In this document: one piece after another, positions 1 to 60,053 of the stretch | How the letters are laid out: every line of letters begins with the position of its first letter | Position numbering within the stretch: the first letter of the stretch is position 1 | Source: a phage | Assembly: GCA_012409925.1 (NCBI GenBank) | Contig: GCA_012409925.1_4804.1 | Length of the DNA: 60,053 nt | Strand: one strand, 5' to 3' | Program-made: the position numbers and the translations under genes | The notes under the pieces: generated by a model | Database searches by the model: none | Told to the model about the DNA's origin: nothing | The model's input: the letters and a program-made list of their open reading frames with translations, nothing else

Positions 1-508
1 ACGAAGACACCGCGCCTTGAGTATTGTCGGTCACATATGCGTAGCGTGACGAAGAGTAATCCCAAGCCTCTCCACGGTTGAAAATCCACTTAAGCATGCG
101 GTTGATACTTTCGATGCGGCCATCACTTGTGAGCGTCAGATAACGAAGCTTAAGAAGTATGCGCGCTTCTTCGATATTCTTTACAACCTTCCCGCCAGCA
201 CCAAAGAAGTTGCCGCCGATGTTGTCAGCACCTTCAAAGTTGTCGCGCGTCGGGCCGAACGCCCAGTTGTGCTCATAATTGCTTAAGTCCACAAAGTCTC
301 TTGGTATGCAAAGAATGTCGCACCAAATATAAATGCCCATTGCATCACAAGTATCAATGTTGAAAATGTTGTTGTACCAGTCAGTCCAAAACTGATCTTG
401 GTATCTTTCATACCAGTCACTTTTCTTTTGCACCAAAGACGTGATGTTTGGCGCATTGTTCTGCATCCACTTAAGGTTTTGCAACAGGTTTGTGTCAAAC
501 TTTTGCAT
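1..508 (-). CDS. virion (tail/baseplate-region) protein, partial; 3' end beyond window start
   Basis: Minus-strand frame opening at ATG 506-508 with GAGGAA RBS just upstream, running off the window edge (N-term MQKFDTNLLQNLKWMQNNAPN...); absent from ORF track only because truncated; lies at distal end of baseplate gene run. Confidence 0.4.
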   Translation of the reverse strand, partial: MQKFDTNLLQNLKWMQNNAPNITSLVQKKSDWYERYQDQFWTDWYNNIFNIDTCDAMGIYIWCDILCIPRDFVDLSNYEHNWAFGPTRDNFEGADNIGGNFFGAGGKVVKNIEEARILLKLRYLTLTSDGRIESINRMLKWIFNRGEAWDYSSSRYAYVTDNTQGAVSS

Positions 509-514
509 AGTTCC

Positions 515-1786
515 TCACACAAATTTAACGTTGATGAAGCCGCGCATAGTATTCGCCTTATCCCAAGGATTGGCAATCCACTCGCTGCCGTAATCGGATG
601 GATAATTTGGCGCTGCCTGTCCGCTTTTCACTGCTGCAATTTTGCAATCTTTAATATACAAGCCTGGATACTCGCAAGACACTGCTGAAGCAATTTCAAA
701 AGAAGATTGAGATTGGCCCACTGCATATCCTTGCTCGCCGTTAAAATTGCCATTGCCGTAATTCAACACAGCGGCAATAATAGATTCCGCATCGGCGGTT
801 GCGGTGCCTCTTGAAACAGTAATATCGACATACAAGTCATATATTACTGCAGTGTTGAACTTCACGAAATAAGACAGTTGCGATTCTTCGTCGACAACTT
901 CTATTCCATCAGGAGAGTTGACTGGATTGCCCTGGTTGGCAGCACCAAAGTCCCACGGCTGGCCGCCCATTTTCGCTTTGAAAATAGTCTCAGCAAAAAC
1001 TTGCTTATCGAAAGTTCCGCTTGCGCACACCCAAACACCGTTAGGCGTTGAAAAGGTGATGCCGCGTACCGTTCCAGGCAATCCCGTGTCGTTCTCCACG
1101 ACCATCACAGATTCCACGCCGTCGACCGACATGGCGCGAGCGCGAATGGCACCAAGCGATGCAATGCCCTGCTGGTAAAGACGCTTAACGCGAGCGGCCT
1201 TTAATGCTCCGTCGCTCATGTATTGCGTTCCTGGCACAGTCGTCGTTGCTGATGTTGAATACGTTCTTGACCATCCGATGACGTCATAACCTTGCACCAC
1301 TGTAAACTCTTCATCAGGGGCAACAGTGAATGAGCCATACTCTTTTGATGCAAGAGTCATATTGCTTGTCTTGCCAGTCGAAGTGATTTGAACGTCTTCC
1401 AAAACATACCAGTATGTGCCGTTTGAATCCGTCAGCAAACTTCCAGCAGGAATTTCCAACAGCGGCGTTCCTTCTGCGGTAATTCCTTTCAACATCGTGC
1501 TGATGTTTTTCGTTCGCTCAATACCAAGCAATGCCGCGATGGCATCAAGGTATACGCCATATGAATAATTAGGGTTGATGAGACTTCCCAGCTCGGCGTT
1601 GTTCTTCATGACTGAAGTTCTTGCCAAAGTCTCTGTCGCGATTAGGGTGCCTTGCGGTGTCGAGGCATCAACGTCAAGCCCGACCCCTAATGACTCAATC
1701 CATTCGCTTTGAACGTCAGCCAGCAAATCGGCTGTGTCGATGGTTATTACACCAGTGCTTACTATGTAAGAATATTGTGCACTCAT
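515..1786 (-). CDS. baseplate/tail structural protein, 423 aa (wedge/J-like candidate)
   Basis: ORF track; start overlaps stop of upstream spike-like gene; Ser/Thr/Gly-rich composition typical of baseplate proteins; assignment by position only. Confidence 0.35.
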   Translation of the reverse strand: MSAQYSYIVSTGVITIDTADLLADVQSEWIESLGVGLDVDASTPQGTLIATETLARTSVMKNNAELGSLINPNYSYGVYLDAIAALLGIERTKNISTMLKGITAEGTPLLEIPAGSLLTDSNGTYWYVLEDVQITSTGKTSNMTLASKEYGSFTVAPDEEFTVVQGYDVIGWSRTYSTSATTTVPGTQYMSDGALKAARVKRLYQQGIASLGAIRARAMSVDGVESVMVVENDTGLPGTVRGITFSTPNGVWVCASGTFDKQVFAETIFKAKMGGQPWDFGAANQGNPVNSPDGIEVVDEESQLSYFVKFNTAVIYDLYVDITVSRGTATADAESIIAAVLNYGNGNFNGEQGYAVGQSQSSFEIASAVSCEYPGLYIKDCKIAAVKSGQAAPNYPSDYGSEWIANPWDKANTMRGFINVKFV

Positions 1787-2511
1787 TCTATCATATCCCC
1801 AGTTCTGTTTCCAGGTCCGTTACCTATGTGCCCGTGAGTGGATACATTTGTGCCGCCGATTGTGGTGCCAGTCGGAAGCGTTGCCGTCGTTCCTTCTTTC
1901 CCTTCTATACCACCATTGAATGTTGCCTTTCCATTCACTATCAGTTGTTGGTCGATAGTGGTGATTGGTGTTTTCACGTTTACCCCAGCTGATGCGGTTA
2001 TGTTTATCGAGTCATCACTTAATGCAATTCGTACAGCGCCGCTGAGTGACTGAATTACCATTGAGCCTGCATCCTCTCCGCTTATGGTGTATTTTCGGAA
2101 TATATCCGGTATGAACAGTCCATCAGCGAAAGTTTTAACGCGACCATTGGTAGGCGCGGTCGGCTTCAATTCTTCAAGGAATGTCGACAACTCGCGGTCG
2201 CCAGCGAATATCCAGCCCAAATCACCTTCTTTCAAAGGAAAGTTGATTACAAAGCCGCCGCCGCCGATTGCCAATACAGGAATTGACACCAGAGGTTGAC
2301 GCTCCACTGGTTTATCATCAAGACTTACGAAATGAATAACAGGCTTTATGACTGCTAAATTCTGTTTGCGGTCATAAGATATTACTTGTGCAGGAATCAT
2401 GCCGTCAGTGGTATACTTGCCACGGTCCAGCATTCCCTGCAGCGCGGCAAACATACTTGATTTGTCAGTTTGGTTGGGGCTTGTAAGTTGAGTTAACTTC
2501 TCTGCCATCAT
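1783..2511 (-). CDS. baseplate central spike/hub-like protein
   Basis: ORF track frame; start moved to ATG at 2511 (AAGGAG RBS 3 nt upstream; track used TTG at 2535); Gly-rich central part and C-terminal beta-rich tail ending in a THGH His motif reminiscent of spike-tip domains. Confidence 0.4.
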   Translation of the reverse strand: MMAEKLTQLTSPNQTDKSSMFAALQGMLDRGKYTTDGMIPAQVISYDRKQNLAVIKPVIHFVSLDDKPVERQPLVSIPVLAIGGGGFVINFPLKEGDLGWIFAGDRELSTFLEELKPTAPTNGRVKTFADGLFIPDIFRKYTISGEDAGSMVIQSLSGAVRIALSDDSINITASAGVNVKTPITTIDQQLIVNGKATFNGGIEGKEGTTATLPTGTTIGGTNVSTHGHIGNGPGNRTGDMIE

Positions 2512-2568
2512 AGACTCCTTATATCTGATCAACAAATTATAATCTATAAGGAGTCTATAAGCAATATT

Positions 2569-3090
2569 TTAGCGATTTGACTTTGATTCTTTAATGGCAG
2601 CTTCGTTTGAGTAGGCTTCATTAAGTGATTTTGCTATTAGTCCATCAAACATAGCGAATGCATCACGCAATGAATAATATTCTTCCAATTCTTTTAACGA
2701 AGCAAGACCATTGTTTATTAGGCTTGCAACCATCGGCTCAAGATAATTAGGCTCTACGGTCGGGACGTCAGCCAAGAATCTATTTGGAATCTTAGTGCCT
2801 TTCCAATCACTGAGGAATCCAAAATTGTGCTTCTTTACCGCTTCCATTAGAACTTTCAATACAAGGTTGGGCGGCAAGTGATTTGGCACACTTTTCACTT
2901 CTTCACTGATGGCCTTCTCAGAGTTTAATCTGACTTTAGTTCCGTCATATTTAATAACATGACATTCACTTAATAATTCAAGTGGAGTTAATATGCTTAT
3001 CGCATCAACCATTTCAAACGCGTCTATTGCGCTGAATTGATGTATTTCATAAGTAACTCCAAACAGCTCAATTACTTTATTCTTTCTCAT
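2569..3090 (-). CDS. hypothetical tail/baseplate protein, 173 aa
   Basis: ORF track; tightly packed between tail genes. Confidence 0.45.
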   Translation of the reverse strand: MRKNKVIELFGVTYEIHQFSAIDAFEMVDAISILTPLELLSECHVIKYDGTKVRLNSEKAISEEVKSVPNHLPPNLVLKVLMEAVKKHNFGFLSDWKGTKIPNRFLADVPTVEPNYLEPMVASLINNGLASLKELEEYYSLRDAFAMFDGLIAKSLNEAYSNEAAIKESKSNR

Positions 3091-3092
3091 AT

Positions 3093-3965
3093 TTAGGCCG
3101 ATGGTGCAACGCCGCCCGTCACCGTAAATATATCATCACGACTTGCTAAATCATATTCAAGTTGCATGATGACAAATGTGGTGTCGTTCAAGCTTGGGTT
3201 TAAGACTGATTTGAATTTCACACCTTGGGCAAGCTTCAAATCCGCGTTATACATGCAAGTGAAGTCAGCACCCCACTCGTTCCACATCGGTATTCCGACA
3301 AATTCCTCAATCACCGTTATCTGTTCTGGATTCAGAATTTTGTCTTTATCCTTGACGATGAGCGTATCATCATCGATATATGCCGCAATAGAGTTCCTTT
3401 GATAGTTCTGAATCTCAAGCAACAAGGCGGCTGCAACATATGTTGTGCGGCCTGGGTTAACAAGGCGCTGATTGTTAATCGAAGTATCGCATATAACAGT
3501 ATCAATATCCATTTGCTTTGCCGACCACTCCACAAACTCTTTGAATGTTGGGTTTGACGGTGCAGCTTGAGTGATAAACTTAGTCCTGTTTATCTGGTTG
3601 GTGTAGCAAGTGATGCGTATGACGATGTTCGGCGGCGGCGCTGTTATCTCGACCGTTGTGACTTGCCCCTTGTAGACTAAGTTGCTACTAACAACGTTGC
3701 CTTCTCTATATCCAGCTTCAATTGTTACGTTGACATAATTCGCCGCCAATTGGCCTTGATCACGCAGACGTTTGTTGAATGCGGTGAAGTTGGAAAGCAG
3801 GTACTCTCTTAAGTACCCTGTCAATCCTGCGACTTCGATTGTGGCCTTATTTTGCACGGAAAGTGCTGCCTTTTTAATTCGGCATCTAAGCATCAATCCT
3901 TCATCAAGCACTTGGCTTGTGCCATCCGGCATAGATAAGGTGACTTTAAGGATTCTCTTTTTCAA
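3093..3965 (-). CDS. hypothetical tail protein, 290 aa (distal-tail/hub candidate)
   Basis: ORF track; immediately downstream of tape-measure gene, the usual place of distal tail/hub proteins. Confidence 0.4.
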   Translation of the reverse strand: MKKRILKVTLSMPDGTSQVLDEGLMLRCRIKKAALSVQNKATIEVAGLTGYLREYLLSNFTAFNKRLRDQGQLAANYVNVTIEAGYREGNVVSSNLVYKGQVTTVEITAPPPNIVIRITCYTNQINRTKFITQAAPSNPTFKEFVEWSAKQMDIDTVICDTSINNQRLVNPGRTTYVAAALLLEIQNYQRNSIAAYIDDDTLIVKDKDKILNPEQITVIEEFVGIPMWNEWGADFTCMYNADLKLAQGVKFKSVLNPSLNDTTFVIMQLEYDLASRDDIFTVTGGVAPSA

Positions 3966-3969
3966 ATTA

Positions 3970-6150
3970 TCACCACTTCAAAGGTGTAGCAGTAAGGTTG
4001 TTTATGTCGTTGATATCATCTTGTTCAAGCACTCGTTTCGTTTCGAATGCCGTGCTGCGTGGGTCTTGAGCGCCGTTGATGTTGATGACAACGTTTTTCT
4101 GACCCATAGTAATATCACGCCCACCAGGTCGACTATTCGCGGAAAGGTCGCCGCCGTATTTCTGGAATGCTTCAAGTTGGAATGCAGCAAGACGAGCGTT
4201 TTTCATAGCTTCGGCTTGAATGTTCGGTCTTACACCTGGAGTTGAAGCCAGTTGCATATTTTTAATATAATCCCTTTGCGTTCCAAGCTTAAGGTAAGTT
4301 TGAGCAAAGTCAATATCACCTTTGTTTACTTGTCCCTGCATCAACTGCTCAACTGGTACGTTCAGGTATCCTGCAATGGCTTCTTGCAATTGCCTGTATT
4401 GCACCGTTTGGCGCGATTGGCCTTGCACTGGTGCATAGCTGCCCTTTGGTGCTTCCGCTCCGCTACCGCTAAGTACTGGAGTGACTGGTGCACCTTGCGG
4501 CGCTGCCGTGGCATACTCACCATTGGATTGTCGGTCGAGAGCGGCCATGACCTTTCCAGGATAAGCGCGTGTATTCTTGCCCCAGCCGCTGCGGTCGTAG
4601 CCGCCGTGATACATCGTCAGCGCAAGATTCCAATCGCCGTTGGCAGCGTTTAAATACTCTTTCAACAGTTGAGCGCCGCCCATAATGTTTTGTCTAGGGT
4701 CGTTGCCGTCTGTGATGCCAAGACCCTTGAAGTTAGAAGGCATGATTTGCATCAAACCAGTCGCGCCTGCTCCGCTCACAGCATTTGGATTGAATCCAGA
4801 TTCGACTTCAGTTACAGCCTTCATCATTGCTACAGGTATGCCATAGCGTTTTGAAGCTTCCTCATATATTGAGTCATATGCTGTCGGATTCCCTGACCCA
4901 AGATTATTCCCTACGGTCGCGCCAGTATTCAATGCTGGTGTTCCAGGCATCGCGGATTGCCCTGCGCTGCGCCCGATTTCACCTGCCCATGCCGCCCAAG
5001 CTTGACGCTCATCAATCACGCCAGCAAAGGTTGACACAGCACTTGAAAAAAGATTTATATCACGAGTAAAAAGAGCCTGTGCAGAACGTTGTTCAGCGGC
5101 GTTCTGTTCTTGATTCCTTTGGCGTTTAACATCGCCATCAGCCATTTGGGTGATCCATCGGTCAACCGCTCTTTCGTGACGTTCGTTGACAGCGGCCTGC
5201 TTGTCGAACGGATGTTTCAAGTCAGCGATGAAGTTGTCGACAAATTCGCTCCATCCGTCAGACATTCTCTGAAACATCATCTGGAATCCTTCGACTGTAT
5301 CAGCAGTTTTGCTGACAAGAGTCGAGAATGCAGGCATGACATTTTCACCAATTACCAACTCAATACGCCGCCAATCTTCTTGAATTTGCCCCATACTATT
5401 TCGTATAGTCTCAAGAGCAGCTTGCTGTCTTTGCAGCTTCGCGGTTTCTTCGTCGCTTATGCGCGTGCTTTCTTTCACAGACTGGTTGCGCTCACGAAGG
5501 GCGCGGACTTCATCGGCGGTAAAACCTGCCAGAGCACCAATAGCACGAGCGGTTTGCTCATTCACACTTCTCAGCTTTGTTCCAATTTCATCAAGCAGCT
5601 GATTCGTGTCTTTGATGCCGCCGTTACTGTTGAAAGGACTTGTCCCCATCTTGTTCAACAACAAGTTGTCCTTGTTCATCACATCGGGGTTGGTGTATGC
5701 ATTGAATGCCAGATTAGAAGCTTTGCTGATTAAGTCTCGCGACCCCTGTGCGCCAAGGATGCCACCTGAACTTTCATTCAACTGTCGTTGTAGTTGTTCG
5801 ACACCCATTGGAGAGAGTCCGGCTTCAAAACCAAGCTTTCTTTGCGCTTCGTATTCTTTTCGAACATCAACGATGGATTTGACGACGACAGCCAATCCTG
5901 CGACAACAGGGACGAGCGCGGCAAAACGATATGTCAGCCGCGCAAGTATTCCGTCAATTGACCCTAGCTCACCAGTAAGCGGCTTTAGCTCGCCAAAAAC
6001 ATCTTTGAATGCTCCAGAGAAATCTTTGCCAGCGGATTTTGCCTTTTTGCTTGTCTGATCAACCTTATCTTGCAATTGCTCAAGACGATTGATGGACTCT
6101 TTCAAGTCCACCGTATATTGAAGCACAAATTTTTCTAATGAGTCAGACAC
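3970..6150 (-). CDS. tail tape-measure protein with internal lytic transglycosylase (SLT) domain
   Basis: 726 aa, coiled-coil-like N-terminal two thirds with a hydrophobic segment (LVPVVAGLAVVVKSIV); SLT signature ...AVTEVESGFNPNAVSGAGATGLMQIMP...TMYHGGY... at approx 4530-4875. Confidence 0.8.
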   Translation of the reverse strand: MSDSLEKFVLQYTVDLKESINRLEQLQDKVDQTSKKAKSAGKDFSGAFKDVFGELKPLTGELGSIDGILARLTYRFAALVPVVAGLAVVVKSIVDVRKEYEAQRKLGFEAGLSPMGVEQLQRQLNESSGGILGAQGSRDLISKASNLAFNAYTNPDVMNKDNLLLNKMGTSPFNSNGGIKDTNQLLDEIGTKLRSVNEQTARAIGALAGFTADEVRALRERNQSVKESTRISDEETAKLQRQQAALETIRNSMGQIQEDWRRIELVIGENVMPAFSTLVSKTADTVEGFQMMFQRMSDGWSEFVDNFIADLKHPFDKQAAVNERHERAVDRWITQMADGDVKRQRNQEQNAAEQRSAQALFTRDINLFSSAVSTFAGVIDERQAWAAWAGEIGRSAGQSAMPGTPALNTGATVGNNLGSGNPTAYDSIYEEASKRYGIPVAMMKAVTEVESGFNPNAVSGAGATGLMQIMPSNFKGLGITDGNDPRQNIMGGAQLLKEYLNAANGDWNLALTMYHGGYDRSGWGKNTRAYPGKVMAALDRQSNGEYATAAPQGAPVTPVLSGSGAEAPKGSYAPVQGQSRQTVQYRQLQEAIAGYLNVPVEQLMQGQVNKGDIDFAQTYLKLGTQRDYIKNMQLASTPGVRPNIQAEAMKNARLAAFQLEAFQKYGGDLSANSRPGGRDITMGQKNVVININGAQDPRSTAFETKRVLEQDDINDINNLTATPLKW

Positions 6151-6153
6151 AGT

Positions 6154-6570
6154 TTACCCCTTGTTTGGAGTCTTGCCGCTGAGGAATGGCGCGATTAATC
6201 GCATCGATTCGCCGATGAATGCTGCAGCCATTTCGCCGCCAGCTTGTTCCCAGTAGCCTTCACGCTCGGCGTGGGTATCTGGGTTTATACCGTTCTCCAT
6301 GAGGACTGCTTCGAAGACTTCTTTAAGGTTTTCCCAGTCACCAAGATGGTTGTCAATTAGTGCACCAGTACTTAATGGGATTTCTTGGCCCACATCAAGC
6401 TCGACTTTTGCGAAGCTCAACACTTCCATCGTATACTCTGAACGAAAAGCAGGGTCTTTCGACATTGCAAATTCGACAAAGCGACGCTGAATATTCCAGC
6501 CTTCCATCGCAGTCATTTTGCTGATTTTAATTTCTACTGTACGACCAGTTTGTTTGTTGGTGATCTTCAT
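6154..6570 (-). CDS. tail assembly chaperone candidate, 138 aa
   Basis: ORF track; directly upstream of tape-measure gene; acidic. Confidence 0.35.
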   Translation of the reverse strand: MKITNKQTGRTVEIKISKMTAMEGWNIQRRFVEFAMSKDPAFRSEYTMEVLSFAKVELDVGQEIPLSTGALIDNHLGDWENLKEVFEAVLMENGINPDTHAEREGYWEQAGGEMAAAFIGESMRLIAPFLSGKTPNKG

Positions 6571-6571
6571 T

Positions 6572-7132
6572 TTATATTCCTACTGTTGATTTTATTTTAT
6601 TATATAACGAACTCACAGTTGTAGTCAAACTGACTGGTTCTTTAATAGCAACACCATTTGATGATTCGTCTGCAGATTGTTTAGGGTCGAAGCTTCCTTG
6701 AATGCTAAATGACGTTTGCTCGAAAGTTATTACTATTGAGACTCCATTCAAGTTTTCTTCTGACTGGGTTATTTCAACGTCGGACATCGACATTTTACTG
6801 GCAATGATGCTTCGAGAAGTTATTGAAAATGTGACTTCGTCATCATCAAATGAATTTATGATATTTTCAATTGTAGACTGGTCATTGCAAATTACGTTTA
6901 ACGCCATATGGGCTGGCATTACAACCTTTGCCGCCTGTAAATTGCTTACTGATGACGTGCTTGATACTTCGACAACCTGCATGGCTGTACCAGCAAGAGG
7001 GAATTGAGTTGTTTCTGCTGGGGATGTTATTTCTGCAGAAACAGGTGAAAGCCTTGTCCAGACAGGAAGACCTGTTGACTCATTCGTTATGGTCAAAGAT
7101 TGACCAGAAAGCAGAATCGAAACGAAGTCCAT
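6572..7132 (-). CDS. hypothetical tail-module protein, 186 aa
   Basis: ORF track; 1-nt spacing to neighbours. Confidence 0.4.
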   Translation of the reverse strand: MDFVSILLSGQSLTITNESTGLPVWTRLSPVSAEITSPAETTQFPLAGTAMQVVEVSSTSSVSNLQAAKVVMPAHMALNVICNDQSTIENIINSFDDDEVTFSITSRSIIASKMSMSDVEITQSEENLNGVSIVITFEQTSFSIQGSFDPKQSADESSNGVAIKEPVSLTTTVSSLYNKIKSTVGI

Positions 7133-7665
7133 CAGAACATCCCCTTGATACCATTCATCACCTTTGTAGCGACGCCAGTGACGCTGGCAGAAGTTTCTTT
7201 TATGTATGCAATGCCGCGCTCTATTACTGTTGAGTCGCCTGACTGCGCTGTTTGAATAGACACATCCTGCTGTGTTAATATCTCATGGAAGACCAATTGT
7301 ATGGGCTGAGACGTTATATTGTCAGCGTCCTGGCTGAAGTTGTTATTTTGCAGCACCATACGTTCGAATATTAGACCACGGGAATTAATTGTGTATATAG
7401 TCGACCTGTTTTGCAACATCTTAGCTATTGCATCTGATGCGCTTTTCGTCTGAGCTATCACGGTGACAGTGAGTATTCGCGGCATCTTTACTCTGCCATC
7501 GACAATATAGCTGCCGTCTTCCCTTTGGTTTTTGAATATCTTCGCTTGGAGTCTTATTTTGACGTTGACTATGGCCCATCCAAGCGTGGATACTTCTCCA
7601 AGGTTGAAGCTCTTTATCGTGAAGCTTCTGTTTGATAGACTATATGACAGTAAATCGATAGCCAT
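7132..7665 (-). CDS. hypothetical tail-module protein, 177 aa
   Basis: ORF track; start/stop overlap with neighbours. Confidence 0.4.
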   Translation of the reverse strand: MAIDLLSYSLSNRSFTIKSFNLGEVSTLGWAIVNVKIRLQAKIFKNQREDGSYIVDGRVKMPRILTVTVIAQTKSASDAIAKMLQNRSTIYTINSRGLIFERMVLQNNNFSQDADNITSQPIQLVFHEILTQQDVSIQTAQSGDSTVIERGIAYIKETSASVTGVATKVMNGIKGMF

Positions 7666-8162
7666 TAAATGGACCCCAATATGCTCTGCACCACGCCCTT
7701 GGCAATTTGAGACGTGCTCTGTGCGCCACCGTAGCTGGCAAACACAAATGTGTATCGGTTTGTCTTGCGACGGCCTGATTGCTCTATGGAGTCACCAAGC
7801 GGACCGCTGATTATCGTTCCGTTAGAGAATGCCACCCTTCCACCGTCAGGATATGTAATGAGCATCGATGTCACATCCTGAATTGGCAACCACTTGAATC
7901 CACCTTTACGGGCAGATAATAAAAGCTTAAGATTTATGTCGTCTTCAGTGTTTGGAATGACCGCAATGGATACGCGAACGACGGCGGCTTTGTCGTATAT
8001 GCAAATGCCGCCGTCGTAAGTAAGTTGATAACCTACTGATTCAACTTCCTCAATAATTAGCGAATCCTGGTCATCAGACAAAGAACTGATATTCAGCCCA
8101 ACAGGAAAAGATTGAAGAGCGACAATTCTAATGCTTGTGCCAAATCCACTAATATTGACCAT
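7665..8162 (-). CDS. tail tube-like protein, paralogue of 9113..9580
   Basis: N-terminus MVNISGFGTSIRIVALQSFPVG... aligns with MINVSGFGASIRLVASNTFPNG... of 9113..9580; similar length (165 vs 155 aa). Confidence 0.4.
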   Translation of the reverse strand: MVNISGFGTSIRIVALQSFPVGLNISSLSDDQDSLIIEEVESVGYQLTYDGGICIYDKAAVVRVSIAVIPNTEDDINLKLLLSARKGGFKWLPIQDVTSMLITYPDGGRVAFSNGTIISGPLGDSIEQSGRRKTNRYTFVFASYGGAQSTSQIAKGVVQSILGSI

Positions 8163-8164
8163 GT

Positions 8165-8431
8165 TTACTCCGCAGATGCAGATTTAACTGCAGCAAGAAT
8201 TTCATCCTTATAAGAAAGACCCTTGATGTCAATGCCATTTTCTTTAGCATAAGACTTCAATTCTGAAACGCTCATGGAATCAAAATCTAGTTTTTGTTCA
8301 ACGGATTTTTCTTCGACCTGCTCTTTGATTTCTGCAACAGGCTCAACCTTCTTATTAAACAGCTCTGATGCGTCTTCAAATTTTTCGCCAAATTTCATGA
8401 CGCCATTTGCAAAATGAATTACTTGTGCCAT
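8165..8431 (-). CDS. hypothetical protein, 88 aa
   Basis: ORF track; acidic, Lys/Glu-rich. Confidence 0.45.
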   Translation of the reverse strand: MAQVIHFANGVMKFGEKFEDASELFNKKVEPVAEIKEQVEEKSVEQKLDFDSMSVSELKSYAKENGIDIKGLSYKDEILAAVKSASAE

Positions 8432-8787
8432 TATTGATTACTCACCTTTATACGTTCGCCATAAATAGTCACCACTTCTGCAGTGAATCCAAGGATACCG
8501 TTTTGGATGGTGACAGTCAATGAGTCGATTCCGGCAACGTCTGCTTTCTTCAGAATAGCATCTGCAATCGACTTTCGCGCACCGTCTTCGTCAACGGGCG
8601 ACTTGAAAACGGTCCCCAAATAATCGACACCGTTTTCTATATCGTACAAGTCTTCACCAAGTCGCATCTGGTGCGCGGCCTTGATTACTTGCACCATCGC
8701 TTTTTCTCCTGAAAGAATATTTAAGTTTCTTCCATCAGGCAGAAAAAGGTCATTATTTTCGTTAACTTCAATTGTTAGAGTTGTCAA
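8431..8787 (-). CDS. hypothetical protein, 118 aa
   Basis: ORF track; overlapping start/stop with neighbours. Confidence 0.45.
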   Translation of the reverse strand: MTTLTIEVNENNDLFLPDGRNLNILSGEKAMVQVIKAAHQMRLGEDLYDIENGVDYLGTVFKSPVDEDGARKSIADAILKKADVAGIDSLTVTIQNGILGFTAEVVTIYGERIKVSNQ

Positions 8788-9113
8788 ATTGCAAACTCCG
8801 CTTCAGCAGTTGCCTGGAATTCAGCCAACTCAGATTCTGACATGTAATATAGATTACAGCCGCCAGAGTTAAAACTTTCATAATCAGGTACGCTGTCGAA
8901 AATGAAATTACCGTACCCAATCATGAGATACTTATAAGGCACCATTGGGATACCACCAAAACAGCGCACCCCTTGAATCAAAAGTTCACCGTTGCGGTAT
9001 ACGTCGGCGCACATGTGCTCGATAGCGGCAAAAATGTGCAACTGCCAATATGCACCGTCAACGTTAAAGCTGATATTCTGGTTAGGTACGCTGTCAAGTG
9101 GTATTTGATACAT
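8784..9113 (-). CDS. hypothetical protein, 109 aa
   Basis: ORF track; ATGA-type overlap with upstream gene. Confidence 0.45.
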   Translation of the reverse strand: MYQIPLDSVPNQNISFNVDGAYWQLHIFAAIEHMCADVYRNGELLIQGVRCFGGIPMVPYKYLMIGYGNFIFDSVPDYESFNSGGCNLYYMSESELAEFQATAEAEFAI

Positions 9114-9580
9114 TATAAAATCTCTTGGTTGCTCACGCCAGTTTTGACTACGTTCTCAAACTTGAAGCGATATTGACGTGTTTTCACACGACCTTGAGAC
9201 TGGATGCCAGGAATTACTGAACCAGTTGTCAAGGTGCCTTTGTTTAGCGTGATAACCATTCCAGAAGGATAAGTCAGCACAAGTGTGATCACGTCTTTTG
9301 CAGAGTTCTTACGCTTGCCTACGCGGTTTGCAGCTGCAAGAACGTCCAAGTTGACATCACTTTCAGAAGTAGGGATGATGTTCACACCTACTTCAAGCGG
9401 GTTTGCACGGTTCCATACTACTAAGTCACCGTTAAGGCCCATTGCGGCCTCAGAGATTTGCAGGTCCGGCGCGTCAATCGGATCAGCATCATCTGCAAAA
9501 TCAGAAAGAGTCACACCATTCGGAAAAGTGTTTGATGCTACCAAACGAATCGAAGCGCCAAAACCGGAAACGTTAATCAT
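9113..9580 (-). CDS. tail tube-like protein, 155 aa
   Basis: Immediately downstream of the 512-aa sheath-like gene; paralogue of 7665..8162; size typical of tube proteins. Confidence 0.4.
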   Translation of the reverse strand: MINVSGFGASIRLVASNTFPNGVTLSDFADDADPIDAPDLQISEAAMGLNGDLVVWNRANPLEVGVNIIPTSESDVNLDVLAAANRVGKRKNSAKDVITLVLTYPSGMVITLNKGTLTTGSVIPGIQSQGRVKTRQYRFKFENVVKTGVSNQEIL

Positions 9581-9627
9581 TACAGATTCCTCTCAGAGAG
9601 ATGGCCGCCAATTACGGCGGCAATTAT

Positions 9628-11166
9628 TTAGATAAGAACGTCACGACCTTCAACGCGACGCACAGCATCATCTTTAGAGTAGATTAGCGTGTATGTTGCA
9701 TAGTATTCGGTGCGCCCATCGGAAGTGGTTTCAGTATCAAAATCTACAGTCAGCCAGTAACCGATAGTTTCAACCTGCCGCCAAGCAGTGTTGTCACCGG
9801 AAGTTTGCGTGATGTATTGTTTCTGAATCTCAGTCAGCGCCTTGCCAACAGAGATGGTGCCGTTCACTTTTGCGTTATCCACAGCAACCTGAATCATGGC
9901 TTGCACAGTCGCTTTCCCTTCTTCGTTAGCAGGGACGCGACCCAGATTCAAGAACATGCTGAACAGCTGAGAAGTGATAGCAGATTTAAGCCACATCTCG
10001 TTGGCATAAGTGTTCATGTCAACTGCTGCGGTAGACCCGCCCATCAGAACACCACGCTGGAAGAACGCGAGAGTTTGACCAGCTTGCTGAGTCGCACCGA
10101 TATAGTTTGCACGGTTTTGATCAGCAGTATCTGCGCGTGAATCAGTCGATACGGTTACATTTCGCGTTTCAAACTGATAATACATGTAGTTTTGAGTTGC
10201 ATTTACAGTGTTATAGTTTGTCGCCGCAAGAATTTCAGCAGGTGCCTGGTCGATGTAATCATTAGCGAGGTTAGTTGCACGGATCATCATACCAACGCCT
10301 GAGTAACCTTTCAACGCGGTATAGTATGAGCCGATGTTGGCGAATGCAGTCGAGAACAGATACATGTACATGTTGTTCTGCGAGTGAGTCCAAGCTGCAA
10401 CGGCTGTGATTTCTTCCAGCGTTCGGTCTGCTCCAGCGAAAAGGAATGAGCCAAAGTTGTTGGAAATCTCCACAGATGCCGCGATGGCTTCTACCGGACT
10501 TGCTACACCCTGGCCAGCAACCGTAACGGTGCCAGTAGTCGTCCAACCAAGCGCCTGAGATGGGTCTGTCGGTTGACCTGTGACGTTAATCGAAAGGTTT
10601 CCAGCACCAGCGGTCGACGTAGCGGCTTCCAAAGTGAACTGCTGGGTGTTGGCATTCCAATACACTTCTGCATCAGCAAGTGCAGGCACCGACGTGCCAC
10701 CTTCTGCTGCAAACTTGGTGTTGATTGCCGTTTCCAAAAGTTCCGCTACGTTGGCAAGGCTTGTTGCCGCTGAAAGGTTGATGGCGTCAGTCAGGTAGTC
10801 TGTGCCGTCATAAGTGATGCTTAAGATAGCGCCAGTGAATGCCTGGAAAGTAGCAAGCGTTTTAGGCTCAGTGTCGCCGATAACCATTGCAGGAATCGCC
10901 GTGGATACAACGCGAGAAAAGCTGATTGAATCAGGCGAGTTGATTTGCTTGCTGATGAATCCGAAATACAGTGCTGCACGCTTGTATTCTTCGGAAGAAA
11001 AACCGAAATATGATCCAACGGCATCAGCAGTTGAAAATTCTGCTACAATGCCTGGCGGCAGGACTGTATTGGAAGTCATGATGCGAAGCGACAGTTTGCG
11101 AACTGCAACAGCCGCGCCTGCTCCGACCCCTGATACAATTTTAATATAACGAGATTGACTGATCAC
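9628..11166 (-). CDS. large tail structural protein, 512 aa (sheath-like candidate)
   Basis: ORF track; size and position (between head-tail joining genes and tube-like gene) fit a contractile-tail sheath; no sequence signature confirmed by eye. Confidence 0.35.
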   Translation of the reverse strand: MISQSRYIKIVSGVGAGAAVAVRKLSLRIMTSNTVLPPGIVAEFSTADAVGSYFGFSSEEYKRAALYFGFISKQINSPDSISFSRVVSTAIPAMVIGDTEPKTLATFQAFTGAILSITYDGTDYLTDAINLSAATSLANVAELLETAINTKFAAEGGTSVPALADAEVYWNANTQQFTLEAATSTAGAGNLSINVTGQPTDPSQALGWTTTGTVTVAGQGVASPVEAIAASVEISNNFGSFLFAGADRTLEEITAVAAWTHSQNNMYMYLFSTAFANIGSYYTALKGYSGVGMMIRATNLANDYIDQAPAEILAATNYNTVNATQNYMYYQFETRNVTVSTDSRADTADQNRANYIGATQQAGQTLAFFQRGVLMGGSTAAVDMNTYANEMWLKSAITSQLFSMFLNLGRVPANEEGKATVQAMIQVAVDNAKVNGTISVGKALTEIQKQYITQTSGDNTAWRQVETIGYWLTVDFDTETTSDGRTEYYATYTLIYSKDDAVRRVEGRDVLI

Positions 11167-11178
11167 GTCGGTGTCCTC

Positions 11179-11664
11179 TTATTTAATGACTTGGCTGCTG
11201 ACAGATTGCCACATGAGGCTAGTGTGAATCAAAGGCTTGTCGAATCCCTTCACACGTACAGTATATCTGGCATTTGGTTGCCACGGTCCGTTTTTAATTG
11301 ATTCGACAATCTTTGCTTCCATCGCAAGCCCAATTTGACCCAATGCCTGTCTAGCGTCTATTTTACCGGAAAAAATCTTTTTAGCAATTTTATTCTCTAT
11401 TTCACTGCGCTCACTAACGAATAATTCATAGGCATATCTCATGAATGGTCTGGGTGGCACTTCTACCCTGACTGGGCCTTGTCCAAAGTTCAAAACGGCT
11501 ATGTGACCAAACTCGTTAAGCCGCGCGACTTCTGACACCAGTATTCCTTCTCCACCAGTTTCTGAAGGGTATCTGGTAGAATCAAACCATCCTGCCTCAA
11601 CAGTAAGACCCTTCATAGACTGAAGCGCCTTAATCTGTTTTTCTATCATTTTTGATTTTGTCAT
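11179..11664 (-). CDS. hypothetical head-tail joining/virion protein
   Basis: ORF track frame; start moved to internal ATG (MTKSKMIEKQ...) abutting the stop of the upstream gene. Confidence 0.4.
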   Translation of the reverse strand: MTKSKMIEKQIKALQSMKGLTVEAGWFDSTRYPSETGGEGILVSEVARLNEFGHIAVLNFGQGPVRVEVPPRPFMRYAYELFVSERSEIENKIAKKIFSGKIDARQALGQIGLAMEAKIVESIKNGPWQPNARYTVRVKGFDKPLIHTSLMWQSVSSQVIK

Positions 11665-11665
11665 A

Positions 11666-12247
11666 TTACACCGGAATATCACCCAAATCATTATTAACAG
11701 CTCTTGCAACAGCAGGAGTATCAATTGAAATTGCGTTTCTGTGAAGTATTACCAAATCAAAAGAAGGGAATGATTCAAATTGCGACATGTCATCATAAAA
11801 CTTTTCATTATTATTCATGTCGATTCGATATACTGATGCCTGATGCTTGTTGAACCAATCCCTCAAATTCGCTTTATGAGTTATGAATCTTGCCAAATAA
11901 GTCAATACGTCATTAGCAGTAGGCTTTTCTGGATTGCCAGGAACTTCTGGAAATAAGCCGCTGATTTGAAAACGTGTAGCGTATATTTGATCTTCAATAT
12001 CTTTGAATTTTCCGTTTACAAATTGAGACTCATCATTGACAAATTCACTTTTCCTCATGGACCATCCAAACGGAACTGAGAATAAAAGGTTAAACCAAAT
12101 TTGGTCACCAGTCGGAATACCCTGTTGAGTCGGTTGATACTTTTTCTGGACCGGAACAGCAGAAAGGTCTGCACGACTATACGCCGCCAGACCTTCTTCA
12201 ATTCGCGTTGCCAGCATGTCAATCAGGTCGACATCTGTCATATACAC
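11666..12247 (-). CDS. hypothetical head-tail joining/virion protein, 193 aa
   Basis: ORF track; packed between capsid and tail modules. Confidence 0.45.
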   Translation of the reverse strand: MYMTDVDLIDMLATRIEEGLAAYSRADLSAVPVQKKYQPTQQGIPTGDQIWFNLLFSVPFGWSMRKSEFVNDESQFVNGKFKDIEDQIYATRFQISGLFPEVPGNPEKPTANDVLTYLARFITHKANLRDWFNKHQASVYRIDMNNNEKFYDDMSQFESFPSFDLVILHRNAISIDTPAVARAVNNDLGDIPV

Positions 12248-12248
12248 C

Positions 12249-12635
12249 TCAAGTAGACACTGGAAAGCTTTGTTTTACTTCCACGGCAAGGCAAGACGTC
12301 CAACCATCTTGGTCAAACCATGTCGTTTCATCTTCCATCTTGTACGTTTTGCCACCAAACACAAAATAGTCGCCGGAAGCGTCGCGGTCAAGGTCAACAA
12401 TGTCTTTGTCCACCCAGATTTTGACATAGTTCTTTTGAAGCTCTAAACCAAGCTCAACGTATTGGTTTCGAAGTACAGCCTGCACCGAAGCAAGTAAAGT
12501 GATTGGTTCTTCATATGTAGTGACATAGTTGCGCATCTTATCAAGGGTGCGCCCCTTGTACATGTAATATTGAATCGGTTGGCGACCGATAACCTTTGTC
12601 GCAACTCGATATAAGTTTACGCCAGGAATCCTCAC
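12249..12635 (-). CDS. hypothetical head-tail joining/virion protein, 128 aa
   Basis: ORF track. Confidence 0.45.
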   Translation of the reverse strand: MRIPGVNLYRVATKVIGRQPIQYYMYKGRTLDKMRNYVTTYEEPITLLASVQAVLRNQYVELGLELQKNYVKIWVDKDIVDLDRDASGDYFVFGGKTYKMEDETTWFDQDGWTSCLAVEVKQSFPVST

Positions 12636-13096
12636 CAGAATACCCCACCAATTTTACGGAATCCTTCACGCTCTGGAAGACCGCCGAATGACAAGCCGCC
12701 AACGGCCAGTGCTTGAAGAAGCGCCCACAGCGCCATGCCATATGGAGTGCTTGATAGCCAGTATTCCCAGCCATCACTCGCAGGCGGCGCGACTTTGTTC
12801 ACTGTGATGTCACCAATTGTTGCGCCAGTCACGAAGCCGCCTTGTTCAACTCCGTCACCAGAAGACACAGACACTTGTTGGTCTGCGGCTATGCATAAAA
12901 GATGAGCCGTCATATATTCCAATGCCAGCTCCAATTTACTGCCATTTAAAACACGACAAGGACTGTCTTGTGATTCAATAAATTCACATGCCATGTCATA
13001 GAATACTTGAAGTGTTGTGTCAGGGAATTTAACCTGATCAGCAAACTGTGGAAATTTAATTCTGAACTTTTCGTAATCTAATGACATGGCATTCAC
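12632..13096 (-). CDS. hypothetical head-tail joining/virion protein, 154 aa
   Basis: ORF track; ATGA-type overlap with downstream gene. Confidence 0.45.
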   Translation of the reverse strand: MNAMSLDYEKFRIKFPQFADQVKFPDTTLQVFYDMACEFIESQDSPCRVLNGSKLELALEYMTAHLLCIAADQQVSVSSGDGVEQGGFVTGATIGDITVNKVAPPASDGWEYWLSSTPYGMALWALLQALAVGGLSFGGLPEREGFRKIGGVFW

Positions 13097-13101
13097 CTTA
13101 T

Positions 13102-13566
13102 TTAAACGCGGAACAAATCATCTTCTTGGTCGCCGCTCAATTTTACCTTGATGCGCTTGTCAGCAGTTTCGCGCGTCATAGGCGCAAACGGGTCGTCTGA
13201 CATGCTGCGAACTTCTTTAGCGACGGCTTTGTGGTTGCCAACAATGTCGTGATTTACGACTTTCACCAAACCTTTTTCAAGATGCTGCTTAAACACGTGA
13301 TGATCTTTCAGATGCTCAAAATCTGCATCGCTTACAACGGTGACGATTCCTTCAGGAGTCCACAAAGGTGCACCGTCAGCGCCTTTTGCCATTTCACCAA
13401 AGCCGGAAGTTGCTGAAGTAAGACCAGCGCCGCCCTTGATTAGAATCTGTTTGCGAATATTTGGAAGAGCGCCTGAACCAGCTTTTGCATTCGGGTTTTC
13501 TTTCACTTCCGTATAGAAAGTGTAGTTAACTGACATAGACATAGTTGAAACGATGTATTTTGACAT
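13102..13566 (-). CDS. hypothetical virion protein, 154 aa
   Basis: ORF track; first gene downstream of capsid gene. Confidence 0.45.
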   Translation of the reverse strand: MSKYIVSTMSMSVNYTFYTEVKENPNAKAGSGALPNIRKQILIKGGAGLTSATSGFGEMAKGADGAPLWTPEGIVTVVSDADFEHLKDHHVFKQHLEKGLVKVVNHDIVGNHKAVAKEVRSMSDDPFAPMTRETADKRIKVKLSGDQEDDLFRV

Positions 13567-13681
13567 TTTGTAGTCCTATTTATATAAGCCTCAGATAAGC
13601 CCCTACAGCCCTTGAGGTCTATTGATATGGGGCGAAGCCTTTCGACCACGCCCCATGTGTTTTACTGTGTAATCACAGCAA

Positions 13682-14821
13682 TTAAATACCAGTCATACGG
13701 ACGACTGCGAACGGACGCTTGAGCAGAACGCCTGCTGTTGCGTTTGCGTAGTCTTCAACGTAGCTCTTAGCACGCTTTTCAACGCCCAGAGTCATGAACT
13801 TGGTTTGAACCAGCTGACTGAATACGGAACCATCATCGCTTGAACCATCGATTGAGGAATCGATGTGATCAGCGTACAGGTATGCCACGTTCAAGAAAGT
13901 CGGGTCACTGCCAAGTGCGCCGTTGAGTTCCGGTGCAGATTTGATCTTCATCTTCGGATAAGTCTGGGTGATCCAGTCACGTACAGAAATACCGAAGTCA
14001 GTGGTGTTGGACAGCCAATCGATAGAGTTAGTCGGCAGCGCCAGAGTCATGTCAACTTTCTCTGGATCAATCTGGTCCTGAGAGTTCACACGAATTTGAC
14101 GAACCATCAAACGGATGTCTGCAGTTACCTGTTGGAAAGTCGCAGTAGCCCAGCCGGAAGTGGTGTTGGAAGTCATCGCTGCTGGCAGGTTTGGATCATT
14201 CAGGAAGCCGAATGTGCGGTTGTTCCCGTTGTACCAACCATAGAAGCCGATTGCGTTACGCATGATTTCCAGAGATACAGCAGCCTGCTGGCGCTTGGTT
14301 TCTGCGGAGTTCAGACGCATAGCGGATGCGCGGCCTTCTTCCAGCATACCAACTGCCATGCCCATTTCGCCACGAACGATAGAACGACGTTCAAAGTTTA
14401 CGTTCCAGCTTGCCAGAGGAATAGATGTGAAATCACCATATTCAACTGCGGTGCCAGCTGGTTCAACAATGCCCTGAACGATTTCTGCATCTTCCCACTG
14501 ACCAACGGTATCAATACCAACCAGCTCGTCGATTTTACGAGCAGCGGTCATGATTTTGACGAAGCCAGGCAGCCACTGCTGCAGGAATTGCAACGGGGTC
14601 GGGATTGACGGAGTAGTCTGCGGCGCAGTAAACGCGGCGTCACCTACGCGGAAAGCGCCTGCACGGTTTAAGTGCTCAATCTGATCACGCACAATCGCGG
14701 AATCAAACACAATACCGATACGAGCAAGCTGGGAAACAGCCGCGTCAGTAACGGATTGCATATCAAAAGGGCGCACCTTGCTCGCTGGGAGGCGAGAGTG
14801 TGTTTGGCTAATGCGAGTCAT
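13682..14821 (-). CDS. major capsid protein candidate, 379 aa
   Basis: Third gene of a protease/scaffold - small protein - ~380-aa protein triad as seen in many phage head modules; size fits HK97-fold capsid proteins; by position. Confidence 0.5.
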
Positions 14822-14835
14822 TATTCACCTGCCTA

Positions 14836-15453
14836 TTAACGAGTCAATTGTACAATGGTATAAGTGGAAGACTGGACGCTTGGGCCGGAAAGGGCAATAG
14901 CAGTCGGGTCAATCACGATACCGCCTGGAATGGCAACCATGCCAGTTGGCAGTGAGCCAGTATAGGCGATAATTGCACCGATAGGCAAGTTGTTCGGGTT
15001 GTTACCGCTGGAAATGCCTTTAGGTACATAAGCGAGCAGGTCGCCGTAGTTCAGCGTCTGCGGACTGGTGCTTGGGTTGAATACTTCAACTACGAGGCCC
15101 GTGCACATATCATAGAACTCGCCTTCGCTATATTGAGGCAGAACCATGCTGGCACCCAAAGGACCAGTAGAGTTGCCATACAGAGCGTAACGCTTGCTGT
15201 TGCCAAGGATGCCATAGTAATTGGTGCCGCCCAGTTCAACTTCAAAGTCCTGCGCGCCCAAGGTTTTGGTTTGGCCAGTACCCATTAATGACACGTCAGC
15301 CTTAAAACCAAACACACGGCTGATGGCGTTTACGTTTGCACCGTCGTTGGCGCTAACGATTCGGCCTGGCTTCCCACGCTGTGGGCCGTCGCGAACGATG
15401 TCGCCAGGAAAGCCAGTTGTATATTGACGGCCTACACTAGTTTGGAAAGTCAT
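14836..15453 (-). CDS. head-module protein, 205 aa (decoration/structural candidate)
   Basis: ORF track frame; start moved to internal ATG (MTFQTSVGRQY...) so it no longer overlaps the scaffold gene. Confidence 0.4.
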   Translation of the reverse strand: MTFQTSVGRQYTTGFPGDIVRDGPQRGKPGRIVSANDGANVNAISRVFGFKADVSLMGTGQTKTLGAQDFEVELGGTNYYGILGNSKRYALYGNSTGPLGASMVLPQYSEGEFYDMCTGLVVEVFNPSTSPQTLNYGDLLAYVPKGISSGNNPNNLPIGAIIAYTGSLPTGMVAIPGGIVIDPTAIALSGPSVQSSTYTIVQLTR

Positions 15454-15455
15454 GT

Positions 15456-16874
15456 TTATTCCCCTTTCAACCAAGCTTCAAATGCTTCGTCAGTTGCTGC
15501 AGAATCCGCAGCGGCCTTTTGTTTTGCGACTACACGCTGTTTTTGACCGTGCTCAACGCCGCGCAGATAATTATCCACCACGTCAAACTCAGCACCATCA
15601 ACGCACTTCAAGCCTAACTTTTTAGCGCCATATTTCGCTACGGACTTGGAGTCCATAGTTGCATGATCAAAGGCACCAACAACTTTAGACAGGCGCTGGT
15701 AGAGGCTATTCTTACGAGCAGAATCAGCGTAGAAAGCAGCAACTGCTGAATCAGATGCCATTGAGTGTTCCCCTTTTGCTGGACCTGGCGACGCTTTCGC
15801 CGCTTTTGTCGGTTTGTCATCTTTTTCGACCGAAGCCCCCTTTACGTTGCTGTTTTGCAGGCCGCTAACCACATCTTCAGCTTTGTCGCAAGGTGATACA
15901 TCTTCAGCCTTGACTTCAACTTCTTCGTCTTTGACTTCGGCTTCAACTTCTTCTTCATCACCTACCGCGCCACCTTTCAGTTTTGCAATAAGTGCTTCGA
16001 TTTGGCTGATCAGTTGCGGAAGCTCGCCGCCAGCGTGAGATTCAGTTTCAACTTCAAACTTCTCTTCACCTTCTGGAGTCTCTTCAGCTTCTGCTTTAAC
16101 TTCTGGATCAACCATCACTTCTTCACGTTCTTCGGTTGAATCCTTCTCTTCTGCTTTCACTTCAACTTCGTCCTGATGAGCCGCTTCGGTGCTCTCTTCA
16201 TTCAGAAATTGTTCGAGCGCAGGGATCAGTGATTTCAGCTGTTCAACAGCATTATCACGCGCTTTACCTTTTAACGGTTTTGGCATGTCTAAATCCTCGT
16301 TGGATGGTGTTACAGTCGTCAAACAAAGATGGTCAAAGCAACGACCATCCAGCACCCGTGCACCTGGTACTCGACCAACGTCCACGAGAGCAATGTGGTT
16401 GCCGCGAAGAGTTGTCTGTACCACTTCATACGGCTGCCCGTCAAACTCTCCAGACTGTATGATGAATTCACAGTCATAGCCCAAAGACAAGTCAACCTTT
16501 CCAGAATCGATGGCCTTCTTCAGACGACGGCTAAAAACTTTAAGGTCGCCGCGCATCCATGGCTTGTCATAATAAACATTGCCAGTTAGAACGCCATCAA
16601 CGCCATACTCTTCGGGTGCTGTGTTATCCTCATCACCTTCGAATCCAGAAAGCATTTCGTGATTGTCGATGAAAGGGATATTTTTGAATGAATCTATCGC
16701 TTCGGGGTCTTTCACCGCTGACTCTGGGCGATAAACTTTTACGATGCGATTCGGATCACCATCAAGTCCAACCTGACCTGCAGAATAATCAAAAATGCCA
16801 AATGACGAAATGGGACAACCCACAATCGTCAAGAATCCATTTTTGTCAATTTCGCGTGCCGTTTGCATTCGCAT
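15456..16874 (-). CDS. prohead protease/scaffold-like protein, 472 aa
   Basis: Globular N-terminal ~170 aa followed by a highly acidic low-complexity region (DEEEVEAEVKDEEVEVKAED...) typical of scaffolding proteins. Confidence 0.45.
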   Translation of the reverse strand: MRMQTAREIDKNGFLTIVGCPISSFGIFDYSAGQVGLDGDPNRIVKVYRPESAVKDPEAIDSFKNIPFIDNHEMLSGFEGDEDNTAPEEYGVDGVLTGNVYYDKPWMRGDLKVFSRRLKKAIDSGKVDLSLGYDCEFIIQSGEFDGQPYEVVQTTLRGNHIALVDVGRVPGARVLDGRCFDHLCLTTVTPSNEDLDMPKPLKGKARDNAVEQLKSLIPALEQFLNEESTEAAHQDEVEVKAEEKDSTEEREEVMVDPEVKAEAEETPEGEEKFEVETESHAGGELPQLISQIEALIAKLKGGAVGDEEEVEAEVKDEEVEVKAEDVSPCDKAEDVVSGLQNSNVKGASVEKDDKPTKAAKASPGPAKGEHSMASDSAVAAFYADSARKNSLYQRLSKVVGAFDHATMDSKSVAKYGAKKLGLKCVDGAEFDVVDNYLRGVEHGQKQRVVAKQKAAADSAATDEAFEAWLKGE

Positions 16875-16984
16875 CCACCCTCAAATAAGTATTGTGTATT
16901 ATATCTAATGAAAAAAACTTAGGCAAACAATAATTATGGTTTGAATATGTATAACAACCGATATAGCCGCGCCTTAATTAGTGT

Positions 16985-17260
16985 GATACGGATGATACGG
17001 ATAAAATGAGGCGTATTTTTATCCGTATCGGTGTATAAGCCGCGCTATCACTGGTGTGCTACGGATGATACGGATGATACGGATACTTTTCATATATAAG
17101 AGTTTATAAAAAAATAAAATTAAATTAGATATATAATTTTAAATTAATTTATTTGAATTCCTATATAGTACGGCGGCAACGCGTATCATCCGTATCATCC
17201 GTAAGATTCTTTTGAAAACAACAACTTACTTGATACGGATGATACGTCATTATACGTATA
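16985..17260. repeat. iteron cluster A: about 10 copies of GATACGGAT/ATCCGTATC in both orientations flanking a ~70-bp AT-rich block
   Basis: Direct reading: tandem copies at 16985-17002 and 17061-17086; inverse copies at 17021-17029 and 17182-17205; further copies 17232-17250; AT-rich block 17091-17170. Confidence 0.8.
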
Positions 17261-17437
17261 AAACTCGCGGCAATCCTTTGCCGATGAATTCAGTGAATAT
17301 TAAATAGCACTCCTGCCACTAAAACGCCAATCAACATCGAGTCATAAACAGCCCATTTCCAAGAAAGCAAAGAGTTGCAATTAATATTTCGCACTTTAAC
17401 ATAACGTGACTGAATAATCTTTTGCATAACTTCCTCT

Positions 17438-18358
17438 TTAGTTCAGCTTAATTGCGGTGATCTGTCCGTAAACGGTAGATGTCAACGCGTCGGTGCATTG
17501 ATAGTTTAAATACACATTACCAGGCGCGGCAAGAGTAATTACTTTTGTTGGGATGTTGCCGCCGAAGCGACCTGCAGTCCGAATGCCAGCTGACATGGCA
17601 AATGCATCATCCGTAATATCTGAATTGCTTGTTGACAATTTGACTGTAATTCCGGTATTCGCTTGAACGCCTGCTGTCGCGACAGTCAACTGACTTGCTG
17701 TTACAAGCCATTTCCCTGCAGGAAGGTTTAAGGTTGCCAGATTGACCAAAGTTGTTGGAGGATTGCTGACGCTATTAGTGGCATTCTGGACGGTACTTGC
17801 TGCTGCATTAAGCACACCAGACCCATCAATTGATAGAGTTGTACCGACCTTTACGCCGCCTAAAGTAGATGCTGAGGCAATCGGCAATGAGTATTGGGTG
17901 ACGCTGATTGTACCATCACCTGCTACGCTTATTCCGGTGCCTATTTTGACGCCACCAAGAACGGAAGCTGTTGCCGCTGGTAACGTGTATTGGTTGCCGC
18001 TGGTTTTCACAACTTTGACTGCGACAGCGTTTTTCGACCCTCCAGACTCCATACCTATGATCACTGCTTCACCAAAAGCAATGGTGATTGTTGATGCAGT
18101 CAAGCCAGTTTGAACGTCTGTGATGTTCATCTTAGGCACAGACAATGTCAGGTTAGGCTTGCTGGTCGAATCGCCATCATTGCCAATCATAAAGAATTGA
18201 CCTACTGAGTTATACCCTGATGCAAGCGGCGGGCTCAGTGGAACCATCAAGTTTTTATCAGAAGTGAATTCTGAGACAATTGCCAAGCCATTAGCATACA
18301 CCGCAGGCAAGACTGGAGTTTGTCCAGATAGAGGGAATGTGTTGATTGGTATCGTCAT
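17438..18358 (-). CDS. virion protein with two internal ~33-aa tandem repeats
   Basis: ORF track frame; start moved to ATG at 18358 (GAGG RBS); repeats YTLPAATASVLGGVKIGTGISVAGDGTISV / YSLPIASASTLGGVKVGTTLSIDGSGVLNA. Confidence 0.45.
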   Translation of the reverse strand: MTIPINTFPLSGQTPVLPAVYANGLAIVSEFTSDKNLMVPLSPPLASGYNSVGQFFMIGNDGDSTSKPNLTLSVPKMNITDVQTGLTASTITIAFGEAVIIGMESGGSKNAVAVKVVKTSGNQYTLPAATASVLGGVKIGTGISVAGDGTISVTQYSLPIASASTLGGVKVGTTLSIDGSGVLNAAASTVQNATNSVSNPPTTLVNLATLNLPAGKWLVTASQLTVATAGVQANTGITVKLSTSNSDITDDAFAMSAGIRTAGRFGGNIPTKVITLAAPGNVYLNYQCTDALTSTVYGQITAIKLN

Positions 18359-18365
18359 AATGACC

Positions 18366-19217
18366 TCAGATAATTGGTATTTTTCTGCACTTGCAGTGTA
18401 TTGCCCATCCAGGAGGACCGATGTCACCCTTTTTGAACTTAAGTTCTCCACCTACTTCCCATAAGCGTTTGTCATCAAGCTTGAATCTCATGCCGTCGAC
18501 GTGCTCATGTGATATTCGCGGCTCTTTGCCTGCTCCTGAATGCGCCCACTCAAATTCCTCAACGCCATTCTGTCGCATCCTTTCATCACTTAATACGCAA
18601 TAAAGTTTGCTCGTTTGGTCTTTGGCGATAAGGTCTACGCGTTTTGCAGAGAATTGTTTTACATTCCTTAGTGCCGCCTGAATGCCGGATGTGCCTTGCT
18701 GCGCTGGGTCTGGCGAAGTCAGCGAAAGCATCACCGCTTCGTACACCCTGTTGTGAATATCCTCGCCAACCTTAGTCACTAGAGTCGTGTTGAACGTCTC
18801 GCTTGTTTTAAGAGTGTTCTCAACGAATTTATTATATGTGGCTTTTGGCGCTTCTATTCCTGCAGATTTAAGACTTGCGAATGTAGCAGAAGTCGCACCC
18901 TTTTCAACTGACTTGATGAAATCTGCGGCAATCTTTGACCCAACACGGGCGAATGCTTTTGCCCATTTCAGTTGAAGGCGCTTCATCAAGGTCTGAAAAG
19001 TTGAATCAGCAGAGTCTTGCGCAAAGAACCTTTTCACCTGCTTCTTTTCAAGCCACTCAGCAATGCCTGCCTGATAGTCATCAATCATCGCATAGCAAAG
19101 ACCTTTCATCTCACGACGATAGGCCATCGCAATAGCGTTGGATGGGATTATCGGACTGCCGCGCCCGATTCTATCGGGTGAGCGGCGTTCGCGTTTTTTC
19201 GAAGCTTTAAAAGCCAT
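18366..19217 (-). CDS. head morphogenesis protein, MuF-like
   Basis: Directly downstream of portal; C-terminal ...GWAIHCKCRKIP... Cys/His motif typical of Mu F-like proteins; start at ATG 19217 abutting portal stop. Confidence 0.55.
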   Translation of the reverse strand: MAFKASKKRERRSPDRIGRGSPIIPSNAIAMAYRREMKGLCYAMIDDYQAGIAEWLEKKQVKRFFAQDSADSTFQTLMKRLQLKWAKAFARVGSKIAADFIKSVEKGATSATFASLKSAGIEAPKATYNKFVENTLKTSETFNTTLVTKVGEDIHNRVYEAVMLSLTSPDPAQQGTSGIQAALRNVKQFSAKRVDLIAKDQTSKLYCVLSDERMRQNGVEEFEWAHSGAGKEPRISHEHVDGMRFKLDDKRLWEVGGELKFKKGDIGPPGWAIHCKCRKIPII

Positions 19218-19218
19218 A

Positions 19219-21594
19219 TCAACCTTGCTTCGGTGAATTAGTAGGATTATTGAGTGCTCCATATGCTTGAGAGCAATCACTCTTCAACCACTCCTTGAAT
19301 GAGTTTACATCCAATTCGTGGATTGAGTCAAATCCATTCCAACCGTTACCAAATGATGCTTGATAAGCTTCTTTCGCTTCTTCTGCTGAATCGAATCCAA
19401 GCATACACTTGTGTTCATCAAATTCGCCAGAATAATTATCATTTTGGTTAATGATGAATACTTTAGGCGACTTCATATTTGGTCCAACAAAGCAGTCGAC
19501 TTCATCACCATCAGCACCCTTGGTGCCTTTGATAAATCCGTAATGGTGCGGCATCTTAACTGCCCATTCACCATCAAGGCTGTTACCCCTGCGAATGCTG
19601 TTTCGAGGATTCTCGATGCCAAGAATCATCCCGTGCAACTTCATCTTAGGCAGCGACGCAGCATCCATCTTCCCTACGTTGTGGCGCAAGTTGACTACAT
19701 TGCCTTTTACGCTTGGAAGGGTAGACGGCTGCACAGACCTTGCGTCTTTTTGAGGGTCAAAATCCACATCCTGACCTTCTTTAAGGTAATAGTCAGAAAT
19801 ACCCTCCAGACCTTCTTTCAGTTGCGTTAGGACATCAACCTGATGGCTTGATTCGTCATCGGTATCATCCATGTTGATCTCAACTGGTGCCCTGTCAGGG
19901 TTTTCTGCCAACTCACCGCGCGCGGCACCTTCCGGCATGATACCAGTCTCACTATAGAACTGGCCGCCCATTTTGACGACATCAGCTTTGGCCTGTTCAA
20001 TATCGGCTTTACCTTGCAGAACTTCACCAGCAGACTTGCCAAGCAATGCCATATTCTCTGGAGACATCCCTGGGGTTTCTTCTGCTGTATCTTCTGGCAA
20101 ACGGTTGTAGCCGCTGTTTTTGTCGTCCTTGATGCGGTCGCGCTCTTCATCAGGGGAGATGACGCCAGCATCAATGAGAGTCTTACCAGTATTCGCTCGT
20201 TTGTCGTTAATCTCTGCAAGCTGAGTAGCAGTAAGTGAACCAACTGGCTCCCATGCCACTTTAACGTCGACTTCAACACCTTCAGATTTCAAAAGGATTT
20301 TATAGTGACGGTCAAGAATCTTCGTCAAATCGTGCTGCTGACAAGTCTCCAATTCTTCGTGATAGCTGACCATTTCGAACTCACCAGTGGCATTAAAGCC
20401 TTTAGGTGACGTCCCTAACAGTTTTGTCGACGGAACTTTTGCGATTGCGGCCACCAGCTGGTACTGGTTCATGATGATGCTGTCGAAGTCTGACAAGTTG
20501 ATGTCAAACTGGTCCATCTCTTCTTTCTGACCAAGCACTTTAACCGCATAGTTGTCGCGGTACTTAATCCACATCATCAGACGTTCGGCAAACGACCGCT
20601 CATTGGCAATCGCCTTGTCAACGTCGGTCCGCAGAGTGGTTGTACGCTTAGACATCGCCAGCAATGGCGCTTCGTTAGCGGTACGTTCAGCGGCATAGAT
20701 ACGTTCATAAATCTGTTGAGTCAGAGGAATGCCGCCGTAGATATAAGTCGGCTTGAGAATATCAGCTGGCTCATCATTGCGCAAGATGATTAGGTGGCTG
20801 CGATGATAACGCTGTCCGCTGATCACCCAGTATTCTGGATCATAGAAGTGCTGTGATGCAGGGTCTGCAGTGTTTTCAGACGTCAAGAATGGCATCATCC
20901 AATAAGGGTCAACTTGAATGATTCCCTTATAAGACCCTTTTGTCACACCATCGATGTTAAAAGGTTTGCTATAATATTCTGGGTCATCACTGCGCACATC
21001 AAATATGATGACGCGGATACCAAAAATATTCTTGAATCGTTCGGCTTCAACTAAGTGCTCTTTGATATTAAATTCTTTATCAATTTGCTTTAGGCGTTCG
21101 CTGGCCTGTACTGACAATTCCGACTCAGAACTGGATTTGACTTCCCAGCCTTTACGGACCGCATCGCGGCCTACCATGGAACAAGCCTTGTTCACCAGCC
21201 AGTGCTGCGCGATGATGGCGCAAGCTTGATATCCGATAAATGATTGCGATAAGTACCAGTTTTGCAACTGAATAGGTACTGTGTATGGATTAACCTGCCC
21301 TTCTGAACTGATGTTCTTCAAAGCATTGTCCATAACTTTTTTGGATACGGTTGCTGAATCTACTGAGCGACCTTTGATGATTGCAACACCGTCCCCGTTG
21401 ATATCAGGCTCATATAAAGGAAAGTCATCAACGGTTTTAAAGGTCGGGCGGTTGCTTTCTGTCTTATCCCAGCGTTGACCGCTGCCGCGCCTTTCCAGGC
21501 GTTCAAACGGTGCCAATGGGTCGCCTGGCGGCATCTCCGCTTGTTCGGCTTCTGGTTGCGTCTTCTCCCAGAGTTTTATGCCAAGAATTTTCAT
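19219..21594 (-). CDS. portal protein with C-terminal inorganic-pyrophosphatase-like extension
   Basis: ~790 aa between large terminase and MuF-like gene; start at ATG 21594 with GGTGG RBS (track used GTG 21606); C-terminal ~130 aa carry ...HYGFIKGTKGADGDEVDCFVGP... resembling the DGDPxDVLV core of family-I pyrophosphatases. Confidence 0.55.
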   Translation of the reverse strand: MKILGIKLWEKTQPEAEQAEMPPGDPLAPFERLERRGSGQRWDKTESNRPTFKTVDDFPLYEPDINGDGVAIIKGRSVDSATVSKKVMDNALKNISSEGQVNPYTVPIQLQNWYLSQSFIGYQACAIIAQHWLVNKACSMVGRDAVRKGWEVKSSSESELSVQASERLKQIDKEFNIKEHLVEAERFKNIFGIRVIIFDVRSDDPEYYSKPFNIDGVTKGSYKGIIQVDPYWMMPFLTSENTADPASQHFYDPEYWVISGQRYHRSHLIILRNDEPADILKPTYIYGGIPLTQQIYERIYAAERTANEAPLLAMSKRTTTLRTDVDKAIANERSFAERLMMWIKYRDNYAVKVLGQKEEMDQFDINLSDFDSIIMNQYQLVAAIAKVPSTKLLGTSPKGFNATGEFEMVSYHEELETCQQHDLTKILDRHYKILLKSEGVEVDVKVAWEPVGSLTATQLAEINDKRANTGKTLIDAGVISPDEERDRIKDDKNSGYNRLPEDTAEETPGMSPENMALLGKSAGEVLQGKADIEQAKADVVKMGGQFYSETGIMPEGAARGELAENPDRAPVEINMDDTDDESSHQVDVLTQLKEGLEGISDYYLKEGQDVDFDPQKDARSVQPSTLPSVKGNVVNLRHNVGKMDAASLPKMKLHGMILGIENPRNSIRRGNSLDGEWAVKMPHHYGFIKGTKGADGDEVDCFVGPNMKSPKVFIINQNDNYSGEFDEHKCMLGFDSAEEAKEAYQASFGNGWNGFDSIHELDVNSFKEWLKSDCSQAYGALNNPTNSPKQG

Positions 21595-21701
21595 TGTTAA
21601 CGCCACCTGACAGTGAAAGGGGAATCAATCTATATTATAAATATTCATGTGTTTGTAAGCAAATGATATGTATAGTAATCATAAATAGTTCATAAAATAT
21701 T

Positions 21702-21729
21702 TTGCTTTTGTATCATTTTGAGTTATATT
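21702..21729 (+). promoter_or_regulatory. candidate sigma70-type promoter for plus-strand cassette
   Basis: TTGCTT (21702-21707), 16-nt spacer, TATATT (21724-21729) in the AT-rich divergent region upstream of AAGGAG RBS and ATG 21758. Confidence 0.3.
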
Positions 21730-21757
21730 TTAGTTAACCAAACGAAAGGAGATTGAA

Positions 21758-22174
21758 ATGAGCACAACAATTGTATTTGTCGTCCTTCATCAAGGCGAAG
21801 TAGTAAACGTATGCGAATATGAAGAGCTGGCAAAAGCCACTGCTGCACGATATGAAGGTGCCACAGTTGACCCTTGGATTTTGGATGCGCGAAACGTGTT
21901 GCAGGCGACAATGGATGAGTGGCTTTTAGGTCGCAAGGTGTATCCGGTTGAAAACATCGAATCCATTCAAGGTGAAACAGTATACTTTGAAGATGAATGC
22001 GTTCGCGGCATTGGTAAATTTATGGGATTGTGCCCATCTTCATCCAAAAATAAATTTTATCGTATTCAAGTTGAAGAAAACGATATGTTCGACAAAGTAA
22101 CGCGCTCTATTGTTCCTGGCGGCGGCACTCCAATCTTTATGGCAGAATCAGACATCAAGGGGATCATCAAATGA
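21758..22174 (+). CDS. hypothetical protein, 138 aa (moron cassette gene 1)
   Basis: ORF track; strong AAGGAG RBS; opposite strand to flanking packaging genes; acidic. Confidence 0.55.
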   Translation: MSTTIVFVVLHQGEVVNVCEYEELAKATAARYEGATVDPWILDARNVLQATMDEWLLGRKVYPVENIESIQGETVYFEDECVRGIGKFMGLCPSSSKNKFYRIQVEENDMFDKVTRSIVPGGGTPIFMAESDIKGIIK

Positions 22175-22410
22175 GAACGTTAACCGAACTCGATGTTTTG
22201 AAAGACGTTGCAGCCGCGCTGGGCGTAGAATTATCCGAAAAGGCGACACTAGGTGCTTTGCGTCGGGATTTACTCGAAGCCGTTGACCGCAACGATTTTG
22301 ACCGTAAGTGTATGCAAAAGAAGATTCGGCAGGCGGTGAGAGCGGGTAAGCGATTCCGTGCCAGGTCGTTTGCCGCAAGAAAGCTTGACCTTCAGCACGG
22401 AATGCTTTGA
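22171..22410 (+). CDS. hypothetical small basic protein, 79 aa (moron cassette gene 2)
   Basis: ORF track; ATGA overlap with gene 1; Arg/Lys-rich C-terminus (RQAVRAGKRFRARSFAARKL); stop 3 nt from convergent terminase stop. Confidence 0.5.
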   Translation: MRTLTELDVLKDVAAALGVELSEKATLGALRRDLLEAVDRNDFDRKCMQKKIRQAVRAGKRFRARSFAARKLDLQHGML

Positions 22411-22413
22411 TTG

Positions 22414-23874
22414 TTAAAGGTTAGAGAAGAAGCCGGATGCTGCAACGATTGGTTTCATCAATGCCATGATTGCTGCGTCCGCTTTGTTAGGTGATTTGAC
22501 TCCACGCTTTGCCATATCCTTTTTGGATTCAACTTTGAACTTGCCAAGAACAGACGTATCTTTGCGCGGCGCTGACATCTCAAAAAGAAACGTCTCAATC
22601 TCTTCAGTAGTCCAAGCTGGAATCCCAAGTTCCGGTATGCCATCGGTGTCGATTGAAATCAATTCATCAGTCGGATATACGGCTTGCCCAGTCGCATACT
22701 CGTATGTCTTTCTGAATCGTTCCGCAATCTCAGTCCACTTTTGCGCTTTTATGTTTGCAAAATGGTCTTTATTGAGTATTTCAACGTGTGGTAGTTCAAG
22801 AAAAACGTCATCAGGATCATCAACAGACCCTTGCGCATTGAACGCATTAAATTCGATTCTTGGAAATGATGGATTTTCATGTATTGCATACTCGTTCAGT
22901 TCATCAAATTTTGAACCAGCAAAAGCGCCGACACCGATGGCATCATAAGTTATAGAAGCGCCAAATGTAAGCGCATCTTTCCAAACTCCGCTTGCCGATT
23001 TCAACAATTCATCTTCCAGACCTTCCCACGTCTTGATGCCACGTAATACGTTTCCTGTAACGAATGCAGTGGCATTAAGGTCGTCGCCATCGTCCGCTAC
23101 GTCAAAGCCTATACGGTTAGACCCTGACAAACTCCAGCCCAGCGTAGGGTGTTTGTGGAGATTAAGAGCGGCCTTAACGAATGCACGGTTGATTACAGAT
23201 TTATCGCCGCCAGTCTTCGGCACGCCGCCATAAACGTGCTCTGCCTTTTTCGGGTCGCGCTCGTACATGCCTGCAATAACGTCCAGCATCGTTTGCGACA
23301 AGAATGGGTTGTCTTGCCAGTTTATCTTTTTAACTATGGCATTCTTCGGCGGTCGCATAACAAAGTTTTGGTAGACGAAATCGGCCTCTTCATCAGGGTT
23401 AAAGATGATCCATATTTCTGACCCTTCTTTACGGATTGTCGGCTCAATAATGTCCCACTGTTCTTCAGTAAGTGCGTGCGCTTCTTCCAGCCAAAGAACA
23501 TCAACACCTTCCGTTGATTTAATTTCATCAACGTTACGTGCGATACCGTAAAATAGAAATTCAGATTTAGTTCTTTTATGCTCGATAGAGTTCTTTAATA
23601 AATTGAACTCATCTTTAAAATCAGAAATCTCTATTTTATCTTTTAATAGAGTATATACAGATTCAGAAATCTTGTTCTGGAATTGTCGAACGCAAAGGAA
23701 TTTTAATTTGAAGTTTGCCGCCAAATAAATAGCAAAACCAGCGGCATCGTGCGATTTGGAAGATGCACGACCGCCGTATATTACTTTGTATCGCGCTTTT
23801 GTCTTCCAGACTTCTTTTAAAGCAGGATTCAACTGGTACATGACTTTCCAATTACGTGTTAATATTTTATTCAT
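22414..23874 (-). CDS. terminase large subunit
   Basis: 486 aa; N-terminal P-loop ...KVIYGGRASSKS...; acidic nuclease-like C-terminal half; alternative start at 23841 (Met12) has a better RBS. Confidence 0.8.
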   Translation of the reverse strand: MNKILTRNWKVMYQLNPALKEVWKTKARYKVIYGGRASSKSHDAAGFAIYLAANFKLKFLCVRQFQNKISESVYTLLKDKIEISDFKDEFNLLKNSIEHKRTKSEFLFYGIARNVDEIKSTEGVDVLWLEEAHALTEEQWDIIEPTIRKEGSEIWIIFNPDEEADFVYQNFVMRPPKNAIVKKINWQDNPFLSQTMLDVIAGMYERDPKKAEHVYGGVPKTGGDKSVINRAFVKAALNLHKHPTLGWSLSGSNRIGFDVADDGDDLNATAFVTGNVLRGIKTWEGLEDELLKSASGVWKDALTFGASITYDAIGVGAFAGSKFDELNEYAIHENPSFPRIEFNAFNAQGSVDDPDDVFLELPHVEILNKDHFANIKAQKWTEIAERFRKTYEYATGQAVYPTDELISIDTDGIPELGIPAWTTEEIETFLFEMSAPRKDTSVLGKFKVESKKDMAKRGVKSPNKADAAIMALMKPIVAASGFFSNL

Positions 23875-23950
23875 ATTATAGTTTGCTTGTACAAGCTATA
23901 TCAAGTAAAATTATGATTCCAGCTTAGTAGTGGATAAAGGGTGATCTTTC

Positions 23951-23978
23951 GGCCAGATTCTTTCTGGCCATTTTTTTA
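23951..23978 (+). terminator. rho-independent terminator-like hairpin (plus strand)
   Basis: GGCCAG-attcttt-CTGGCC followed by ATTTTTTTAT; orientation-specific (no T-run on minus strand). Confidence 0.45.
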
Positions 23979-23991
23979 TCAGGAGTAAACC

Positions 23992-24222
23992 ATGGCCCTA
24001 GTCAACATTCAACTCACTCCCTCTTATACTTCCGTTATTTCCGTTGCCGAAAACGTATCCGGCGCACTCATTCAAGTTCGCGGCGGCACTGCTGAGATTT
24101 GTTTTGAGGAAAAGGCCGATGACAAGTTGATCGGCATTGCTGTTAACGGCACAATCGAAATCCCGCCAGGCGTTGAGATTTTCGCAAAGGGAAGTGGCAC
24201 ATTAATTGTGTCTTCACACTGA
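23992..24222 (+). CDS. hypothetical protein, 76 aa
   Basis: ORF track; AGGAG RBS. Confidence 0.5.
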   Translation: MALVNIQLTPSYTSVISVAENVSGALIQVRGGTAEICFEEKADDKLIGIAVNGTIEIPPGVEIFAKGSGTLIVSSH

Positions 24223-24310
24223 TACGATGCCATGGACGGCATAATTCACAAAAAGTTTGCCTTTCTGAAAGTCTGCGTTATAATCATATTAACTCAAAAC
24301 CGGAGGTAAT

Positions 24311-24526
24311 ATGAAACTCATCGACCGTGCCATCAAAGCCATAGACAACCATTCCACAGCTATTGCGTTTGTAATGGGATTCTGTTTTACTGCTGTGTTT
24401 GGCGACGTTCACACATTCAAGTCTGTCATCTTGTGCTGGTCTATCTGGTCCCTCATTTCTCTGGTTTTGATTCTTCCGATGACTTGGCTTGTCCTTACTT
24501 GTCTGGAATCTCAAGGTGAAGACTGA
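24311..24526 (+). CDS. small membrane protein, 2 predicted TM helices (holin-like candidate)
   Basis: 71 aa with hydrophobic stretches AIAFVMGFCFTAVFG and VILCWSIWSLISLVLILPMTWLVL and charged C-terminus; GGAGG RBS. Confidence 0.4.
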   Translation: MKLIDRAIKAIDNHSTAIAFVMGFCFTAVFGDVHTFKSVILCWSIWSLISLVLILPMTWLVLTCLESQGED

Positions 24527-24747
24527 TGAGACTATCAATCAAAGAGCGGGCAAAACGGCCCAAAAGGAGTGAGCCAAAAGCGAAATATACATGCGTAGGC
24601 GGTCCATTCGACGGGCAACCTATATGGCTTTCAAAATCTAATCCATCGACGGTTGAGTTTAGCCTTCATGGAATGCGCGGCAGATACCTGCTAAACAGAG
24701 AAACAATCGGCAGCACATTTGTGGAGTGGAAAGAAAATGGTAAGTGA
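24526..24747 (+). CDS. hypothetical protein, 73 aa
   Basis: ORF track; ATGA overlap with upstream gene. Confidence 0.45.
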   Translation: MRLSIKERAKRPKRSEPKAKYTCVGGPFDGQPIWLSKSNPSTVEFSLHGMRGRYLLNRETIGSTFVEWKENGK

Positions 24748-24970
24748 ATTAACTTTAAAAGTACCAAAAGAAGTGCTAGATAAGGCATATGCGGATTCTG
24801 TAAAAGAATTGGCTGGGGTGCTTGGAATCGAAAATGAATTTAACGTTCAATTGCAATTCCTTAAGGATGCTCTTCAAATCAAAGAGAATAGAGAGGCTGG
24901 TGGTGGTGCACCTTTGGCTTTGGCAATCCTCTATGCGGGACTTGTTCTGCAATCTGGAGATGAACTGTGA
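24737..24970 (+). CDS. hypothetical protein with C-terminal hydrophobic segment
   Basis: ORF track frame from ATG 24737 (track used TTG 24719); C-terminal APLALAILYAGLVL. Confidence 0.4.
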   Translation: MVSELTLKVPKEVLDKAYADSVKELAGVLGIENEFNVQLQFLKDALQIKENREAGGGAPLALAILYAGLVLQSGDEL

Positions 24971-25166
24971 ATCGTTGGTGCAGTTGGAAGCTGAAACGAC
25001 TCGCCTGGGCCAATGCCGCCAATTCTGCTGGCCCAATCACCGCTGGCGTTGGGTCGGTATGGGATGGCGAAGGCCGTTGGGACTCGCTGTGTGGCACGCG
25101 CCTATTCTTTCGCGTAAAATAATTATCGCCCTTCCCGAAATGGGAAGGGCATTTAAAGAGGTTATC

Positions 25167-25508
25167 ATGAACAATACTTTATCACAACTGTTAATCTGGA
25201 CTATCGCCGCTATCATCGGCACCGTTATTATGATGTCAAGTGCAAAGGCTGAAACGGATATTTGCGGCAGGCTGATTTCTGAAAACGGCGAAATTTATTA
25301 TGGCAACTCAAAAGGTGATTATATATCGCCTGAAGTTTGCGCTCAGAAGAAAGCAGAAATGCAAAAGCAGTATCATGAAGATCAATCTATATCTCAAGCC
25401 GCGCTGATTGAATTAAGTATATCAGCCATCATCTTTCTAATCGTTTTTATGCTCATTATTAAACCAAATAATGACAACAACCGTCATATTCCTCTCAAAA
25501 GAAATTAA
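25167..25508 (+). CDS. small exported/membrane protein (signal peptide plus C-terminal TM)
   Basis: ATG 25167 with AAGAGG RBS inside track ORF 24822..25508; N-terminal hydrophobic stretch ending AKA, C-terminal LIELSISAIIFLIVFMLII. Confidence 0.45.
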   Translation: MNNTLSQLLIWTIAAIIGTVIMMSSAKAETDICGRLISENGEIYYGNSKGDYISPEVCAQKKAEMQKQYHEDQSISQAALIELSISAIIFLIVFMLIIKPNNDNNRHIPLKRN

Positions 25509-25546
25509 GGTTATAATACGGTTGTCGACAAAACGAGGACCGTAAA

Positions 25547-27883
25547 ATGCCAAGGCTAATATTCAAAAACAACTTTGAGGTCGCGCTTGCTCAGCCAACG
25601 ACGACTTCAGACACCACAATTACAATCCGCTCAGGGTCGGGCTTTCCGACCTTGGCCGCAAACGAGCGTGTAGTGGCGACAATCGTCGACGCTGCAACAG
25701 GCCTCCAATTCGAAATCATCACAGTAACAGCCGTCGTTGGTGATGTCCTGACCGTTCAGCGTGCACAGGAAGGGACTGCAGCGCGTGCATGGGCTGCTGG
25801 TGACATGCTTTCCATTCGAACAACTGCCGCGACTTTGACGGGTACTGTCCGAAACTTTGGCGTAATTCCTAATGGAGTAAACCTTAACGCGCTGAACGGA
25901 AGCTGGTTCGGGCAGTATTACCAACTGGCTGATTCTGGGGCATCAATATCACTCAACTATCCTGTCGCACAAGCGGGAATACTTGAAGTTTTACAAACGG
26001 GAGTTTCAACGAACGGATGTGTTCAGCGATACACACCTTACAACACTAACACTGTATACCAGAGGCTGTATAATGCCATCACATCAACTTGGCTTGATTG
26101 GGTTCAAGTTTATAATACGCAAAGCGTTATACCAGTCGCAAATGGCGGTACAGGACAAACGACCATCCAAGGGATGAAGTCTGCTTTTGGATTCGGAACG
26201 GTCGCTGATCAAAACATTGTTCCCACTTCAATGGGCGGTACGGGATCAGCAGACAATGCGCAAGCATGGTTGAATATTCGTCCACAAGGTTCAACGCCGC
26301 TCGCTGGTGATCCAGTTAACGATTATGATGCCACGACAAAGCGTTGGGTGGAAAACTTAGTTAACACAGGCACCGTTGGCCCAAGTATGAACGGCGTTAT
26401 GAACTATGGCGTTGGTGATTTCCATCTGCGTGACAGCCGTGCTTATATTCAACCATACGAAGTTGTTGCCGATGGGCAATTGTTAAACCGCGCTGACTGG
26501 CCTGAGCTTTGGGCGTATGCGCAAATGTTGACACCTATTGCCGATGCCGACTGGCTTGCGGACCCGCAAAAGCGCGGCAAGTATTCACTTGGTAACGGCA
26601 CAACAACATTCCGCGTACCGGACCGTAATGGCGTCCAGACAGGTTCTATATATGGTCTTTTCGGTCGAGGCGACGGCGGCACAAGTTCGAACGATGGGTT
26701 GGTATACCCTTCTGGCGCGCCAAATATCACAGGTACACCAGAAGTGACCATGATGTCGGGTTGGGGAACTGGGGGTGCTGTTCGAGGCAGGGGTGCTTTC
26801 ACACCGCAGACCACAACATCGACGCCTATTGGCGGTTCTATCACTGGATCTTATGTAAACATCGATTTTGACGCGTCAAAGTCAAACCCGATATATGGAA
26901 GAACAAGCACAGAGTTACGACCGAATAATTTCATCGGAGTTTGGGTGATTCGTGCATCGGGTGGATTTGTTGCTGCGAATACGACTTGGAGCGTTATTAA
27001 TGGTGACGCAGCAAAACCTGCAACCGGAACGCTTGTCAGAGGCGGTAGTGTAAAATCTGAATATAAGATTGGCACGAACATCGCGTATCAAGCATTCTTG
27101 CAGGCATACGGCAAGATTGATGGATCAACATCAGAATGTGGAGCAATAGTTTCAAATGGTGTACAAGAATGGAAGTTTGCGCAAGACGGTACATTTTATT
27201 TCCCTAACTCCATAAATCAAATTGGCACGGAAAGGTCAGACGGGGCGCTGAATGTTAATGCATATCTCAGACCAAAAGACCTTGTTGCGCAACCGTTGAA
27301 CTCAGTAGGCGTTTCAGCGTATGAAAGCAACGGCATGAGGATGATAAACTTCAACCAGTCAACACCTGGGTATGTATCATATTTTTCAGGGGATTGGTAT
27401 GCTGGCAGTTATACATTCGGAGGCGTTCGAGGCACCGGAACTGATTTGATGCACGCGCAAATATCCATAAACAATGGGCAAGGCGCTGCAGCAGACTTCA
27501 AATTTCTACCTGATGGTACTGCTACTGCAGGGAACTGGGTAAGCACGTCTGATGAAAGGGTAAAAACAAATATTCAAAGGATTTCCGACCCGTTAGGAAA
27601 GATGAGGTTGATCAAGGGTGTGACTTGGGAGCGCCTTGATAAGTCAGAGAAACCGAATGGCATCGGCTTTATAGCTCAAGATGTAGAAGGTGTATTCCCT
27701 GACGCAGTAAGAACTTTGAAATATTCAAACACGGAACTTAAGGATGGCACGGTTGTAGAGAATATCAAGTCAGTCGACACTTACGGAGTGGCAGCGGCAC
27801 TGCACCACGAGGCTATTCTCGCATTGATGGATCAAATAGATGAACTCAAGGCAGAGATAGCCGCGCTGAAAGCAGCGAAATAA
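25547..27883 (+). CDS. tail fibre protein with C-terminal intramolecular chaperone (S74-like) domain
   Basis: 778 aa, Gly/Thr/Asn-rich; C-terminus ...SDERVKTNIQRISDPLGKMRLIKGVTWERLDKSEKPNGIGFIAQDVEGVFPDAV...ALMDQIDELKAEIAALKAAK matches the autoproteolytic chaperone module of tail fibres and endosialidases. Confidence 0.8.
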   Translation: MPRLIFKNNFEVALAQPTTTSDTTITIRSGSGFPTLAANERVVATIVDAATGLQFEIITVTAVVGDVLTVQRAQEGTAARAWAAGDMLSIRTTAATLTGTVRNFGVIPNGVNLNALNGSWFGQYYQLADSGASISLNYPVAQAGILEVLQTGVSTNGCVQRYTPYNTNTVYQRLYNAITSTWLDWVQVYNTQSVIPVANGGTGQTTIQGMKSAFGFGTVADQNIVPTSMGGTGSADNAQAWLNIRPQGSTPLAGDPVNDYDATTKRWVENLVNTGTVGPSMNGVMNYGVGDFHLRDSRAYIQPYEVVADGQLLNRADWPELWAYAQMLTPIADADWLADPQKRGKYSLGNGTTTFRVPDRNGVQTGSIYGLFGRGDGGTSSNDGLVYPSGAPNITGTPEVTMMSGWGTGGAVRGRGAFTPQTTTSTPIGGSITGSYVNIDFDASKSNPIYGRTSTELRPNNFIGVWVIRASGGFVAANTTWSVINGDAAKPATGTLVRGGSVKSEYKIGTNIAYQAFLQAYGKIDGSTSECGAIVSNGVQEWKFAQDGTFYFPNSINQIGTERSDGALNVNAYLRPKDLVAQPLNSVGVSAYESNGMRMINFNQSTPGYVSYFSGDWYAGSYTFGGVRGTGTDLMHAQISINNGQGAAADFKFLPDGTATAGNWVSTSDERVKTNIQRISDPLGKMRLIKGVTWERLDKSEKPNGIGFIAQDVEGVFPDAVRTLKYSNTELKDGTVVENIKSVDTYGVAAALHHEAILALMDQIDELKAEIAALKAAK

Positions 27884-27892
27884 TTCACTCAA

Positions 27893-27918
27893 GGCGCTGA
27901 AAAGCGCCTTTACTTTAT
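27893..27918 (+). terminator. rho-independent terminator after tail fibre gene
   Basis: GGCGC-tgaaaa-GCGCC hairpin followed by TTTACTTTAT. Confidence 0.55.
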
Positions 27919-27936
27919 GAGCGATTAAGTTATACT
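27909..27936 (+). promoter_or_regulatory. candidate sigma70-type promoter
   Basis: TTTACT (27909-27914), 16-nt spacer, TATACT (27931-27936); overlaps terminator T-run; precedes GAGGTG RBS and ATG 27964. Confidence 0.35.
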
Positions 27937-27963
27937 CATTATACGTTAACAAGTGAGGTGTTT

Positions 27964-28170
27964 ATGGAAATTAAAGTGTTGTCCGATTTTGTAAAAAGTA
28001 TCGAAGCCAAAGGCATGACCATCAAGGCCAAAGGCAGTCTCGTTTGCATCGATAAACAGCAAAGCGATCAAAGCATATCACTTGATGATATCAAAACGAT
28101 GCAAAAGCTCAATAAGAAAGGTGCGTTGCACGAGTTCTTAACGGATATTGGAGCAGTGGACAATGGATAA
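27964..28170 (+). CDS. hypothetical protein, 68 aa
   Basis: ATG 27964 with GAGGTG RBS within track ORF 27958..28170. Confidence 0.45.
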   Translation: MEIKVLSDFVKSIEAKGMTIKAKGSLVCIDKQQSDQSISLDDIKTMQKLNKKGALHEFLTDIGAVDNG

Positions 28171-28264
28171 AGAGGCACGGCGCTTTGCATTTTGGGCAAC
28201 CGTTTGCATTTGCTCTATTCTTGGAATCGTTTATTCAATCATTCATGCCGCAACTGTATCATGA
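28163..28264 (+). CDS. small hydrophobic peptide, 33 aa (below ORF-track cutoff)
   Basis: ATG 28163 overlapping upstream stop; MDKEARRFAFWATVCICSILGIVYSIIHAATVS; its stop overlaps the next ATG (ATGA), suggesting translational coupling. Confidence 0.3.
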   Translation: MDKEARRFAFWATVCICSILGIVYSIIHAATVS

Positions 28265-28638
28265 TTATTGACATCGAAAAAGCGCTCAAGCGCGAACTGA
28301 CGCCAGGTGCAACTCCTGGCGAAGAAGCCTATTACCGACCCAAGTCGCAGCGCACCAATGATATTCCGGTCAAAAGGCGCGGTCCAAGGAATTTCAAAAC
28401 ATCAAATATCAAAAAGGAACGCCTTTCTTTACATAAAAGACTTTTGAATAGGCTTGATATCATGGGTTGCCAAGCTTATGTCGACCAAGCTGGCCAAGTT
28501 TGGGTAAAAATTGGCAATAGTACACGCCTACAGAAAGGATTACCCTGTGGAGAGTGCAGACCTATGGAAAAGACAGACCGATTGGCTACTGGCCGCGAGA
28601 TTGCGGAAAGCTGGCTTAAATTTTTCTTGGACCTTTGA
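28261..28638 (+). CDS. hypothetical basic protein, 125 aa
   Basis: In-frame ATG 28261 of track ORF 28192..28638 (track start is TTG); Arg/Lys-rich. Confidence 0.4.
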   Translation: MIIDIEKALKRELTPGATPGEEAYYRPKSQRTNDIPVKRRGPRNFKTSNIKKERLSLHKRLLNRLDIMGCQAYVDQAGQVWVKIGNSTRLQKGLPCGECRPMEKTDRLATGREIAESWLKFFLDL

Positions 28639-28645
28639 GGTTAAC

Positions 28646-28894
28646 ATGAATCAAAATGAATCAGTAGCATTCTTACAATGGCTGGAAGGTGTGGTGGAGT
28701 ATAACGCGGCAAGCGACCGTTTCACCTTTCAAGGTAAAAGCTACAAGCGCAAAGGTCAAGCCCAGAAAGCAGCGCGCAAGTACTGGAAAGAAGTTTATTC
28801 AGAATTTTTCTCTCAAATGGGAATCATCGGCTCAACGGTATCCGGCGACCCTGCGCAATTGGTATCGATTGATGAATCCAATCGTCACAATTAA
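28646..28894 (+). CDS. hypothetical protein, 82 aa
   Basis: ATG 28646 with GAGG RBS in track ORF 28511..28894. Confidence 0.45.
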   Translation: MNQNESVAFLQWLEGVVEYNAASDRFTFQGKSYKRKGQAQKAARKYWKEVYSEFFSQMGIIGSTVSGDPAQLVSIDESNRHN

Positions 28895-28969
28895 TAAATC
28901 GATTTGAATGGCGCGCTATGCGGCTTTATTATAGTTATTGTTAATCACCCAAATATTAAAGGTAATGAT

Positions 28970-29383
28970 ATGTCAAATAAAAATGATTCTATGAGCCATA
29001 CTTACACTAAAGGCAGCGGCACTGCTTTTGGTTCCAGCATCAAACTTGACGCTCCTGGTTTGCACATCCACAACGTTAATGAAAAATCTGATGTAAGCAG
29101 TCGTGATTTGTCTTTGGTTCTTAAAAATCAACTCGCCTTGGAATCACGGTTGGATAATATTGAGAAGTCGCTGGAAAGTTTGCGCGACCAGCTTTATGGG
29201 CCTTGTCCTGTTGCGGATGATTCAAAGACAGTTAATGTAAATTACGGATTGATCGATAATATGCTTGGAGTCACGTCGCGCTCTGCTGTTAAGGCATATA
29301 ATATTGAAAATCTGATTGGGCAGATTGCTGATGGCTTCGGCACATCTTGCCTTACAGGTATTGAAAGCGATTTCAGTGAATAG
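28970..29383 (+). CDS. hypothetical protein, 137 aa
   Basis: ATG 28970 with AAAGG RBS in track ORF 28904..29383; followed by terminator. Confidence 0.45.
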   Translation: MSNKNDSMSHTYTKGSGTAFGSSIKLDAPGLHIHNVNEKSDVSSRDLSLVLKNQLALESRLDNIEKSLESLRDQLYGPCPVADDSKTVNVNYGLIDNMLGVTSRSAVKAYNIENLIGQIADGFGTSCLTGIESDFSE

Positions 29384-29403
29384 TTGGTAGTGTTGATTTA
29401 ACC

Positions 29404-29445
29404 GTGAATCGTGGGTCGTGGGTCGTGGGTCGTGGGTCGTGGGTC
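29404..29445. repeat. perfect heptamer tandem repeat (GTGGGTC)x5 preceded by one degenerate unit GTGAATC
   Basis: Direct reading: units at 29411, 29418, 29425, 29432, 29439. Confidence 0.95.
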
Positions 29446-29467
29446 GCTTAGTGCGGCCCTTTATTTT
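29441..29467 (+). terminator. rho-independent terminator overlapping last repeat unit
   Basis: GGGTCGC-ttagt-GCGGCCC (one mismatch) followed by TTTATTTT. Confidence 0.45.
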
Positions 29468-30062
29468 GCCTGCCGCGCAGGAGTGTACTGCAAATTTCCT
29501 GTGGGTACAAAATAGTACGGTACTGTCTAGGACTTTTTCTTTGAAAGTTAGTGGACCAAATGTGTCGTATTTTGATTAGTGTACCGCAAATTCCATCAAG
29601 TACCAAAACGCACCAAAAGACCCATGCCATAAAAACCACACGAACGCAATAATCAATCGCCGTTACAGTTTCCAGCGTTACAATTCGAAAGCGAATGATT
29701 CGACGCATAATAATATGAAGCATAATGATTCGAAAGCGAACGATTGCGTGTAGGATAATATCGGTGGGGATTATTCTAGATGCATGTAATTTCGCATGCG
29801 TACTATTTTCGGACGAAGGGTCGGCATATTCCTCGTTTTAGTTCGGAACGAAGGGAAAGTTTTGCGCCTTTATAAAACAACGACTTACGCGACCCGCCCT
29901 AACGGTCCGATATAGGTGTCTATATAAAACAAGGACTTACACGATGTTCTCCATTTAACGTAATACCTGTTATGCGAACTAAGGCGCATCTCGACGAAGA
30001 TTATGCGACGACGAAGGGAAGGATAAAGGAGTTTTCGCGGAGAAGCGCATCGAGATAGGGAC

Positions 30063-30088
30063 GAAGAAAAGCCGCGACTAAGCGCGGC
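30063..30088 (-). terminator. rho-independent terminator ending the minus-strand island operon
   Basis: On minus strand GCCGCG-cttagt-CGCGGC followed by TTTTCTTC. Confidence 0.5.
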
Positions 30089-30114
30089 CTATTAGTAACG
30101 GTGGGTAATTATAA

Positions 30115-30324
30115 TTAAAGGAATAATCCGGCGCGTTTAATTTGTCCCAGGACGTTATCGCGCTTACGACGCATAACCGCGTATTTAACCTCTTCTTCGT
30201 ATCCCCAGCCGCCGATGGATAACATCGCGTTCATATTATCGCATAATTCCTTAAGTTCGCGGAACATATCGATGACGGCGGTACGATGGGCGCGCGCATT
30301 AAGAGAGTTATTCATATTATTCAT
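30115..30324 (-). CDS. small protein, 69 aa
   Basis: ORF track; GGAG RBS overlapping stop of upstream gene; TAA stop. Confidence 0.5.
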   Translation of the reverse strand: MNNMNNSLNARAHRTAVIDMFRELKELCDNMNAMLSIGGWGYEEEVKYAVMRRKRDNVLGQIKRAGLFL

Positions 30325-30335
30325 TTTTCTTCTCC

Positions 30336-30626
30336 TTAAAGGCTTACGATTTTAAAGAAAGTTACTTCGCCGCCGAGTTGCGGGACAGCGATATATTCGC
30401 CGCCGATTTCGGTAATCGTATAGACGAAGCCGTTGATGGTTACGCGGTAGGATACTACGTCCTCGTCGCGATACTTGTAAAGGTCGAGGAGGTTGATCGG
30501 CTCATAAATAGACTCGATAGTCGCGTCTACGTTAGAGAGATAAACGCTCTCTAAGGTTTCGCCAAATACGTTAGAGTTTTCGGAAGTCTCGACGCGAGCG
30601 GAACGGATAGCGGCTAAAGTAATCAT
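30336..30626 (-). CDS. small acidic protein, 96 aa, paralogue of 31262..31546
   Basis: ORF track; AGGAG RBS; net charge about -10; no His/Cys/Trp; shares VY..NVD.TIE and VN.NG(Y/F)...EIG segments with the divergently transcribed paralogue. Confidence 0.6.
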   Translation of the reverse strand: MITLAAIRSARVETSENSNVFGETLESVYLSNVDATIESIYEPINLLDLYKYRDEDVVSYRVTINGFVYTITEIGGEYIAVPQLGGEVTFFKIVSL

Positions 30627-30693
30627 AATAATCTCCTAGCTGGGAGGGCGGGTAGCGACCTATTCGCTACCTCATCCCCTCTCGATATAAAAC

Positions 30694-30722
30694 ATTATAG
30701 TCTTAGTGTACGAAGAAGTAAA
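30694..30722 (-). promoter_or_regulatory. near-consensus sigma70-type promoter (island copy 1)
   Basis: Minus strand reads GTGCTTTACT-17 nt-TATAAT; -35 at 30717-30722, -10 at 30694-30699. Confidence 0.55.
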
Positions 30723-30733
30723 GCACTTTTTCG

Positions 30734-31036
30734 TTATTCTGCGATAAAATATTTATAAGCCTTATCGCCTTCTACGTCGATATACTCGACGATAATTAAC
30801 GCTTCGCCGCGCGGCGTAACCGTCTCGATAAGGGTAACGGCTTCGTCGTCGGTCTTCGCGAATCGGATTGCGCTACGTTCGGCGTATTTAATTTCGTCGA
30901 AGGAGAGGCCGACGAAAGCGACGGCGCGGACCTTAATGGCGCTAGATTCTAGTTCCGCGTTAACGGCGGCGATAAGAGAGCGAACGGTTAAGCGGTCTTC
31001 GTCGTAAGTAAGGATAGAAGAGATTAAAGTGGTCAT
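30734..31036 (-). CDS. small acidic protein, 100 aa
   Basis: ORF track frame; start at ATG 31036 (GGGAG RBS); no His/Cys/Trp/Gln; TAA stop. Confidence 0.55.
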   Translation of the reverse strand: MTTLISSILTYDEDRLTVRSLIAAVNAELESSAIKVRAVAFVGLSFDEIKYAERSAIRFAKTDDEAVTLIETVTPRGEALIIVEYIDVEGDKAYKYFIAE

Positions 31037-31093
31037 AATAAAACTCCCGATGCTATTAGAAGGAAGGGCCATCGCCCGTCTCGATATAAACAA

Positions 31094-31121
31094 GTATACG
31101 CGAGTGTACGAAGAAGTAAAG
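31094..31121 (-). promoter_or_regulatory. near-consensus sigma70-type promoter (island copy 2)
   Basis: Minus strand reads CTTTACT-16 nt-TATACT with the same TTCTTCGTACAC spacer core as copy 1. Confidence 0.5.
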
Positions 31122-31165
31122 AAAAAAAGATAAAATAATTTATCGCATTTTTATCGAAAAAGTGC

Positions 31166-31193
31166 TTTACTTTTTTCTACACTATATTATAAT
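31166..31193 (+). promoter_or_regulatory. near-consensus sigma70-type promoter (island copy 3)
   Basis: AGTGCTTTACT-16 nt-TATAAT; -35 at 31166-31171, -10 at 31188-31193; shares GTGCTTTACT and TACACT with copies 1 and 2. Confidence 0.55.
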
Positions 31194-31261
31194 GTACTCA
31201 TATCGGGACGGGATGAGTTAACGAATAGGTCGTTAACGCCTCTCCCAACTAGGAGTTTAAA

Positions 31262-31546
31262 ATGGCTATTCTTAACGTTTCTTCTATCCGTAACGCTATC
31301 GTCGAGAACTACGGCGTAAAACAAATTTTATCCGAAGTCTACGCCGCGAACGTAGACCAAACTATCGAGGCGGGTGGGGTAACGGTCGCCGAGGCTTTTA
31401 AACTTTACGCGGCGTTACCGGAATCGGACCGCGAAGCCTTCGAAGTAAACGTTAACGGATATTTCTTCGAAGCGGTCGAAATCGGTAATATCTTACTCGT
31501 TATGGGCGAAGAAGAATTTGAGACCTTCTCCCTCGTCGAAGCGTAA
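31262..31546 (+). CDS. small acidic protein, 94 aa, paralogue of 30336..30626
   Basis: ORF track; AGGAG RBS; net charge about -15; no His/Cys/Trp. Confidence 0.6.
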   Translation: MAILNVSSIRNAIVENYGVKQILSEVYAANVDQTIEAGGVTVAEAFKLYAALPESDREAFEVNVNGYFFEAVEIGNILLVMGEEEFETFSLVEA

Positions 31547-31626
31547 GAGAGGATTTTTAGAGCGTCGTGCGCGGCGCTTTAATAAAATTCTTTCGCGCCT
31601 AGCGCCCTAACAAATAGGAGTTTATT

Positions 31627-32253
31627 ATGGTTAGCTTAAATCGTTTCTCGACTAGCGGCGACGTTATCGCAACTAAGACCGCCGACCTCGTTGCATTTTA
31701 TAATGCAAATTCCGGTTCGAAGCCGATTAAGAAATTTGCGGACCGCCGGACCGCCGAGACTCGCGTAATCGCGTTAATCGAGTCCTTAAACGCGCTCGAT
31801 GAGCCATCCAATGAATCGCCCATTCCCGACGCGAAGCCGCGCGAGGAAGTGTCCAGCGATGTAAAAACGCATAAGGCGCGTGCGGTCGTTAAAAAGGCTG
31901 AGCCGACCCAGGAAGAACTCGACGCGATGAGCGATGAAGAATATGAAGCCTTCGTTAAGAGCGGCTTAAACGATAGTGCAAATTGCGTAGTACAAAATGG
32001 AACTCCTTCCCATCGCCGTTCGAATAGCGAAGGTATTGCAAAAAGTTGGGATAATAAGGAAGTGGCGCAAAAGCGTCTTACCCGTAACGGCGTTATGGTC
32101 GAGGGTGTAGGCGAGTTCAAATCGGTCCGCGCAGCATTCGCCGCGCTGGGCTTACCGGACAGCAAGCATATTCGCTTCCGCATGAAGCTTAAAGAAGCTG
32201 GACGCTTGAACTTCGAGTTCGGCAACAAGTCCTTCACCTTCCAGATTATCTAA
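31627..32253 (+). CDS. hypothetical protein, 208 aa
   Basis: ORF track; AGGAG RBS; composition switches mid-gene from the island dialect to ordinary coding. Confidence 0.5.
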   Translation: MVSLNRFSTSGDVIATKTADLVAFYNANSGSKPIKKFADRRTAETRVIALIESLNALDEPSNESPIPDAKPREEVSSDVKTHKARAVVKKAEPTQEELDAMSDEEYEAFVKSGLNDSANCVVQNGTPSHRRSNSEGIAKSWDNKEVAQKRLTRNGVMVEGVGEFKSVRAAFAALGLPDSKHIRFRMKLKEAGRLNFEFGNKSFTFQII

Positions 32254-32260
32254 TCAAATG

Positions 32261-32285
32261 GCGGCCCTTCGAGGTCGCTTTTCAT
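32261..32285 (+). terminator. terminator-like hairpin
   Basis: GCGGCC-cttcga-GGTCGC (one G-U pair) followed by TTTTCAT. Confidence 0.35.
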
Positions 32286-32303
32286 AGTGCAAATTGGTGG
32301 CTT

Positions 32304-32567
32304 ATGAACACGCTTATTCTCATCGCTACGTTGTCCATCGGAAGTGGTCGCACCTTATCGCTGTACGACCATAGTGCAAATTGCGCTTACCCTACGCGCG
32401 TTGCGGCAATAGTTAATAGTGCAAATCGAATGCTATTCGAGACTTGTTGGCGGGTCGATAACGAGAAAGGGCGCATCATCTTAGGTTATAGTGCGAATCT
32501 GCTGGTGGAGTCGTTCGATTGGACGGTTGAAGGTCGTAAATTGTTACGTAAGGTGACTAAAAGATGA
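32304..32567 (+). CDS. hypothetical protein, 87 aa (carries three in-frame motif copies)
   Basis: ORF track; GGTGG RBS; ATAGTGCAAAT-type motif occurs three times in frame as Ser-Ala-Asn, so coding status is uncertain. Confidence 0.35.
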   Translation: MNTLILIATLSIGSGRTLSLYDHSANCAYPTRVAAIVNSANRMLFETCWRVDNEKGRIILGYSANLLVESFDWTVEGRKLLRKVTKR

Positions 32568-32681
32568 CTTATAATAATACACTTTCTAACGCGTTTATGG
32601 TTGTAACCTTCCCCGTCGTATTACCGATGGCCCTAGAAGTGGAGAAAATGTGTTCTAGGGCCGTTTTATAGTGCAAATTGG

Positions 32682-33155
32682 CTAGTGGCGGGAGAATTGC
32701 TCGCCTTCTTTGGCCGCCTCTCCGAAATCCTTGTAGAAATCGTCCATGGAACGGCCCATTTTACTATTGCCGTTTTCATCAATCATCGTGATGCCGTAGA
32801 TGATGTTCAGTTCACGAATAGCATTAAGCTTGGCTGACGCCGCGACTTCTGGATCACGCACAAGCTTGACCAAATTGTGAATTGCACCTTTTACGCTCCA
32901 CAAATCCTTGAGTGGCATCTCTTCCATACGCTTTTTGAAGCGCATCTTGTAGTATGGATTGCGTTGCGTGCAAAGGATTCGCTGGCCAGTGTAGTTATCC
33001 GTTGCAACTTCCATTCCAAATACTAGTGCAAAAGCTGCGCGCATGTCATGGCCCTGAATAACAAGGTCAATGAACTCATCGAATAAAGCCTGATTGTGCT
33101 CTGCAAATCGCGGGTCTTCAAAGTCTTCAGGCATCGCTACATAATCTTGACTCAT
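32682..33155 (-). CDS. hypothetical protein, 157 aa (small-terminase candidate, speculative)
   Basis: ORF track frame from ATG 33155 (MSQDYVAMPEDFEDPRF...); ordinary codon usage; start codon abuts three tandem motif copies. Confidence 0.4.
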   Translation of the reverse strand: MSQDYVAMPEDFEDPRFAEHNQALFDEFIDLVIQGHDMRAAFALVFGMEVATDNYTGQRILCTQRNPYYKMRFKKRMEEMPLKDLWSVKGAIHNLVKLVRDPEVAASAKLNAIRELNIIYGITMIDENGNSKMGRSMDDFYKDFGEAAKEGEQFSRH

Positions 33156-33280
33156 AGTGCAAAATCCCATAGTGCAAATTAATAGTGTGAATTATACAAT
33201 GGATGGACATTATATTCAAGTGCAGATTGATGTTCATTATGGCTATAAACATACACAAATCATAGTGCTGAATGAATAGC

Positions 33281-33874
33281 GGACCGTGGTGCGTGGTGTA
33301 CTGTTTGATACGTATAAAATAAATCCATCCCTTTTGCCGCTTGTTATGCAAATCAATGACTTAGCCGCTGCTGGCTGGTTGAAGCGTATCATGACGTATC
33401 ATCCGTATTGCCGCAAGTCTTTGTTTTTACTTATATCTTACGGATAATACGTATAAATATAAGTTTAGTATAAGTATGAGGATGTAGAAAAAAAATTAAT
33501 TTAAATGTTTTTAAAATGGAGTTAATTAATTTTTAGAATTATTCTGGTTACAATAAGAAAAAATGGCGTATCATCCGTATCATCCGTATGAGTGTACCAG
33601 TAGAATCCAGGCGCGGCGCACCTTACAGCCATGATACGTCTCAATACGGCCAAAAACCTATCCGTAAGAGTGTACGCATCAACCAAAGAATCCAGGCGCG
33701 GCGCACTCTTCCACACCACACACCACGGTTCAATCTCCAAAATCCACACACTAAAAGTCACAATCACCGTATCATTCTCCAAAAATAAATCCAAATTTCC
33801 ATTTTATTTATTATTTTCATCCACAATATCCTAAATTCCATCCGTATCAACCAAGCCTCAACCCACCACGGTCC
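33281..33874. repeat. iteron cluster B: ATCCGTATC-type repeats, 19-bp direct repeat and AT-rich block, bracketed by 11-bp inverted repeat
   Basis: GCGTATCATCCGTATCATCCGTA at 33567-33589 identical to 17181-17203; further copies at 33385-33410, 33437-33457, 33631-33649, 33659-33668, 33766-33777 and 33841-33851; GAATCCAGGCGCGGCGCAC at 33603 and 33688; GGACCGTGGTG (33281) / CACCACGGTCC (33864). Confidence 0.8.
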
Positions 33875-33982
33875 ACGCCACTCACTTCAAAATTTCCATC
33901 AAAAACGACAAAAGGCCGCATAAAGCGACCAATTGTACACGTCCCATTATTCAAAACACGTAAAACAGTGTCCGTTTATTTG

Positions 33983-34519
33983 CTACAATTTAGGCATTAA
34001 TCCTTTGTCAATCCGTCTTTTTATCTCTTCCTCTATCATTTTATTGGTGACTTTATAACCAATCCTTTCTAATTCCAGCAATACTTCCTTTTGGTGTTTC
34101 TTTATTTTTACAATGTCAACCGTATCCCTCCAATAAGATAATACCTTCTTAATGATTTCCTTTTCCATTTTATATCTGGCAGTTGTCATGTATTTCATTT
34201 TAAATATAGAGTTGATTGCGTCAGTCTTCAACCACTCGCCTCTCAACTCAGGGTGATCATCCCAAAGAGCTATGGCAAACTCTTGCGGGCTTTTACATCT
34301 TTTTCTAAGCTCAATTATATAGTCGACCGTTTTCGTTTTCTTATCCAACCTTGCGCGGCAAACTTTGCACTCTTCCTTGAGTAACCATTCAGCCTTATTA
34401 CTTTGCGACGCTGATTCATTATCCCTTCTGTAGCTGCCGCATATACTTATTCCTTCATTATCCAAGAAGTAATGCAAGTCTTTAGAGTATTTAGCTTTAC
34501 GCCAAAAGCCGCCCATCAC
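33983..34519 (-). CDS. hypothetical Lys-rich protein, 178 aa
   Basis: ORF track; AT-rich codon usage differing from neighbours. Confidence 0.45.
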   Translation of the reverse strand: MMGGFWRKAKYSKDLHYFLDNEGISICGSYRRDNESASQSNKAEWLLKEECKVCRARLDKKTKTVDYIIELRKRCKSPQEFAIALWDDHPELRGEWLKTDAINSIFKMKYMTTARYKMEKEIIKKVLSYWRDTVDIVKIKKHQKEVLLELERIGYKVTNKMIEEEIKRRIDKGLMPKL

Positions 34520-34941
34520 GCCTCCTTAACGACCCGATAAGCAACAATCTTTGCACCAGTCGGGCTTGTGACTTTATCCCATGTCAAACTATCCGAAGGA
34601 ACAGCACATTTTGATTTATAACCGTTGAGTAATTCAAACTCAACCATCTTCCCAGGCACCGGATTCGCGCCACCAAACCACACAGTCCACGCTTCCTCCT
34701 TCGGCGCATCATCATCCACGCCTATAGTAGCAACAACGTCGTGCAACTGCTTAACAAGCACCGATGCATCACGGACCTGTGAGCGTAATGCAACCAACTC
34801 GCGTTGCGCTTCACTATATTTCGCTTCCAGCGCGGCATAGTCCTCATATGCAACAAAACGTCCTTCGTGACTTTCTGGAACAGGAGTGATGTCGAAATCT
34901 TCTGTCGCCACATCGTATGTCAGATCATAACGTTGTACCAT
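34516..34941 (-). CDS. hypothetical early protein sharing C-terminal module with 36076..36585
   Basis: ORF track; C-terminus ...NPVPGKMVEFELLNGYKSKCAVPSDSLTWDKV...IVAYRVV. Confidence 0.5.
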   Translation of the reverse strand: MVQRYDLTYDVATEDFDITPVPESHEGRFVAYEDYAALEAKYSEAQRELVALRSQVRDASVLVKQLHDVVATIGVDDDAPKEEAWTVWFGGANPVPGKMVEFELLNGYKSKCAVPSDSLTWDKVTSPTGAKIVAYRVVKEA

Positions 34942-34944
34942 GAT

Positions 34945-35337
34945 TTAATCCTGTTTGGATTGAATAGTTAATTTTACGTAAGCCTTTCCGATTACTTTTG
35001 CGCGTTTAAATTCTATTGCGCGAAGGAGTTCGAAACGCATCCAAGTGGTGCGACAAGGTTGGCCGTCGACAATCTCATAGATGATGCCGTCGCTATCATC
35101 ACTTGTCGGGAATGCATAAACGCTTCCAGAAGAATTGACCATTTTGACAACAGTATATTCTTCGCCGGATGTTTTCATAAGGTCAATTTGCAAGTCACGA
35201 TAGGCCAGTTCAGCGGCGATGTCCGACTTGCTGTAAAGTCCTTCTTGAGTCATGGCATAGATGTGGCGCGTATAATAGCCGCCCTCGTCGAGTTGCTCAA
35301 TGTCACGTTGCCCGACTGCGTAGTATTTGTTGGTCAT
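34945..35337 (-). CDS. hypothetical protein, 130 aa
   Basis: ORF track. Confidence 0.45.
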   Translation of the reverse strand: MTNKYYAVGQRDIEQLDEGGYYTRHIYAMTQEGLYSKSDIAAELAYRDLQIDLMKTSGEEYTVVKMVNSSGSVYAFPTSDDSDGIIYEIVDGQPCRTTWMRFELLRAIEFKRAKVIGKAYVKLTIQSKQD

Positions 35338-35738
35338 GGTGTCACCTTTTCATAGACAGTTGCAACTGCGCCTTCGCCTTTGTTGGCGTGCAGCTTAATG
35401 ATTATGTGCATCGCGGCGCGCAACGGGTTGTCGTGATTGCCGCTGCATTTAAATGATGCAATGTCCATGCCGTCCAACGCGACGTAAGCCGAGTAGTCAC
35501 AGTTCGGTTCTTTGTTGCCGCAGTTGCGCACGACGCTTACATCATTGGCAAGCATCACGGGCCACGCAGCGGTGATGTCGTTGCAATAATCGCGCGGATA
35601 AGGGAAACGGCCTTGTGGGTCGACCAGCCCATGCACGTACTCGTTGATGATTGCATCACTAAGATTGAACAGCGAGTCGGTGCCGCCGTAAAGCTCACCT
35701 TGCACCAGTTCTTCTAAACGTTCTTTATGTTGATTCAT
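35334..35738 (-). CDS. hypothetical protein, 134 aa
   Basis: ORF track; ATGA overlap. Confidence 0.45.
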   Translation of the reverse strand: MNQHKERLEELVQGELYGGTDSLFNLSDAIINEYVHGLVDPQGRFPYPRDYCNDITAAWPVMLANDVSVVRNCGNKEPNCDYSAYVALDGMDIASFKCSGNHDNPLRAAMHIIIKLHANKGEGAVATVYEKVTP

Positions 35739-36076
35739 TTAACCTTCTCCAATTGGAATCTTGTTTCTGGAAAGCCTGCGACAAACATGTCACGACCCTC
35801 GACATCACGCTTCACGAACCAACGCATCCCGTTGACGACCGTGAAGACAATTTGCCTTCCATCAATAATAAGTCCTTTTGCCTCATAAAGCAAATAAGTC
35901 TGACCGACTTTGAAGCTTAACATATCCTTGCTTGTGCTGATGCACTTGAGCCGCCACTGGGTGAGATTGGATTCGTTCGCCTCGATGTCAACAACCTTAC
36001 CGCGCAGCGGCGATGTGCGCTGAAGCTCTTGCATCTGCTCGTCGAAAGTTAGCTCACGTCCTTCTTGCTCTTCCAT
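35735..36076 (-). CDS. hypothetical protein, 113 aa
   Basis: ORF track. Confidence 0.45.
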   Translation of the reverse strand: MEEQEGRELTFDEQMQELQRTSPLRGKVVDIEANESNLTQWRLKCISTSKDMLSFKVGQTYLLYEAKGLIIDGRQIVFTVVNGMRWFVKRDVEGRDMFVAGFPETRFQLEKVK

Positions 36077-36585
36077 TATTCCTCCACGACGCGATAAGCA
36101 ATGATGTCGTCGCCAAAAGGTCTACCGACAATTTCCCATGTCATACTATCCGAAAGTACAGGCCTTCTTGATTCATAACCGTCTCGAAGCTTATACATAA
36201 CTTTCTTACCTGGTACTGGATTCGAGTCGCTGCCGTCCCAATCAATCCAGCCGTCAGCAGTCTTTTGCTTATCCTTCAAATGCTCATGCTTCTCACCGAT
36301 GTGGGCAATTGGCTGGCTGCTTTTGTAAAAGAATCCAAGCGCAACATCGTAGCACGGGTGGCTATGGGAAAGGCAGATGTCATCGCACCAAAGCTCCATG
36401 GTGCGCGACTTAAGCGTCATCATATTAGTATACCACTCGATGGTGTAGTGGTCGTTAAGGTTGCCGACGATATAGAAGTTGCGACAAAAATGCGCGCCAT
36501 CATCCGACTTCTCACGACGCCAGCTTTTGATTGCTCCTGCTTTAACAGCCATTTCCAATACTGCTTCGAGTTGTTCGATTTTCAT
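36076..36585 (-). CDS. hypothetical early protein sharing C-terminal module with 34516..34941
   Basis: ORF track; C-terminus ...NPVPGKKVMYKLRDGYESRRPVLSDSMTWEIV...IIAYRVV. Confidence 0.5.
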   Translation of the reverse strand: MKIEQLEAVLEMAVKAGAIKSWRREKSDDGAHFCRNFYIVGNLNDHYTIEWYTNMMTLKSRTMELWCDDICLSHSHPCYDVALGFFYKSSQPIAHIGEKHEHLKDKQKTADGWIDWDGSDSNPVPGKKVMYKLRDGYESRRPVLSDSMTWEIVGRPFGDDIIAYRVVEE

Positions 36586-36818
36586 TTCTTTACTCCTAGT
36601 TCAATTTGATAGCCGATTGACAATTCATTTTCGCCGATGTTGAATGCATCAACGGGCTGCGACATCACCGCCTTTAAATATACCTTCTTGCGTCGCTTCG
36701 CCTTGTACAAACAACGGTCGCCGCTGCGGTTGTAGATGTTAAGCCAGGTGCGCTTGCTAATCTTATACGGCACATGCGGCTTGATGAATAATAAGCGTGC
36801 TTTAAGGTTGGATGTCAT
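36582..36818 (-). CDS. hypothetical basic protein
   Basis: ORF track frame; start at internal ATG 36818 forming ATGA overlap with upstream stop. Confidence 0.4.
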   Translation of the reverse strand: MTSNLKARLLFIKPHVPYKISKRTWLNIYNRSGDRCLYKAKRRKKVYLKAVMSQPVDAFNIGENELSIGYQIELGVKK

Positions 36819-37000
36819 TGTTGTCGTCTCCAAACTGCTTGTAATGTTTTCTGATCAAACTTAGACAGCGTTTCACGCTCCGAAGCCTTAAGGAATCGTG
36901 TTCCAAAGAACAGCATGCCTTGCGGCGTTTTAACGAGAGACACGCCTTTGTTACGGTAAAAGCTGACCAAGGCTGATGCGTTGTGGACTTCGGTACTCAT
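36815..37000 (-). CDS. hypothetical protein, 61 aa
   Basis: ORF track frame; start at ATG 37000 forming ATGA overlap. Confidence 0.35.
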   Translation of the reverse strand: MSTEVHNASALVSFYRNKGVSLVKTPQGMLFFGTRFLKASERETLSKFDQKTLQAVWRRQQ

Positions 37001-37302
37001 AAATTCCCTCCAAACGTTGCGACACGGATTCCGCAACGTTCAAATGTCAACATAGGGTTAAGGCCGTCGGCACAAGTGATGAATAAATCATCAACAACAA
37101 GCTCATACCCTCCGACGTAAAGTATAAACTTATCATCGGTGTTATTTAATAAAAGGTTTGCGGCGATGCCGCCTTGATTATTACTAAATCCTATTGCATT
37201 TTCTCCGCTGACTTGCGCCTCATTAAACTCTTTAATGGCACCACAGTCCACGGCTTCTTGCAAAGCGTTCAAAATCTTTTTCTTCATTGCTTCGGTACTC
37301 AT
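36997..37302 (-). CDS. hypothetical protein, 101 aa
   Basis: ORF track. Confidence 0.45.
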   Translation of the reverse strand: MSTEAMKKKILNALQEAVDCGAIKEFNEAQVSGENAIGFSNNQGGIAANLLLNNTDDKFILYVGGYELVVDDLFITCADGLNPMLTFERCGIRVATFGGNL

Positions 37303-37601
37303 AGCTCACCCTCTTTAAAAACAAATCCGCTGATAACAGATTGATAGTAGTTCACGCCGCGCACCTCTACAACCTTGCACCGATGAGCCTGACCCTTGTA
37401 TTCTATCCACCAGACTTCCATATCAGGCAAGCTGTTGCGACGCGTCAACCAGCCGTGAAACAGCTTGTATGTTTCGCCGACCTTAAAAGGTTTCAGCGTA
37501 CCGTAAGAATCAACGTTGAATACGCAGACAACATCTTGGCTGTCCTTACATACAGCATCGTGAAATAATCCACTTCTGCCAAACCTTTCGTCGTAACTCA
37601 T
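37299..37601 (-). CDS. hypothetical protein, 100 aa
   Basis: ORF track frame; start at ATG 37601 with GGAG RBS. Confidence 0.45.
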   Translation of the reverse strand: MSYDERFGRSGLFHDAVCKDSQDVVCVFNVDSYGTLKPFKVGETYKLFHGWLTRRNSLPDMEVWWIEYKGQAHRCKVVEVRGVNYYQSVISGFVFKEGEL

Positions 37602-37679
37602 AATCAAATCTCCTTTGCTTGATGAACTAAGTATAATACAGGCAAACAAAAAGGCAAGCATTTAGCTCACCTTTTTGAA

Positions 37680-37940
37680 TTAAATATTCTTCGCCTCTTC
37701 GTGGAGGCCGACTGACCTTAGTTTGCGTCGCAAGTAAGCTTTCTTTTCACTCTCCCGCCCTTTCGGAGTAACGCGCCAGCGTAATGTGTTCTCCAGATTC
37801 TTGCGTCGGTTGTGCTCGTCAAGTAGCTCTACCAGTGCCTTTGCGTCGTCGAGTGTTAACGCCACAGGCCGCGACCCATTAACGGCTTGTCGAAGCTTCC
37901 GCGCGACAACGGCTAACTTAGTCATCGGACCCTTGTTCAC
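37680..37940 (-). CDS. hypothetical basic protein, 86 aa (regulator candidate)
   Basis: ORF track; Arg/Lys-rich. Confidence 0.4.
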   Translation of the reverse strand: MNKGPMTKLAVVARKLRQAVNGSRPVALTLDDAKALVELLDEHNRRKNLENTLRWRVTPKGRESEKKAYLRRKLRSVGLHEEAKNI

Positions 37941-38320
37941 GGCAACTCCTTATTCATAGGCGTGATAGACAACACCTTCACTTCAGTGATGTCACGGTTG
38001 TATTCGCGCTTCATTTGTAGAATCTGAGATTGGATGCGCGCGATAAAGTGCGGCGTGATTCCTTCCTTAACGTTAATCCAGGCCGCAAGCTGAATTGAGT
38101 CGATGTCGCTTCTCAATGTCGTTGGACAGTAAATCGTACTTGGTGCGCCGTAAGCCCGTTGCACTTCATAAGCAGAAGCTTTGAATGACACAAGAAACAT
38201 TCTTTCTTCAAGTTGGCTTTCGCTATTAGGATTCTTATCACAGTTAGTCATGTGCTGCACAAACTCTTCGTGTGGAAGGTGCATTACATCGTGGCAGTAA
38301 GGGCAACGCTTCATTCTCAT
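37937..38320 (-). CDS. Cys/His zinc-finger-like protein
   Basis: ORF track frame; start at ATG 38320 with GGAG RBS; MRMKRCPYCHDVMHLPHEEFVQHMTNCD. Confidence 0.45.
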   Translation of the reverse strand: MRMKRCPYCHDVMHLPHEEFVQHMTNCDKNPNSESQLEERMFLVSFKASAYEVQRAYGAPSTIYCPTTLRSDIDSIQLAAWINVKEGITPHFIARIQSQILQMKREYNRDITEVKVLSITPMNKELP

Positions 38321-38535
38321 TTTGCATACTCCATAGCATATTGCTGCAACTTGAATGCAGCTTTGTTTAGTTGTTTGTGTCTTGCGTACAAGCACTCACG
38401 TTCTTCTTCAGGACAATCGGCACGAAGAATTGTCATTGCAATGCTTGACATGGCATTAAGGGTGCGCTGAAAAGCCGACACCATACGCAACTCATTGCGC
38501 TTATTAAAAGACAACTTACCCAGCGCGGCATTCAT
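38317..38535 (-). CDS. hypothetical protein, 72 aa
   Basis: ORF track frame; ATGA overlaps at both ends. Confidence 0.4.
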   Translation of the reverse strand: MNAALGKLSFNKRNELRMVSAFQRTLNAMSSIAMTILRADCPEEERECLYARHKQLNKAAFKLQQYAMEYAK

Positions 38536-38849
38536 AATCGCACCTCGACACACGATTCACTAGCCTCGAAGCTCCAGCCTTCCAGCCCGACTTCGCCGCA
38601 ACAGCGCACCTTTGCCCAACCAGTCATGAGCCATTGGTGATACTTTTCGAAGTAGGTCGGCTTTTCTGAATAACAATGTACGAGGCCGTCATTGTCAATG
38701 GCCACGTAACGCGTCCAAGGCGCGACGGGTACAACTACGTCGCCGTGGTCCTCTGGCCAAGGCTTGATGTGTACAGCTGTGTTCAAGTCTACGTTTAACA
38801 CGCTTCCTAACCGCTCGTCTTGTTCCTTGTCGATGCCTAAGTAAATCAT
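38532..38849 (-). CDS. hypothetical protein, 105 aa
   Basis: ORF track. Confidence 0.45.
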   Translation of the reverse strand: MIYLGIDKEQDERLGSVLNVDLNTAVHIKPWPEDHGDVVVPVAPWTRYVAIDNDGLVHCYSEKPTYFEKYHQWLMTGWAKVRCCGEVGLEGWSFEASESCVEVRL

Positions 38850-38934
38850 AATTCACCTCACTTGTTCGTCTTGATGAAAAGAGTATAAGCATTGATAAAA
38901 GAAAAGGCAAGCATTTAGCTCACCTTTTTGATAT

Positions 38935-39267
38935 TCATTTTACATAGTGGAGTAGGTCAATTTCTATCTGATCACGCGTCCTTGTTATCTTTGTGTCGCC
39001 CGTTCGGCAGGAGAATCGATAGATGGTTAGCTCACCGTCACTCCCTCTATCAAACTTCATGCTGGCTAGTCGACAAGCGCATATTGCATTAAGCTTTTCG
39101 CCATAAGACAGAAGATTAAAGGTCAACACGGTGTTGCCCATTCTTGCATTTTCTTTTATGCACTTCTTTAAGAAGTAATAAGAATCAGCAAAGGCATTCG
39201 CCTTCTTCCACACTTCCTTTATCAGTCCACGCTCATGCGCGGCGAGTATCTGATCACGTGTCATCAC
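38935..39267 (-). CDS. hypothetical protein, 110 aa
   Basis: ORF track. Confidence 0.45.
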   Translation of the reverse strand: MMTRDQILAAHERGLIKEVWKKANAFADSYYFLKKCIKENARMGNTVLTFNLLSYGEKLNAICACRLASMKFDRGSDGELTIYRFSCRTGDTKITRTRDQIEIDLLHYVK

Positions 39268-39500
39268 TGCACCTCTGTTATTCCGGTGATGCGCACGATG
39301 ACCGTGTCATCAAGATTGAACTGTTGCCGCGCGACGCGCTTGATGTCATCCTTAAGGTCCGCGATTAGTTCGCGCGTTAACACCGTGCGCTCTGAGACAT
39401 CGTATTGAACGTCAAAGGTATATTCCCCATAAAACACGGCACCGTCGGGAAGTTGAACGACATAAAATGCCATGTACATCGCGTTGATATAGTCTTCCAT
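39264..39500 (-). CDS. hypothetical protein, 78 aa
   Basis: ORF track; ATGA overlap. Confidence 0.45.
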   Translation of the reverse strand: MEDYINAMYMAFYVVQLPDGAVFYGEYTFDVQYDVSERTVLTRELIADLKDDIKRVARQQFNLDDTVIVRITGITEVQ

Positions 39501-39847
39501 TAAGTATTCTCCACTGGTCGACGGATGAGTTTACGCAATCCTTCAGGCCATACCTTCTTGATGACGGCCTTTGCAGGGCTGGATGAAAGCTTCTTAAGCT
39601 TCAATACAACACATTCCTGTTCTTCGTCGCGCTGCGCATGGATAACGACGCGCGCTTGTCGGTCGATGACCATGACATCGCCAATGCGAATGTCTTTTAC
39701 CAACACGCCCATCTCCTTCGTGCCGGATACGCCATTGATGTGATCAAAACCTTTTCGCAGCGGCTTCATTATTTCTTCTCCTGCCATTTCTCTGACACGT
39801 TTCTTAATCTCTGCGCCAAACAACACTTCGTCTTTAACATGAGCCAT
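39500..39847 (-). CDS. hypothetical protein, 115 aa
   Basis: ORF track frame; start moved to internal ATG 39847 to limit overlap with upstream gene. Confidence 0.4.
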   Translation of the reverse strand: MAHVKDEVLFGAEIKKRVREMAGEEIMKPLRKGFDHINGVSGTKEMGVLVKDIRIGDVMVIDRQARVVIHAQRDEEQECVVLKLKKLSSSPAKAVIKKVWPEGLRKLIRRPVENT

Positions 39848-40325
39848 GGTCGAGTACCTTATAGAATTTAGTGGTGAATCGCTCGTCGCCATAGTAGCGA
39901 TATTTGCCGCCGCCAGTGTTATCAAACCTTACCCATTGAATTAAAGTCTGATCAGCGTCGTGCGACACGTGAATCACTCGGCCATTGACAGGAATTGCAC
40001 CCTCTTCCGCGTCCTTGCTTATGATTGAGTCGCCGTTCTTTATGTCAAATATGTCAATTGGCTTAAGGCGCGGCTTTTTATCAACATAAGTTTTAATAGG
40101 AACTCTTACGCAACGTGATTGATGGCAAATGGGTCTTGTTGCACCGTTGACGTTGCGCTTCAGCAATTCATCAATGGCATAGTCAACATCATCACTTTCG
40201 AACTGCTTCATAATGAAGTCTCTTACCTTTACGCGAAGGTTAACATCTGCTTCTGCACGTCTCAATGCGTGTAAAATTTCTTTAGCTTCTTCTTTGTTTA
40301 ACATTAAAGGGCGATTGATGATCAT
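39834..40325 (-). CDS. hypothetical protein, 163 aa
   Basis: ORF track. Confidence 0.45.
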   Translation of the reverse strand: MIINRPLMLNKEEAKEILHALRRAEADVNLRVKVRDFIMKQFESDDVDYAIDELLKRNVNGATRPICHQSRCVRVPIKTYVDKKPRLKPIDIFDIKNGDSIISKDAEEGAIPVNGRVIHVSHDADQTLIQWVRFDNTGGGKYRYYGDERFTTKFYKVLDHGSC

Positions 40326-40327
40326 AA

Positions 40328-40483
40328 TTAGCCTCTGATTTGTGACACAAAACGTTTATAATGTTCTTTTGCCAGGACGCGTGCGCGCTCTTTCGTATGG
40401 CCGCTGGCTTCAAGTACGCGGCGAAGCTGCTTGATTGCGTCTGCCTTACTGATTTTATTATCGTTAAATTGATATTTATTCAT
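40328..40483 (-). CDS. small protein, 51 aa (below ORF-track cutoff)
   Basis: ATG 40483 in ATGA overlap with upstream stop; MNKYQFNDNKISKADAIKQLRRVLEASGHTKERARVLAKEHYKRFVSQIRG; stop 3 nt before next start. Confidence 0.35.
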   Translation of the reverse strand: MNKYQFNDNKISKADAIKQLRRVLEASGHTKERARVLAKEHYKRFVSQIRG

Positions 40484-40701
40484 GCTTCACAAGCCGCCTT
40501 TATTTGACGTGGAGTTACAATGACGACTTCACCAACCAGTGACTTGTCATCTTCTTTTACTGTATCGATTCTTACACGATAGTGATTGCGACCGCGCGAA
40601 TCAGTAAGGTGTTGATCCAGCTCAAGGATGGTGCCTGCGCGCATATTCTGTCCTGACATCCAACGGATGCGGTCCCCAGCCTTAAGAGTTTTCTTTCTCA
40701 T
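40480..40701 (-). CDS. hypothetical protein, 73 aa
   Basis: ORF track frame; start at internal ATG 40701 (MRKKTLKAGDRIRW...); the Arg/Cys-rich N-terminal extension of the track ORF is unlikely to be coding. Confidence 0.4.
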   Translation of the reverse strand: MRKKTLKAGDRIRWMSGQNMRAGTILELDQHLTDSRGRNHYRVRIDTVKEDDKSLVGEVVIVTPRQIKAACEA

Positions 40702-40708
40702 CTTCAAC

Positions 40709-40987
40709 TCACTTATAGTATTTAAACATTGCCGCGCAAAAGTCTTGCATGGCATTCTTGATTTGCTTCTTGAACAACGGGTCATGCATCGTCTCAACAT
40801 TCGTCTTAATCCGAACGTGACCGATAACATCAAACGCAGTCGCTGGCATCGGCTCATAGATTTCATGATCATTCAAGATTATATCTAGCCTTGACTCAGA
40901 AATCACGGGATAATTCTTGCCAGCAGTAAATTGGTCATCAATAGATGATGTGCATTTGACAAAGAATACTTTGTATGTAGTAATCAT
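40709..40987 (-). CDS. hypothetical protein, 92 aa
   Basis: ORF track; AAGGA RBS. Confidence 0.45.
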   Translation of the reverse strand: MITTYKVFFVKCTSSIDDQFTAGKNYPVISESRLDIILNDHEIYEPMPATAFDVIGHVRIKTNVETMHDPLFKKQIKNAMQDFCAAMFKYYK

Positions 40988-41158
40988 AGAGAATCCTTCG
41001 GGCCGCAGTAGCGCCCGTCCAGGTAGCGGTCATATTGGATTAAAGCGAATGTTTTCAACGAAAGGTTACGGCGCTTAAACAGGTGACCCGTTGATGGATT
41101 CTGCTCGTGCGCCGTTGGATAAAGGCGTGTCAGGTAGTGGATGAGGACTTGTAAAGCT

Positions 41159-41383
41159 CTACGTTGCTTTGTTATTCTCCCCTGTGTATTCATGGCTGAA
41201 TCTACCCTCTGTCAATATCCGGTCATGGATGACTATACCAGTGCAGCGCAGGCGGTTGGCATTGCTTCGCGCCTTTGCTGCTTGATGAGGATTGAACAAG
41301 CCAAACAAACTAGCCTTAAAAGCAAACTGGTAATATTTGATTAAGGTACTAAGTGCTAACTCAATCCTGTCTAAATTAATCAT
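41159..41383 (-). CDS. hypothetical protein, 74 aa
   Basis: ORF track; GAGGTG RBS. Confidence 0.45.
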   Translation of the reverse strand: MINLDRIELALSTLIKYYQFAFKASLFGLFNPHQAAKARSNANRLRCTGIVIHDRILTEGRFSHEYTGENNKAT

Positions 41384-41422
41384 AATATCACCTCGTCAGA
41401 AAAGCAAATATTTTGATGATAA

Positions 41423-42070
41423 TTATCCTGTGGCCTGCATATTGCGTACATACTTCTGCTCTAATGAATAGATGAAGTCGGCGACCGTCAATCCTTTGGT
41501 GTGCCATTCATACATGGTGAAGCCTGTATTCAGGAAATAGCCGCGCACCTTGTCCATCGCTTCAGCTTCCTCCATTGAAGCCATCAGCGCGGCGACGTTG
41601 TCATAAGAAGGCACAAATCCCTTCTTGCGTAGCGCATTGCGCAAATCTTTAGTTCTGAAGCCAATCTTGCAAGGGTCATCGCGACCCGTGGATGATGCAA
41701 CCTTCGGTAGCGCAAGGAACTCTTTAAGGAACATGGCAATGTTCAAGTCGCCTGCATCATCAAGCTTTTGGATTCGGTTGCGACCGCGACCCTTGAATTC
41801 ACTCGCACGAGGGTGAGCGCCAAAACAGTGCGCCCCTTCCAGCTTAGGGTCAATGATCATCACATCTTTCCCGATGCGCAGCTCTACGTAGTAAAGATAA
41901 GACTCATCGACAAGCTTTGTACGCTTGCAAGTGATTGAGTCCTTATCATAACCAAAGCCACGCAACACGGTTGAGATCATTCGGTTCATTTCTTCGCCGT
42001 GAACGTCACTTTCTTTGTTCAGTTCACCAAGATGTTGAAAGAATTTAGCGATGTTGATTGCTTTATTCAT
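41423..42070 (-). CDS. hypothetical protein, 215 aa
   Basis: ORF track; immediately downstream of helicase gene. Confidence 0.45.
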   Translation of the reverse strand: MNKAINIAKFFQHLGELNKESDVHGEEMNRMISTVLRGFGYDKDSITCKRTKLVDESYLYYVELRIGKDVMIIDPKLEGAHCFGAHPRASEFKGRGRNRIQKLDDAGDLNIAMFLKEFLALPKVASSTGRDDPCKIGFRTKDLRNALRKKGFVPSYDNVAALMASMEEAEAMDKVRGYFLNTGFTMYEWHTKGLTVADFIYSLEQKYVRNMQATG

Positions 42071-43740
42071 CAGAATTCATCCTTATCTCTTCCCAAAGAA
42101 CGTTTACGCTCAATAACCTTCTTCAAGAATTCAATATCTTCAGGGTCAGACTCATCGCGGATAAGATACGCTAAGATGGTCATCAAATCAGAAATGTATT
42201 CTCCTGCTTCATTCTTAATCAGCGGCGTAAAGTACCCGCGCTGGTTGCGATAGGTTGCAGGCTCAAAACCAAGCTTCGACATGTGCGGCGCAAGGGTACG
42301 AGAGAAAGGCGACTTGCCACACTTCGCTCTGAATCCCATAGCAATAGCACCACTGGTGATGTGCCAGCGTCCGCTGTGATGTCGGTCATAAGGCGCGGTG
42401 ATGACGACTTCAACAAGGTCGTTGTCCACCATCTCATCACGGATAACGCCGCGCGCACGTTCCATTTCGTTTTTACTGAACTCAGTAAGCATTCGAGATG
42501 TTTCACCAACAAACGCGTTATAGCCTGCTTCGCCGTTCTTCTCCATCCACGCAGCGCACTCAGCCATAAGCTGCCAAACGTCTTCTTTCAAAGTGGAAAG
42601 GTCGGCTTGGAAGTCCTTAGACCAGTTCGGTTGCCCGTCCTTGTCAGCGAGTTGGCCAACAAAGATAGGGTACACACGACGGTTGCCCGTGTCGTCACGC
42701 TGCATGCCTGCGTATTCGTTGCCGTCCATGATCGCAATCCACTGGCGTGGTTTAACCTGCGTATCTTCAAATTTGAAGTCCAGGTCATCTTCCGTCTTAG
42801 TCAGGAATGCTTTCATGTTTTCGATGTCGGCCTTTTTAAAGCCTGTCATCTCGCCGACGTTCGCGATAATTGAGCGACCCGTAATAGCTCGCAAGAACGG
42901 GTTGAAGTTTTGCGCGGCTAAGTTCAACGGAATCGGTGTTGCGTGGCGGTCGTTCATAATAGCTTCGCAAAGCAGCTTGCTAAAATAACTCTTCCCTGCG
43001 TTCTGGCCGCCGATGAGCGCGATGGAGATTGGCGCTTGACAGCCAGGGTTGGTCAGGCGGTTGTAGAGCGATAGCCAAAAATACACACCGATTTGTCGGT
43101 TTAACTCTGTATCGAACGGTCGGAATAGCTCGATAAGGTATTTCTCGATGCGCGCAGTACCGTCCCATTCAGGCAGCTTCTTGTAGAAGAAGTCCATCAG
43201 GTCGTCGCGCTGATAACGCATGGCCCATTCCTTATAGGATTGAGCGACCTGACGTGAGTTTGGGTTGGACAACCCTGCTGCGTCGACAGCAGCGACTATC
43301 TCTGTGACTTCCAAGGTACGGTCAGTGAATGTTTCGCCGCGATGGTCGACTAAGCGCCCACGAAAAGTATCTTTGTGAGGGAATGGAACAATGCCACTTC
43401 CCTTATCAAACAACGCGTCGAAAACCGCATAACGGTTCATGTCACTCGTCCGGTCTGCCTGTAGAACGAAGTCATCTTTGGTAGGCTTGTAGTGAGGGAA
43501 CTTGATTACCTGAAGTGAGGCGAGCAAGCGTGCTCTTTCAACCAAGTCTTCTTCACCGTAGCATTCCATGCGCTCTGAATCTTTTTCAACAGCTTTGTGT
43601 TGAAGGCTGATTTTAGCTCTGGTGCCTTGCTGCTCTGCTGCCTGCATTTCTTCCGAAACACCTGCATCTTGAATTTCGTCAAAGATTGCACCAAATTCAT
43701 CACCTGTATCCTCTGGAAGATTGTCATTATTAATTGACAT
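42070..43740 (-). CDS. VirE/D5-like replicative NTPase (helicase-primase-associated)
   Basis: 556 aa; P-loop ...IALIGGQNAGKSYF...; conserved LPEWDGTARIEKYL segment; AGGAGG RBS. Confidence 0.6.
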   Translation of the reverse strand: MSINNDNLPEDTGDEFGAIFDEIQDAGVSEEMQAAEQQGTRAKISLQHKAVEKDSERMECYGEEDLVERARLLASLQVIKFPHYKPTKDDFVLQADRTSDMNRYAVFDALFDKGSGIVPFPHKDTFRGRLVDHRGETFTDRTLEVTEIVAAVDAAGLSNPNSRQVAQSYKEWAMRYQRDDLMDFFYKKLPEWDGTARIEKYLIELFRPFDTELNRQIGVYFWLSLYNRLTNPGCQAPISIALIGGQNAGKSYFSKLLCEAIMNDRHATPIPLNLAAQNFNPFLRAITGRSIIANVGEMTGFKKADIENMKAFLTKTEDDLDFKFEDTQVKPRQWIAIMDGNEYAGMQRDDTGNRRVYPIFVGQLADKDGQPNWSKDFQADLSTLKEDVWQLMAECAAWMEKNGEAGYNAFVGETSRMLTEFSKNEMERARGVIRDEMVDNDLVEVVITAPYDRHHSGRWHITSGAIAMGFRAKCGKSPFSRTLAPHMSKLGFEPATYRNQRGYFTPLIKNEAGEYISDLMTILAYLIRDESDPEDIEFLKKVIERKRSLGRDKDEF

Positions 43741-43800
43741 TTAATCCTCCTGATACGGCTTTGTTATATTGTTGCATGGATATATCCTTTCAGGGTGCGG

Positions 43801-43824
43801 TAAATAAACGCCAGAAATCTGGCG
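43801..43824 (-). terminator. terminator-like hairpin
   Basis: On minus strand CGCCAG-loop-CTGGCG followed by TTTATTTA. Confidence 0.4.
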
Positions 43825-43876
43825 TTGTATATTAATATAGTAAAACTCAATTTAAAGCAATATAACTGGTGAACTA

Positions 43877-44167
43877 TCAGCAAGGAAATTGGTTGGCGTA
43901 TGCCTTTCTCAATTTGTTTACTGATTGAACAGCATGAAGGTATTGGCAATCGGTGAAGATGCGGCGCAAATGATCCATAGAAGACAGGTCATCGTTAGTA
44001 ACCACCAGAATCTCTTCCGAAGGGCAACCAGCTTCTTTGACAATCTCATTGAGATTTGCGCCACTAATTTCTTCAACACGTTTCACCTCATCGATACCGT
44101 AAACATCAACGGCAACTTCGATGTCGTCATCGCTGATATTTTCACCATAAAGAATCACAATATTCAT
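43877..44167 (-). CDS. hypothetical acidic protein, 96 aa
   Basis: ORF track. Confidence 0.45.
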   Translation of the reverse strand: MNIVILYGENISDDDIEVAVDVYGIDEVKRVEEISGANLNEIVKEAGCPSEEILVVTNDDLSSMDHLRRIFTDCQYLHAVQSVNKLRKAYANQFPC

Positions 44168-44286
44168 TTACTCACCCCTGCCAAATAATATGCCATATCC
44201 AATACATATAATAGCCCCAGGATGATAACAAGGGAAATGATTAATGTGTATTTCTTTACGGCTTTCATAAGTATCTATACCTAAAT

Positions 44287-44550
44287 TTACTGTTGAGGAT
44301 CACCAATGGAGTCTGTCGCATCCCATTCAACGCGTGCTGTGCGCTCTGCTGGTGGGCAACCTTCGCCAGCGTAAAGCTCAACAACGCCTTCATGAGAGCA
44401 GCACTGGCACTCTACAAGGTCGCCATCTTCCCAGGCACCTTCCTCCGCGTTGCGATGCTGCCGCACCTTGATAACATCGCTTGCACAGTTAGGACAAGTC
44501 GAGAGATTGCGGGTGACGTTCCAGATGAACTCGTTACGGAAAGCGCCCAT
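44287..44550 (-). CDS. zinc-ribbon protein, 87 aa
   Basis: ORF track frame; start at ATG 44550 with GAGGTG RBS; CPNC...CQCC motif. Confidence 0.45.
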   Translation of the reverse strand: MGAFRNEFIWNVTRNLSTCPNCASDVIKVRQHRNAEEGAWEDGDLVECQCCSHEGVVELYAGEGCPPAERTARVEWDATDSIGDPQQ

Positions 44551-44551
44551 G

Positions 44552-44842
44552 CTACACCTCTTGATCTCTTTGCTGTTGAATCGCGGCTGAAGCTTCGTCA
44601 AAATTGACTGGCTCAACAGTGAACGTTGCGCTGACGGTAAGGTCTTTAATAGTCAGAAGTGTGTTGAATCGCTCGGCCTGAAGATTCATAGCGACATGCG
44701 TTGATACGTTAAGGATTGCACCAACAACTTCCTCCACTGCGTAGCCTGCAAACAAGGGGAGAATCTGGTTGACAAGCTTAAGCTCGTTTTCAACACGAAG
44801 CTTTTGCGCTTCTTCAACGGTCATCATTTTTGGTTCGTTCAT
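44552..44842 (-). CDS. hypothetical protein, 96 aa
   Basis: ORF track. Confidence 0.45.
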   Translation of the reverse strand: MNEPKMMTVEEAQKLRVENELKLVNQILPLFAGYAVEEVVGAILNVSTHVAMNLQAERFNTLLTIKDLTVSATFTVEPVNFDEASAAIQQQRDQEV

Positions 44843-44844
44843 TT

Positions 44845-44991
44845 TTATTCCTTAACAAATTCAGAGTAGTGTTTGGCCGCAGCCGCTTGATGTTGAGCCA
44901 TGACTCCTTGAAGGGTCGGAAGCTCTGCTGGTTTAGGTTCTAACGACTTTAACAGACATTCAACCTCGATGTTCAATTCTTCGCTTTGCAT
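44845..44991 (-). CDS. small protein, 48 aa (below ORF-track cutoff)
   Basis: ATG 44991 with GAGGTG RBS; MQSEELNIEVECLLKSLEPKPAELPTLQGVMAQHQAAAAKHYSEFVKE. Confidence 0.35.
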   Translation of the reverse strand: MQSEELNIEVECLLKSLEPKPAELPTLQGVMAQHQAAAAKHYSEFVKE

Positions 44992-45049
44992 GAATCACCT
45001 CTGCTTCAGTTCATAAAATGATTATAGTTGCTATGAAAATAAAAGCAAA

Positions 45050-46132
45050 CTATTTTATGCCACCTGCACGACGATTTATCATGTCAAGTTGATTCTCAAT
45101 ATAAGGCATGACGATTGCTTCAACAAAAGCAGTCCAACCTTTCTTGCCTTCCCCTTTCCGGTGGCAGTCGTGGGCGCAACCGAACACAAATTCATGTTCT
45201 GCACCAGGGATAGGGCCGCGAAAGTACGCGCCATACGGGTCGCCGTTGGTGTGCTCTTCACCCCAAGGGCAGATTATGCGGCACTTGCCTGACATATTCT
45301 CGATGACGTCGCCATCAGACCCTTCACCCATCTTGTTGCGCGCTAGAATCTGCTGGGCTATTTTATACCAAACAGCATCGTACTTGTATTCATCTACGTC
45401 AATTTGAATCTCACGCTTTTGCGGCATAACGACGTGAAAGCCGAATGCCTGACAGATGTCTTCGATGGTGTAGCGCAAGGAGTAGTCTGCATGGACAAGT
45501 CGGCAGCGGAACGGGTCGCCGTTCTCATCGACATATTTATAGGGGCCGTCGTGAGTCACACGCTTGTTGTTGATGCACCCAGGAACACGGCCCACGCGCG
45601 TTACGTCTTTAATCGTGTTGTCGCCGCCCTTCTTGAGTACCATGTTAACGAAAGACCCAAGGAACGCTTTGAACTGAATAAGATGGTCAATCGGTTCTTT
45701 AAAGAAGTACCAAAGCTGGTGGTTGTTCGGTGAAGTCTCGACGATGACAGTCGGCTTCAGTCGCTCGAAAAAGAATTCCAAATCTAAATCGCCTTTGGAC
45801 CCTTTACCGTGACCGATGTCGTCGACCATCATCGCCATACCGTGACCAAAGGCCGACTCTGTACGCCAGTATCGCATCTCACCCGTCTTTGGGTTGGGAG
45901 ACTTACGCATTGAACTGATGCACGCATAGCCGTTTTGGTGCTGCATGAGCGGCTTGCCCAACTTCCAAGGCTTAGGCCAGAAGCTGCTGTTAATCTTCTT
46001 GCCGCGCTCGTCAGTCTGCACCGTTGCTTCAGGAGCAAACACCGTCATGACGCGCTCATCTTCTGGGATGCCTCTTTGGAGTTCTGTTAAAAACTCTTCA
46101 ATTATTTTTGCTTCTTCTCTTAAACTAGCCAT
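45050..46132 (-). CDS. DNA primase-polymerase (PrimPol-like) with C-terminal zinc-binding primase domain
   Basis: 360 aa; ...MAMMVDDIGHG... and ...ETSPNNHQLWYFF... motifs; C-terminal CPWGEEH...CAHDCH Cys/His cluster. Confidence 0.55.
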   Translation of the reverse strand: MASLREEAKIIEEFLTELQRGIPEDERVMTVFAPEATVQTDERGKKINSSFWPKPWKLGKPLMQHQNGYACISSMRKSPNPKTGEMRYWRTESAFGHGMAMMVDDIGHGKGSKGDLDLEFFFERLKPTVIVETSPNNHQLWYFFKEPIDHLIQFKAFLGSFVNMVLKKGGDNTIKDVTRVGRVPGCINNKRVTHDGPYKYVDENGDPFRCRLVHADYSLRYTIEDICQAFGFHVVMPQKREIQIDVDEYKYDAVWYKIAQQILARNKMGEGSDGDVIENMSGKCRIICPWGEEHTNGDPYGAYFRGPIPGAEHEFVFGCAHDCHRKGEGKKGWTAFVEAIVMPYIENQLDMINRRAGGIK

Positions 46133-46292
46133 CTTTCTTTCCTTCGGTGATCAATACCTGCAGTATAATATTGAGTGATACAAAGTCAACAATATTTACC
46201 ATTTAGTTCACAATTTCGATTTACTTTGCTTTATACTATATCTGCAATTATACTATCAAAAAATATTTCCGCACTAACAAAGGTCGCCTGAA

Positions 46293-46619
46293 ATGAACGA
46301 AAAAGAGACGAAGCAACGCGAGCGTGCAACACACGTCGGAATCGTTGAGTCCTTCCTTAATACAAGATTGAATTCAAGCCTAACAATCATGCGATTCCTG
46401 GGTCAACCAGACAGAATCAAATTTATTTTTGCCGCAAATCCGGTATCGCTGTACATCCCTGTTGAATCCATGGCATACTTGGTGCGCGACGAGAAAGGAT
46501 GGAAGATACCAAACACAACTGTTTTCTTCAGCCATGTTGATGGTGAGATGTTTGAACGAAAAGAAGATTGCCATTTTATTCCAGTATATCTGGACCTTGA
46601 CAGCGTAGTGGAGTTATAA
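46293..46619 (+). CDS. hypothetical protein, 108 aa
   Basis: ORF track; first gene of plus-strand replication block after divergent AT-rich region. Confidence 0.45.
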   Translation: MNEKETKQRERATHVGIVESFLNTRLNSSLTIMRFLGQPDRIKFIFAANPVSLYIPVESMAYLVRDEKGWKIPNTTVFFSHVDGEMFERKEDCHFIPVYLDLDSVVEL

Positions 46620-47803
46620 TGAATATTCCAGAATTTAATGATGAGCCAGTTATTCAGTTTAACGCGCAACAAATCGATGCCATCGAGAAGGCCGTTGCAT
46701 GGTACAAGCGATTGCAGGACGGTAAAACGACGAAGCGTGTGTTTTTCATTGCTGGCTATGCAGGGACTGGTAAAACCTCTATTGCTCGTGAGATTGTGCG
46801 CCGCTGTGTCGGTGAGTACGGCGCTATCTATATTGCGCCGACCGGAAAGGCTGCAAGCCGATTAAAGCAAAAAGGCTGTCGTGGCGCTAAGACCCTTCAC
46901 CAGTTCATCTATAACGTGCGCGGCGTAAATGACGACAATGAGCCAATCTTTTCGAGAAAGTCAAAGCTGGATGAAAGGCCGCACCTTGTTGTACTCGATG
47001 AAGCGTCGATGGTTGGCGAGTGGGACACAGAGCGCCTTCTTGATCACCGCATCCCTGTCCTGGCATTAGGCGACATTGGACAAGTCCCTCCGGTAAAAGC
47101 CGCCGCCTACTTTACTGAAGATGCCGTTGACGTACTGTTAACCGAAATCATGCGGCAAGGGAAAGAGTCCAACATAATCCGCGCCTCCTTCTTCGTGCGC
47201 CAAGGCAACCGCCTTCCTCCGCGTGAATACGATGACGTCAAAGTATTGGCAGAATCGCCGCGCGTTACTGCATTGAAGAAATTCATGGGCGAGGATGATC
47301 AAATTATTTGCTCCTATAATAGCACCAAAGATAAATGGAATTCATTATTACGGCAAGTGAGCGGACGTATAACGCCAATGCCAGGAATCGGCGAGAAGGT
47401 TATTTGCACCTTCAACCAGCACGGGCCAGGATTCTGTAATGGTGAGCAGGGGATTGTTATTAGCTATGAGCCAGTGCCGGACTTTGAAAGGGATGAAGAT
47501 GAGTCGAATGAAATAATGTATGTCAACTTGCGTTCATTGACTGATGGTAAAGATATAAAGGTAAAGATTAATCCTCTTTCCTTCTCTACTGATCAGGAAG
47601 TGCGCAAAGAAGCGCAACGCGCTGTTGGCGGGATGGACTATGGCTATGTCATCACGGTGCACAAATCGCAAGGCAGCGAGTGGGACAATGTGTGCGTGCT
47701 GGAAGAAATCTTGCGCGGCGTTCCGTACTCCAAGATGATGTACACCGCTATCACCCGTGCTAAGAAGAATCTGACCGTGTACCGTGATTTGAAAGCGCGT
47801 TAA
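46619..47803 (+). CDS. Dda/RecD-like SF1 DNA helicase
   Basis: Walker A GYAGTGKTS, Walker B VVLDEASMV, C-terminal ...YGYVITVHKSQGSEWDNVCVL... motif. Confidence 0.8.
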   Translation: MNIPEFNDEPVIQFNAQQIDAIEKAVAWYKRLQDGKTTKRVFFIAGYAGTGKTSIAREIVRRCVGEYGAIYIAPTGKAASRLKQKGCRGAKTLHQFIYNVRGVNDDNEPIFSRKSKLDERPHLVVLDEASMVGEWDTERLLDHRIPVLALGDIGQVPPVKAAAYFTEDAVDVLLTEIMRQGKESNIIRASFFVRQGNRLPPREYDDVKVLAESPRVTALKKFMGEDDQIICSYNSTKDKWNSLLRQVSGRITPMPGIGEKVICTFNQHGPGFCNGEQGIVISYEPVPDFERDEDESNEIMYVNLRSLTDGKDIKVKINPLSFSTDQEVRKEAQRAVGGMDYGYVITVHKSQGSEWDNVCVLEEILRGVPYSKMMYTAITRAKKNLTVYRDLKAR

Positions 47804-47961
47804 TGTTGACGTAAATTTACGAAAAATAAAACTGAAAATCAGTTTAATTAAAGTGGCATTGCCGCCATAGTTTTTAGTTGCTACTGGCGGCGACTGAAGG
47901 CATAATTAAGTTATCCCAAACGGGGAATATAAATAAACTAATTTATTTAAGGACTGTGAAT

Positions 47962-48801
47962 ATGGCCGAAGCAATCAAAGTATTATCTAAAGAAGAAAAA
48001 CAAGCAGCTGCAGCAGAACGTCGTCGCGTGGCTGAAGAAAAACGTCTGGCTAAAAAGAAAGAAGCCGAAGAGAAGCGCCAGAAGCGCGAGCAGGAAAAAC
48101 AAGCCAAGCGTGAAGAAGCTGCGCTGAAGCGCAAACAGGCTGCTGATGAGAAGGCTCAGAAGCGTGCTGAAGAAGCAGCGAAGAAAGCCAAAGAGCGTGC
48201 TGAAAAGGCTGCTGCTAAGAAGGCAGAGCGTGAAGCCGCTAAAGCAGCGAAAGAAATTGAAAAGGCTAAAGCTAAAGAAGAAGCCAAGCGTCTGAAAGCA
48301 GAGCAGGCTGCTGCCAAGAAAGCAGAGCGTGATCAAGCCCGTGCTGCAGCGAAGGCCGAAAAAGAGAAGGCCAAAGAAGAAGCTAAAGCGAAACGCAAAG
48401 CAGAGCGTGAAGCTGCTAAGATTGCGGCGAAAGAAGCTGCGGAAAAGCAGAAAGAACAGCGTAAGAAAGAAGCTGAAGAACGTCGCAAAGCCATCGCAGA
48501 GCGCAAGGCTGCTAAAAAGGCAAACGGTCAGCGTCGTGCAAAAGCCACTCACTTCATCTACACTGGCAATGGCCTGAGCCAGCCGCAAGAGCATTCCACC
48601 CGTGGACGCGTTCTGGCGGCGATCAAAGAAGGCGAAGTTGGCGTGGCGCAGTCTATCGATGAGCTGGGAGAGAAAGTTAAAGATCAACTGTTTGGCGCTT
48701 CCGTTCGCTCCTACCTGAGCAAGCTGGAAGAGATGGGCCACATCGAGTTTGTCGATGTTGAATCCAACGACGATGCCGAAGACGGTGATCAAGCGGAATA
48801 A
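47962..48801 (+). CDS. K/A/E/R-rich low-complexity protein with globular C-terminal ~90 aa
   Basis: ATG 47962 (AAGGA RBS) in track ORF 47878..48801; ~200 aa of EEKRLAKKKEAEEKRQKRE-type repeats; acidic C-terminal tail. Confidence 0.55.
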   Translation: MAEAIKVLSKEEKQAAAAERRRVAEEKRLAKKKEAEEKRQKREQEKQAKREEAALKRKQAADEKAQKRAEEAAKKAKERAEKAAAKKAEREAAKAAKEIEKAKAKEEAKRLKAEQAAAKKAERDQARAAAKAEKEKAKEEAKAKRKAEREAAKIAAKEAAEKQKEQRKKEAEERRKAIAERKAAKKANGQRRAKATHFIYTGNGLSQPQEHSTRGRVLAAIKEGEVGVAQSIDELGEKVKDQLFGASVRSYLSKLEEMGHIEFVDVESNDDAEDGDQAE

Positions 48802-48829
48802 CCTGTAGGACGGTTATATAGCGGTAATT

Positions 48830-48858
48830 GACCCACACTTGTTGTGGGTCTTTTTTCG
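48830..48858 (+). terminator. rho-independent terminator
   Basis: GACCCACA-cttgt-TGTGGGTC followed by TTTTTTCG. Confidence 0.65.
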
Positions 48859-48882
48859 TCTGTACTAAATAGAAATGACTTG

Positions 48883-48911
48883 TTGCTGTAAAATAATTTA
48901 GCTATTATACT
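48883..48911 (+). promoter_or_regulatory. candidate sigma70-type promoter
   Basis: TTGCTG, 17-nt spacer, TATACT; precedes AAGGA RBS and ATG 48936. Confidence 0.35.
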
Positions 48912-48935
48912 TCTCATATCACCCACAAAGGACAA

Positions 48936-49931
48936 ATGAACATGAAACAACCTGTAATGATTATCGGCGGCGGTTTGGCAGGACTTATCACGGCTTGTCA
49001 CTTTCCGAACTCTATTGTGTACGAAGCAGGCGAACGCGTCGCGCAGCACAAGGCGCTGCTACGATTTCGCGGCGAAGAAGTAAGCCGTATTACCGGAATC
49101 CCCTTTAAGGCCGTGACAGTCGATAAGGCTGTGTATTTTCGTGGCAACTACTATCACGACCACTGCCCGATTAACCTTGCCAACATGTACTCTATGAAAG
49201 TCACCAACCAGTTTGGCAGCCGCTCAATCATGAAGCTTCAAACTGCTACGCGCTACATAGCGCCGGATGACTTTTATGATCAACTTGTCGATAAACTGGG
49301 TGACCGTATATTCTTTAATACTCCGGTCGACACGCTTTGCGGCTATAGCGAGACGCCAATCATCAACACATCGCCGCTGCCAGTCATGATGAAGCTTGCT
49401 GGTATTGATCAAAAGCTCGACTTCTCGTTTGATAAGGCAAATATTCGCGTTTATCGTTTTAAGATTAAGCGCAAGTGTGAACTTTATCAAACAATTTACT
49501 TCCCTGACTATTCTGTAAGGACTTACCGCGCATCAATCACTGGTGACACGCTGATCATTGAAACAATTCCATTGGTAAGCGTCAGCGCGGCAGCAGTTGA
49601 AGCCGCTGGCGGCATTACCCGTTATCGCGACATGAAGCTGCGTGCAGAAGTGGATGAAGTTCTTACCGCTTTTGGTCTTTCATGGAATGACATCTCTTTG
49701 GAAGAAGTTGAAAAGGTTGACCAGAAGTATGGCAAAATTGTCGACATTCCGAAAGACTTGCGCCACGCCTTACTGCTCCAGTTGACTATGGATTTGAACG
49801 TATTTAGTGTCGGTCGATTCGCTACTTGGCGAAACATTTTGCTTGATGACGTCGCTCATGACCTTGCTGAAGTTGAAAAACTCATCAAAGCAAATAACTA
49901 TCAAAAATTTGCTTATATTGCTAATAAATAA
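48936..49931 (+). CDS. FAD/NAD(P)-binding Rossmann-fold oxidoreductase, 331 aa
   Basis: N-terminal dinucleotide-binding fingerprint MKQPVMIIGGGLAGL; family not resolved. Confidence 0.5.
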   Translation: MNMKQPVMIIGGGLAGLITACHFPNSIVYEAGERVAQHKALLRFRGEEVSRITGIPFKAVTVDKAVYFRGNYYHDHCPINLANMYSMKVTNQFGSRSIMKLQTATRYIAPDDFYDQLVDKLGDRIFFNTPVDTLCGYSETPIINTSPLPVMMKLAGIDQKLDFSFDKANIRVYRFKIKRKCELYQTIYFPDYSVRTYRASITGDTLIIETIPLVSVSAAAVEAAGGITRYRDMKLRAEVDEVLTAFGLSWNDISLEEVEKVDQKYGKIVDIPKDLRHALLLQLTMDLNVFSVGRFATWRNILLDDVAHDLAEVEKLIKANNYQKFAYIANK

Positions 49932-49996
49932 TTTGCTTTCTGCTTCAATGGGCGTATACTTTAATCATTGAAGCAGAACTCATAGAGGAAACGAAA

Positions 49997-50443
49997 ATGA
50001 AACGCATCACTGGAATCGCGCTTGCCGCGACTGCTATTCTCGGAACCATGTATATGGAAGCGACTGAAGCCGCTGTCCGTACTTCCGATTCAATCGCTGT
50101 TTACGATTGCGAAGCGATGGACGGCAAGACCGCAGCGACGACTGGCGCAACAATTACCACTTACATCGGTGTGAACGAGCAAGAAGGTCTGAATATTCAG
50201 ATTCAGGGATTCACCGGAAAAGGTGCCAACCGGACTCCGTGGATGCAGCGTTTCACTTTCGTTCAGCCTCGTTCAACTGGCGGCTTTATTAACCTGATTG
50301 GGGAAAACCGTTCTGGTGCAGAAATCTTTACATCAATGAGTTCTAATAATGAACCAAAGAAAAGTTTTCAGTTGCTTTATAACGCACAATTCGTTTATCA
50401 TTGCACCTTCTCTGGTGATCAGCAACTAGTGAATTACCGTTAA
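49997..50443 (+). CDS. secreted/periplasmic protein, 148 aa
   Basis: N-terminal signal-peptide-like MKRITGIALAATAILGTMYMEA; two Cys in mature part. Confidence 0.45.
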   Translation: MKRITGIALAATAILGTMYMEATEAAVRTSDSIAVYDCEAMDGKTAATTGATITTYIGVNEQEGLNIQIQGFTGKGANRTPWMQRFTFVQPRSTGGFINLIGENRSGAEIFTSMSSNNEPKKSFQLLYNAQFVYHCTFSGDQQLVNYR

Positions 50444-50456
50444 TAGGATAATTAAA

Positions 50457-51260
50457 ATGAAAGTTGAATTAATTCGATACACCCAAGATGCACTTGACCT
50501 TTTGCTGGAAACAAAGAACACGCGCATGATTGGTAAGCCAGTCTCTGAGATGACAGAATCAGAGAAGCAAGAGCACTGGCGCTACATGCTTGATACAATC
50601 AAGTCGCCTTTTGACTTTGTGGACTATATCTTTGACATCACTGATGTATCAAAGAATATGACTCATCAGATGGTGCGCACACGCACAGGTGCATATCAAG
50701 AACGCACAAGCCGCGCTCAGGAGTCGTCAGCATTTGATGCGATTCGTCCTGCCAAATTTACTTACCCAGAGGATGATCCAAAGGGATGGACTCGTCATGA
50801 CGAGAAGGCTGCTGAACTGGCAGAGAAATGGGATGATGCAATGGCAACCATTGACGCCCTATACCAAGAACTTCGCGCGGCTGGCGCAGAGATTCAAGAT
50901 GCACGTGCCGTGTTGCCTTCTAATATGCAAACGCATATCATGGCAAAGTTCAACTTGCGCACGCTGCAGCAGATGGCGTCAAACCGCTTGTGCACGCGCA
51001 CCCAAGGCGAGTATCAAGAAGTATTCCGCGCAATGGTTGCGGAAGTCCTCAAGGTGCACCCGTGGGCAAATCCACTATTACAGCCGCAATGCATCGGTAT
51101 GGGTAAATGCGCGTTTCCTCGTCATGGCAAAGCCCATTGCCCTTGGTATCGTGATTGGATGGATACCACGGCACAGCAAGAAGAGTTGCGCATCCAGTTT
51201 TGGAGTGCAATGCCAATCACCAACAATCCAGTTGCTAAAGATGGAGTATCAAAAGGATGA
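50457..51260 (+). CDS. thyX: divergent flavin-dependent thymidylate synthase (ThyX)-like protein
   Basis: ...MTHQMVRTRTGAYQERTSRAQES... and ...ARAVLPSNMQTHIMAKFNLRTLQQMASNRLCTRTQGEYQEV... align with ThyX signature blocks, but RHR is RTR and a Cys-rich C-terminal tail is appended. Confidence 0.55.
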   Translation: MKVELIRYTQDALDLLLETKNTRMIGKPVSEMTESEKQEHWRYMLDTIKSPFDFVDYIFDITDVSKNMTHQMVRTRTGAYQERTSRAQESSAFDAIRPAKFTYPEDDPKGWTRHDEKAAELAEKWDDAMATIDALYQELRAAGAEIQDARAVLPSNMQTHIMAKFNLRTLQQMASNRLCTRTQGEYQEVFRAMVAEVLKVHPWANPLLQPQCIGMGKCAFPRHGKAHCPWYRDWMDTTAQQEELRIQFWSAMPITNNPVAKDGVSKG

Positions 51261-52132
51261 GCATTAAAAACAGCGAAATCTTAAACGTATTCGACCTTGA
51301 CGGAACGCTGTTTGATGACCGTTGGCGCTTAGACCGCATCAAGGTGGCAGGTCCGTTGTCAGACTATGATGACTATCACAGCGGTATTGGTTATGATCAG
51401 TTCTATCCTCACATTGCATCAGCAGTAGAGTCGGCATCTCTTCGCGGTGAGGCGGTTGAATATTGGACTGCAAGGCCAGAAAAATACAGACAAGTGACTT
51501 TTGAACGTCTAGACAATGTTTTCCCTTTTGATGAATTTACAATCAAGATGAGAGACTATGGCGACAAACGTCCATCAACTATTATGAAATCTGCATGGCT
51601 ATCGCACGCTTTGCGGCACGGCGATTATCGAATCATCAATGTATTCGACGACCGACAAGACGTACTCGCGCGGATGCAAGAAGAAGCTTTGCACTATAAT
51701 TCCATGGCGCAAAATAAAATCGCCTTTACATTTAATCTTTGCAAGGCAGGTGAAGTGGTGCAACAATTAGCAGTTGATCCAAGTGCAACAGGGAAAGAAG
51801 AGACTAAACTTGTTGAAGTTGAACAACAAGCCCCAGCAACCGCTGCTGATATTCTTGATGCGATGGCCGCGACCTTCCGTGAGCGCAATGCCGTTTATGG
51901 CGATAACGCTGTGATGGTAGGTCAGGTTATGCAGGTGTTGTTCCCTAATGGCGTAACTTTGAAGACACCGGAAGACTACCACATGTGGCATCTGTTCGAG
52001 CTTAAGATTGTCAAGCTTACACGCTTCGCAATCAGCGGCCTGAAGCACGAAGACTCAATACACGACGATGGTGTTTATAGCGCCATGTGTGAACGTCTTG
52101 TTAACACCCATAATATTAATTTCAATAAATAG
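51257..52132 (+). CDS. HAD-superfamily phosphatase-like protein
   Basis: N-terminal motif I ...VFDLDGTLFD...; ATGA overlap with ThyX-like gene. Confidence 0.55.
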   Translation: MSIKNSEILNVFDLDGTLFDDRWRLDRIKVAGPLSDYDDYHSGIGYDQFYPHIASAVESASLRGEAVEYWTARPEKYRQVTFERLDNVFPFDEFTIKMRDYGDKRPSTIMKSAWLSHALRHGDYRIINVFDDRQDVLARMQEEALHYNSMAQNKIAFTFNLCKAGEVVQQLAVDPSATGKEETKLVEVEQQAPATAADILDAMAATFRERNAVYGDNAVMVGQVMQVLFPNGVTLKTPEDYHMWHLFELKIVKLTRFAISGLKHEDSIHDDGVYSAMCERLVNTHNINFNK

Positions 52133-52161
52133 TTTACTTGTGCGTTTCGATGAGTTATATT
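52133..52161 (+). promoter_or_regulatory. candidate sigma70-type promoter with conserved hairpin/leader (copy A)
   Basis: TTTACT, 17-nt spacer, TATATT; spacer and leader GATGAGTTATATTTACCTCATCGAAACGAA nearly identical to element at 58976-59006. Confidence 0.45.
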
Positions 52162-52197
52162 TACCTCATCGAAACGAAGTCCAAAAAGGATAAATAA

Positions 52198-52881
52198 ATG
52201 AAAAAAGTAATTGTTGTAACAGGTTCCAATTCCGGTCTTGGTAAATCTATTTTTGACACCCTTGGCGCTTACGGTCATAACGTGCTTGGCATCGATTCAG
52301 CATACGGACATGACGTCCGCGATGCTAAACAGATGAAAGAAATTTTAAGCCCATATGATGTTGAAGGCTTGATCAACTGTGCTGGTGTCAACTCTAACAA
52401 TTGGTTTGAAGATGTAAACTATGAAGAGTTTAACCGCGTTATGCACACCAACGCATTCTCTTTCGTTAACACGACTCAGGCTGCGCTGAAAAGTCTTATC
52501 GACAACAAAGGCTTTGTGATCAACATCGTTTCCAACGCTGCGCATATTCCTATGACGTCCAGCTTGTGTTATAATGCATCCAAGGCCGCTGCGCTTATGA
52601 TCAGCAAGCAGATGGCTCACGAACTTACGCCTAAGTACGGCATCACGGTATTCTCTATTAGTCCTAACAAGTTACGCGGCACTGGCATGTCTAAACAGAT
52701 TGAAGATGCCGTTTGTGCGACTCGCGGCTGGACTCCTGAATACGCTGCTGAATACCAGAAAAAGGCATTGATGAACGGATTGGAGACTGAGCCGCAAGTA
52801 ATTGCTGACTTCATTCGCCATATCTTAATTACGGGCGCATGGCGCTTTATGTCTGGTACTGATATTCCATTTGGTAAATAA
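52198..52881 (+). CDS. short-chain dehydrogenase/reductase (SDR)
   Basis: Cofactor motif VVTGSNSGLGKS and catalytic Y-x3-K (YNASKAA); 227 aa. Confidence 0.65.
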   Translation: MKKVIVVTGSNSGLGKSIFDTLGAYGHNVLGIDSAYGHDVRDAKQMKEILSPYDVEGLINCAGVNSNNWFEDVNYEEFNRVMHTNAFSFVNTTQAALKSLIDNKGFVINIVSNAAHIPMTSSLCYNASKAAALMISKQMAHELTPKYGITVFSISPNKLRGTGMSKQIEDAVCATRGWTPEYAAEYQKKALMNGLETEPQVIADFIRHILITGAWRFMSGTDIPFGK

Positions 52882-52971
52882 ATCAAGAACATTTGAAGTT
52901 GTCGCTGCTCCTGAAAAACAGGACGAAGACAACACAGTAATTAATCAATAATATTTAATTAAGGAAACAAA

Positions 52972-53523
52972 ATGCCACATTTTAAAATTGAACAAATCGC
53001 CCTGTCAATTCCAGGTGCTCAGCGCGCACAGAATTTCCTGGCTAAAATCGGCCTGACAGAATGGTTCCATGATCACGTTGTTGCTACTGGTCGCGTATTT
53101 GAAGCTGATGTCTTTAAGGGTCAGCGCGGCGATTGCACCAACGAAGCTGACTTGCGCTTCAACTATCAGGCTGGCAACGGCACCGATGGCGGCGCTGGTA
53201 AGCCTCTTGAGCTTGAAATTCTTGACTATACAAAAGGTTGCAACTGGATTCACGAAAACATCGAATACATCGATGCGCACGACAATCAGGTTAGCCATCT
53301 TGGTATGCACGTGACTGCCGCTGAACTTGCTGAATGGCGCAAGTTCTTTAAAGAAGAAGGCATTCAGGTTGCGCAGGAAGTTGTGACCGACTCTCACACC
53401 AACCCAAACATTGCTGGTCAGCGTCGTTACAACTATGTGATCTTTGATACGCGTGAAATCATTGGTGTCGACCTTAAGTTCATCGTGCGGTTGAATCAAG
53501 ACGGTACTCCGTACACTGTATAA
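52972..53523 (+). CDS. hypothetical protein, 183 aa (VOC/glyoxalase-like candidate)
   Basis: ORF track; weak resemblance to vicinal-oxygen-chelate fold (HxGxxV, conserved Glu); low confidence. Confidence 0.3.
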   Translation: MPHFKIEQIALSIPGAQRAQNFLAKIGLTEWFHDHVVATGRVFEADVFKGQRGDCTNEADLRFNYQAGNGTDGGAGKPLELEILDYTKGCNWIHENIEYIDAHDNQVSHLGMHVTAAELAEWRKFFKEEGIQVAQEVVTDSHTNPNIAGQRRYNYVIFDTREIIGVDLKFIVRLNQDGTPYTV

Positions 53524-53539
53524 CGAATCGTGAATCTGT

Positions 53540-53565
53540 GGCCGTCCTAATGGGCGGCCTTTTTG
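53540..53565 (+). terminator. rho-independent terminator
   Basis: GGCCGTCC-taat-GGGCGGCC followed by TTTTTG. Confidence 0.55.
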
Positions 53566-53577
53566 TAGGAGGCTAAT

Positions 53578-54120
53578 GTGTTATTTCTCCCTTATGACTT
53601 CGAAACAACCGGATTGACCGTGCACCCGAAAGCGCCGCTTGGGATGCAGCCGCGCCCTATTGAATTTGCAGGCCTGTTGACAGACGGCAAAGAGATTATT
53701 GAAACGTTTGAATTCATAATTAATCCTGAAATCGTGATTGAAGAAATTATCACAAAGATTACCGGATTAACAAATGAAGACCTTGAGTGCAATCCACCGT
53801 TCATCAATTTCGTCCCGCAGCTAAAAGAAATCTTCAAGAAGACTGATGCAACTATCGCGCACAACCATGCGTTCGATAAAAACATTCTTGATTATGCACT
53901 ACAGCGCGAAGGACTTACGCTTGATGATGTTAATTTTCCAGAAATAAACATATGTACAGTTGAGCAAACCTTGCCTATTTTTGGCCGAAGAGTTAAGCTT
54001 CAAGAGCTGTATGAATTATATTTCGGAAAATATGAACAGAAACACCGTGCATTAGACGACGTAATATTACTGCACAAAGTCTGCCAACAAATTGGCGTAT
54101 ATGACATCTGGAGTAAATAA
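53578..54120 (+). CDS. DnaQ-like 3'-5' exonuclease (DEDDh)
   Basis: GTG start with GGAGG RBS; Exo I YDFETTG, Exo II AHNHAFD, Exo III HRALDD. Confidence 0.75.
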   Translation: MLFLPYDFETTGLTVHPKAPLGMQPRPIEFAGLLTDGKEIIETFEFIINPEIVIEEIITKITGLTNEDLECNPPFINFVPQLKEIFKKTDATIAHNHAFDKNILDYALQREGLTLDDVNFPEINICTVEQTLPIFGRRVKLQELYELYFGKYEQKHRALDDVILLHKVCQQIGVYDIWSK

Positions 54121-57017
54121 TGTTTCCACAATTGAGAGTTCGCAGCGGTTACACGTTCAAAGAAGTTTATGGACGGCATCCTGAAATTATAGCACGGCTC
54201 AAAGAGTTGGGCTGCGAAGTCGCGGCATTAGTTGATAACAACACATGGGGTCACGTTCGCTGGGAAAAGGAATGCCAGAAAAATGATATTAAGCCTATGT
54301 TTGGGATGGAGATTCCAATCATCGACCCTGATGCGGACCCTAAAAAGGGATTCAAACCGAAGGCTTGGATATTGGCCCTTGACTTAAAATCTTTTTACAA
54401 TGCTACAACACTTTCAACGCAGCGCGGTGGGCTTACCCGTGCAGAGTTCGGTGCGCTCGATGGCGTCGTTAAATTCTGTGGCGGTGCCGTGGAGTTGCTG
54501 CGGCCAGAGGACTACGACTATATAGACGTCAACCCATCATCGTTCCTTTTGGCAAAGCGCCAGGCATTGGCTCATCGTAGCAGTGGAAGGCCGCTGGTTT
54601 TAACCGGATACAATCACATGCCTTCTCCTGAGCACGTTGACTTCGCTTATGCTTGGGAAGTGCGCGACACGGTCAAGCCGCACTGCATCGTTGACGCGGA
54701 AGACTTGCGCAAACAGCTTAAAGGCATCTTGACTGAAGATGAGCTCAATCAGGCAACGGCCAATGCTGTTGACATAGCAAACGGCATAGTCGGACTTGAC
54801 CTGAAATTGCGTAAGGCACCGATTATTCACCTTGCTGGTGACATGGTAAAGCTTGCGCGTGAGGGGATGGAGTACCGTCTAAAAGCAGGTCACATCAAAG
54901 AATGGACTCAGGAATATGAGGACCGCTTCAACGAAGAAATTCACCAGATTCAGCTGAAAGATTTCGACTCATACTTTCTGGTAGTAGCAGACCTTGTACG
55001 ATTCGCAAAAACAAAAATGCTCGTCGGTCCTGCTCGCGGCTCATCGGCTGGTTCACTTGTTTGCTATTGCCTCGGCATCACGGAAGTGGACCCAATCCCG
55101 TATAAGCTGCTGTTTGCCCGATTCATCGACGTAAGTCGCGCCGACCTTCCTGACATCGACATCGACTTTGAAGATACCAAACGCTATATGGTGTTTGATT
55201 ATCTTAAAGAGAAATACGGCGAAATGAACGTTGCAAAGCTTGGCAACATCAACACGCTTAAGGCCAACTCAGTAATGGCTCAAGTTGGTAAGAAGTTCAA
55301 CATTGGATACCACGAAACAGCCAACATTAAAAACGCACTGCTTGAATACTCATCCGGTGACGCCCGTTATGGTCACGGCCTGGAGGATACCTTTGCAACA
55401 ACGACCACGGGTCAAGAGTTCGTGGCTAAATATCCTGATGCCGCGCGTTGCATGGGTGACCTTGAGATTCACCCGTCCCACACAGGTGTTCACGCAGCGG
55501 GAATCATTGTGTGTAATGACCCAATCTCTGATTACTGTACTGTAACTGCAGAAGGGATTGCGCAAATCGATAAGCCTGACAGCGAATACCTAAACCTTTT
55601 GAAGCTTGATGCGCTGGGCCTTCGTACTCTCGGCATTATTTCTGATACAGGCGTTATTGATGCTGAAACGCTCTACGGAATCAAGCTTGATGATCAAAGC
55701 GTCCTTGACATTCTTAACGAAAACAAGATGTCAGGCATCTTCCAGTTTGAAGGTGATGCTGTACGCTCAGTAACAAACTTTGTTCACGTCGATAACTTTA
55801 ACAAAATCGACAACCTGACAGCTTTGGGTCGACCTGGCCCGTTGTCATCCGGTATGGCCCAGAAATACATTGAACGCGCGGCAGGGCGTGCGCCGATTGA
55901 ATACGACGTGCCGCAGCTTGAGCCGTACTTAAAAGAGACTTACGGCGTGTTTCTTTACCAAGAGCAAATCATGGCCGTGGTTAAAGAGATTGGTTCATTT
56001 GACTGGGCGAAAACGTCCGCTGTACGTAAGGCGATGTCAGGCCGTAAGGGTGAAGAATACTTTAACAAGCTTGGCGAAGACTTCGTTGCAGGAGCAATAA
56101 ATAACGGTGTACCGGAAGCGGATGCAAGAAAGCTTTGGCAAGCGATGGCCACGTTCGGGTCATGGGGCTTTAACAAGTCACACTCCGTGTCATACGCGGT
56201 CGTGACCTACTGGACATTGTGGCTTAAGCGACACTACCCGTTGGAATTTGCCGCAGCCTGCTTACGCGCTGCTAAGGACGAAGACCAGACGATTGCGATA
56301 TTACGTGAACTTGCGAAGGAAGGCGTGGATTACGTTCCAATCGACCCTGATCACTCTTCGATGAACTGGACCATCGCGAACGGAAAGCTAATCGGCGGCA
56401 TCATGAACGCGAAAGGGTACGGAATGGTGAAGGCGATGAAGTATATCGAAGCACGTGAAGCCGGAACCTTAACGCAAAAGCAAAAGGATGCATTGGCCAA
56501 TGCTGAAGTTAAATACGGCGACCTTACAGAGATGCACACCAAGTTCGGCTGGGCATATAATGACCCCTATCTGATTGGCGTTACTTCCGGTGCTTCAATA
56601 CGCCAGATGAAGGAAGTCGGCGATGACGAGCGCGCAATAGTAATCGGCAAGTTGACCAAGAAAGTGCTGGCAGACGAGAACGAAGCAACACGCATCCGTA
56701 AACGTCTTGAGCGCGGCATTTATACAAAGCACGGCAAACTTAAAAAGGGTCTTCAAGCTGATGGCCGCTACGCAGAGTTTGACCAGTATGGAAACAAGCT
56801 TGAGACTCAGTTCATCGACCTTATGTGCAAAGACGACTCGACCGACTCGCCAATGCGCTTCAGGATTCGTCCAGAGAAGTTCCAGAAGTACGGGAAGTAC
56901 ATCGCTGAAAACGTCGGGAACGGCGCATTCTTCCTGATGAAAGGTCGTAAGCTTGAAGGCATTGACATGTTCATCGTTGACGTGATCAAACAGGTGTATC
57001 CAGATGGCAACAAATAA
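54120..57017 (+). CDS. dnaE: DnaE-type (family C) DNA polymerase catalytic subunit
   Basis: 965 aa; palm motifs ...GPARGSSAGSLVCYCLGITEVDP... and ...FARFIDVSRADLPDIDIDFE...; N-terminal PHP-like LRVRSGYTF lacks canonical His residues. Confidence 0.8.
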   Translation: MFPQLRVRSGYTFKEVYGRHPEIIARLKELGCEVAALVDNNTWGHVRWEKECQKNDIKPMFGMEIPIIDPDADPKKGFKPKAWILALDLKSFYNATTLSTQRGGLTRAEFGALDGVVKFCGGAVELLRPEDYDYIDVNPSSFLLAKRQALAHRSSGRPLVLTGYNHMPSPEHVDFAYAWEVRDTVKPHCIVDAEDLRKQLKGILTEDELNQATANAVDIANGIVGLDLKLRKAPIIHLAGDMVKLAREGMEYRLKAGHIKEWTQEYEDRFNEEIHQIQLKDFDSYFLVVADLVRFAKTKMLVGPARGSSAGSLVCYCLGITEVDPIPYKLLFARFIDVSRADLPDIDIDFEDTKRYMVFDYLKEKYGEMNVAKLGNINTLKANSVMAQVGKKFNIGYHETANIKNALLEYSSGDARYGHGLEDTFATTTTGQEFVAKYPDAARCMGDLEIHPSHTGVHAAGIIVCNDPISDYCTVTAEGIAQIDKPDSEYLNLLKLDALGLRTLGIISDTGVIDAETLYGIKLDDQSVLDILNENKMSGIFQFEGDAVRSVTNFVHVDNFNKIDNLTALGRPGPLSSGMAQKYIERAAGRAPIEYDVPQLEPYLKETYGVFLYQEQIMAVVKEIGSFDWAKTSAVRKAMSGRKGEEYFNKLGEDFVAGAINNGVPEADARKLWQAMATFGSWGFNKSHSVSYAVVTYWTLWLKRHYPLEFAAACLRAAKDEDQTIAILRELAKEGVDYVPIDPDHSSMNWTIANGKLIGGIMNAKGYGMVKAMKYIEAREAGTLTQKQKDALANAEVKYGDLTEMHTKFGWAYNDPYLIGVTSGASIRQMKEVGDDERAIVIGKLTKKVLADENEATRIRKRLERGIYTKHGKLKKGLQADGRYAEFDQYGNKLETQFIDLMCKDDSTDSPMRFRIRPEKFQKYGKYIAENVGNGAFFLMKGRKLEGIDMFIVDVIKQVYPDGNK

Positions 57018-57426
57018 CCGTGAGCAGAAATACATATTCGTGCCTTTGAAGAAGCATTCAGAATCGGTATTGAAGCTTCAACGAATCGAGTCGATGACTG
57101 GTGATGGCGTGCCGGACGTAATCGGCACCAACCGGAAAGGGCGCGGCTTTTGGCTTGAAATGAAGTTCTTTGAATCGTGGCCTGCAAGGGCCACCACTGC
57201 ACCTTTCAGAAATGCATTTGAGAAAGGCCAGTGCAGCTTTCTTTCTTCGTGGAATGATTGGAAATACCCATCATTTGTTTTGCTTAAAGTCGATTCTGAG
57301 AAGATGTTTTATTTAGTCCACCCTTCTATTGAATTAAAGCGTTATAATACTGCAGACGTTCAACGTGAGATAATCGTGAAGGGAACTATTCATCACATCA
57401 TCAAGTATTTAGAGGAATTGTCATGA
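57004..57426 (+). CDS. VRR-NUC domain nuclease
   Basis: PD-(D/E)xK-type motifs ...GDGVPDVIG... and ...GFWLEMKF...; overlaps DnaE stop. Confidence 0.6.
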   Translation: MATNNREQKYIFVPLKKHSESVLKLQRIESMTGDGVPDVIGTNRKGRGFWLEMKFFESWPARATTAPFRNAFEKGQCSFLSSWNDWKYPSFVLLKVDSEKMFYLVHPSIELKRYNTADVQREIIVKGTIHHIIKYLEELS

Positions 57427-58946
57427 AAACACAAGGAATGCGCCACCAATTATTGGCGCTTGATAAAGCAGGCCGCAGAAAATACTTTGCTTATTTTATG
57501 GAACAGGGTCTTGGTAAAACCTGGACTGCTTTGGCAGAGTTTGAAAAACACTTCGCCGCTGGCGCATTTGATGCCATGGTTGTCATCGCTCCTAACGGTG
57601 TCCACTCGAACTGGATTCGTCGTGAAGCACCAGAACACCTTTCCATTAAATGGATTGGTCATTACTGGCGCGGAAATGACAAGATGAAAACTAAAAAGGG
57701 TAAAGCCATTTGGGAGAAGATGTTTGCTGATCACTATCCTGAAGGTGAAGTGCCTGCGCGCATCTTCTCATTCAACATCGATACTGTCAACACACCAGTC
57801 GGTTATCAACACATCGAGTCGGTCTTGAAGAAATACCGCTGTTTGATGATCATTGATGAATCGACGCGTATCAAAAATAACACAGCCAAACGCTCCATCA
57901 AGGTTGTAGAATTGGGGCGGCTGGCAAAGGCCCGTCGCATACTTTCCGGCACGCCGCTGCCGCGCTCGCCTGCTGATATTTACATGCAGTATCACTTCCT
58001 TGAAGCTGGCTTGCTTGGCACCAAATCGTTCCGTGCATTTAACTCTGAATTCACAGTACTGCTTGAAGCGCACGACCCAGAGATGCAGGCCATTCTCAAG
58101 AAAATCGGCGGCAGTGGCTATGGGATTCCGCAAGTGCCGCGCAAAGACCAGTTTGGCCGACCGATGTACAAGAACCTTGACAAGCTTATCCGGCTGATGG
58201 AACCGCACTATTTCCGCGCGACAAAAGCGGAATACCTGCCGGACCTTCCAGAGAAGGTGTACAAGTTTATCGACTTCGAGTTGTCGCCTAAGCAGCGCGA
58301 TGTCTATGATGAACTCAAGAATGAGTACAACTATCTTATGGAATACAAAGGCGAAGAAGAAAACGTTAAGTTTGAGATGATCGCGTCTCGCACTAAGATG
58401 AAGCAGGTGACATCAGGCTTTGTTAAGGTGTATGATGAGATGGTCTACATGGAAGACAACCCACGATTCACGGCCTTTAAGGACTATGTGGAAGGGGTGC
58501 TGGAAGACGACCCAGAGCGCAAATTCATCGTGTGGGCCATCTTTAAGGAAGAGATGAACCAGATTAAGGATTGGCTTGAGTCTGAAGGAGTGGTCACTGG
58601 TGTGTATAACGGTGAGACGTCAAAAGAGCAGCGTGAGTTCTTGATTGATGACTTCCAGAAAAACACAGTCGAGAACGGTGGAACACAAGTCTTGGTTTGC
58701 CACGCTGCAGCGGCAGGCATCGGAATCACGCTTACCGCCGCCGACTTGGCAATCTATTATTCTTGCAACTATGACAACGAGCTGCGCAAGCAATCCGAAG
58801 ACCGAAATCACCGCATCGGCACCAAATCAAGCGTGTTGTATGTTGATTTTATTGGGGTTGATACCATCGACGAAGAAATTCAGCGTTCACTGAGTATGAA
58901 GTCCATGCTTGCTGATCACATCCTCGACGGCAAAAAGATGAATTAA
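57423..58946 (+). CDS. SNF2-family helicase/ATPase
   Basis: Motif I EQGLGKTW, motif II MIIDESTRIKN (DExx); 507 aa; adjacent to VRR-NUC gene. Confidence 0.75.
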   Translation: MKTQGMRHQLLALDKAGRRKYFAYFMEQGLGKTWTALAEFEKHFAAGAFDAMVVIAPNGVHSNWIRREAPEHLSIKWIGHYWRGNDKMKTKKGKAIWEKMFADHYPEGEVPARIFSFNIDTVNTPVGYQHIESVLKKYRCLMIIDESTRIKNNTAKRSIKVVELGRLAKARRILSGTPLPRSPADIYMQYHFLEAGLLGTKSFRAFNSEFTVLLEAHDPEMQAILKKIGGSGYGIPQVPRKDQFGRPMYKNLDKLIRLMEPHYFRATKAEYLPDLPEKVYKFIDFELSPKQRDVYDELKNEYNYLMEYKGEEENVKFEMIASRTKMKQVTSGFVKVYDEMVYMEDNPRFTAFKDYVEGVLEDDPERKFIVWAIFKEEMNQIKDWLESEGVVTGVYNGETSKEQREFLIDDFQKNTVENGGTQVLVCHAAAAGIGITLTAADLAIYYSCNYDNELRKQSEDRNHRIGTKSSVLYVDFIGVDTIDEEIQRSLSMKSMLADHILDGKKMN

Positions 58947-58959
58947 TATCAAAAATAAT

Positions 58960-58988
58960 TTGACTTGTCATGGAAGATGAGTCATAAT
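58960..58988 (+). promoter_or_regulatory. candidate sigma70-type promoter with conserved hairpin/leader (copy B)
   Basis: TTGACT, 17-nt spacer, CATAAT; spacer and leader GATGAGTCATAATTACTTCATCGAAACGAA nearly identical to element at 52149-52179. Confidence 0.45.
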
Positions 58989-59020
58989 TACTTCATCGAA
59001 ACGAAACAGAGGAATACAAA

Positions 59021-59284
59021 ATGGTACGCATCCTTGAACGTTACAAAAATGAAGCTACTGGCGCAATCGCTTTCAAACGTCTTTTGGTCAAAGAAATTGA
59101 CGGGATGTTCCGCGTTGTTAAAGAGTTTGATTATGGCAACGGTGCTGGGGTGAATACCGTTATTATGCCTGGCATCAAGGCATATAAAACCTTAAAAGGC
59201 GCTGAGAAGGCTTTGGCGGCTTGGAAACCTGAACGTTATCAAATGACCCGTGTTGAAGGGCTAATGCAAGAAGGTAAAATATGA
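59021..59284 (+). CDS. hypothetical protein, 87 aa
   Basis: ORF track. Confidence 0.45.
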   Translation: MVRILERYKNEATGAIAFKRLLVKEIDGMFRVVKEFDYGNGAGVNTVIMPGIKAYKTLKGAEKALAAWKPERYQMTRVEGLMQEGKI

Positions 59285-59838
59285 GCAATATTAATTGGGA
59301 AGATGATTTGCCGCAGGTTGCTCCTGAGAGCATTCAAGAGCGCCTTGCGCGCTTAGTGTCTGAACTGGCAGAACGCCAAGAAGCTTTGACAGAGCTTGAA
59401 GATGAAGCTGATATGCAAAAGCAGCGCATCAGCGAAATCAAAACTGTTCTGCTTCCTGGCGTTATGGATGAGCTTGGCGTGTCCGAAATCAAGCTTGAGG
59501 ACAAGACCAAAATCAAGGTCGAGTCCAAGGTGAATGCTTCGATCAAGAAAGAAAACGAATTAAAAGTTTTCGATTGGCTTGTCAACAACGGTTACGGCGG
59601 CCTGATCAAGTCCAGCGTCACGGCTGAGTTCGGTCGCGAAGAAATCGAACAGGCGCAAGAGATTGTTGCCGCGCTGCGTGAAGATGGTGTTGAAGCCACA
59701 CTGAAACAAGGCGTTCATTCTGCTACACTGAAGTCCTTTGTAAAAGAACAGCTGGAAGCAGGCAATCCAGTTAGTGAAGATATTAGCGTTTTTGAATACA
59801 AAGAAGCTAAAATAACCTTGCCTAAAAGCAAAAAGTAA
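59281..59838 (+). CDS. hypothetical acidic coiled-coil protein, 185 aa
   Basis: ORF track; ATGA overlap with upstream gene. Confidence 0.45.
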   Translation: MSNINWEDDLPQVAPESIQERLARLVSELAERQEALTELEDEADMQKQRISEIKTVLLPGVMDELGVSEIKLEDKTKIKVESKVNASIKKENELKVFDWLVNNGYGGLIKSSVTAEFGREEIEQAQEIVAALREDGVEATLKQGVHSATLKSFVKEQLEAGNPVSEDISVFEYKEAKITLPKSKK

Positions 59839-59897
59839 TTTAACCTTTATCTTGAAATCAGGTTGCCACGAAACTTGATACTATAGGAAAATATCAA

Positions 59898-60053
59898 ATG
59901 TCTAAGAAAGAAACTACCGAAGTTGCAGCGAAAAACACCCAGATGTCCGCTATGGCTGATTTTGTCGACATGACCGATTTTGGCGCTGGCTTTGAAGGTG
60001 CCGATGCCGATGCATATGCCATTCCTTTTATCGTCGTACTGCAGAAGATGTCT
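59898..60053 (+). CDS. hypothetical protein, partial (3' end beyond window)
   Basis: ATG 59898 with AGGA RBS; open to window end (MSKKETTEVAAKNTQMSAMADFVDMTDFGAGFEGADADAYAIPFIVVLQKMS...). Confidence 0.4.
   Translation, partial: MSKKETTEVAAKNTQMSAMADFVDMTDFGAGFEGADADAYAIPFIVVLQKMS

What the first reader, a model, noticed from the sequence alone, without database searches (positions are those of the whole stretch)
33281..33874. Iteron cluster B: second copy of the 23-mer, 19-bp direct repeats, bracketed by an 11-bp inverted repeat
An 830-bp non-coding interval holds ATCCGTATC-type repeats (33385-33410, 33437-33457, 33567-33589, 33631-33668, 33766-33777, 33841-33851), an AT-rich block (33440-33560), two copies of GAATCCAGGCGCGGCGCAC (33603 and 33688) and a perfect 11-bp inverted repeat GGACCGTGGTG / CACCACGGTCC (33281 and 33864) enclosing the block. 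Two loci 16 kb apart sharing an identical 23-mer suggest one DNA-binding protein acting at both, or two origins. The inverted-repeat bracket also leaves open a miniature inserted element.
Basis: partly seen in the sequence, partly recalled or inferred. Interest (0 to 1): 0.7.

Follow-up and report, generated by a model that had tools for sequence, protein, structure and literature searches.

The report
Phage replication origin holding the genome end
This non-coding stretch of an E. coli phage (genus Wifcevirus) is one of two copies of a symmetric repeat-plus-AT-rich module that most likely acts as a replication origin, and this copy also contains the exact point where the packaged DNA molecule begins.

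Summary
The 812-bp gap (33171-33982) holds 9-bp repeats (CGTATCATC type), an 82% AT centre, a 20-nt direct repeat and the 11-bp inverted repeat. The reading needs revision.

The window is a Wifcevirus. The gap lies directly upstream of the small terminase gene. Five related records with terminal repeats start at window 33517|33518, inside the AT centre, in a core (AAAAT|GGAGTTAATT) invariant in all 11 aligned genomes.

Clusters A and B are paralogous, dyad-symmetric modules: outer repeats, inner repeats, AT centre, then the mirror image. They are the only two in the genome.

Both modules recur in Kylevirus and Pbunavirus; copy B recurs in at least three further lineages. Each lineage has its own repeat sequence, and where both copies were read it changes in both.

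The phage encodes a helicase whose best structural match is SaPI1 Rep1, with a fast-evolving C-terminal winged helix. In several relatives its gene sits immediately upstream of module B. This fits the SaPI origin design and the SPP1 oriL/oriR layout.

Best reading (about 0.5): twin iteron origins, with copy B also carrying the packaging cut. Rivals are small-terminase binding sites or a transcription control region. The inserted-element idea is rejected.

The parts
33171..33982 (.). Module B: the whole non-coding interval between the small terminase gene and the last gene of the early operon
   Evidence: ORF list. Aligned across 11 Wifcevirus genomes. No Rfam family matches.
33455..33566 (.). 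AT-rich centre (112 bp, 82% AT) between the two inner repeat arrays; proposed DNA-unwinding element
   Evidence: Composition. The equivalent centre in module A (17085-17180) is also 82% AT.
33513..33527 (-). Terminus core AAAAT|GGAGTTAATT. The left physical genome end and terminal-repeat boundary falls between 33517 and 33518. Genome base 1 is the complement of 33517, reading leftward.
   Evidence: Records of WFC, WFH, Mansfield, SP13 and Ro157lw start here, 359-360 nt upstream of the terminase ATG. The core is invariant in all 11 aligned genomes. AACTCC|ATTTT is present at 359-361 nt in 9 of 10 further assemblies.
33491..33534 (.). AT palindrome (arms AAAAATTAATT / AATTAATTTTT) enclosing the terminus
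   Evidence: pair I12. Folding as a single-strand hairpin is not significant, z = -1.57.
33436..33457 (-). Inner repeat array on the terminal-repeat side (TCTTACGGATAATACGTATAAA)
   Evidence: Near-invariant in 11 genomes, with substitutions in some at 2-3 positions.
33384..33410 (+). Outer repeat array on the terminal-repeat side (GCGTATCATGACGTATCATCCGTATTG). It forms an inverted pair with the inner array across a spacer of about 25 bp.
   Evidence: family D1, pair I8.
33566..33591 (+). Inner repeat array on the unique side (GCGTATCATCCGTATCATCCGTATGA). It contains the 23-mer shared with cluster A.
   Evidence: Retained in every sequence type of the hypervariable side.
33631..33669 (.). Outer repeats on the unique side (ATGATACGTCTCAATACG and TATCCGTAAGA)
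   Evidence: pairs I6, I14.
33602..33621 (-). GC-rich motif, copy 1. It reads GTGCGCCGCGCCTGGATTCT on the minus strand and is followed by GTACACTC and a repeat.
   Evidence: The CCAG(G/T)CGCGGCGC motif is kept in all Wifcevirus variants. MyoSmar has GGTGCGCCGCGACTGGG as an inverted pair.
33687..33706 (-). GC-rich motif, copy 2 (identical 20-mer)
33281..33299 (+).
   Evidence: pairs I1, I4, I9. Near-invariant in 11 genomes, with one substitution in RCIP0319.
33700..33900 (+). C/A-rich, G-poor flank holding ACACCACACACCACGGT (33713-33729), the right inverted-repeat arm CACCACGGTCC (33864-33874) and two repeat-like sites (33766-33777, 33840-33851)
   Evidence: Composition. The mirrored G-C asymmetry around module B is seen in 5 genera, but is weak or absent around module A.
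33191..33219 (-). Near-consensus sigma-70-type promoter (TTGAAT-17-TATAAT) for the small terminase gene
33914..33930 (-). Intrinsic-terminator-like hairpin ending the upstream early operon
32682..33155 (-). Small terminase (TerS) gene
   Evidence: Matches PDB 7UXE, the small terminase of Pbunavirus E217, with E = 7e-34. The Mansfield ortholog is annotated as small terminase.
29616..33517 (-). Inferred direct terminal repeat (about 3.9 kb)
   Evidence: Near boundary. Far boundary from homology to WFH and Mansfield, GGGTCTTT|TGGTGCG.
16875..17437 (.). Module A, the paralog upstream of the head maturation protease. Repeat arrays at 16983-17002, 17021-17029, 17060-17084, 17181-17205 and 17231-17258. 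AT centre at 17085-17180. Promoter TTGCCT-17-TATAAT at 16898-16926.
   Evidence: It is 96-98% identical across the genus.
42070..43740 (-). Candidate repeat-binding initiator: a 556-aa VapE-like SF3 helicase with a C-terminal winged helix
   Evidence: Pfam PF05272, E = 1e-28. PDB 7PDS (SaPI1 Rep1 with DNA), E = 2.9e-11 by sequence and 2e-16 by fold over about 480 columns.
45050..46132 (-). RepB'-type primase gene, part of the phage replication set
   Evidence: Pfam PF16793, E = 4.5e-36.

Best explanation
The interval is one of two paralogous, dyad-symmetric modules. From the outside in, each has an outer 9-mer array, a 25-35 bp spacer and an inner 9-mer array in the opposite direction. A roughly 100-bp centre of 82% AT follows, and then the mirror image.

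I read both modules as replication origins for the phage's own SaPI-Rep1-like self-loading helicase (gene at 42070-43740). The steps below are inferred:
1. The helicase's C-terminal winged helix reads the 9-mers.
2. One hexamer assembles on each inner array.
3. The AT centre melts.
4. The phage's RepB'-type primase and its polymerase take over.

Copy B (this finding) sits at the ancestral origin position, just downstream of the helicase gene and just upstream of the small terminase gene. It has a second job that is shown by homology: the packaging cut. The left end of the virion DNA, which is also the boundary of the roughly 3.9-kb direct terminal repeat, lies at 33517|33518 in the invariant core AAAAT|GGAGTTAATT. 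Module A lacks this core.

Copy A lies inside the head-gene cluster. It would be a second origin, or an SPP1-oriR-like site where bound initiator stalls forks and promotes concatemer synthesis.
For: Repeats and paralogy:
- The repeats are confined to two loci.
- A and B are paralogous.

Conservation with lineage-specific repeats:
- Both modules recur in Kylevirus and Pbunavirus. Copy B recurs in Bcepfunavirus and three metagenomic lineages. The equivalent region in Myosmarvirus holds the terminal-repeat boundary, but I did not define its repeats.
- Each lineage has its own repeat: CGTATCATC; AATAACCG/AATATCCGA; GGTAATTTG; ATAGTTAAC; TATCCGCAAGA; ATCCGCAA; CAGATAG/TATCCGG.
- Where both copies could be read, the repeat is the same in A and B.

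Candidate initiator:
- The phage encodes a Rep1-like helicase. AlphaFold pLDDT is 88.7 and the best PDB match is 7PDS (E = 2e-16). The C-terminal domain has winged-helix topology.
- That winged-helix domain is the fastest-evolving part of the protein across 8 lineages: 13-36% identity, against 48-70% for the ATPase domain.
- The helicase gene lies immediately upstream of module B in E217, Maja and L027. One small gene intervenes in MyoSmar and L025.

Known systems with the same design:
- SaPI origins lie immediately downstream of rep. They have short iterons on both sides of an AT-rich centre, pointing in opposite directions, and load two hexamers (PMC9371898).
- SPP1 has two origins of similar organisation, one of them interrupting the head-gene cluster (PMC6316719).

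Terminus:
-.
- In Kyle, MyoSmar and PS44/Ab28 the end also falls in or at the edge of the AT centre of module B.
- The features shared by A and B (repeats, GC motif, AT centre) cannot themselves define the end, because A has them all and no end is reported there. That argues the shared function is something other than cutting.
Against: - There is no experimental evidence for origin activity or for any protein binding these repeats.
- Adjacency to the small terminase gene, together with the terminus, is what a pac site looks like. Arrays of short repeats flanking a cut site are also the design of SPP1 pac and, from my own knowledge, of P1 pac.
- In this genome the helicase gene is about 8 kb from module B, so the SaPI rule 'origin immediately downstream of rep' holds only in relatives.
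- The repeats are 9-mers, longer than the 5-6-mers of SaPIs.
- The local G-C asymmetry around B has the opposite sign to a classical origin skew.
- The recognition-helix region of the winged helix is nearly identical in this phage and in lineage L026, although my repeat calls for the two differ.
- Later GenBank records may have been oriented by copying WFC, so the five matching record starts are not all independent.
Confidence: 0.5

Rival explanations
1. Packaging recognition site. The 9-mers are binding sites for the ring-shaped small terminase on both sides of the cut, as with SPP1 pacL/pacC/pacR or P1 pac. The large terminase then cuts at AACTCC|ATTTT. Module A would be a second small-terminase-binding locus with no cut core, for example one that couples head-gene expression to packaging.
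For: - The terminus lies in the centre of module B in four genera, and the small terminase gene is immediately adjacent.
- SPP1 TerS binds pacL and pacR, which flank the cut site pacC.
- Features found only in B, namely the invariant core and the mirrored G-rich/C-rich flanks, show that B has a packaging-related specialisation.
Against: - This reading gives no clear reason for module A to be conserved at 96-98% inside the head-gene cluster in every genus.
- E217 small terminase showed no appreciable DNA binding in vitro, according to a review (PMC9611059).
- The N-terminal domain of the small terminase is not unusually divergent between lineages with different repeats: 23-54% identity, similar to the rest of the protein. 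The helicase's winged helix is.
- In Kyle the sequence around the cut is about 85% identical in A and B by eye.
Confidence: 0.25
2. Transcription control region. The repeats bind a phage regulator that times or boosts the near-consensus sigma-70 promoters of the small terminase gene and of the head protease / major capsid operon. The AT-rich centre would act as a bent or UP-like element, or as a promoter itself.
For: - Each module sits 100-350 bp upstream of a 10/12 sigma-70 promoter match.
- In Pbunavirus JG024, a sigma-70 promoter was predicted inside the AT centre of the A-equivalent, and unexplained 'AT-rich boxes' were noted (PMC3008698).
Against: - A dyad-symmetric unit of about 300 bp with four repeat arrays and a 100-bp centre of 82% AT is far larger than typical operator or activator sites.
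- No other late operon has the repeats.
- The best A-versus-B alignment is inverted relative to the downstream genes in this genus but direct in Kyle and Pbunavirus. This suggests that orientation relative to the promoter is not constrained.
- This reading does not explain the terminus.
Confidence: 0.12
3. Miniature inserted mobile element bracketed by the 11-bp inverted repeat.
For: An exact 11-bp inverted repeat lies at 33281 / 33864.
Against: - An inverted repeat of this length arises in 11% of composition-matched simulations.
- The block is present at the same place in all 21 Wifcevirus genomes and in other genera, and no empty site was found.
- The right arm is absent or altered in most relatives, while the left arm is near-invariant.
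- There is a third copy of the motif inside the block (pair I4).
- No target-site duplication is evident.
Confidence: 0.02

Closest known systems
SaPI replication origins with their Rep initiator-helicases (SaPI1 Rep1, SaPI5 PriRep5; PMC9371898)
   Same: - A self-loading SF3-type hexameric helicase with a C-terminal winged helix. The phage protein's best structural match is Rep1-DNA, 7PDS.
- Short repeats on both sides of a central AT-rich region, pointing in opposite directions.
- The origin lies immediately downstream of the helicase gene in several relatives of this phage.
- A primase gene lies nearby.
   Different: - The element is a virulent 68-kb myophage, not a satellite island.
- The repeats are 9-mers in tandem arrays, with an additional outer set, rather than 5-6-mers.
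- There are two copies per genome.
- In this genome the helicase gene is 8 kb away.
- The AT centre also holds the packaging end.
- Sequence identity to Rep1 is only about 17%.
Bacillus phage SPP1 oriL / oriR (initiator gp38; PMC6316719)
   Same: - Two origin-like loci of similar organisation (repeats plus an AT-rich unwinding element), bound by one phage initiator and about 13 kb apart.
- One lies with the replication genes. The other interrupts the late head-gene cluster.
- From my own knowledge of the SPP1 map, oriR lies between gene 7 and the scaffold gene. That is the same relative place as module A, which lies between the MuF-like / head-fibre genes and the protease.
- The second copy is proposed to stall forks and trigger the theta-to-sigma switch.
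   Different: - The SPP1 initiator is not an SF3 helicase; it uses a separate DnaB-type helicase and a loader.
- oriL lies inside the initiator gene.
- SPP1's pac site is a separate locus, and SPP1 packages by headful rather than with fixed terminal repeats.
Terminase recognition regions built from flanking repeats (SPP1 pacL-pacC-pacR; P1 pac, the latter from my own knowledge)
   Same: The cut site lies between two sets of short repeated protein-binding sites, next to the small terminase gene.
   Different: Those sites are single-copy. Here an equivalent module with no reported end exists 16 kb away. No terminase binding has been shown, and E217 small terminase bound DNA poorly in vitro.
Satellite phage P4 ori / crr with the alpha primase-helicase (from my own knowledge; not retrieved)
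   Same: One SF3 primase-helicase with a C-terminal winged-helix origin-binding domain acts on the same short repeats at two separated loci, and both matter for replication.
   Different: P4 is a small plasmid-like satellite. Its two loci are 4.5 kb apart and are not associated with a genome end.
T7 concatemer junction (phiOR / pacB, terminal repeat, phiOL; from my own knowledge)
   Same: Origin-type elements (a promoter plus an AT-rich region) are reused at an internal primary origin and next to the terminal repeat, where they take part in end formation.
   Different: T7 elements are RNA-polymerase promoters, not iteron arrays. The T7 terminal repeat is 160 bp, not 3.9 kb.

Membership tests
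Iteron-type replication origin of the SaPI Rep class | The element encodes a self-loading SF3 helicase-initiator with a C-terminal winged-helix domain | tested here: met
   Pfam VapE-like domain, E = 1e-28. 7PDS by sequence, E = 2.9e-11. AF2 model with pLDDT 88.7 and winged-helix topology at residues 436-504. Best fold match is 7PDS, E = 2e-16, over about 480 columns.
Iteron-type replication origin of the SaPI Rep class | Short repeats on both sides of a central AT-rich region, with at least two per side and in opposite directions | tested here: met
   Inner arrays at 33436-33457 (minus sense) and 33566-33591 (plus sense) flank 112 bp of 82% AT. Module A has the same layout.
Iteron-type replication origin of the SaPI Rep class | [quoted passage not shown] | tested here: inconclusive
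   Not met in this window: rep is at 42070-43740, about 8 kb from module B, with many small ORFs between. Met in relatives E217, Maja and L027, and nearly met in MyoSmar and L025, where one small gene intervenes.
Iteron-type replication origin of the SaPI Rep class | The initiator binds the repeats and melts the AT region, and the locus supports replication | not testable with these tools
   Needs EMSA or footprinting, permanganate probing, a plasmid replication assay, or marker-frequency analysis.
Twin-origin layout (SPP1 oriL/oriR type) | Two loci with the same repeats plus an AT-rich element, one of them in the late head-gene cluster | tested here: met
   SPP1 description.
Terminase recognition/cleavage (pac-type or terminal-repeat boundary) site | A physical end of the virion DNA maps inside the element | tested here: met
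   Met by homology only. Five related records start at the position equivalent to 33517, and the core is invariant. No reads from this phage were available.
Terminase recognition/cleavage (pac-type or terminal-repeat boundary) site | The small terminase binds the site specifically | not testable with these tools
   The only indirect information is that E217 small terminase showed no appreciable DNA binding in vitro. The DNA used in that assay is unknown to me, because the primary paper is not held.
Miniature inverted-repeat transposable element | Terminal inverted repeats with a target-site duplication, and presence/absence polymorphism as a unit | tested here: not met
   No empty site in 21 genomes. 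The right arm is not conserved. The inverted repeat is not significant on its own.
DnaA-box (host initiator) origin | Clusters of TTATNCACA boxes | tested here: not met
   Read directly from the sequence. The nearest match, TTATCCGTA, differs at the critical CACA positions. The repeats change between phages of the same host range group.

The most novel reading that the evidence does not exclude
Replication initiation and packaging initiation share one nucleoprotein site. The terminase cuts inside the origin's unwinding element, at AACTCC|ATTTT. Synthesis fired from the origin, starting at that same point, duplicates the 3.9-kb terminal repeat, so that every genome in the concatemer receives a full copy. 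The second module acts as an SPP1-oriR-like fork trap that switches the phage to concatemer synthesis. The mirrored G-rich flanks would protect the freshly cut ends, in a Chi-like orientation. This coupling would be conserved across the Pbunavirus-Wifcevirus clade, including members that package by headful.
Probability: 0.15. Interest if true: 0.8.

Novelty: new variant of a known kind. Interest (0 to 1): 0.6.

Why it matters
Wifcevirus and its Pbunavirus relatives include widely used therapeutic phages. Their origins of replication and packaging signals are undefined, and reports on Pbunavirus genome ends contradict each other.

This analysis supplies:
- two concrete candidate origins;
- a candidate initiator, the Rep1-like helicase;
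- a precise cut-site core.

All three are testable with simple assays, and all matter for rebooting and engineering these genomes. If the origin and the packaging cut really share one site, that would be an unusual coupling of replication and encapsidation. It would also suggest a route by which long direct terminal repeats are duplicated, a step that remains poorly understood.

Tried and rejected
- **Hairpin or cruciform in the AT centres.** Single-strand DNA folding is not better than shuffles: B has z = -1.57, A has z = +0.20, and the GGACCGTGGTG hairpin has z = 0.07.
- **GC-rich motif as a genome-wide phage promoter.** I tested the GCCGCGCCTGG motif against the 'CTGGG' promoter motif reported for Pbunavirus 14-1. 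There are only 10 loose matches in the window, mostly inside genes. I did not pursue it further.
- **ncRNA.** No Rfam match across 16700-34100.
- **Small ORFs inside the gap** (33522..33794 minus; 33588..33788 plus; 33631..33834 plus). They lie in sequence that is hypervariable and full of indels across the genus, so I treat them as non-coding.
- **DnaA boxes.** Rejected by eye.
- **Genome-scale GC skew.** It follows transcription direction and is uninformative.
- **True inversion of module A relative to B.** The best alignment is inverted in this genus and direct in Kyle and Pbunavirus. Because the module is dyad-symmetric, I cannot claim a real inversion.
- **Carpasinavirus XcP1.** No obvious module upstream of its small terminase gene.
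- **Literature not available.** The primary E217 terminase paper is not held. The transcription-start tables for phage 14-1 are not held either.
- **Covariation to identify the binding protein.** With only 8 lineages the result is suggestive for the helicase winged helix, not decisive.

Full report
**Identity and setting**

The window is a Wifcevirus, an E. coli myophage of about 68 kb plus a terminal repeat. The finding region and cluster A both match WFC, WFH, Mansfield, ECML-117, FEC19 and Bas98-101.

The finding lies in an 812-bp non-coding gap (33171-33982) between two minus-strand genes. The gene on the left (32682-33155) is the small terminase. It matches PDB 7UXE, the decameric small terminase of Pbunavirus E217, with E = 7e-34. 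Its Mansfield ortholog carries the same annotation. The gene on the right is the last of a long early operon, and a terminator-like hairpin follows it at 33914-33930.

- ATCCGTATC occurs 9 times in the window against 0.33 expected, and only in the two clusters.
- The core CGTATCA has 16 of its 23 hits in the clusters, with background numbers elsewhere.
- The complete Bas99 genome has exactly two clusters.
- TRF reports a 9-bp period.
- The centre between the inner arrays is 82% AT over 112 bp.
- The 20-nt direct repeat is highly non-random, with 0 of 1000 simulations reaching that length.
- The 23-mer shared with cluster A is exact.
- The 11-bp inverted repeat is exact, but it is not significant alone, since 11% of simulations contain one as long. 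It belongs to a CACCACGG motif family with a third copy at 33713-33729.

The GenBank records of WFC, WFH, Mansfield, SP13 and Ro157lw either carry a terminal repeat of about 3.7 kb at both ends or annotate one predicted by PhageTerm. All of them begin 359-360 nt upstream of the terminase ATG.

Mapped onto the window, genome base 1 is the complement of 33517. The boundary is therefore ...AATTAACTCC|ATTTTAAAA... on the gene-forward strand. It sits inside the AT-rich centre, between the arms of an AT palindrome (pair I12). The far boundary of the repeat maps to 29615|29616.

In an alignment of 11 Wifcevirus genomes, the core AAAAT|GGAGTTAATT is invariant while neighbouring AT positions vary. In 9 of 10 further assemblies, AACTCC|ATTTT lies 359-361 nt from the ATG.

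Later records may have been oriented after WFC, so these starts are not all independent. WFC/WFH (Korf et al.) and Mansfield (PhageTerm) come from different groups.

**Anatomy**

Both clusters share one dyad-symmetric plan. From the outside in there is an outer array of two or three 9-mers, a 25-35 bp spacer and an inner array of two or three 9-mers in the opposite direction. An AT-rich centre of about 100 bp follows, and then the mirror image. A GC-rich motif (GCGCGGC core) accompanies the arrays in both modules.

A and B align over about 200 bp in this genome and over 250-300 bp in relatives. The best alignment is inverted here but direct in Kyle and Pbunavirus. Given the dyad symmetry, I do not claim a real inversion.

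Each module lies 100-350 bp upstream of a 10/12 sigma-70 promoter match, one for the terminase gene and one for the head protease operon.

Two features are specific to B:
- the invariant cut core;

**Comparative evidence**

The terminal-repeat side of module B is nearly invariant across the genus. The unique side is hypervariable, with at least four sequence types and large indels. Yet every type retains the inner repeat array, the GC motif, the outer repeats and a CACCACGG-type motif. That pattern indicates selection on the motifs rather than on the surrounding sequence. No genome lacks the block, so the inserted-element idea fails.

Beyond the genus, the same two-module layout appears in:
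- Pantoea phage Kyle: the A-equivalent is upstream of the protease, the B-equivalent is upstream of the small terminase, and the record start falls in the B centre;
- Pbunavirus PS44/E217: the fixed read end reported by Essoh et al. lies at the edge of the B centre.

Module B alone was also found in:
- Burkholderia phage Maja;
- three metagenomic lineages.

In Serratia phage MyoSmar the PhageTerm boundary lies 387 nt upstream of the small terminase, in an AT-rich zone flanked by a 25-bp inverted repeat. I did not define its repeats.

Each lineage has its own repeat, related around an ATCCG/AWCCG-like core. Where both modules were available, the lineage-specific repeat is enriched in both. This co-variation is the strongest evidence that one phage-encoded protein reads both loci.

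**Which protein, and what for**

The phage encodes a 556-aa VapE-like SF3 helicase. It matches SaPI1 Rep1 (PDB 7PDS) by sequence, with E = 2.9e-11. A confident AlphaFold model (pLDDT 88.7) has 7PDS as its best fold match, with E = 2e-16 over about 480 columns. Its C-terminal domain has winged-helix topology.

SaPI Reps are self-loading initiator-helicases whose winged helix reads short iterons. The SaPI origin lies immediately downstream of rep. It has an AT-rich centre with iterons on each side in opposite directions, and it is thought to load two hexamers (PMC9371898).

In E217, Maja and L027 the helicase gene sits immediately upstream of module B. In MyoSmar and L025 a single small gene intervenes. 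In Wifcevirus and Kyle a block of small genes has been inserted between them.

Across eight lineages the winged helix is the fastest-evolving domain of the helicase, at 13-36% identity against 48-70% for the ATPase. The terminase N-terminal domain is not unusually divergent. This is suggestive only. One counter-example exists: the recognition-helix region is nearly identical in Wifcevirus and L026.

SPP1 gives a precedent for the pair. It has two origins of similar organisation bound by one initiator. One of them interrupts the head-gene cluster and is proposed to stall forks and trigger concatemer synthesis (PMC6316719).

**Weighing the readings**

The features shared by A and B cannot be what defines the end, because A has them all and no end is reported there. 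The shared function is therefore something else, and an origin fits best. The B-specific core and flanks account for the cut.

The main rival is that the repeats are small-terminase binding sites in the manner of SPP1 pacL/pacR. It explains B well but leaves the deep conservation of A unexplained. It is also not helped by the reported weak DNA binding of E217 small terminase.

A purely transcriptional role is possible, given the adjacent promoters and the JG024 promoter prediction. It does not explain the size, the symmetry or the terminus.

I put the twin-origin-plus-cut reading at about 0.5, the terminase-site reading at 0.25, transcription control at 0.12, and the inserted element at 0.02.

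**Literature**

In the searchable library I found no description of these modules, of an origin, or of a pac site for Wifcevirus or Pbunavirus. One paper places Pbunavirus origins in the replication genes by GC skew. In this window that skew simply follows gene orientation.

Noticed in passing
window 20451, 24896, 32501, 44348, 45715: The E. coli Chi octamer GCTGGTGG occurs 5 times against 1.19 expected (0 of 100 shuffles reach 5), and 4 of the 5 are on the + strand. The copy at 32501-32508 lies in the terminal repeat about 1 kb from the left end, in the orientation that would be active for RecBCD entering at that end. A one-mismatch variant, GCTGGTTG, lies at 33374-33381.
   Followed up: partly
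window 33700-33900; also E217 L017, MyoSmar L018, Maja L024, Kyle L014: Around module B, but only weakly or not at all around module A, the upstream flank is G-rich and the terminase-side flank is C-rich (G minus C of up to +23 and -26 per 60 nt). As a result, on both sides the G-rich strand has its 3' end pointing to the cut. In this window roughly 200 nt of the + strand are almost free of G. The function is unknown; end protection and Rho loading are two ideas.
   Followed up: partly
window 29560-29616; Kyle L013 about 3603-3660: The far boundary of the terminal repeat is at a homologous position in Wifcevirus and Kyle. In both it is followed 33-40 nt outside the repeat by a conserved GTACACTAATCA. 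GTACAC(T) also recurs next to repeats in module B (33590-33597 and 33668-33675, as GAGTGTAC).
   Followed up: no
window 33518-34519: The unique-side half of module B and the adjacent gene 33983..34519 exist in at least three or four unrelated sequence versions among Wifceviruses. This is a mosaic hot spot right at the terminal-repeat boundary.
   Followed up: partly
window 16898-16926 and 33191-33219 (minus strand): Near-consensus sigma-70 promoters (TTGCCT-17-TATAAT and TTGAAT-17-TATAAT) drive the head protease operon and the small terminase gene. Genes usually regarded as late would thus be readable by unmodified host polymerase. By eye, similar promoters precede the orthologs in Kyle and MyoSmar.
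   Followed up: partly
window 45050-47803: A RepB'-type primase (PF16793) and a Dda-like SF1 helicase are transcribed divergently from about 46132-46619. Together with the VapE-like helicase, this gives a replication set that mixes IncQ-plasmid-like and SaPI-like parts.
   Followed up: no
window 33602-33621 and 33687-33706 (minus-strand reading GTGCGCCGCGCCTGGATTC): The GC-rich motif contains CCTGG(A/G). Published work on Pbunavirus 14-1 reports a phage-specific promoter class with a CTGGG core about 5 bp from the start site. If the two are related, both copies would fire toward the AT centre and the terminase gene. A loose genome-wide search did not support a general promoter motif.
   Followed up: partly
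window 16875-17437 compared with the SPP1 genome map: Module A sits between the MuF-like / head-fibre genes and the protease-scaffold gene. SPP1 oriR occupies the same relative slot, between gene 7 and the scaffold gene. This could be convergence or an old arrangement.
   Followed up: no

What the first reader, a model, noticed from the sequence alone, without database searches (positions are those of the whole stretch)
47962..48801. Highly charged K/A/E/R repeat protein
About 200 residues of near-pure Lys/Ala/Glu/Arg coiled-coil-like repeats (DNA shows AAAGCAGAGCGTGA three times) followed by a ~90-aa globular acidic domain, encoded between the Dda-like helicase and a strong terminator. Composition resembles histone H1/TolA-like linkers; possible nucleoid-associated or DNA-coating protein, or a spacer/ruler protein.
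Basis: inference. Interest (0 to 1): 0.45.

Follow-up and report, generated by a model that had tools for sequence, protein, structure and literature searches.

The report
Charge-striped helix plus winged-helix phage protein
This is a real, expressed gene found in all PB1-like phages (Lindbergviridae): it encodes a roughly 26-nm charged helix ending in a small winged-helix domain and an acidic tail, it probably binds DNA, its function has never been tested, and the "TolA" label it carries in databases is wrong.

Summary
Window 47962-48801 (+) encodes a 279-aa protein. Residues 1-190 are 86% Ala/Lys/Glu/Arg with net charge +26. The C-terminal 89 residues have net charge -8.

The window is a Wifcevirus, a PB1-like E. 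coli myovirus. The gene is a single-gene unit with a sigma70-like promoter and an intrinsic terminator. It sits in the replication module after the Dda-like helicase in seven phage groups.

The family is small: 36 clusters among 1.84 billion representatives, with no Pfam, NCBIfam or PDB sequence match. Short homologues of 136-149 aa keep only a very basic arm plus the winged helix (net +11 to +16).

Published mass spectrometry found the orthologue in CsCl-purified virions of two wifceviruses, at very different levels.

My best reading is an abundant DNA-binding accessory protein that may be co-packaged (confidence about 0.4). TolA and histone H1 membership are not supported. Interest is moderate.

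The parts
47853..47865 (+). Small terminator-like hairpin (GTGGCATTGCCGC, then a T-rich run) just after the helicase gene. It separates the helicase transcript from this gene.
   Evidence: Consensus scan. Weak: 5-bp stem. Inferred only.
47878..47906 (+). Sigma70-like promoter: TTGCTA, 17-nt spacer, CATAAT.
   Evidence: Consensus scan gives 9 of 12 matches. A similar TTGCnn-N17-nATAAT/TATAGT element lies at the same relative position upstream of five of the six other orthologues read; none was seen upstream of FoX7. The 158-nt intergenic region differs at only 2 positions from Bas100, against 30 differences in the 840-nt gene. Promoter activity has not been tested.
47950..47953 (+). Shine-Dalgarno AGGA, 8 nt before the ATG.
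   Evidence: Read directly from the sequence.
47962..48801 (+). Coding sequence, 279 aa plus stop codon. Member of PHROG 4765 (unknown function).
   Evidence: E 5.8e-84. All 29 Wifcevirus records carry it at 93-97% nt identity and all are 840 nt long. MS peptides match its product.
47989..48519 (+). Residues 10-186: one continuous alpha-helix of 177 residues, about 26 nm at 0.15 nm per residue. It is K/A/E/R-rich, with basic and acidic residues on opposite faces.
   Evidence: AF2 pLDDT is about 79-96 over this span, 90 or more from residue 21 to 170. The charge power spectrum peaks at 3.65 residues, and 0 of 500 shuffles reach that peak. The K/R and E/D phases differ by about 180 degrees, and apolar periodicity is not significant. 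The same pattern appears in 21 of 24 homologues. Against Bas100 this segment has 24 nt differences but only 1 aa change.
48532..48552 (+). Residues 191-197, RRAKATH: the conserved basic arm leading into strand 1.
   Evidence: R191 and R192 are conserved in at least 90% of 34 family sequences.
48550..48753 (+). Residues 197-264: winged-helix-like domain with the order strand, H1, strand, H2, H3, strand. It carries the family signature S-x-R-G-[KR]-V ... L-Y-G-x-S-V-R-S-Y-L-S-K-L-E-E-M-G-H.
48754..48798 (+). Residues 265-279: disordered acidic tail (VESNDDAEDGDQAE, net -8).
   Evidence: pLDDT is below 50. The tails vary in length and sequence and most are acidic in the long homologues, reaching -16 in Pbunavirus; they are absent in the short homologues. 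The C-terminal peptide was seen by MS, so the tail is retained.
48830..48856 (+). Intrinsic terminator: GACCCACA-cttgt-TGTGGGTC followed by TTTTTT.
   Evidence: A GC-rich hairpin plus T-run follows the orthologue in all 7 phage groups read. It is annotated as a terminator in the MTx, LBL3 and KT28 records.

Best explanation
The gene encodes an abundantly made nucleic-acid-binding accessory protein, most likely DNA-binding, that belongs to the replication and nucleotide-metabolism module of PB1-like phages (Lindbergviridae).

**Shown here.**
- It is a self-contained transcription unit.
- It is conserved in position across the family.
- The protein is expressed.
- It consists of a roughly 26-nm single helix with a basic stripe on one face and an acidic stripe on the other, then a basic arm (RRxKATH), a small winged-helix-like domain with conserved Arg and Lys, and a disordered acidic tail.

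**Inferred.**
- The ancestral working part is the basic arm plus winged helix, which is all the short homologues have. It binds DNA without strong sequence preference.
- In Lindbergviridae the arm has grown into a long bipolar helix. Its basic face can lie along or bridge DNA.
- The acidic face and acidic tail either temper DNA binding, as acidic tails do in HMGB1, T4 gp32 and T7 gp2.5, or let molecules pack side by side through complementary charge.
- The protein therefore coats or organises replicating phage DNA. Because it rides on the DNA, a variable fraction is packaged with virions or co-purifies with them.
For: **Gene position and transcription.**
- The gene lies in the replication module after the Dda-like helicase in Wifcevirus, Pbunavirus, Kylevirus, Myosmarvirus, Tabernariusvirus, Carpasinavirus and an Aeromonas phage.
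- The same holds in three metagenomic phage contigs of about 72-74 kb.
- Every one of the seven sequenced orthologue loci has an intrinsic terminator downstream, and six of the seven show a sigma70-like promoter upstream.

**Structure.**
- The AF2 architecture is described.

**Charge and conservation.**
- Conserved R191, R192, R214, R249 and K254 are among the 11 best-conserved positions.
- The short homologues have net charge +11 to +16, with a basic arm of +9 to +14 and a basic winged helix.
- The long arm is net basic in nearly all members, from -2 to +26, positive in 22 of 24.
- The bipolar charge periodicity is significant in 21 of 24 members.
- The helix sequence is under strong purifying selection: 24 nt changes but only 1 aa change.

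**Expression and context.**
- MS of CsCl-purified vB_Eco4M-7 gave 422 spectra for the orthologue, more than the major capsid protein (333) and comparable to the portal (559).
- No SSB or other DNA-binding accessory protein is annotated in a complete relative.
Against: - No experiment shows nucleic-acid binding.
- The winged-helix core of the window protein has net charge 0, and the whole Pbunavirus protein is net -6.
- Foldseek gives no significant PDB match, and the domain-only model has mean pLDDT of only 75.
- Module membership is guilt by association.
- The promoter is a consensus match only.
Confidence: 0.4

Rival explanations
1. It is a dedicated internal virion protein. It is packaged in many copies with the genome inside the head and injected with the DNA. 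A 1-nm-thick helix plus an 8-kDa domain could pass through the tail channel without unfolding. Once inside, it would protect or prime the incoming genome.
For: - In CsCl-purified vB_Eco4M-7 the orthologue gave 422 spectra and score 1198, above the portal's score (1112), from only about 5 detectable peptides. It was also detected in ECML-117.
- It was absent from the 31 proteins found in LiCl/DNase 'ghost' particles of Pbunavirus SCUT-S1. That is what one expects of a protein that leaves with the DNA.
- Pbunavirus cryo-EM work did not name it among the modelled proteins in the text read, which is compatible with a disordered internal location.
- Unassigned helical density exists under the Pa193 hexons.
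Against: - The gene lies in the replication module behind a sigma70-like promoter, not among the late structural genes.
- The amount differs about 100-fold relative to the portal between the two wifceviruses: score 1198 against 1112 in Eco4M-7, but 3.2 against 318 in ECML-117. That argues against a fixed stoichiometric component.
- The same preparations contained clearly non-structural proteins (helicase, glyoxalase-family protein, FabG-like reductase), so carry-over of abundant proteins is real.
That looks like a similarity-based guess.
Confidence: 0.2
2. It is a protein-protein adaptor or spacer of the replication machinery. The winged helix and acidic tail dock onto a partner such as the helicase, the polymerase, the neighbouring 331-aa protein or a host factor. 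The rigid helix holds that partner at a set distance.
For: - Acidic tails recruit partners in T4 gp32, T7 gp2.5 and bacterial SSB (established knowledge).
- The gene is adjacent to the Dda-like helicase, and even more constantly to the 315-333-aa downstream gene.
- Helix length is near-constant across the named genera, with crude segment lengths of 176-191 residues, and the helix shows almost no amino-acid change within a genus.
Against: - The short homologues lack both the long helix and the acidic tail, yet keep the genomic position and are extremely basic. That points to nucleic acid rather than a protein partner.
- No partner has been identified.
- The helicase adjacency is lost in the metagenomic relatives looked up, where 2-5 small genes intervene.
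Confidence: 0.2
3. It is a length-determining ruler or other structural element of the virion, such as a tape measure, cement or scaffold.
For: - The helix is long, rigid and of constant length within genera. There is no length variation in 29 Wifcevirus records.
- The protein was detected in virion preparations.
Against: - The tape measure, scaffold-like and decoration proteins of these phages are already assigned to other genes by cryo-EM of Pbunavirus.
- 26 nm matches no virion dimension reported in the papers read. The only tail length read here is 124 nm, for KPP12.
- The arm varies from about 55 to about 190 residues across homologues in phages of similar genome size.
- The gene is not in the structural module.
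Confidence: 0.05
4. It is a TolA homologue or cell-wall-associated protein acting in the envelope, as many database records say.
For: - The composition resembles TolA domain II.
- Records carry the annotations 'TolA protein' and 'putative cell wall associated hydrolase'.
Against: - There is no signal peptide or membrane segment: only 11 hydrophobic residues occur in the first 190.
- No TolA or hydrolase domain appears in Pfam or NCBIfam for this protein, and none in Pfam for 28 homologues.
- The C-terminal domain is winged-helix-like.
Confidence: 0.02

Closest known systems
Linker histone H1/H5
   Same: It pairs a small winged-helix domain with a long Lys/Ala-rich charged extension, and it could plausibly coat or bridge DNA.
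   Different: - There is no sequence match to the linker-histone family.
- The H1 globular domain appears only as a non-significant Foldseek hit (E 2.4).
- The extension is N-terminal and predicted to be a rigid helix rather than a disordered tail.
- The extension contains 21% acidic residues arranged as a separate stripe, and the protein ends in an acidic tail.
TolA (domain II) of the Tol-Pal system
   Same: It has a long helical segment rich in K, A and E, followed by a small C-terminal globular domain. This resemblance is the source of the database name.
   Different: - It has no N-terminal membrane anchor and no TolA C-terminal domain.
- It is a phage protein with no export signal.
- The resemblance is compositional only.
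ER/K single alpha-helix (SAH) domains, e.g. myosin VI/X and caldesmon
   Same: The segment is highly charged, has no hydrophobic seam, and is predicted as one long uninterrupted helix usable as a rigid spacer.
   Different: - It is 30% Ala.
- The classic E(i) to K(i+4) pairing is not enriched (z -0.2).
- Instead, like charges line up with a 3.65-3.7-residue period, giving opposite basic and acidic faces.
DNA-binding proteins with acidic C-terminal tails (HMGB1, T4 gp32, T7 gp2.5, bacterial SSB)
   Same: It combines a basic nucleic-acid-binding part with a disordered acidic tail that, in those proteins, tempers DNA binding and recruits partners. It is also abundant and encoded in the replication module.
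   Different: - The fold is different: winged-helix-like rather than an OB fold or HMG box.
- The short homologues have no tail.
- Nothing here has been tested.
Winged-helix insert of MetAP2 / Ebp1 / Arx1
   Different: - Sequence identity is only 5-19% in the alignments, and the Foldseek E-values are not significant.
- It is an insert within an enzyme fold, not a free-standing domain.
- There is no evolutionary link.

Membership tests
TolA | N-terminal transmembrane anchor | tested here: not met
   The N-terminus is MAEAIKVLSKEEKQ. Only 11 hydrophobic residues occur in residues 1-190 and they are never clustered.
TolA | C-terminal TolA domain III | tested here: not met
   There is no Pfam hit at E<=1 for the whole protein, at E<=10 for the C-terminal domain, or for 28 homologues. 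The fold is winged-helix-like.
TolA | Long helical K/A/E/D-rich central domain | tested here: met
   Composition and the AF2 helix over residues 10-186. This is a compositional resemblance only.
Linker histone H1/H5 | Globular domain belonging to the linker-histone winged-helix family | tested here: not met
Linker histone H1/H5 | Disordered, strongly basic Lys/Ala/Pro-rich C-terminal tail | tested here: not met
   The charged part is N-terminal, predicted helical (pLDDT about 79-96, 90 or more over residues 21-170), 21% acidic and contains no Pro.
ER/K single alpha-helix (SAH) | Long, highly charged helix without an apolar seam | tested here: met
   The segment is 57% charged and 6% hydrophobic. 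The apolar periodicity peak is reached by 8% of shuffles. AF2 predicts one helix.
ER/K single alpha-helix (SAH) | Enrichment of E(i)-K/R(i+4) ion pairs | tested here: inconclusive
   E to K at i+4 gives z -0.2. K to E at i+4 gives z 3.1, and E to K at i+5 gives z 3.1. Charges segregate to opposite faces.
ER/K single alpha-helix (SAH) | Monomeric, stable helix in solution | not testable with these tools
   This needs CD, AUC or SAXS on purified protein.
Winged-helix fold | Three-helix core with a small beta-sheet or wing | tested here: met
   The AF2 order is E197-200, H213-222, E229-231, H232-238, H248-257, E261-264. It is the same in the full-length and domain-only models.
Winged-helix fold | Structural similarity to solved winged-helix domains | tested here: met
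Winged-helix fold | DNA binding through helix 3 and the wing | not testable with these tools
   R249 and K254 in helix 3, R214 at the start of helix 1 and R191/R192 before strand 1 are conserved. Binding itself is untested.
PHROG 4765 (unknown function) | Full-length profile match | tested here: met
   E 5.8e-84, residues 1-279 against profile positions 14-271 of 294.
Virion (structural or internal) protein | Reproducibly present in purified particles | tested here: inconclusive
   From the literature: 422 spectra in CsCl-purified vB_Eco4M-7 but only 2 peptides in ECML-117. The homologue S1_069 was not detected in SCUT-S1 ghost particles. Non-structural proteins were present in the same preparations.
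Virion (structural or internal) protein | Encoded and expressed with the late structural genes | tested here: not met
   The gene lies in the replication block, has its own sigma70-like promoter, and is far from the head and tail genes.

The most novel reading that the evidence does not exclude
The protein founds a new class of phage DNA-coating proteins. A winged-helix 'foot' anchors it on DNA. The 26-nm Janus-charged helices zip together side by side, basic face to acidic face, forming a proteinaceous sheath or scaffold on the phage genome. That sheath is partly packaged and injected, where it shields the incoming DNA from host nucleases or defence systems, or organises the very fast replication reported for wifceviruses.
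Probability: 0.1. Interest if true: 0.65.

Novelty: new variant of a known kind. Interest (0 to 1): 0.35.

Why it matters
PB1-like phages include Pbunavirus, which, according to the BASEL paper, is among the Pseudomonas aeruginosa phage genera most used for personalised therapy. This gene was found in every Lindbergviridae genus examined, is highly expressed, and is mislabelled in databases as TolA, structural protein or cell-wall hydrolase. Correcting that label has practical value.

If the protein does bind and organise phage DNA, or travels with it into the cell, it would fill a gap: no DNA-binding accessory protein is annotated in these genomes. It would also add an unusual design, a long helix with opposite basic and acidic faces on a winged-helix foot, to the known ways viruses handle their DNA.

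If it turns out to be a sticky abundant protein that merely co-purifies with virions, the finding is ordinary.

Tried and rejected
**Sequence searches that found no known family.**
- Pfam on the whole protein, on the C-terminal domain alone (E up to 10) and on 29 family members gave nothing. The only hits were weak low-complexity ones such as CAF1A_acidic, and RPA_C at E 0.44.
- NCBIfam gave nothing.
- PDB sequence searches with the single domain and with a 34-sequence profile gave nothing below E 0.3.
- The word-indexed protein search returned only 4-13 proteins per query, apparently missing most phage orthologues.
- The exhaustive HMMER search of 1.84 billion representatives found only 36 clusters, all with the same architecture or the short form.

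**Structure searches.**
- Foldseek against the viral library returned only family members at significant E-values.
- Foldseek against PDB was not significant.
- The afdb50 library was not available.

**Papers and supplements I could not read.**
- Ceyssens et al. 2009 on PB1-like phages is not held.
- No supplementary tables are held as text for Pa193 LC-MS, FoX6 MS or the 14-1 transcription units.

**Readings I rejected.**
- TolA or hydrolase: no anchor and no matching domain.
- Classical coiled coil: no apolar periodicity.
- Tandem DNA repeat array: TRF finds essentially none.
- The longer TTG-initiated ORF and the antisense 269-aa ORF.
- The 'structural protein' label in Pbunavirus records as independent evidence: it traces to a similarity-style note in the LBL3 record.

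Full report
**1. What is there**

The finding's coordinates are exact. An ORF runs from ATG 47962 to the stop codon ending at 48801 (279 aa), with AGGA 8 nt upstream.

Residues 1-190 are 30% Ala, 25% Lys, 20.5% Glu and 10.5% Arg, with net charge +26. Residues 191-279 have net charge -8.

That is 3 matches against 0.02 expected by chance. There is no real tandem repeat array, though: TRF reports only a 15-nt unit repeated twice, and the direct-repeat families are 60-86% identical.

The 269-aa ORF on the opposite strand (47983-48792) is a mirror artefact of the low-complexity sequence. The longer TTG start at 47878 would overlap the promoter.

**2. Where the window comes from**

The gene matches 29 phage records at 93-97% nucleotide identity, nearly all named Escherichia phages plus one Shigella phage and one record named Wifcevirus WFH. 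They include WFC, WFH, ECML-117, FEC19, vB_Eco4M-7 and BASEL Bas98-101. All copies are exactly 840 nt.

Wifcevirus belongs to the PB1-like family Lindbergviridae. Records call the gene 'hypothetical protein' or 'TolA protein'. It matches PHROG 4765, a family of unknown function, at E 5.8e-84. It has no Pfam or NCBIfam match.

**3. Family and context**

tblastn with the C-terminal 85 residues finds the domain in 357 phage records. These cover Pbunavirus (293 Pseudomonas records), Kylevirus, Myosmarvirus, Tabernariusvirus, Carpasinavirus, Burkholderia phages and an Aeromonas phage.

In every genome inspected the order is: Dda-like helicase, this gene, a 315-333-aa protein, then ThyX, polynucleotide kinase and the polymerase genes. 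In a 71.7-kb metagenomic relative the helicase is five genes away, but the downstream neighbour is kept.

Each orthologue is followed by a GC-rich hairpin and a T-run. Six of the seven are preceded by a TTGCnn-N17-nATAAT-like element; none was seen upstream of FoX7. In the window the promoter-like element is at 47878-47906 and the terminator at 48830-48856.

The 158-nt upstream spacer differs from Bas100 at only 2 positions, while the gene has 30 differences in 840 nt. The gene is therefore a self-contained unit read by host-type RNA polymerase. This is inferred from sequence only.

An exhaustive HMMER search of 1.84 billion cluster representatives found only 36 clusters, so the family is small and apparently confined to phage-like contexts wherever a source could be seen.

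**4. Structure**

With a 10-sequence alignment, AlphaFold2 predicts one uninterrupted helix from residue 10 to 186, with pLDDT about 79-96, 90 or more between residues 21 and 170. It then predicts strand 197-200, helix 213-222, strand 229-231, helix 232-238, helix 248-257 and strand 261-264, followed by a disordered tail. A domain-only model gives the same topology at mean pLDDT 75.

The domain is therefore winged-helix-like at fold level and forms its own sequence family.

In a 34-sequence alignment the best-conserved positions are R191, R192, Q209, S212, R214, I232, G245, R249, L252, K254 and L255. Five of these eleven are Arg or Lys.

**5. The helix is not a coiled coil and not a textbook SAH**

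Only 7 hydrophobic residues occur in 177, and apolar residues including Ala show no significant helical periodicity.

Charge, by contrast, has a sharp spectral peak at 3.65 residues that none of 500 shuffles reaches. K/R and D/E are about 180 degrees apart on the helical wheel. The helix thus carries a continuous basic stripe and an opposite acidic stripe over roughly 26 nm.

The same property is significant in 21 of 24 homologues, with periods of 3.65-3.70 and phase differences of 136-178 degrees. This holds even though these segments are hardly alignable.

The segment is not drifting low-complexity filler. Between the window and Bas100 it has 24 nucleotide differences but only one amino-acid change. 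Two Pbunavirus species differ less in the helix than in the winged helix.

**6. Short homologues point to the core function**

Phage contigs of about 73 kb with the same primase, helicase, kinase, exonuclease and DnaE-type polymerase module carry a 136-149-aa homologue at the same place.

These proteins consist of a roughly 55-residue, very basic arm (+9 to +14) and a basic winged helix (+2 to +5). They have no acidic tail, and their total charge is +11 to +16. Such charge is typical of nucleic-acid binders.

In the long forms the arm remains net basic in all but two members, ranging from -2 to +26, and the window protein is the most basic. The winged-helix core is about neutral. An acidic tail of -8 in the window and -16 in Pbunavirus is appended; some other long forms have tails that are only weakly acidic.

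The arm therefore varies from about 55 to about 190 residues across the family. That weakens a universal 'ruler' role. Within the named genera, however, its length is nearly constant, with crude segments of 176-191 residues and 151 in the Aeromonas phage.

**7. Expression and virions**

Necel et al. 2020 (PMC7048862) analysed CsCl-purified vB_Eco4M-7 and ECML-117 by LC-MS/MS. Their genes are 96.4% identical to the window gene.

In vB_Eco4M-7, the 'TolA protein' gp83 gave 7 peptides, 25.8% coverage, 422 spectra and score 1198. For comparison, the portal gave 559 spectra and score 1112, the 41.7-kDa major capsid protein gave 333 spectra, and the 54.8-kDa gp48, which I take to be the tail sheath, gave 358. 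The confident peptides all come from the winged-helix domain and include the intact C-terminus. In ECML-117 only 2 peptides were found, with score 3.2 against 318 for the portal.

The same preparations contained a helicase, a glyoxalase-family protein and a FabG-like reductase, so abundant non-structural proteins carry over.

In Pbunavirus SCUT-S1, MS of LiCl/DNase 'ghost' particles detected 31 proteins, including the neighbouring helicase. It did not detect the homologue S1_069.

That suggests similarity-based naming.

Cryo-EM studies of E217 and Pa193 do not mention the homologue in the text I read. Pa193 does have unassigned helical density under its hexons.

Virion association is therefore real as an observation but not established as specific.

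**8. Interpretation**

The best-supported reading (about 0.4) is an abundant DNA-binding accessory protein of the replication module. In this reading the basic arm and winged helix bind DNA, the long bipolar helix extends along or between DNA segments, and the acidic stripe and tail temper binding or mediate side-by-side association. Its variable presence in virion preparations would follow from riding on DNA.

No SSB or other DNA-binding accessory protein is annotated in the complete genome of Bas100, so such a role is unfilled.

The rival readings are:
- a dedicated internal or injected virion protein (about 0.2);
- a protein-protein adaptor or spacer of the replisome (about 0.2);
- a structural ruler (about 0.05);
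- a TolA-like envelope protein (about 0.02, since its defining features fail).

None of these has been tested experimentally. The steps from 'winged-helix-like, basic, replication module' to 'binds DNA' are inference.

**9. Comparison and novelty**

The protein resembles histone H1 in pairing a winged helix with a charged K/A-rich extension. It resembles TolA in composition, SAH domains in having a long charged helix without a seam, and gp32, gp2.5 and HMGB1 in having an acidic tail. It is a member of none of these families, as the membership table shows.

The gene itself is already catalogued (PHROG 4765, many GenBank entries), but its function is unknown and its common names are misleading.

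I rate it a new variant of a known kind: a winged-helix protein with an unusual bipolar 26-nm helix. Interest is moderate at 0.35, and would be higher if the DNA-sheath or co-injection idea proved true.

Noticed in passing
window 48936-49931 (+): A 331-aa protein with an N-terminal dinucleotide-binding motif (MIIGGGLAGL) and no Pfam or NCBIfam match. Relatives call it 'UDP-galactopyranose mutase' or 'oxidoreductase'. It follows the K/A/E/R gene directly in six of the seven phage groups read (not in Tabernariusvirus). It does so even in a metagenomic relative where the helicase is five genes away. That makes it the gene's most constant neighbour in the genomes read.
   Followed up: partly
window 47983-48792 (-): A 269-aa antisense ORF, Phe/Leu/Ser-rich, that mirrors the low-complexity gene. 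It is almost certainly not a gene, and published MS peptides match the + strand product.
   Followed up: yes
window 49997-50443 (+): A 148-aa ORF with a signal-peptide-like N-terminus (MKRITGIALAATAILGT...) inside the replication block. It has no Pfam match.
   Followed up: no
homologues P0005, P0007-P0009, P0011, P0013, P0021, P0024, P0033 and phage tabernarius (L006 3167-4309): Many homologues begin with a His-rich leader (MSHGHHxH..., NHDHQHNHQHNH) before the charged helix, which could be a metal-binding site. The window protein has no such leader.
   Followed up: no
loci L014 5438-5887 and L015 8001-8414: Short homologues of 136-149 aa consist only of a very basic arm plus the winged helix (net +11 to +16). 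They sit at the equivalent place in the replication module of ~73-kb phage contigs. This suggests the long helix and acidic tail are later additions.
   Followed up: partly
relative Bas100, whole genome (L001, L016, L017): No single-strand-binding protein, recombinase or transcription regulator is annotated among its 111 features, and about two thirds are 'hypothetical protein'.
   Followed up: partly
window 47804-47961 compared with L001 8842-9000: The intergenic spacer upstream of the gene is far better conserved (2 differences in 158 nt) than synonymous sites in the gene (29 third-position differences in 840 nt). This implies regulatory constraint beyond the promoter hexamers.
   Followed up: partly
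window 45050-46132 (-) and 42070-43740 (-): Two separate genes are annotated 'DNA primase' in relatives. In metagenomic relatives the equivalents match RepB_primase and VapE-like domains. They are transcribed divergently from the helicase block.
   Followed up: no
window 52972-53523 (+): This 183-aa protein has no Pfam match. By size and gene order it is probably the orthologue of the 'glyoxalase family protein' gp77, which was also abundant in the vB_Eco4M-7 virion preparation (score 718). It would be a second replication-block protein that co-purifies with particles.
   Followed up: no
literature: Pa193 cryo-EM paper (PMC11456595): Unassigned helical density, about 16 residues in each of three chains, lies under the capsid hexons of the Pbunavirus Pa193. 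The authors could not attribute it to any gene product.
   Followed up: no

What the first reader, a model, noticed from the sequence alone, without database searches (positions are those of the whole stretch)
48936..53523. Cluster of metabolic enzymes next to the replisome genes: possible nucleotide/DNA-modification pathway
Six consecutive plus-strand genes encode a Rossmann FAD/NAD oxidoreductase, a signal-peptide protein, the ThyX-like enzyme, a HAD phosphatase (DLDGT), an SDR reductase (TGxxxGxG, YxxxK) and a VOC-like protein, directly upstream of DnaQ/DnaE. ThyX plus a nucleotidase is ordinary phage nucleotide metabolism, but the added oxidoreductase, SDR and VOC-like enzymes are not and could tailor a nucleotide or its sugar. 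This may connect to the CA/TG-avoiding island if a modification is context-dependent.
Basis: inference. Interest (0 to 1): 0.6.

Follow-up and report, generated by a model that had tools for sequence, protein, structure and literature searches.

The report
Candidate phage thymidine-hypermodification enzyme module
Five of these six genes form a phage-only enzyme set that always sits just upstream of the phage's own DNA polymerase; it is the best candidate for making the sugar-decorated thymine recently found in the DNA of related phages, and for explaining why this phage group resists most restriction enzymes.

Summary
The window is a Wifcevirus (E. coli myophage). Positions 48936-53523 hold six + strand genes between two strong terminators, directly upstream of DnaQ/DnaE.

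Five genes form a conserved, phage-exclusive module: a UGM/PPOX-fold flavoprotein, a divergent ThyX, a HAD-DUF6378 phosphatase, an SDR and a VOC-fold metalloenzyme. In 53 of 53 metagenomic viral loci holding the flavoprotein and DnaE, the order is flavoprotein - ThyX-like - HAD - [SDR - VOC] - DnaQ - DnaE. SDR and VOC were both present in 38, both absent in 14, and VOC alone in 1. Remote versions occur in actinophages. The signal-peptide gene is a Wifcevirus-only insert.

Published LC-MS shows that the related Pbunavirus carries a sugar-type hypermodified thymidine at TG, with no genes assigned. Wifceviruses resist restriction "without any known protection". I find they resist a system cutting CACAG (contains TG/CA) but are fully sensitive to AGACC (no TG/CA). 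Their terminal repeat also carries a 2.3-kb TG/CA-depleted island.

The module is therefore a strong but unproven candidate for a new thymidine-hypermodification pathway. The main rival is a self-contained dTMP-supply module. Virion DNA chemistry has not been tested.

The parts
48830..48850 (+). Intrinsic terminator closing the upstream unit; left border of the block
   Evidence: 8-bp stem with 5 GC pairs followed by a T run. A terminator is annotated at the same place in phage Mansfield.
48936..49931 (+). ORF1: phage-exclusive FAD/NAD(P) Rossmann flavoprotein (phrog_4828). UGM / protoporphyrinogen-oxidase / amine-oxidase fold. Invariant core member of the module.
49997..50443 (+). ORF2: small protein with a Sec-type signal peptide. 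A Wifcevirus-specific insertion, probably not part of the pathway.
   Evidence: No family hit. Found in only 3 of 53 module loci, all Wifcevirus.
50457..51260 (+). ORF3: divergent flavin-dependent thymidylate-synthase homologue (ThyX-like) with a Cys4 C-terminal extension
   Evidence: Pfam Thy1, 2e-30. Below the TIGR02170 cut-off, 82.7 < 87.9. Motif RTRTGAYQERTSR; the His53 region is deleted; Tyr91 is replaced by Ala. Among 68 module ThyX sequences the middle residue of RxR is never His, and the four Cys (179/212/218/228) are all present or all absent, 35 versus 33.
51257..52132 (+). ORF4: two-domain protein. N-terminal HAD phosphatase of PNKP type (DxDxT). C-terminal ~100-aa DUF6378-like domain (about 51824-52132). 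Its start overlaps the ORF3 stop by 4 nt.
   Evidence: HAD_PNKP, 6e-8. phrog_4889, 8e-120. The C-terminal domain is a separate, highly conserved small ORF in many loci. 18 of 21 members hit Pfam DUF6378.
52198..52881 (+). ORF5: classical short-chain dehydrogenase/reductase. Optional module member, co-occurring with ORF6.
   Evidence: adh_short, 5e-31. Only generic FabG-like PDB matches. Co-occurrence with VOC: both in 38 loci, neither in 14, VOC only in 1.
52972..53523 (+). ORF6: VOC-fold (glyoxalase / methylmalonyl-CoA-epimerase-like), probably a metalloenzyme. Optional module member.
53540..53559 (+). Intrinsic terminator; right border of the block
   Evidence: 8-bp stem with 7 GC pairs followed by a T run. 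Annotated in Mansfield and MyoSmar at the same place.
53578..57017 (+). DnaQ-like exonuclease (53578-54120) and DnaE-like polymerase (54120-57017), the replicase that always follows the module
   Evidence: RNase_T, 3e-22. DnaQ and DnaE lie downstream in the same order in 53 of 53 loci.
29700..32000 (.). TG/CA-depleted island inside the direct terminal repeat. A possible read-out of TG-specific modification; not part of the gene cluster.
   Evidence: TG+CA odds ratio 0.33 versus 1.17 elsewhere; CG 2.15 and TA 1.26 are raised. Maps to about 1.5-3.8 kb of Mansfield, whose terminal repeat is 1-3673. The same feature sits at the left end of Serratia phage MyoSmar.

Best explanation
Leaving ORF2 aside, the block is a conserved, virus-only five-enzyme module coupled to the DnaQ-DnaE replicase. 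Its most likely job is to build a sugar-derived hypermodification on thymidine in the phage DNA. This is the kind of base (nucleosides of 362 and 390 Da, at TG) found by LC-MS in the related Pbunavirus.

Proposed roles, all inferred:

- The ThyX-like enzyme uses flavin N5-iminium chemistry to activate C5 of the pyrimidine. It has kept its dUMP- and FAD-binding arginines but lost the His53, His79 and Tyr91 equivalents. Its exocyclic-methylene intermediate would be captured by a sugar or polyol instead of being reduced. Alternatively, the enzyme alkylates dUMP reductively with an aldose.
- The ORF1 flavoprotein (UGM/PPOX fold) either supplies or recycles reducing equivalents, or opens and activates the sugar.
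- The HAD phosphatase with its DUF6378 domain removes a phosphate from the nucleotide or sugar-phosphate intermediate.
- In the 'long' version present here, the SDR and the VOC metalloenzyme act as an oxidise/epimerise/reduce pair that tailors the sugar.

The product would shield TG-containing restriction sites. The step that gives TG specificity on DNA is not identified.
For: Shown:

1. Fixed gene order flavoprotein - ThyX-like - HAD/DUF6378 - [SDR - VOC] - DnaQ - DnaE in 53 of 53 IMG/VR loci, down to about 40% identity. Also in 6 MAG contigs, Cronobacter podophage Ss1 and a Rhizobium jumbo phage. Remote but colinear versions occur in Microbacterium and Gordonia actinophages.
2. The ORF1 family is absent from cellular genomes: 6 hits in 185,579 species, all on MAG contigs with the same module.
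3. All 68 module ThyX sequences share active-site changes: RxR is never RHR, the Tyr91 position is Val or Ala, and the HGH loop is deleted. The protein scores below the NCBIfam ThyX equivalog cut-off.
4. Pbunavirus F8 and 14-1 DNA carries hypermodified thymidine replacing about a quarter of T at TG, described as sugar-alcohol and aldopentose derivatives. The authors stress that no known modification genes are present (PMC12191111).
5. In Pbunavirus the only recognisable non-replication enzymes are the trio plus a MazG-like protein.
6. [quoted passage not shown]
7. I identified EcoCFT_II as CACAG. It is the only 5-mer giving 87 sites in Bas101 and 51 in Bas01. Raw efficiencies of plating for Bas98-100 are about 1 on CACAG (87-92 sites) and no plaques on AGACC (about 90 sites). 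CACAG/CTGTG contains TG/CA; AGACC/GGTCT does not.
8. A TG/CA-specific depletion island lies in the terminal repeat of Wifcevirus and Myosmarvirus. It is strong enough to strip C, W, H, Q and M from the encoded proteins: 4.1% versus 11.7%.

Precedents (PMC13326640): phage ThyA homologues are flavin-dependent 5-hydroxy-dCMP synthases, HAD phosphatases act in the sugar branch of DNA arabinosylation, and a genuine UGM serves DNA glycosylation in Rhizobium phage RL38J1.

My hand arithmetic (inference): 5-hmdU 258.23 + tetritol 122.12 - 18.02 = 362.33. Equivalently, dU + pentose + 2H - H2O = 362.33, a ThyX-type reductive alkylation. 5-hmdU + pentose 150.13 - 18.02 = 390.34.
Against: - No chemical data exist for Wifcevirus DNA.
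- TG specificity implies a DNA-level, sequence-reading step. None of the five proteins has a recognisable DNA-binding or base-flipping domain.
- No glycosyltransferase, NDP-sugar synthase, 5-hmU kinase or dioxygenase is annotated in Bas101, E217 or Mansfield.
- The ThyX-like protein keeps the residues that bind dUMP (R90, R147 and R174 equivalents). It is the only thymidylate synthase annotated in the closest annotated relative, Bas101 (window ORFs outside the block were not scanned), so it may simply make dTMP.
- Resistance to EcoRI (30 sites) and EcoRV (14 sites), whose sites lack TG/CA, is not explained by a TG-only modification.
- Pbunavirus 14-1 and F8 and Xanthomonas phage FoX7 carry the module but no comparable TG/CA island.
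- Microbacterium phage RikSengupta has flavoprotein-HAD-SDR-VOC but no ThyX in the cluster.
- ORF1 is not a UGM by sequence: none of 51 members hits Pfam GLF.
Confidence: 0.5

Rival explanations
1. Self-contained dTMP/dTTP supply module for very fast replication. The ThyX-like enzyme is a true thymidylate synthase. ORF1 is its dedicated flavin reductase or redox partner, compensating for the lost His53/NADPH site. The HAD-DUF6378 protein funnels nucleotides towards dUMP. SDR and VOC serve folate/pterin or redox upkeep. DNA is not modified by these genes.
For: - Pfam Thy1 at 2e-30, with conserved dUMP- and FAD-binding arginines.
- It is the only thymidylate synthase annotated in the closest relative, Bas101.
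- It sits next to the replicase in every locus.
- The all-or-none Cys4 site could be an electron-transfer metal centre.
- Wifcevirus is reported to replicate extremely fast.
- Some SDRs are pteridine reductases (general knowledge, not tested here).
Against: - ThyX does not oxidise folate, so no reductase is needed for the folate.
- There is no role for a VOC metalloenzyme.
- It does not explain why the only unassigned enzymes in a phage group with proven T-hypermodification are exactly these.
- It does not explain the CACAG versus AGACC restriction asymmetry.
- The RikSengupta variant keeps the flavoprotein, HAD, SDR and VOC without a ThyX in the cluster.
Confidence: 0.27
2. Small-molecule counter-defence or host-takeover metabolism: the enzymes make or destroy a nucleotide-derived signal, cofactor or sugar unrelated to the phage DNA.
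For: - PHROGs files the SDR as 'moron, auxiliary metabolic gene and host takeover'.
- Flavoprotein, SDR, VOC and phosphatase are typical small-molecule enzymes.
- There are no hits to known modification families.
Against: - Accessory and counter-defence genes are usually variable. This set is fixed in order and tied to DnaQ/DnaE across very distant phages.
- ThyX is an invariant partner.
- PADLOC was not searched, so no known defence or counter-defence family was tested against it.
Confidence: 0.1
3. Unrelated genes that happen to be neighbours: an ordinary ThyX and nucleotidase plus independently acquired morons.
For: ORF2 is indeed an unrelated, lineage-specific insertion. Gene names in public records are generic.
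Against: - 53 of 53 loci are colinear, and SDR and VOC nearly always occur together or not at all.
- The module is conserved into actinophages.
- The ORF3 stop and ORF4 start overlap by 4 nt.
- The unit is flanked by terminators.
Confidence: 0.04

Closest known systems
Hypermodified thymidine of Pbunavirus F8 and 14-1 (Yee et al. 2025, bioRxiv 10.1101/2025.03.31.646159 / PMC12191111)
   Same: These are related myophages. They share the flavoprotein (39% identity), the ThyX-like enzyme (49%), the HAD-DUF6378 protein and the DnaQ/DnaE genes in the same order. TG is the modified context there. TG/CA is also the dinucleotide singled out in the Wifcevirus terminal repeat and in its restriction pattern.
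   Different: Pbunavirus has the short module, without SDR and VOC, and no TG/CA island. F8 is cut by EcoRI, whereas Wifcevirus plates normally on EcoRI and EcoRV hosts. No genes were assigned in that work, and no chemistry exists for Wifcevirus.
5-hmdU-based thymidine hypermodification (Lee et al. 2018 PNAS, PMC5889632; 2021 NAR, PMC8989533)
   Same: Partial, context-biased replacement of T by bulky C5-methyl-substituted derivatives that block restriction. A thymidylate-synthase homologue sits at the start of the pathway. Flavin enzymes take part in the tailoring.
   Different: That pathway uses a ThyA-type dUMP hydroxymethylase, a 5-hmU DNA kinase and aGPT-pyrophosphorylase transferases, with amino acids or polyamines as adducts. 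None of these is annotated here. The synthase homologue here is ThyX-type, and the adducts reported in relatives are sugars.
Glycosylated 5-hydroxycytosine pathway of RB69, DLP3 and RL38J1 (Lee et al. 2026 NAR, PMC13326640)
   Same: A thymidylate-synthase homologue is repurposed with a flavin cofactor. A HAD phosphatase acts in the sugar branch. A UGM is used for DNA glycosylation in RL38J1.
Canonical flavin-dependent thymidylate synthase ThyX (e.g. T. maritima TM0449)
   Same: Thy1 fold. R78, R80, E86, R90, R147, N163, R165 and R174 equivalents are kept.
   Different: The His53 loop is deleted. His79 is replaced by Thr/Ser/Asn, Ser83 by Ala/Ser, Ser88 by Thr and Tyr91 by Ala/Val. Half the family has a Cys4 C-terminal extension. 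The protein is always paired with a dedicated flavoprotein.
MnmE/MnmG and TrmFO (flavin-iminium methylene transfer to uridine C5 in tRNA)
   Same: A mechanistic analogy only: flavin N5=CH2 transfer to C5 of uracil, followed in MnmEG by capture of the methylene by a nucleophile, giving a 5-(X-methyl)uridine (PMC10723064, listed).
   Different: Unrelated folds for the methylene carrier, tRNA as substrate, and amine nucleophiles. No homology is claimed.
Base J (JBP1/2 thymine hydroxylase + glucosyltransferase)
   Same: The end product is a sugar on the thymine methyl group, made on DNA in a subset of positions.
   Different: Fe/2-oxoglutarate dioxygenase plus glycosyltransferase. Neither is annotated in the closest relatives.

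Membership tests
ThyX (flavin-dependent thymidylate synthase, Pfam PF02511 / TIGR02170) | Match to the Thy1 domain above Pfam's gathering score | tested here: met
   106.4 bits against a cut-off of 24.8; E = 2e-30; residues 6-203.
ThyX (flavin-dependent thymidylate synthase, Pfam PF02511 / TIGR02170) | Score above the NCBIfam equivalog cut-off (same function expected) | tested here: not met
   82.7 bits, below the cut-off of 87.9.
ThyX (flavin-dependent thymidylate synthase, Pfam PF02511 / TIGR02170) | Signature motif RHRxxSxxxxSxR, plus His53 and Tyr91 (T. maritima numbering) | tested here: not met
   The motif here is RTRTGAYQERTSR. The HGH loop is deleted and Tyr91 is Ala. Across 68 module sequences His is never found at position 79 and Tyr never at 91.
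ThyX (flavin-dependent thymidylate synthase, Pfam PF02511 / TIGR02170) | dUMP-phosphate and uracil-binding arginines (R90, R147, R174) | tested here: met
   All three align with conserved Arg residues.
ThyX (flavin-dependent thymidylate synthase, Pfam PF02511 / TIGR02170) | Catalysis of dUMP + CH2-THF + NADPH to dTMP | not testable with these tools
   Needs an enzyme assay or thyA complementation.
UDP-galactopyranose mutase (Glf) | Sequence membership (Pfam GLF / NCBIfam UGM model) | tested here: not met
   No hit for ORF1. None of 51 family members hits GLF even at E <= 10. No PDB sequence match.
UDP-galactopyranose mutase (Glf) | Three-domain UGM fold as the clear best structural match | tested here: inconclusive
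UDP-galactopyranose mutase (Glf) | Conserved UDP-binding Arg/Tyr residues of the active site | not tested
   No residue-level structural alignment was available.
VOC superfamily (glyoxalase I / methylmalonyl-CoA epimerase / extradiol dioxygenase) | Paired beta-alpha-beta-beta-beta modules forming the VOC fold | tested here: met
VOC superfamily (glyoxalase I / methylmalonyl-CoA epimerase / extradiol dioxygenase) | Metal ligands on strands beta-1, beta-4, beta-5 and beta-8 | tested here: inconclusive
   Invariant Q8, E80/E82, H109/H113 and D167 lie on exactly those strands. Geometry and metal were not examined.
HAD phosphatase, PNKP-type | DxDxT motif I and a match to HAD_PNKP | tested here: met
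   FDLDGT at residues 12-17; 33.4 bits against a cut-off of 27.6.
HAD phosphatase, PNKP-type | Associated polynucleotide kinase domain, as in T4 Pnk | tested here: not met
   No kinase domain. The second domain is DUF6378-like. It shows no similarity to the phage's MazG-like protein.
Classical SDR | TGxxxGxG cofactor motif, YxxxK catalytic motif, adh_short match | tested here: met
   TGSNSGLG, YNASK; 108 bits.
Classical SDR | FabG (3-oxoacyl-ACP reductase) equivalog | tested here: not met
   Best NCBIfam scores are 60-82 bits against cut-offs of 215-300.
Known 5-hmdU thymidine-hypermodification pathway | ThyA-type dUMP hydroxymethylase, 5-hmU DNA kinase, aGPT-Pplase transferase | not tested
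   None is annotated in the closest complete genomes Bas101, Mansfield and E217. I did not scan every window ORF against these families.
Phage DNA hypermodification in general | Non-canonical nucleoside in virion DNA | not testable with these tools
   Shown only for the relatives F8 and 14-1. For Wifcevirus the evidence is indirect: the restriction pattern and the TG/CA island.

The most novel reading that the evidence does not exclude
The ThyX-like enzyme, working with the ORF1 flavoprotein, is not a thymidylate synthase. It is a new kind of flavin-dependent pyrimidine C5 'glycityl/alkoxymethyl' transferase that attaches a sugar-derived unit to dUMP or to thymine/uracil in DNA. HAD-DUF6378, SDR and VOC finish the sugar. 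This would be a glycosyltransferase-free route to sugar-modified DNA, spread over hundreds of phages of Gram-negative and Gram-positive hosts. It would be the genetic basis of the Pbunavirus TG-hypermodification and of Wifcevirus restriction resistance.
Probability: 0.25. Interest if true: 0.95.

Novelty: new variant of a known kind. Interest (0 to 1): 0.78.

Why it matters
Pbunaviruses are among the most used therapeutic Pseudomonas phages, and their DNA was shown only in 2025 to be hypermodified. The genes responsible are unknown. Wifceviruses resist restriction for no known reason. This analysis names a small, testable gene set shared by both groups and by hundreds of other phages.

It predicts:
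- the chemistry: a sugar on the thymine methyl group;
- a phenotype: loss of CACAG/TG-site protection on deletion;
- an unusual enzymology: a ThyX homologue paired with a UGM-fold flavoprotein, with no glycosyltransferase.

If confirmed, it would add a new biosynthetic logic for DNA hypermodification. It would also provide markers to predict modified genomes from sequence, which matters for phage therapy, for sequencing artefacts and for type IV/END nuclease defences. It could supply new enzymes for making modified DNA.

Tried and rejected
- **PDB sequence searches.** ORF1, ORF4 and ORF6 gave nothing significant. A profile search with the DUF6378-like domain gave only chance hits.
- **ORF1 as a genuine UGM.** Rejected at sequence level. 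No GLF hit in 51 members. The fold match is shared with PPOX and amine oxidases.
- **DUF6378 domain as MazG-like.** This lead came from memory. hhalign against the phage's own MazG-like protein gave probability 0.5%. The test is weak and the lead is not supported.
- **Cellular homologues of ORF1 that could reveal a known pathway.** Only 6 MAG contigs were found, all carrying the same phage module.
- **Mapping the 362 versus 390 Da difference between F8 and 14-1 onto the module.** The HAD-DUF6378 protein looked most divergent (79% identity). The divergence lies almost entirely in an acidic low-complexity linker, so it is uninformative. No other enzyme domain was found in 10 unassigned 14-1 proteins.
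- **TG/CA island as a general correlate of the module.** Rejected. It is absent in 14-1, F8 and FoX7.
- **Correlation between the ThyX Cys4 site and the presence of SDR+VOC.** None found.
- **Published gene assignments for the Pbunavirus modification.** Literature searches found none.
- **TG-only modification as the full explanation of Wifcevirus restriction resistance.** EcoRI and EcoRV sites lack TG/CA, yet efficiencies of plating are about 0.3-1.7. This remains unexplained.

Full report
**What the window is.** The 4.6-kb stretch is 92-96% identical over its full length to 29 genomes of the genus Wifcevirus: E. coli/Shigella myophages such as WFC, WFH, ECML-117, Mansfield and BASEL phages Bas98-101. 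The window is most of one such genome.

**Checking the observation.**
- ORF1 (48936-49931) has a GxGxxG N-terminus and no Pfam or NCBIfam hit. It matches the unknown-function family phrog_4828 end to end.
- ORF2 (49997-50443) has a Sec-type signal peptide and no family.
- ORF3 (50457-51260) is a Thy1/ThyX domain protein (E = 2e-30).
- ORF4 (51257-52132) starts with the HAD motif FDLDGT and matches the PNKP-type phosphatase domain.
- ORF5 (52198-52881) is a classical SDR (TGSNSGLG, YNASK).

DnaQ and DnaE follow immediately. The two strongest intrinsic terminators of the region bracket the block at 48830-48850 and 53540-53559. Curators annotated terminators at the same places in Mansfield and, for the downstream one, in MyoSmar. 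The ORF3 stop and ORF4 start overlap by 4 nt.

**The flavoprotein.** ORF1 has 1919 homologues of 300-335 aa in the large protein collection, mostly on 60-73-kb contigs. It has matches in 362 phage records, 292 of them Pseudomonas phages (mostly Pbunavirus), plus Serratia, Pantoea, Xanthomonas, Burkholderia, Rhizobium, Vibrio and Cronobacter phages. A scan of one genome for each of 185,579 bacterial and archaeal species found six hits. All are MAG contigs carrying the same phage module. The family is effectively virus-only.

**Synteny.** I fetched 80 IMG/VR loci with an ORF1 homologue and searched them for the neighbours. Every one of the 53 loci that also reached DnaE had, on the same strand and in the same order: ORF1, ThyX-like, an ORF4 homologue, DnaQ, DnaE.
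- 38 also had SDR followed by VOC between ORF4 and DnaQ.
- 14 had neither, and one had VOC only.
- ORF2 occurred only in the three Wifcevirus loci.

The short form is that of Pbunavirus (E217: gp67, gp61, gp59, then exonuclease and polymerase). Cronobacter podophage Ss1 has ORF1 and ThyX as overlapping genes upstream of DnaE. A 206-kb Rhizobium phage has ORF1, ThyX and a HAD hydrolase within 6 kb.

Remote but colinear versions exist in actinophages:
- Microbacterium phage RikSengupta: FAD protein, phosphatase, SDR, VOC homologue, an ORF4-like protein, DnaE.
- Microbacterium phage OverHedge: FAD protein, ThyX-like, gp54, DnaE. The FAD protein matches the ORF1 profile at 92% hhalign probability, through the family-specific LTGxPF motif.
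- Gordonia phage Ranch: FAD-binding protein, hydrolase, SDR, DnaE, MazG-like, ThyX.

This is not a chance neighbourhood. Flavoprotein + ThyX-like + HAD is the core. SDR + VOC are an add-on that almost always comes or goes as a pair.

**The ThyX-like protein is atypical.** It scores below the NCBIfam equivalog cut-off (82.7 < 87.9). Aligned with T. maritima ThyX, it keeps R78, R80, E86, R90, R147, N163, R165 and R174. The loop carrying His53 is deleted, and the signature RHRxxSxxxxSxR reads RTRTGAYQERTSR.

In 68 distinct ThyX sequences from ORF1-containing loci:
- the middle residue of RxR is Thr (55), Ser (12) or Asn (1), never His;
- the Tyr91 position is Val or Ala, never Tyr.

Four cysteines (179, 212, 218 and 228) are either all present (35) or all absent (33). 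That points to a metal or Fe-S site. It does not correlate with SDR/VOC presence.

**ORF4 has two domains.** The last ~100 residues are the best conserved part. In many loci they are a separate 108-126-aa gene placed just before the SDR. Eighteen of 21 members hit Pfam DUF6378. Nothing is known about this domain. A profile search of the PDB gave nothing, and it shows no similarity to the phage's MazG-like protein.

**Literature that changes the picture.**
- Humolli et al. (PLoS Biol 2025, PMC11990801) isolated Wifceviruses Bas98-101. [quoted passage not shown] The exception is EcoP1_I, which is puzzling because EcoCFT_II has a similar number of sites.
- Yee et al. (bioRxiv 2025, PMC12191111) showed that Pbunavirus F8 and 14-1, until then thought unmodified, carry a hypermodified thymidine replacing about a quarter of T. 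Enzymes whose sites contain TG do not cut. [quoted passage not shown] The authors stress that such phages lack known modification genes.
- Later papers citing this work do not assign genes.
- In annotated Pbunavirus and Wifcevirus genomes, the only enzyme-like genes outside replication, packaging and lysis are this module and a MazG-like pyrophosphatase.
- Lee et al. (NAR 2026, PMC13326640) give precedents. Phage ThyA homologues are flavin-dependent 5-hydroxy-dCMP synthases. HAD phosphatases act in the sugar branch. A genuine UGM serves DNA glycosylation.

**A new reading of the BASEL data.** Table S2 lists for Bas101: 7 EcoKI, 2 EcoCFT_I, 30 EcoRI, 14 EcoRV, 87 EcoCFT_II and 90 EcoP1_I sites. 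My counts reproduce every known site. Among all 5-mers, only CACAG gives 87 in Bas101 and 51 in Bas01, so EcoCFT_II recognises CACAG.

The raw plating data show efficiencies of about 0.6-1.5 on EcoCFT_II and no plaques at all on EcoP1_I for Bas98-100. CACAG/CTGTG contains two CA and two TG. AGACC/GGTCT contains none. The asymmetry that puzzled the authors is what a TG-specific thymine modification predicts.

It does not explain everything. EcoRI and EcoRV sites have no TG/CA, yet plating is about 0.3-1.7. Either the context is broader in Wifcevirus or a second mechanism exists.

**The TG/CA island.** TG+CA has an odds ratio of about 1.17 across the window. It drops to 0.33 between about 29.7 and 32.0 kb, with individual 200-nt windows down to 0.08. 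CG (2.15) and TA (1.26) rise, and other dinucleotides are unchanged.

The four small genes in the island encode proteins depleted in Cys, Trp, His, Gln and Met, whose codons contain TG or CA: 4.1% versus 11.7%. Bas101 has the same island. By alignment to Mansfield, it occupies roughly 1.5-3.8 kb, inside the PhageTerm-defined direct terminal repeat (1-3673). WFC and WFH have a terminal repeat of about 3.7 kb. Serratia phage MyoSmar, which has the long module, shows the same depletion at 1-1750 of its 3559-bp terminal repeat.

Pbunavirus 14-1 and F8 and Xanthomonas phage FoX7 show nothing comparable. So the island is real, specific and conserved in two genera, and TG/CA matters to these phages. 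It is not a universal companion of the module. One inference is that the island is a stretch that stays unmodified and so avoids the one context that modification would protect. I could not test this.

**Mechanism (inferred).** My hand arithmetic:
- 5-hmdU + tetritol - H2O = 362.33. The identical formula results from dU + pentose + 2H - H2O, a ThyX-type reductive alkylation.
- 5-hmdU + pentose - H2O = 390.34.

Both readings place a sugar-derived unit on the carbon that ThyX chemistry installs. A ThyX that has lost His53, His79 and Tyr91 but keeps its dUMP and FAD contacts, always partnered with a sugar-mutase-fold flavoprotein, could deliver the C5 methylene for capture by a sugar hydroxyl. 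This is analogous to nucleophile capture in MnmEG. Alternatively, it could use an aldose as the carbon donor. The HAD domain would remove a phosphate. SDR + VOC would form a dehydrogenase/epimerase pair tailoring the sugar in the long version.

The weak point is TG specificity. It requires a DNA-level reader that I cannot identify among these proteins.

**Rivals.**
- The main rival is a self-sufficient dTMP-supply module, in which ORF1 is the reductase of a His53-less ThyX. It fits the adjacency to the replicase. It leaves VOC, the restriction pattern and the orphan Pbunavirus modification unexplained.
- Counter-defence metabolism and chance neighbourhood are less likely, given the synteny.

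**Verdict.** The module is a new variant of a known kind, phage DNA hypermodification with unprecedented enzyme content. It is proposed, not proven. Confidence is about 0.5 for the modification role and about 0.27 for plain dTMP supply.

Noticed in passing
window 29700-32000: A 2.3-kb island where TG and CA are about 3.5-fold depleted (odds ratio 0.33 versus 1.17) while CG and TA are enriched. It holds four small divergent genes whose proteins are poor in Cys, Trp, His, Gln and Met. It lies inside the ~3.7-kb direct terminal repeat and is conserved in Bas101 and, at the genome end, in Serratia phage MyoSmar. It is absent in Pbunavirus 14-1 and F8 and in Xanthomonas phage FoX7.
   Followed up: partly
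window 30336-30626 (-) and 31262-31546 (+): Two divergently transcribed ~95-aa proteins in the island look like paralogues. Shared pattern: IR.A.VE...VY..NVD.TIE...V.(I/V)NG...EIG. Local BLOSUM62 alignment score 88.
   Followed up: partly
window 50457-51260 (ORF3), Cys179/212/218/228: In 68 ThyX-like sequences the four cysteines are all present (35) or all absent (33). This perfect covariation suggests a Zn or Fe-S site in a C-terminal extension unknown in canonical ThyX.
   Followed up: partly
window 51824-52132 (C-terminal part of ORF4): A ~100-aa DUF6378-like domain, better conserved than the HAD domain it is fused to. It is encoded as a separate small gene in many related loci. Its function is unknown.
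   Followed up: partly
window 47878-48801 (+): A strongly Lys/Ala/Glu-rich repeat protein (AKKAEREAAK-type, histone-H1-like composition; AT skew 0.33) with a distinct C-terminal domain. It lies between its own terminators just upstream of ORF1, and a homologue sits in the same position in most myophage loci.
   Followed up: no
Bas101 (L009+L010) and Bas01 (L101): The recognition site of the type III system EcoCFT_II, not given in the papers' text, can be deduced as CACAG. It is the only 5-mer giving the published site counts in both genomes (87 and 51). The window has 78 CACAG and 73 AGACC sites.
   Followed up: yes
BASEL raw data (PMC11990801, supplementary file 8) for Bas98-100: Wifceviruses plate at about 0.3-1.7 on EcoRI and EcoRV hosts despite 30-38 and 8-14 sites that contain no TG/CA. 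A TG-only modification cannot explain this, so a second protection mechanism or a broader modification context is implied.
   Followed up: no
window 57004-57426 and 57423-58946 (+): DnaE is followed by a small phrog_2165 protein (weak Holliday-junction-resolvase similarity) whose start overlaps the DnaE stop, then a 507-aa helicase annotated as UvsW-like in Mansfield. Upstream lie a Dda-like helicase and, on the opposite strand, a RepB-type primase. This is the conserved replication module in which the enzyme block is embedded.
   Followed up: no
L005 (Microbacterium phage RikSengupta) 12029-13105: A GT2-family glycosyltransferase lies just downstream of the split DnaE in an actinophage that has the flavoprotein-HAD-SDR-VOC set. 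No glycosyltransferase is annotated in the Wifcevirus or Pbunavirus relatives examined (Bas101, Mansfield, E217).
   Followed up: no
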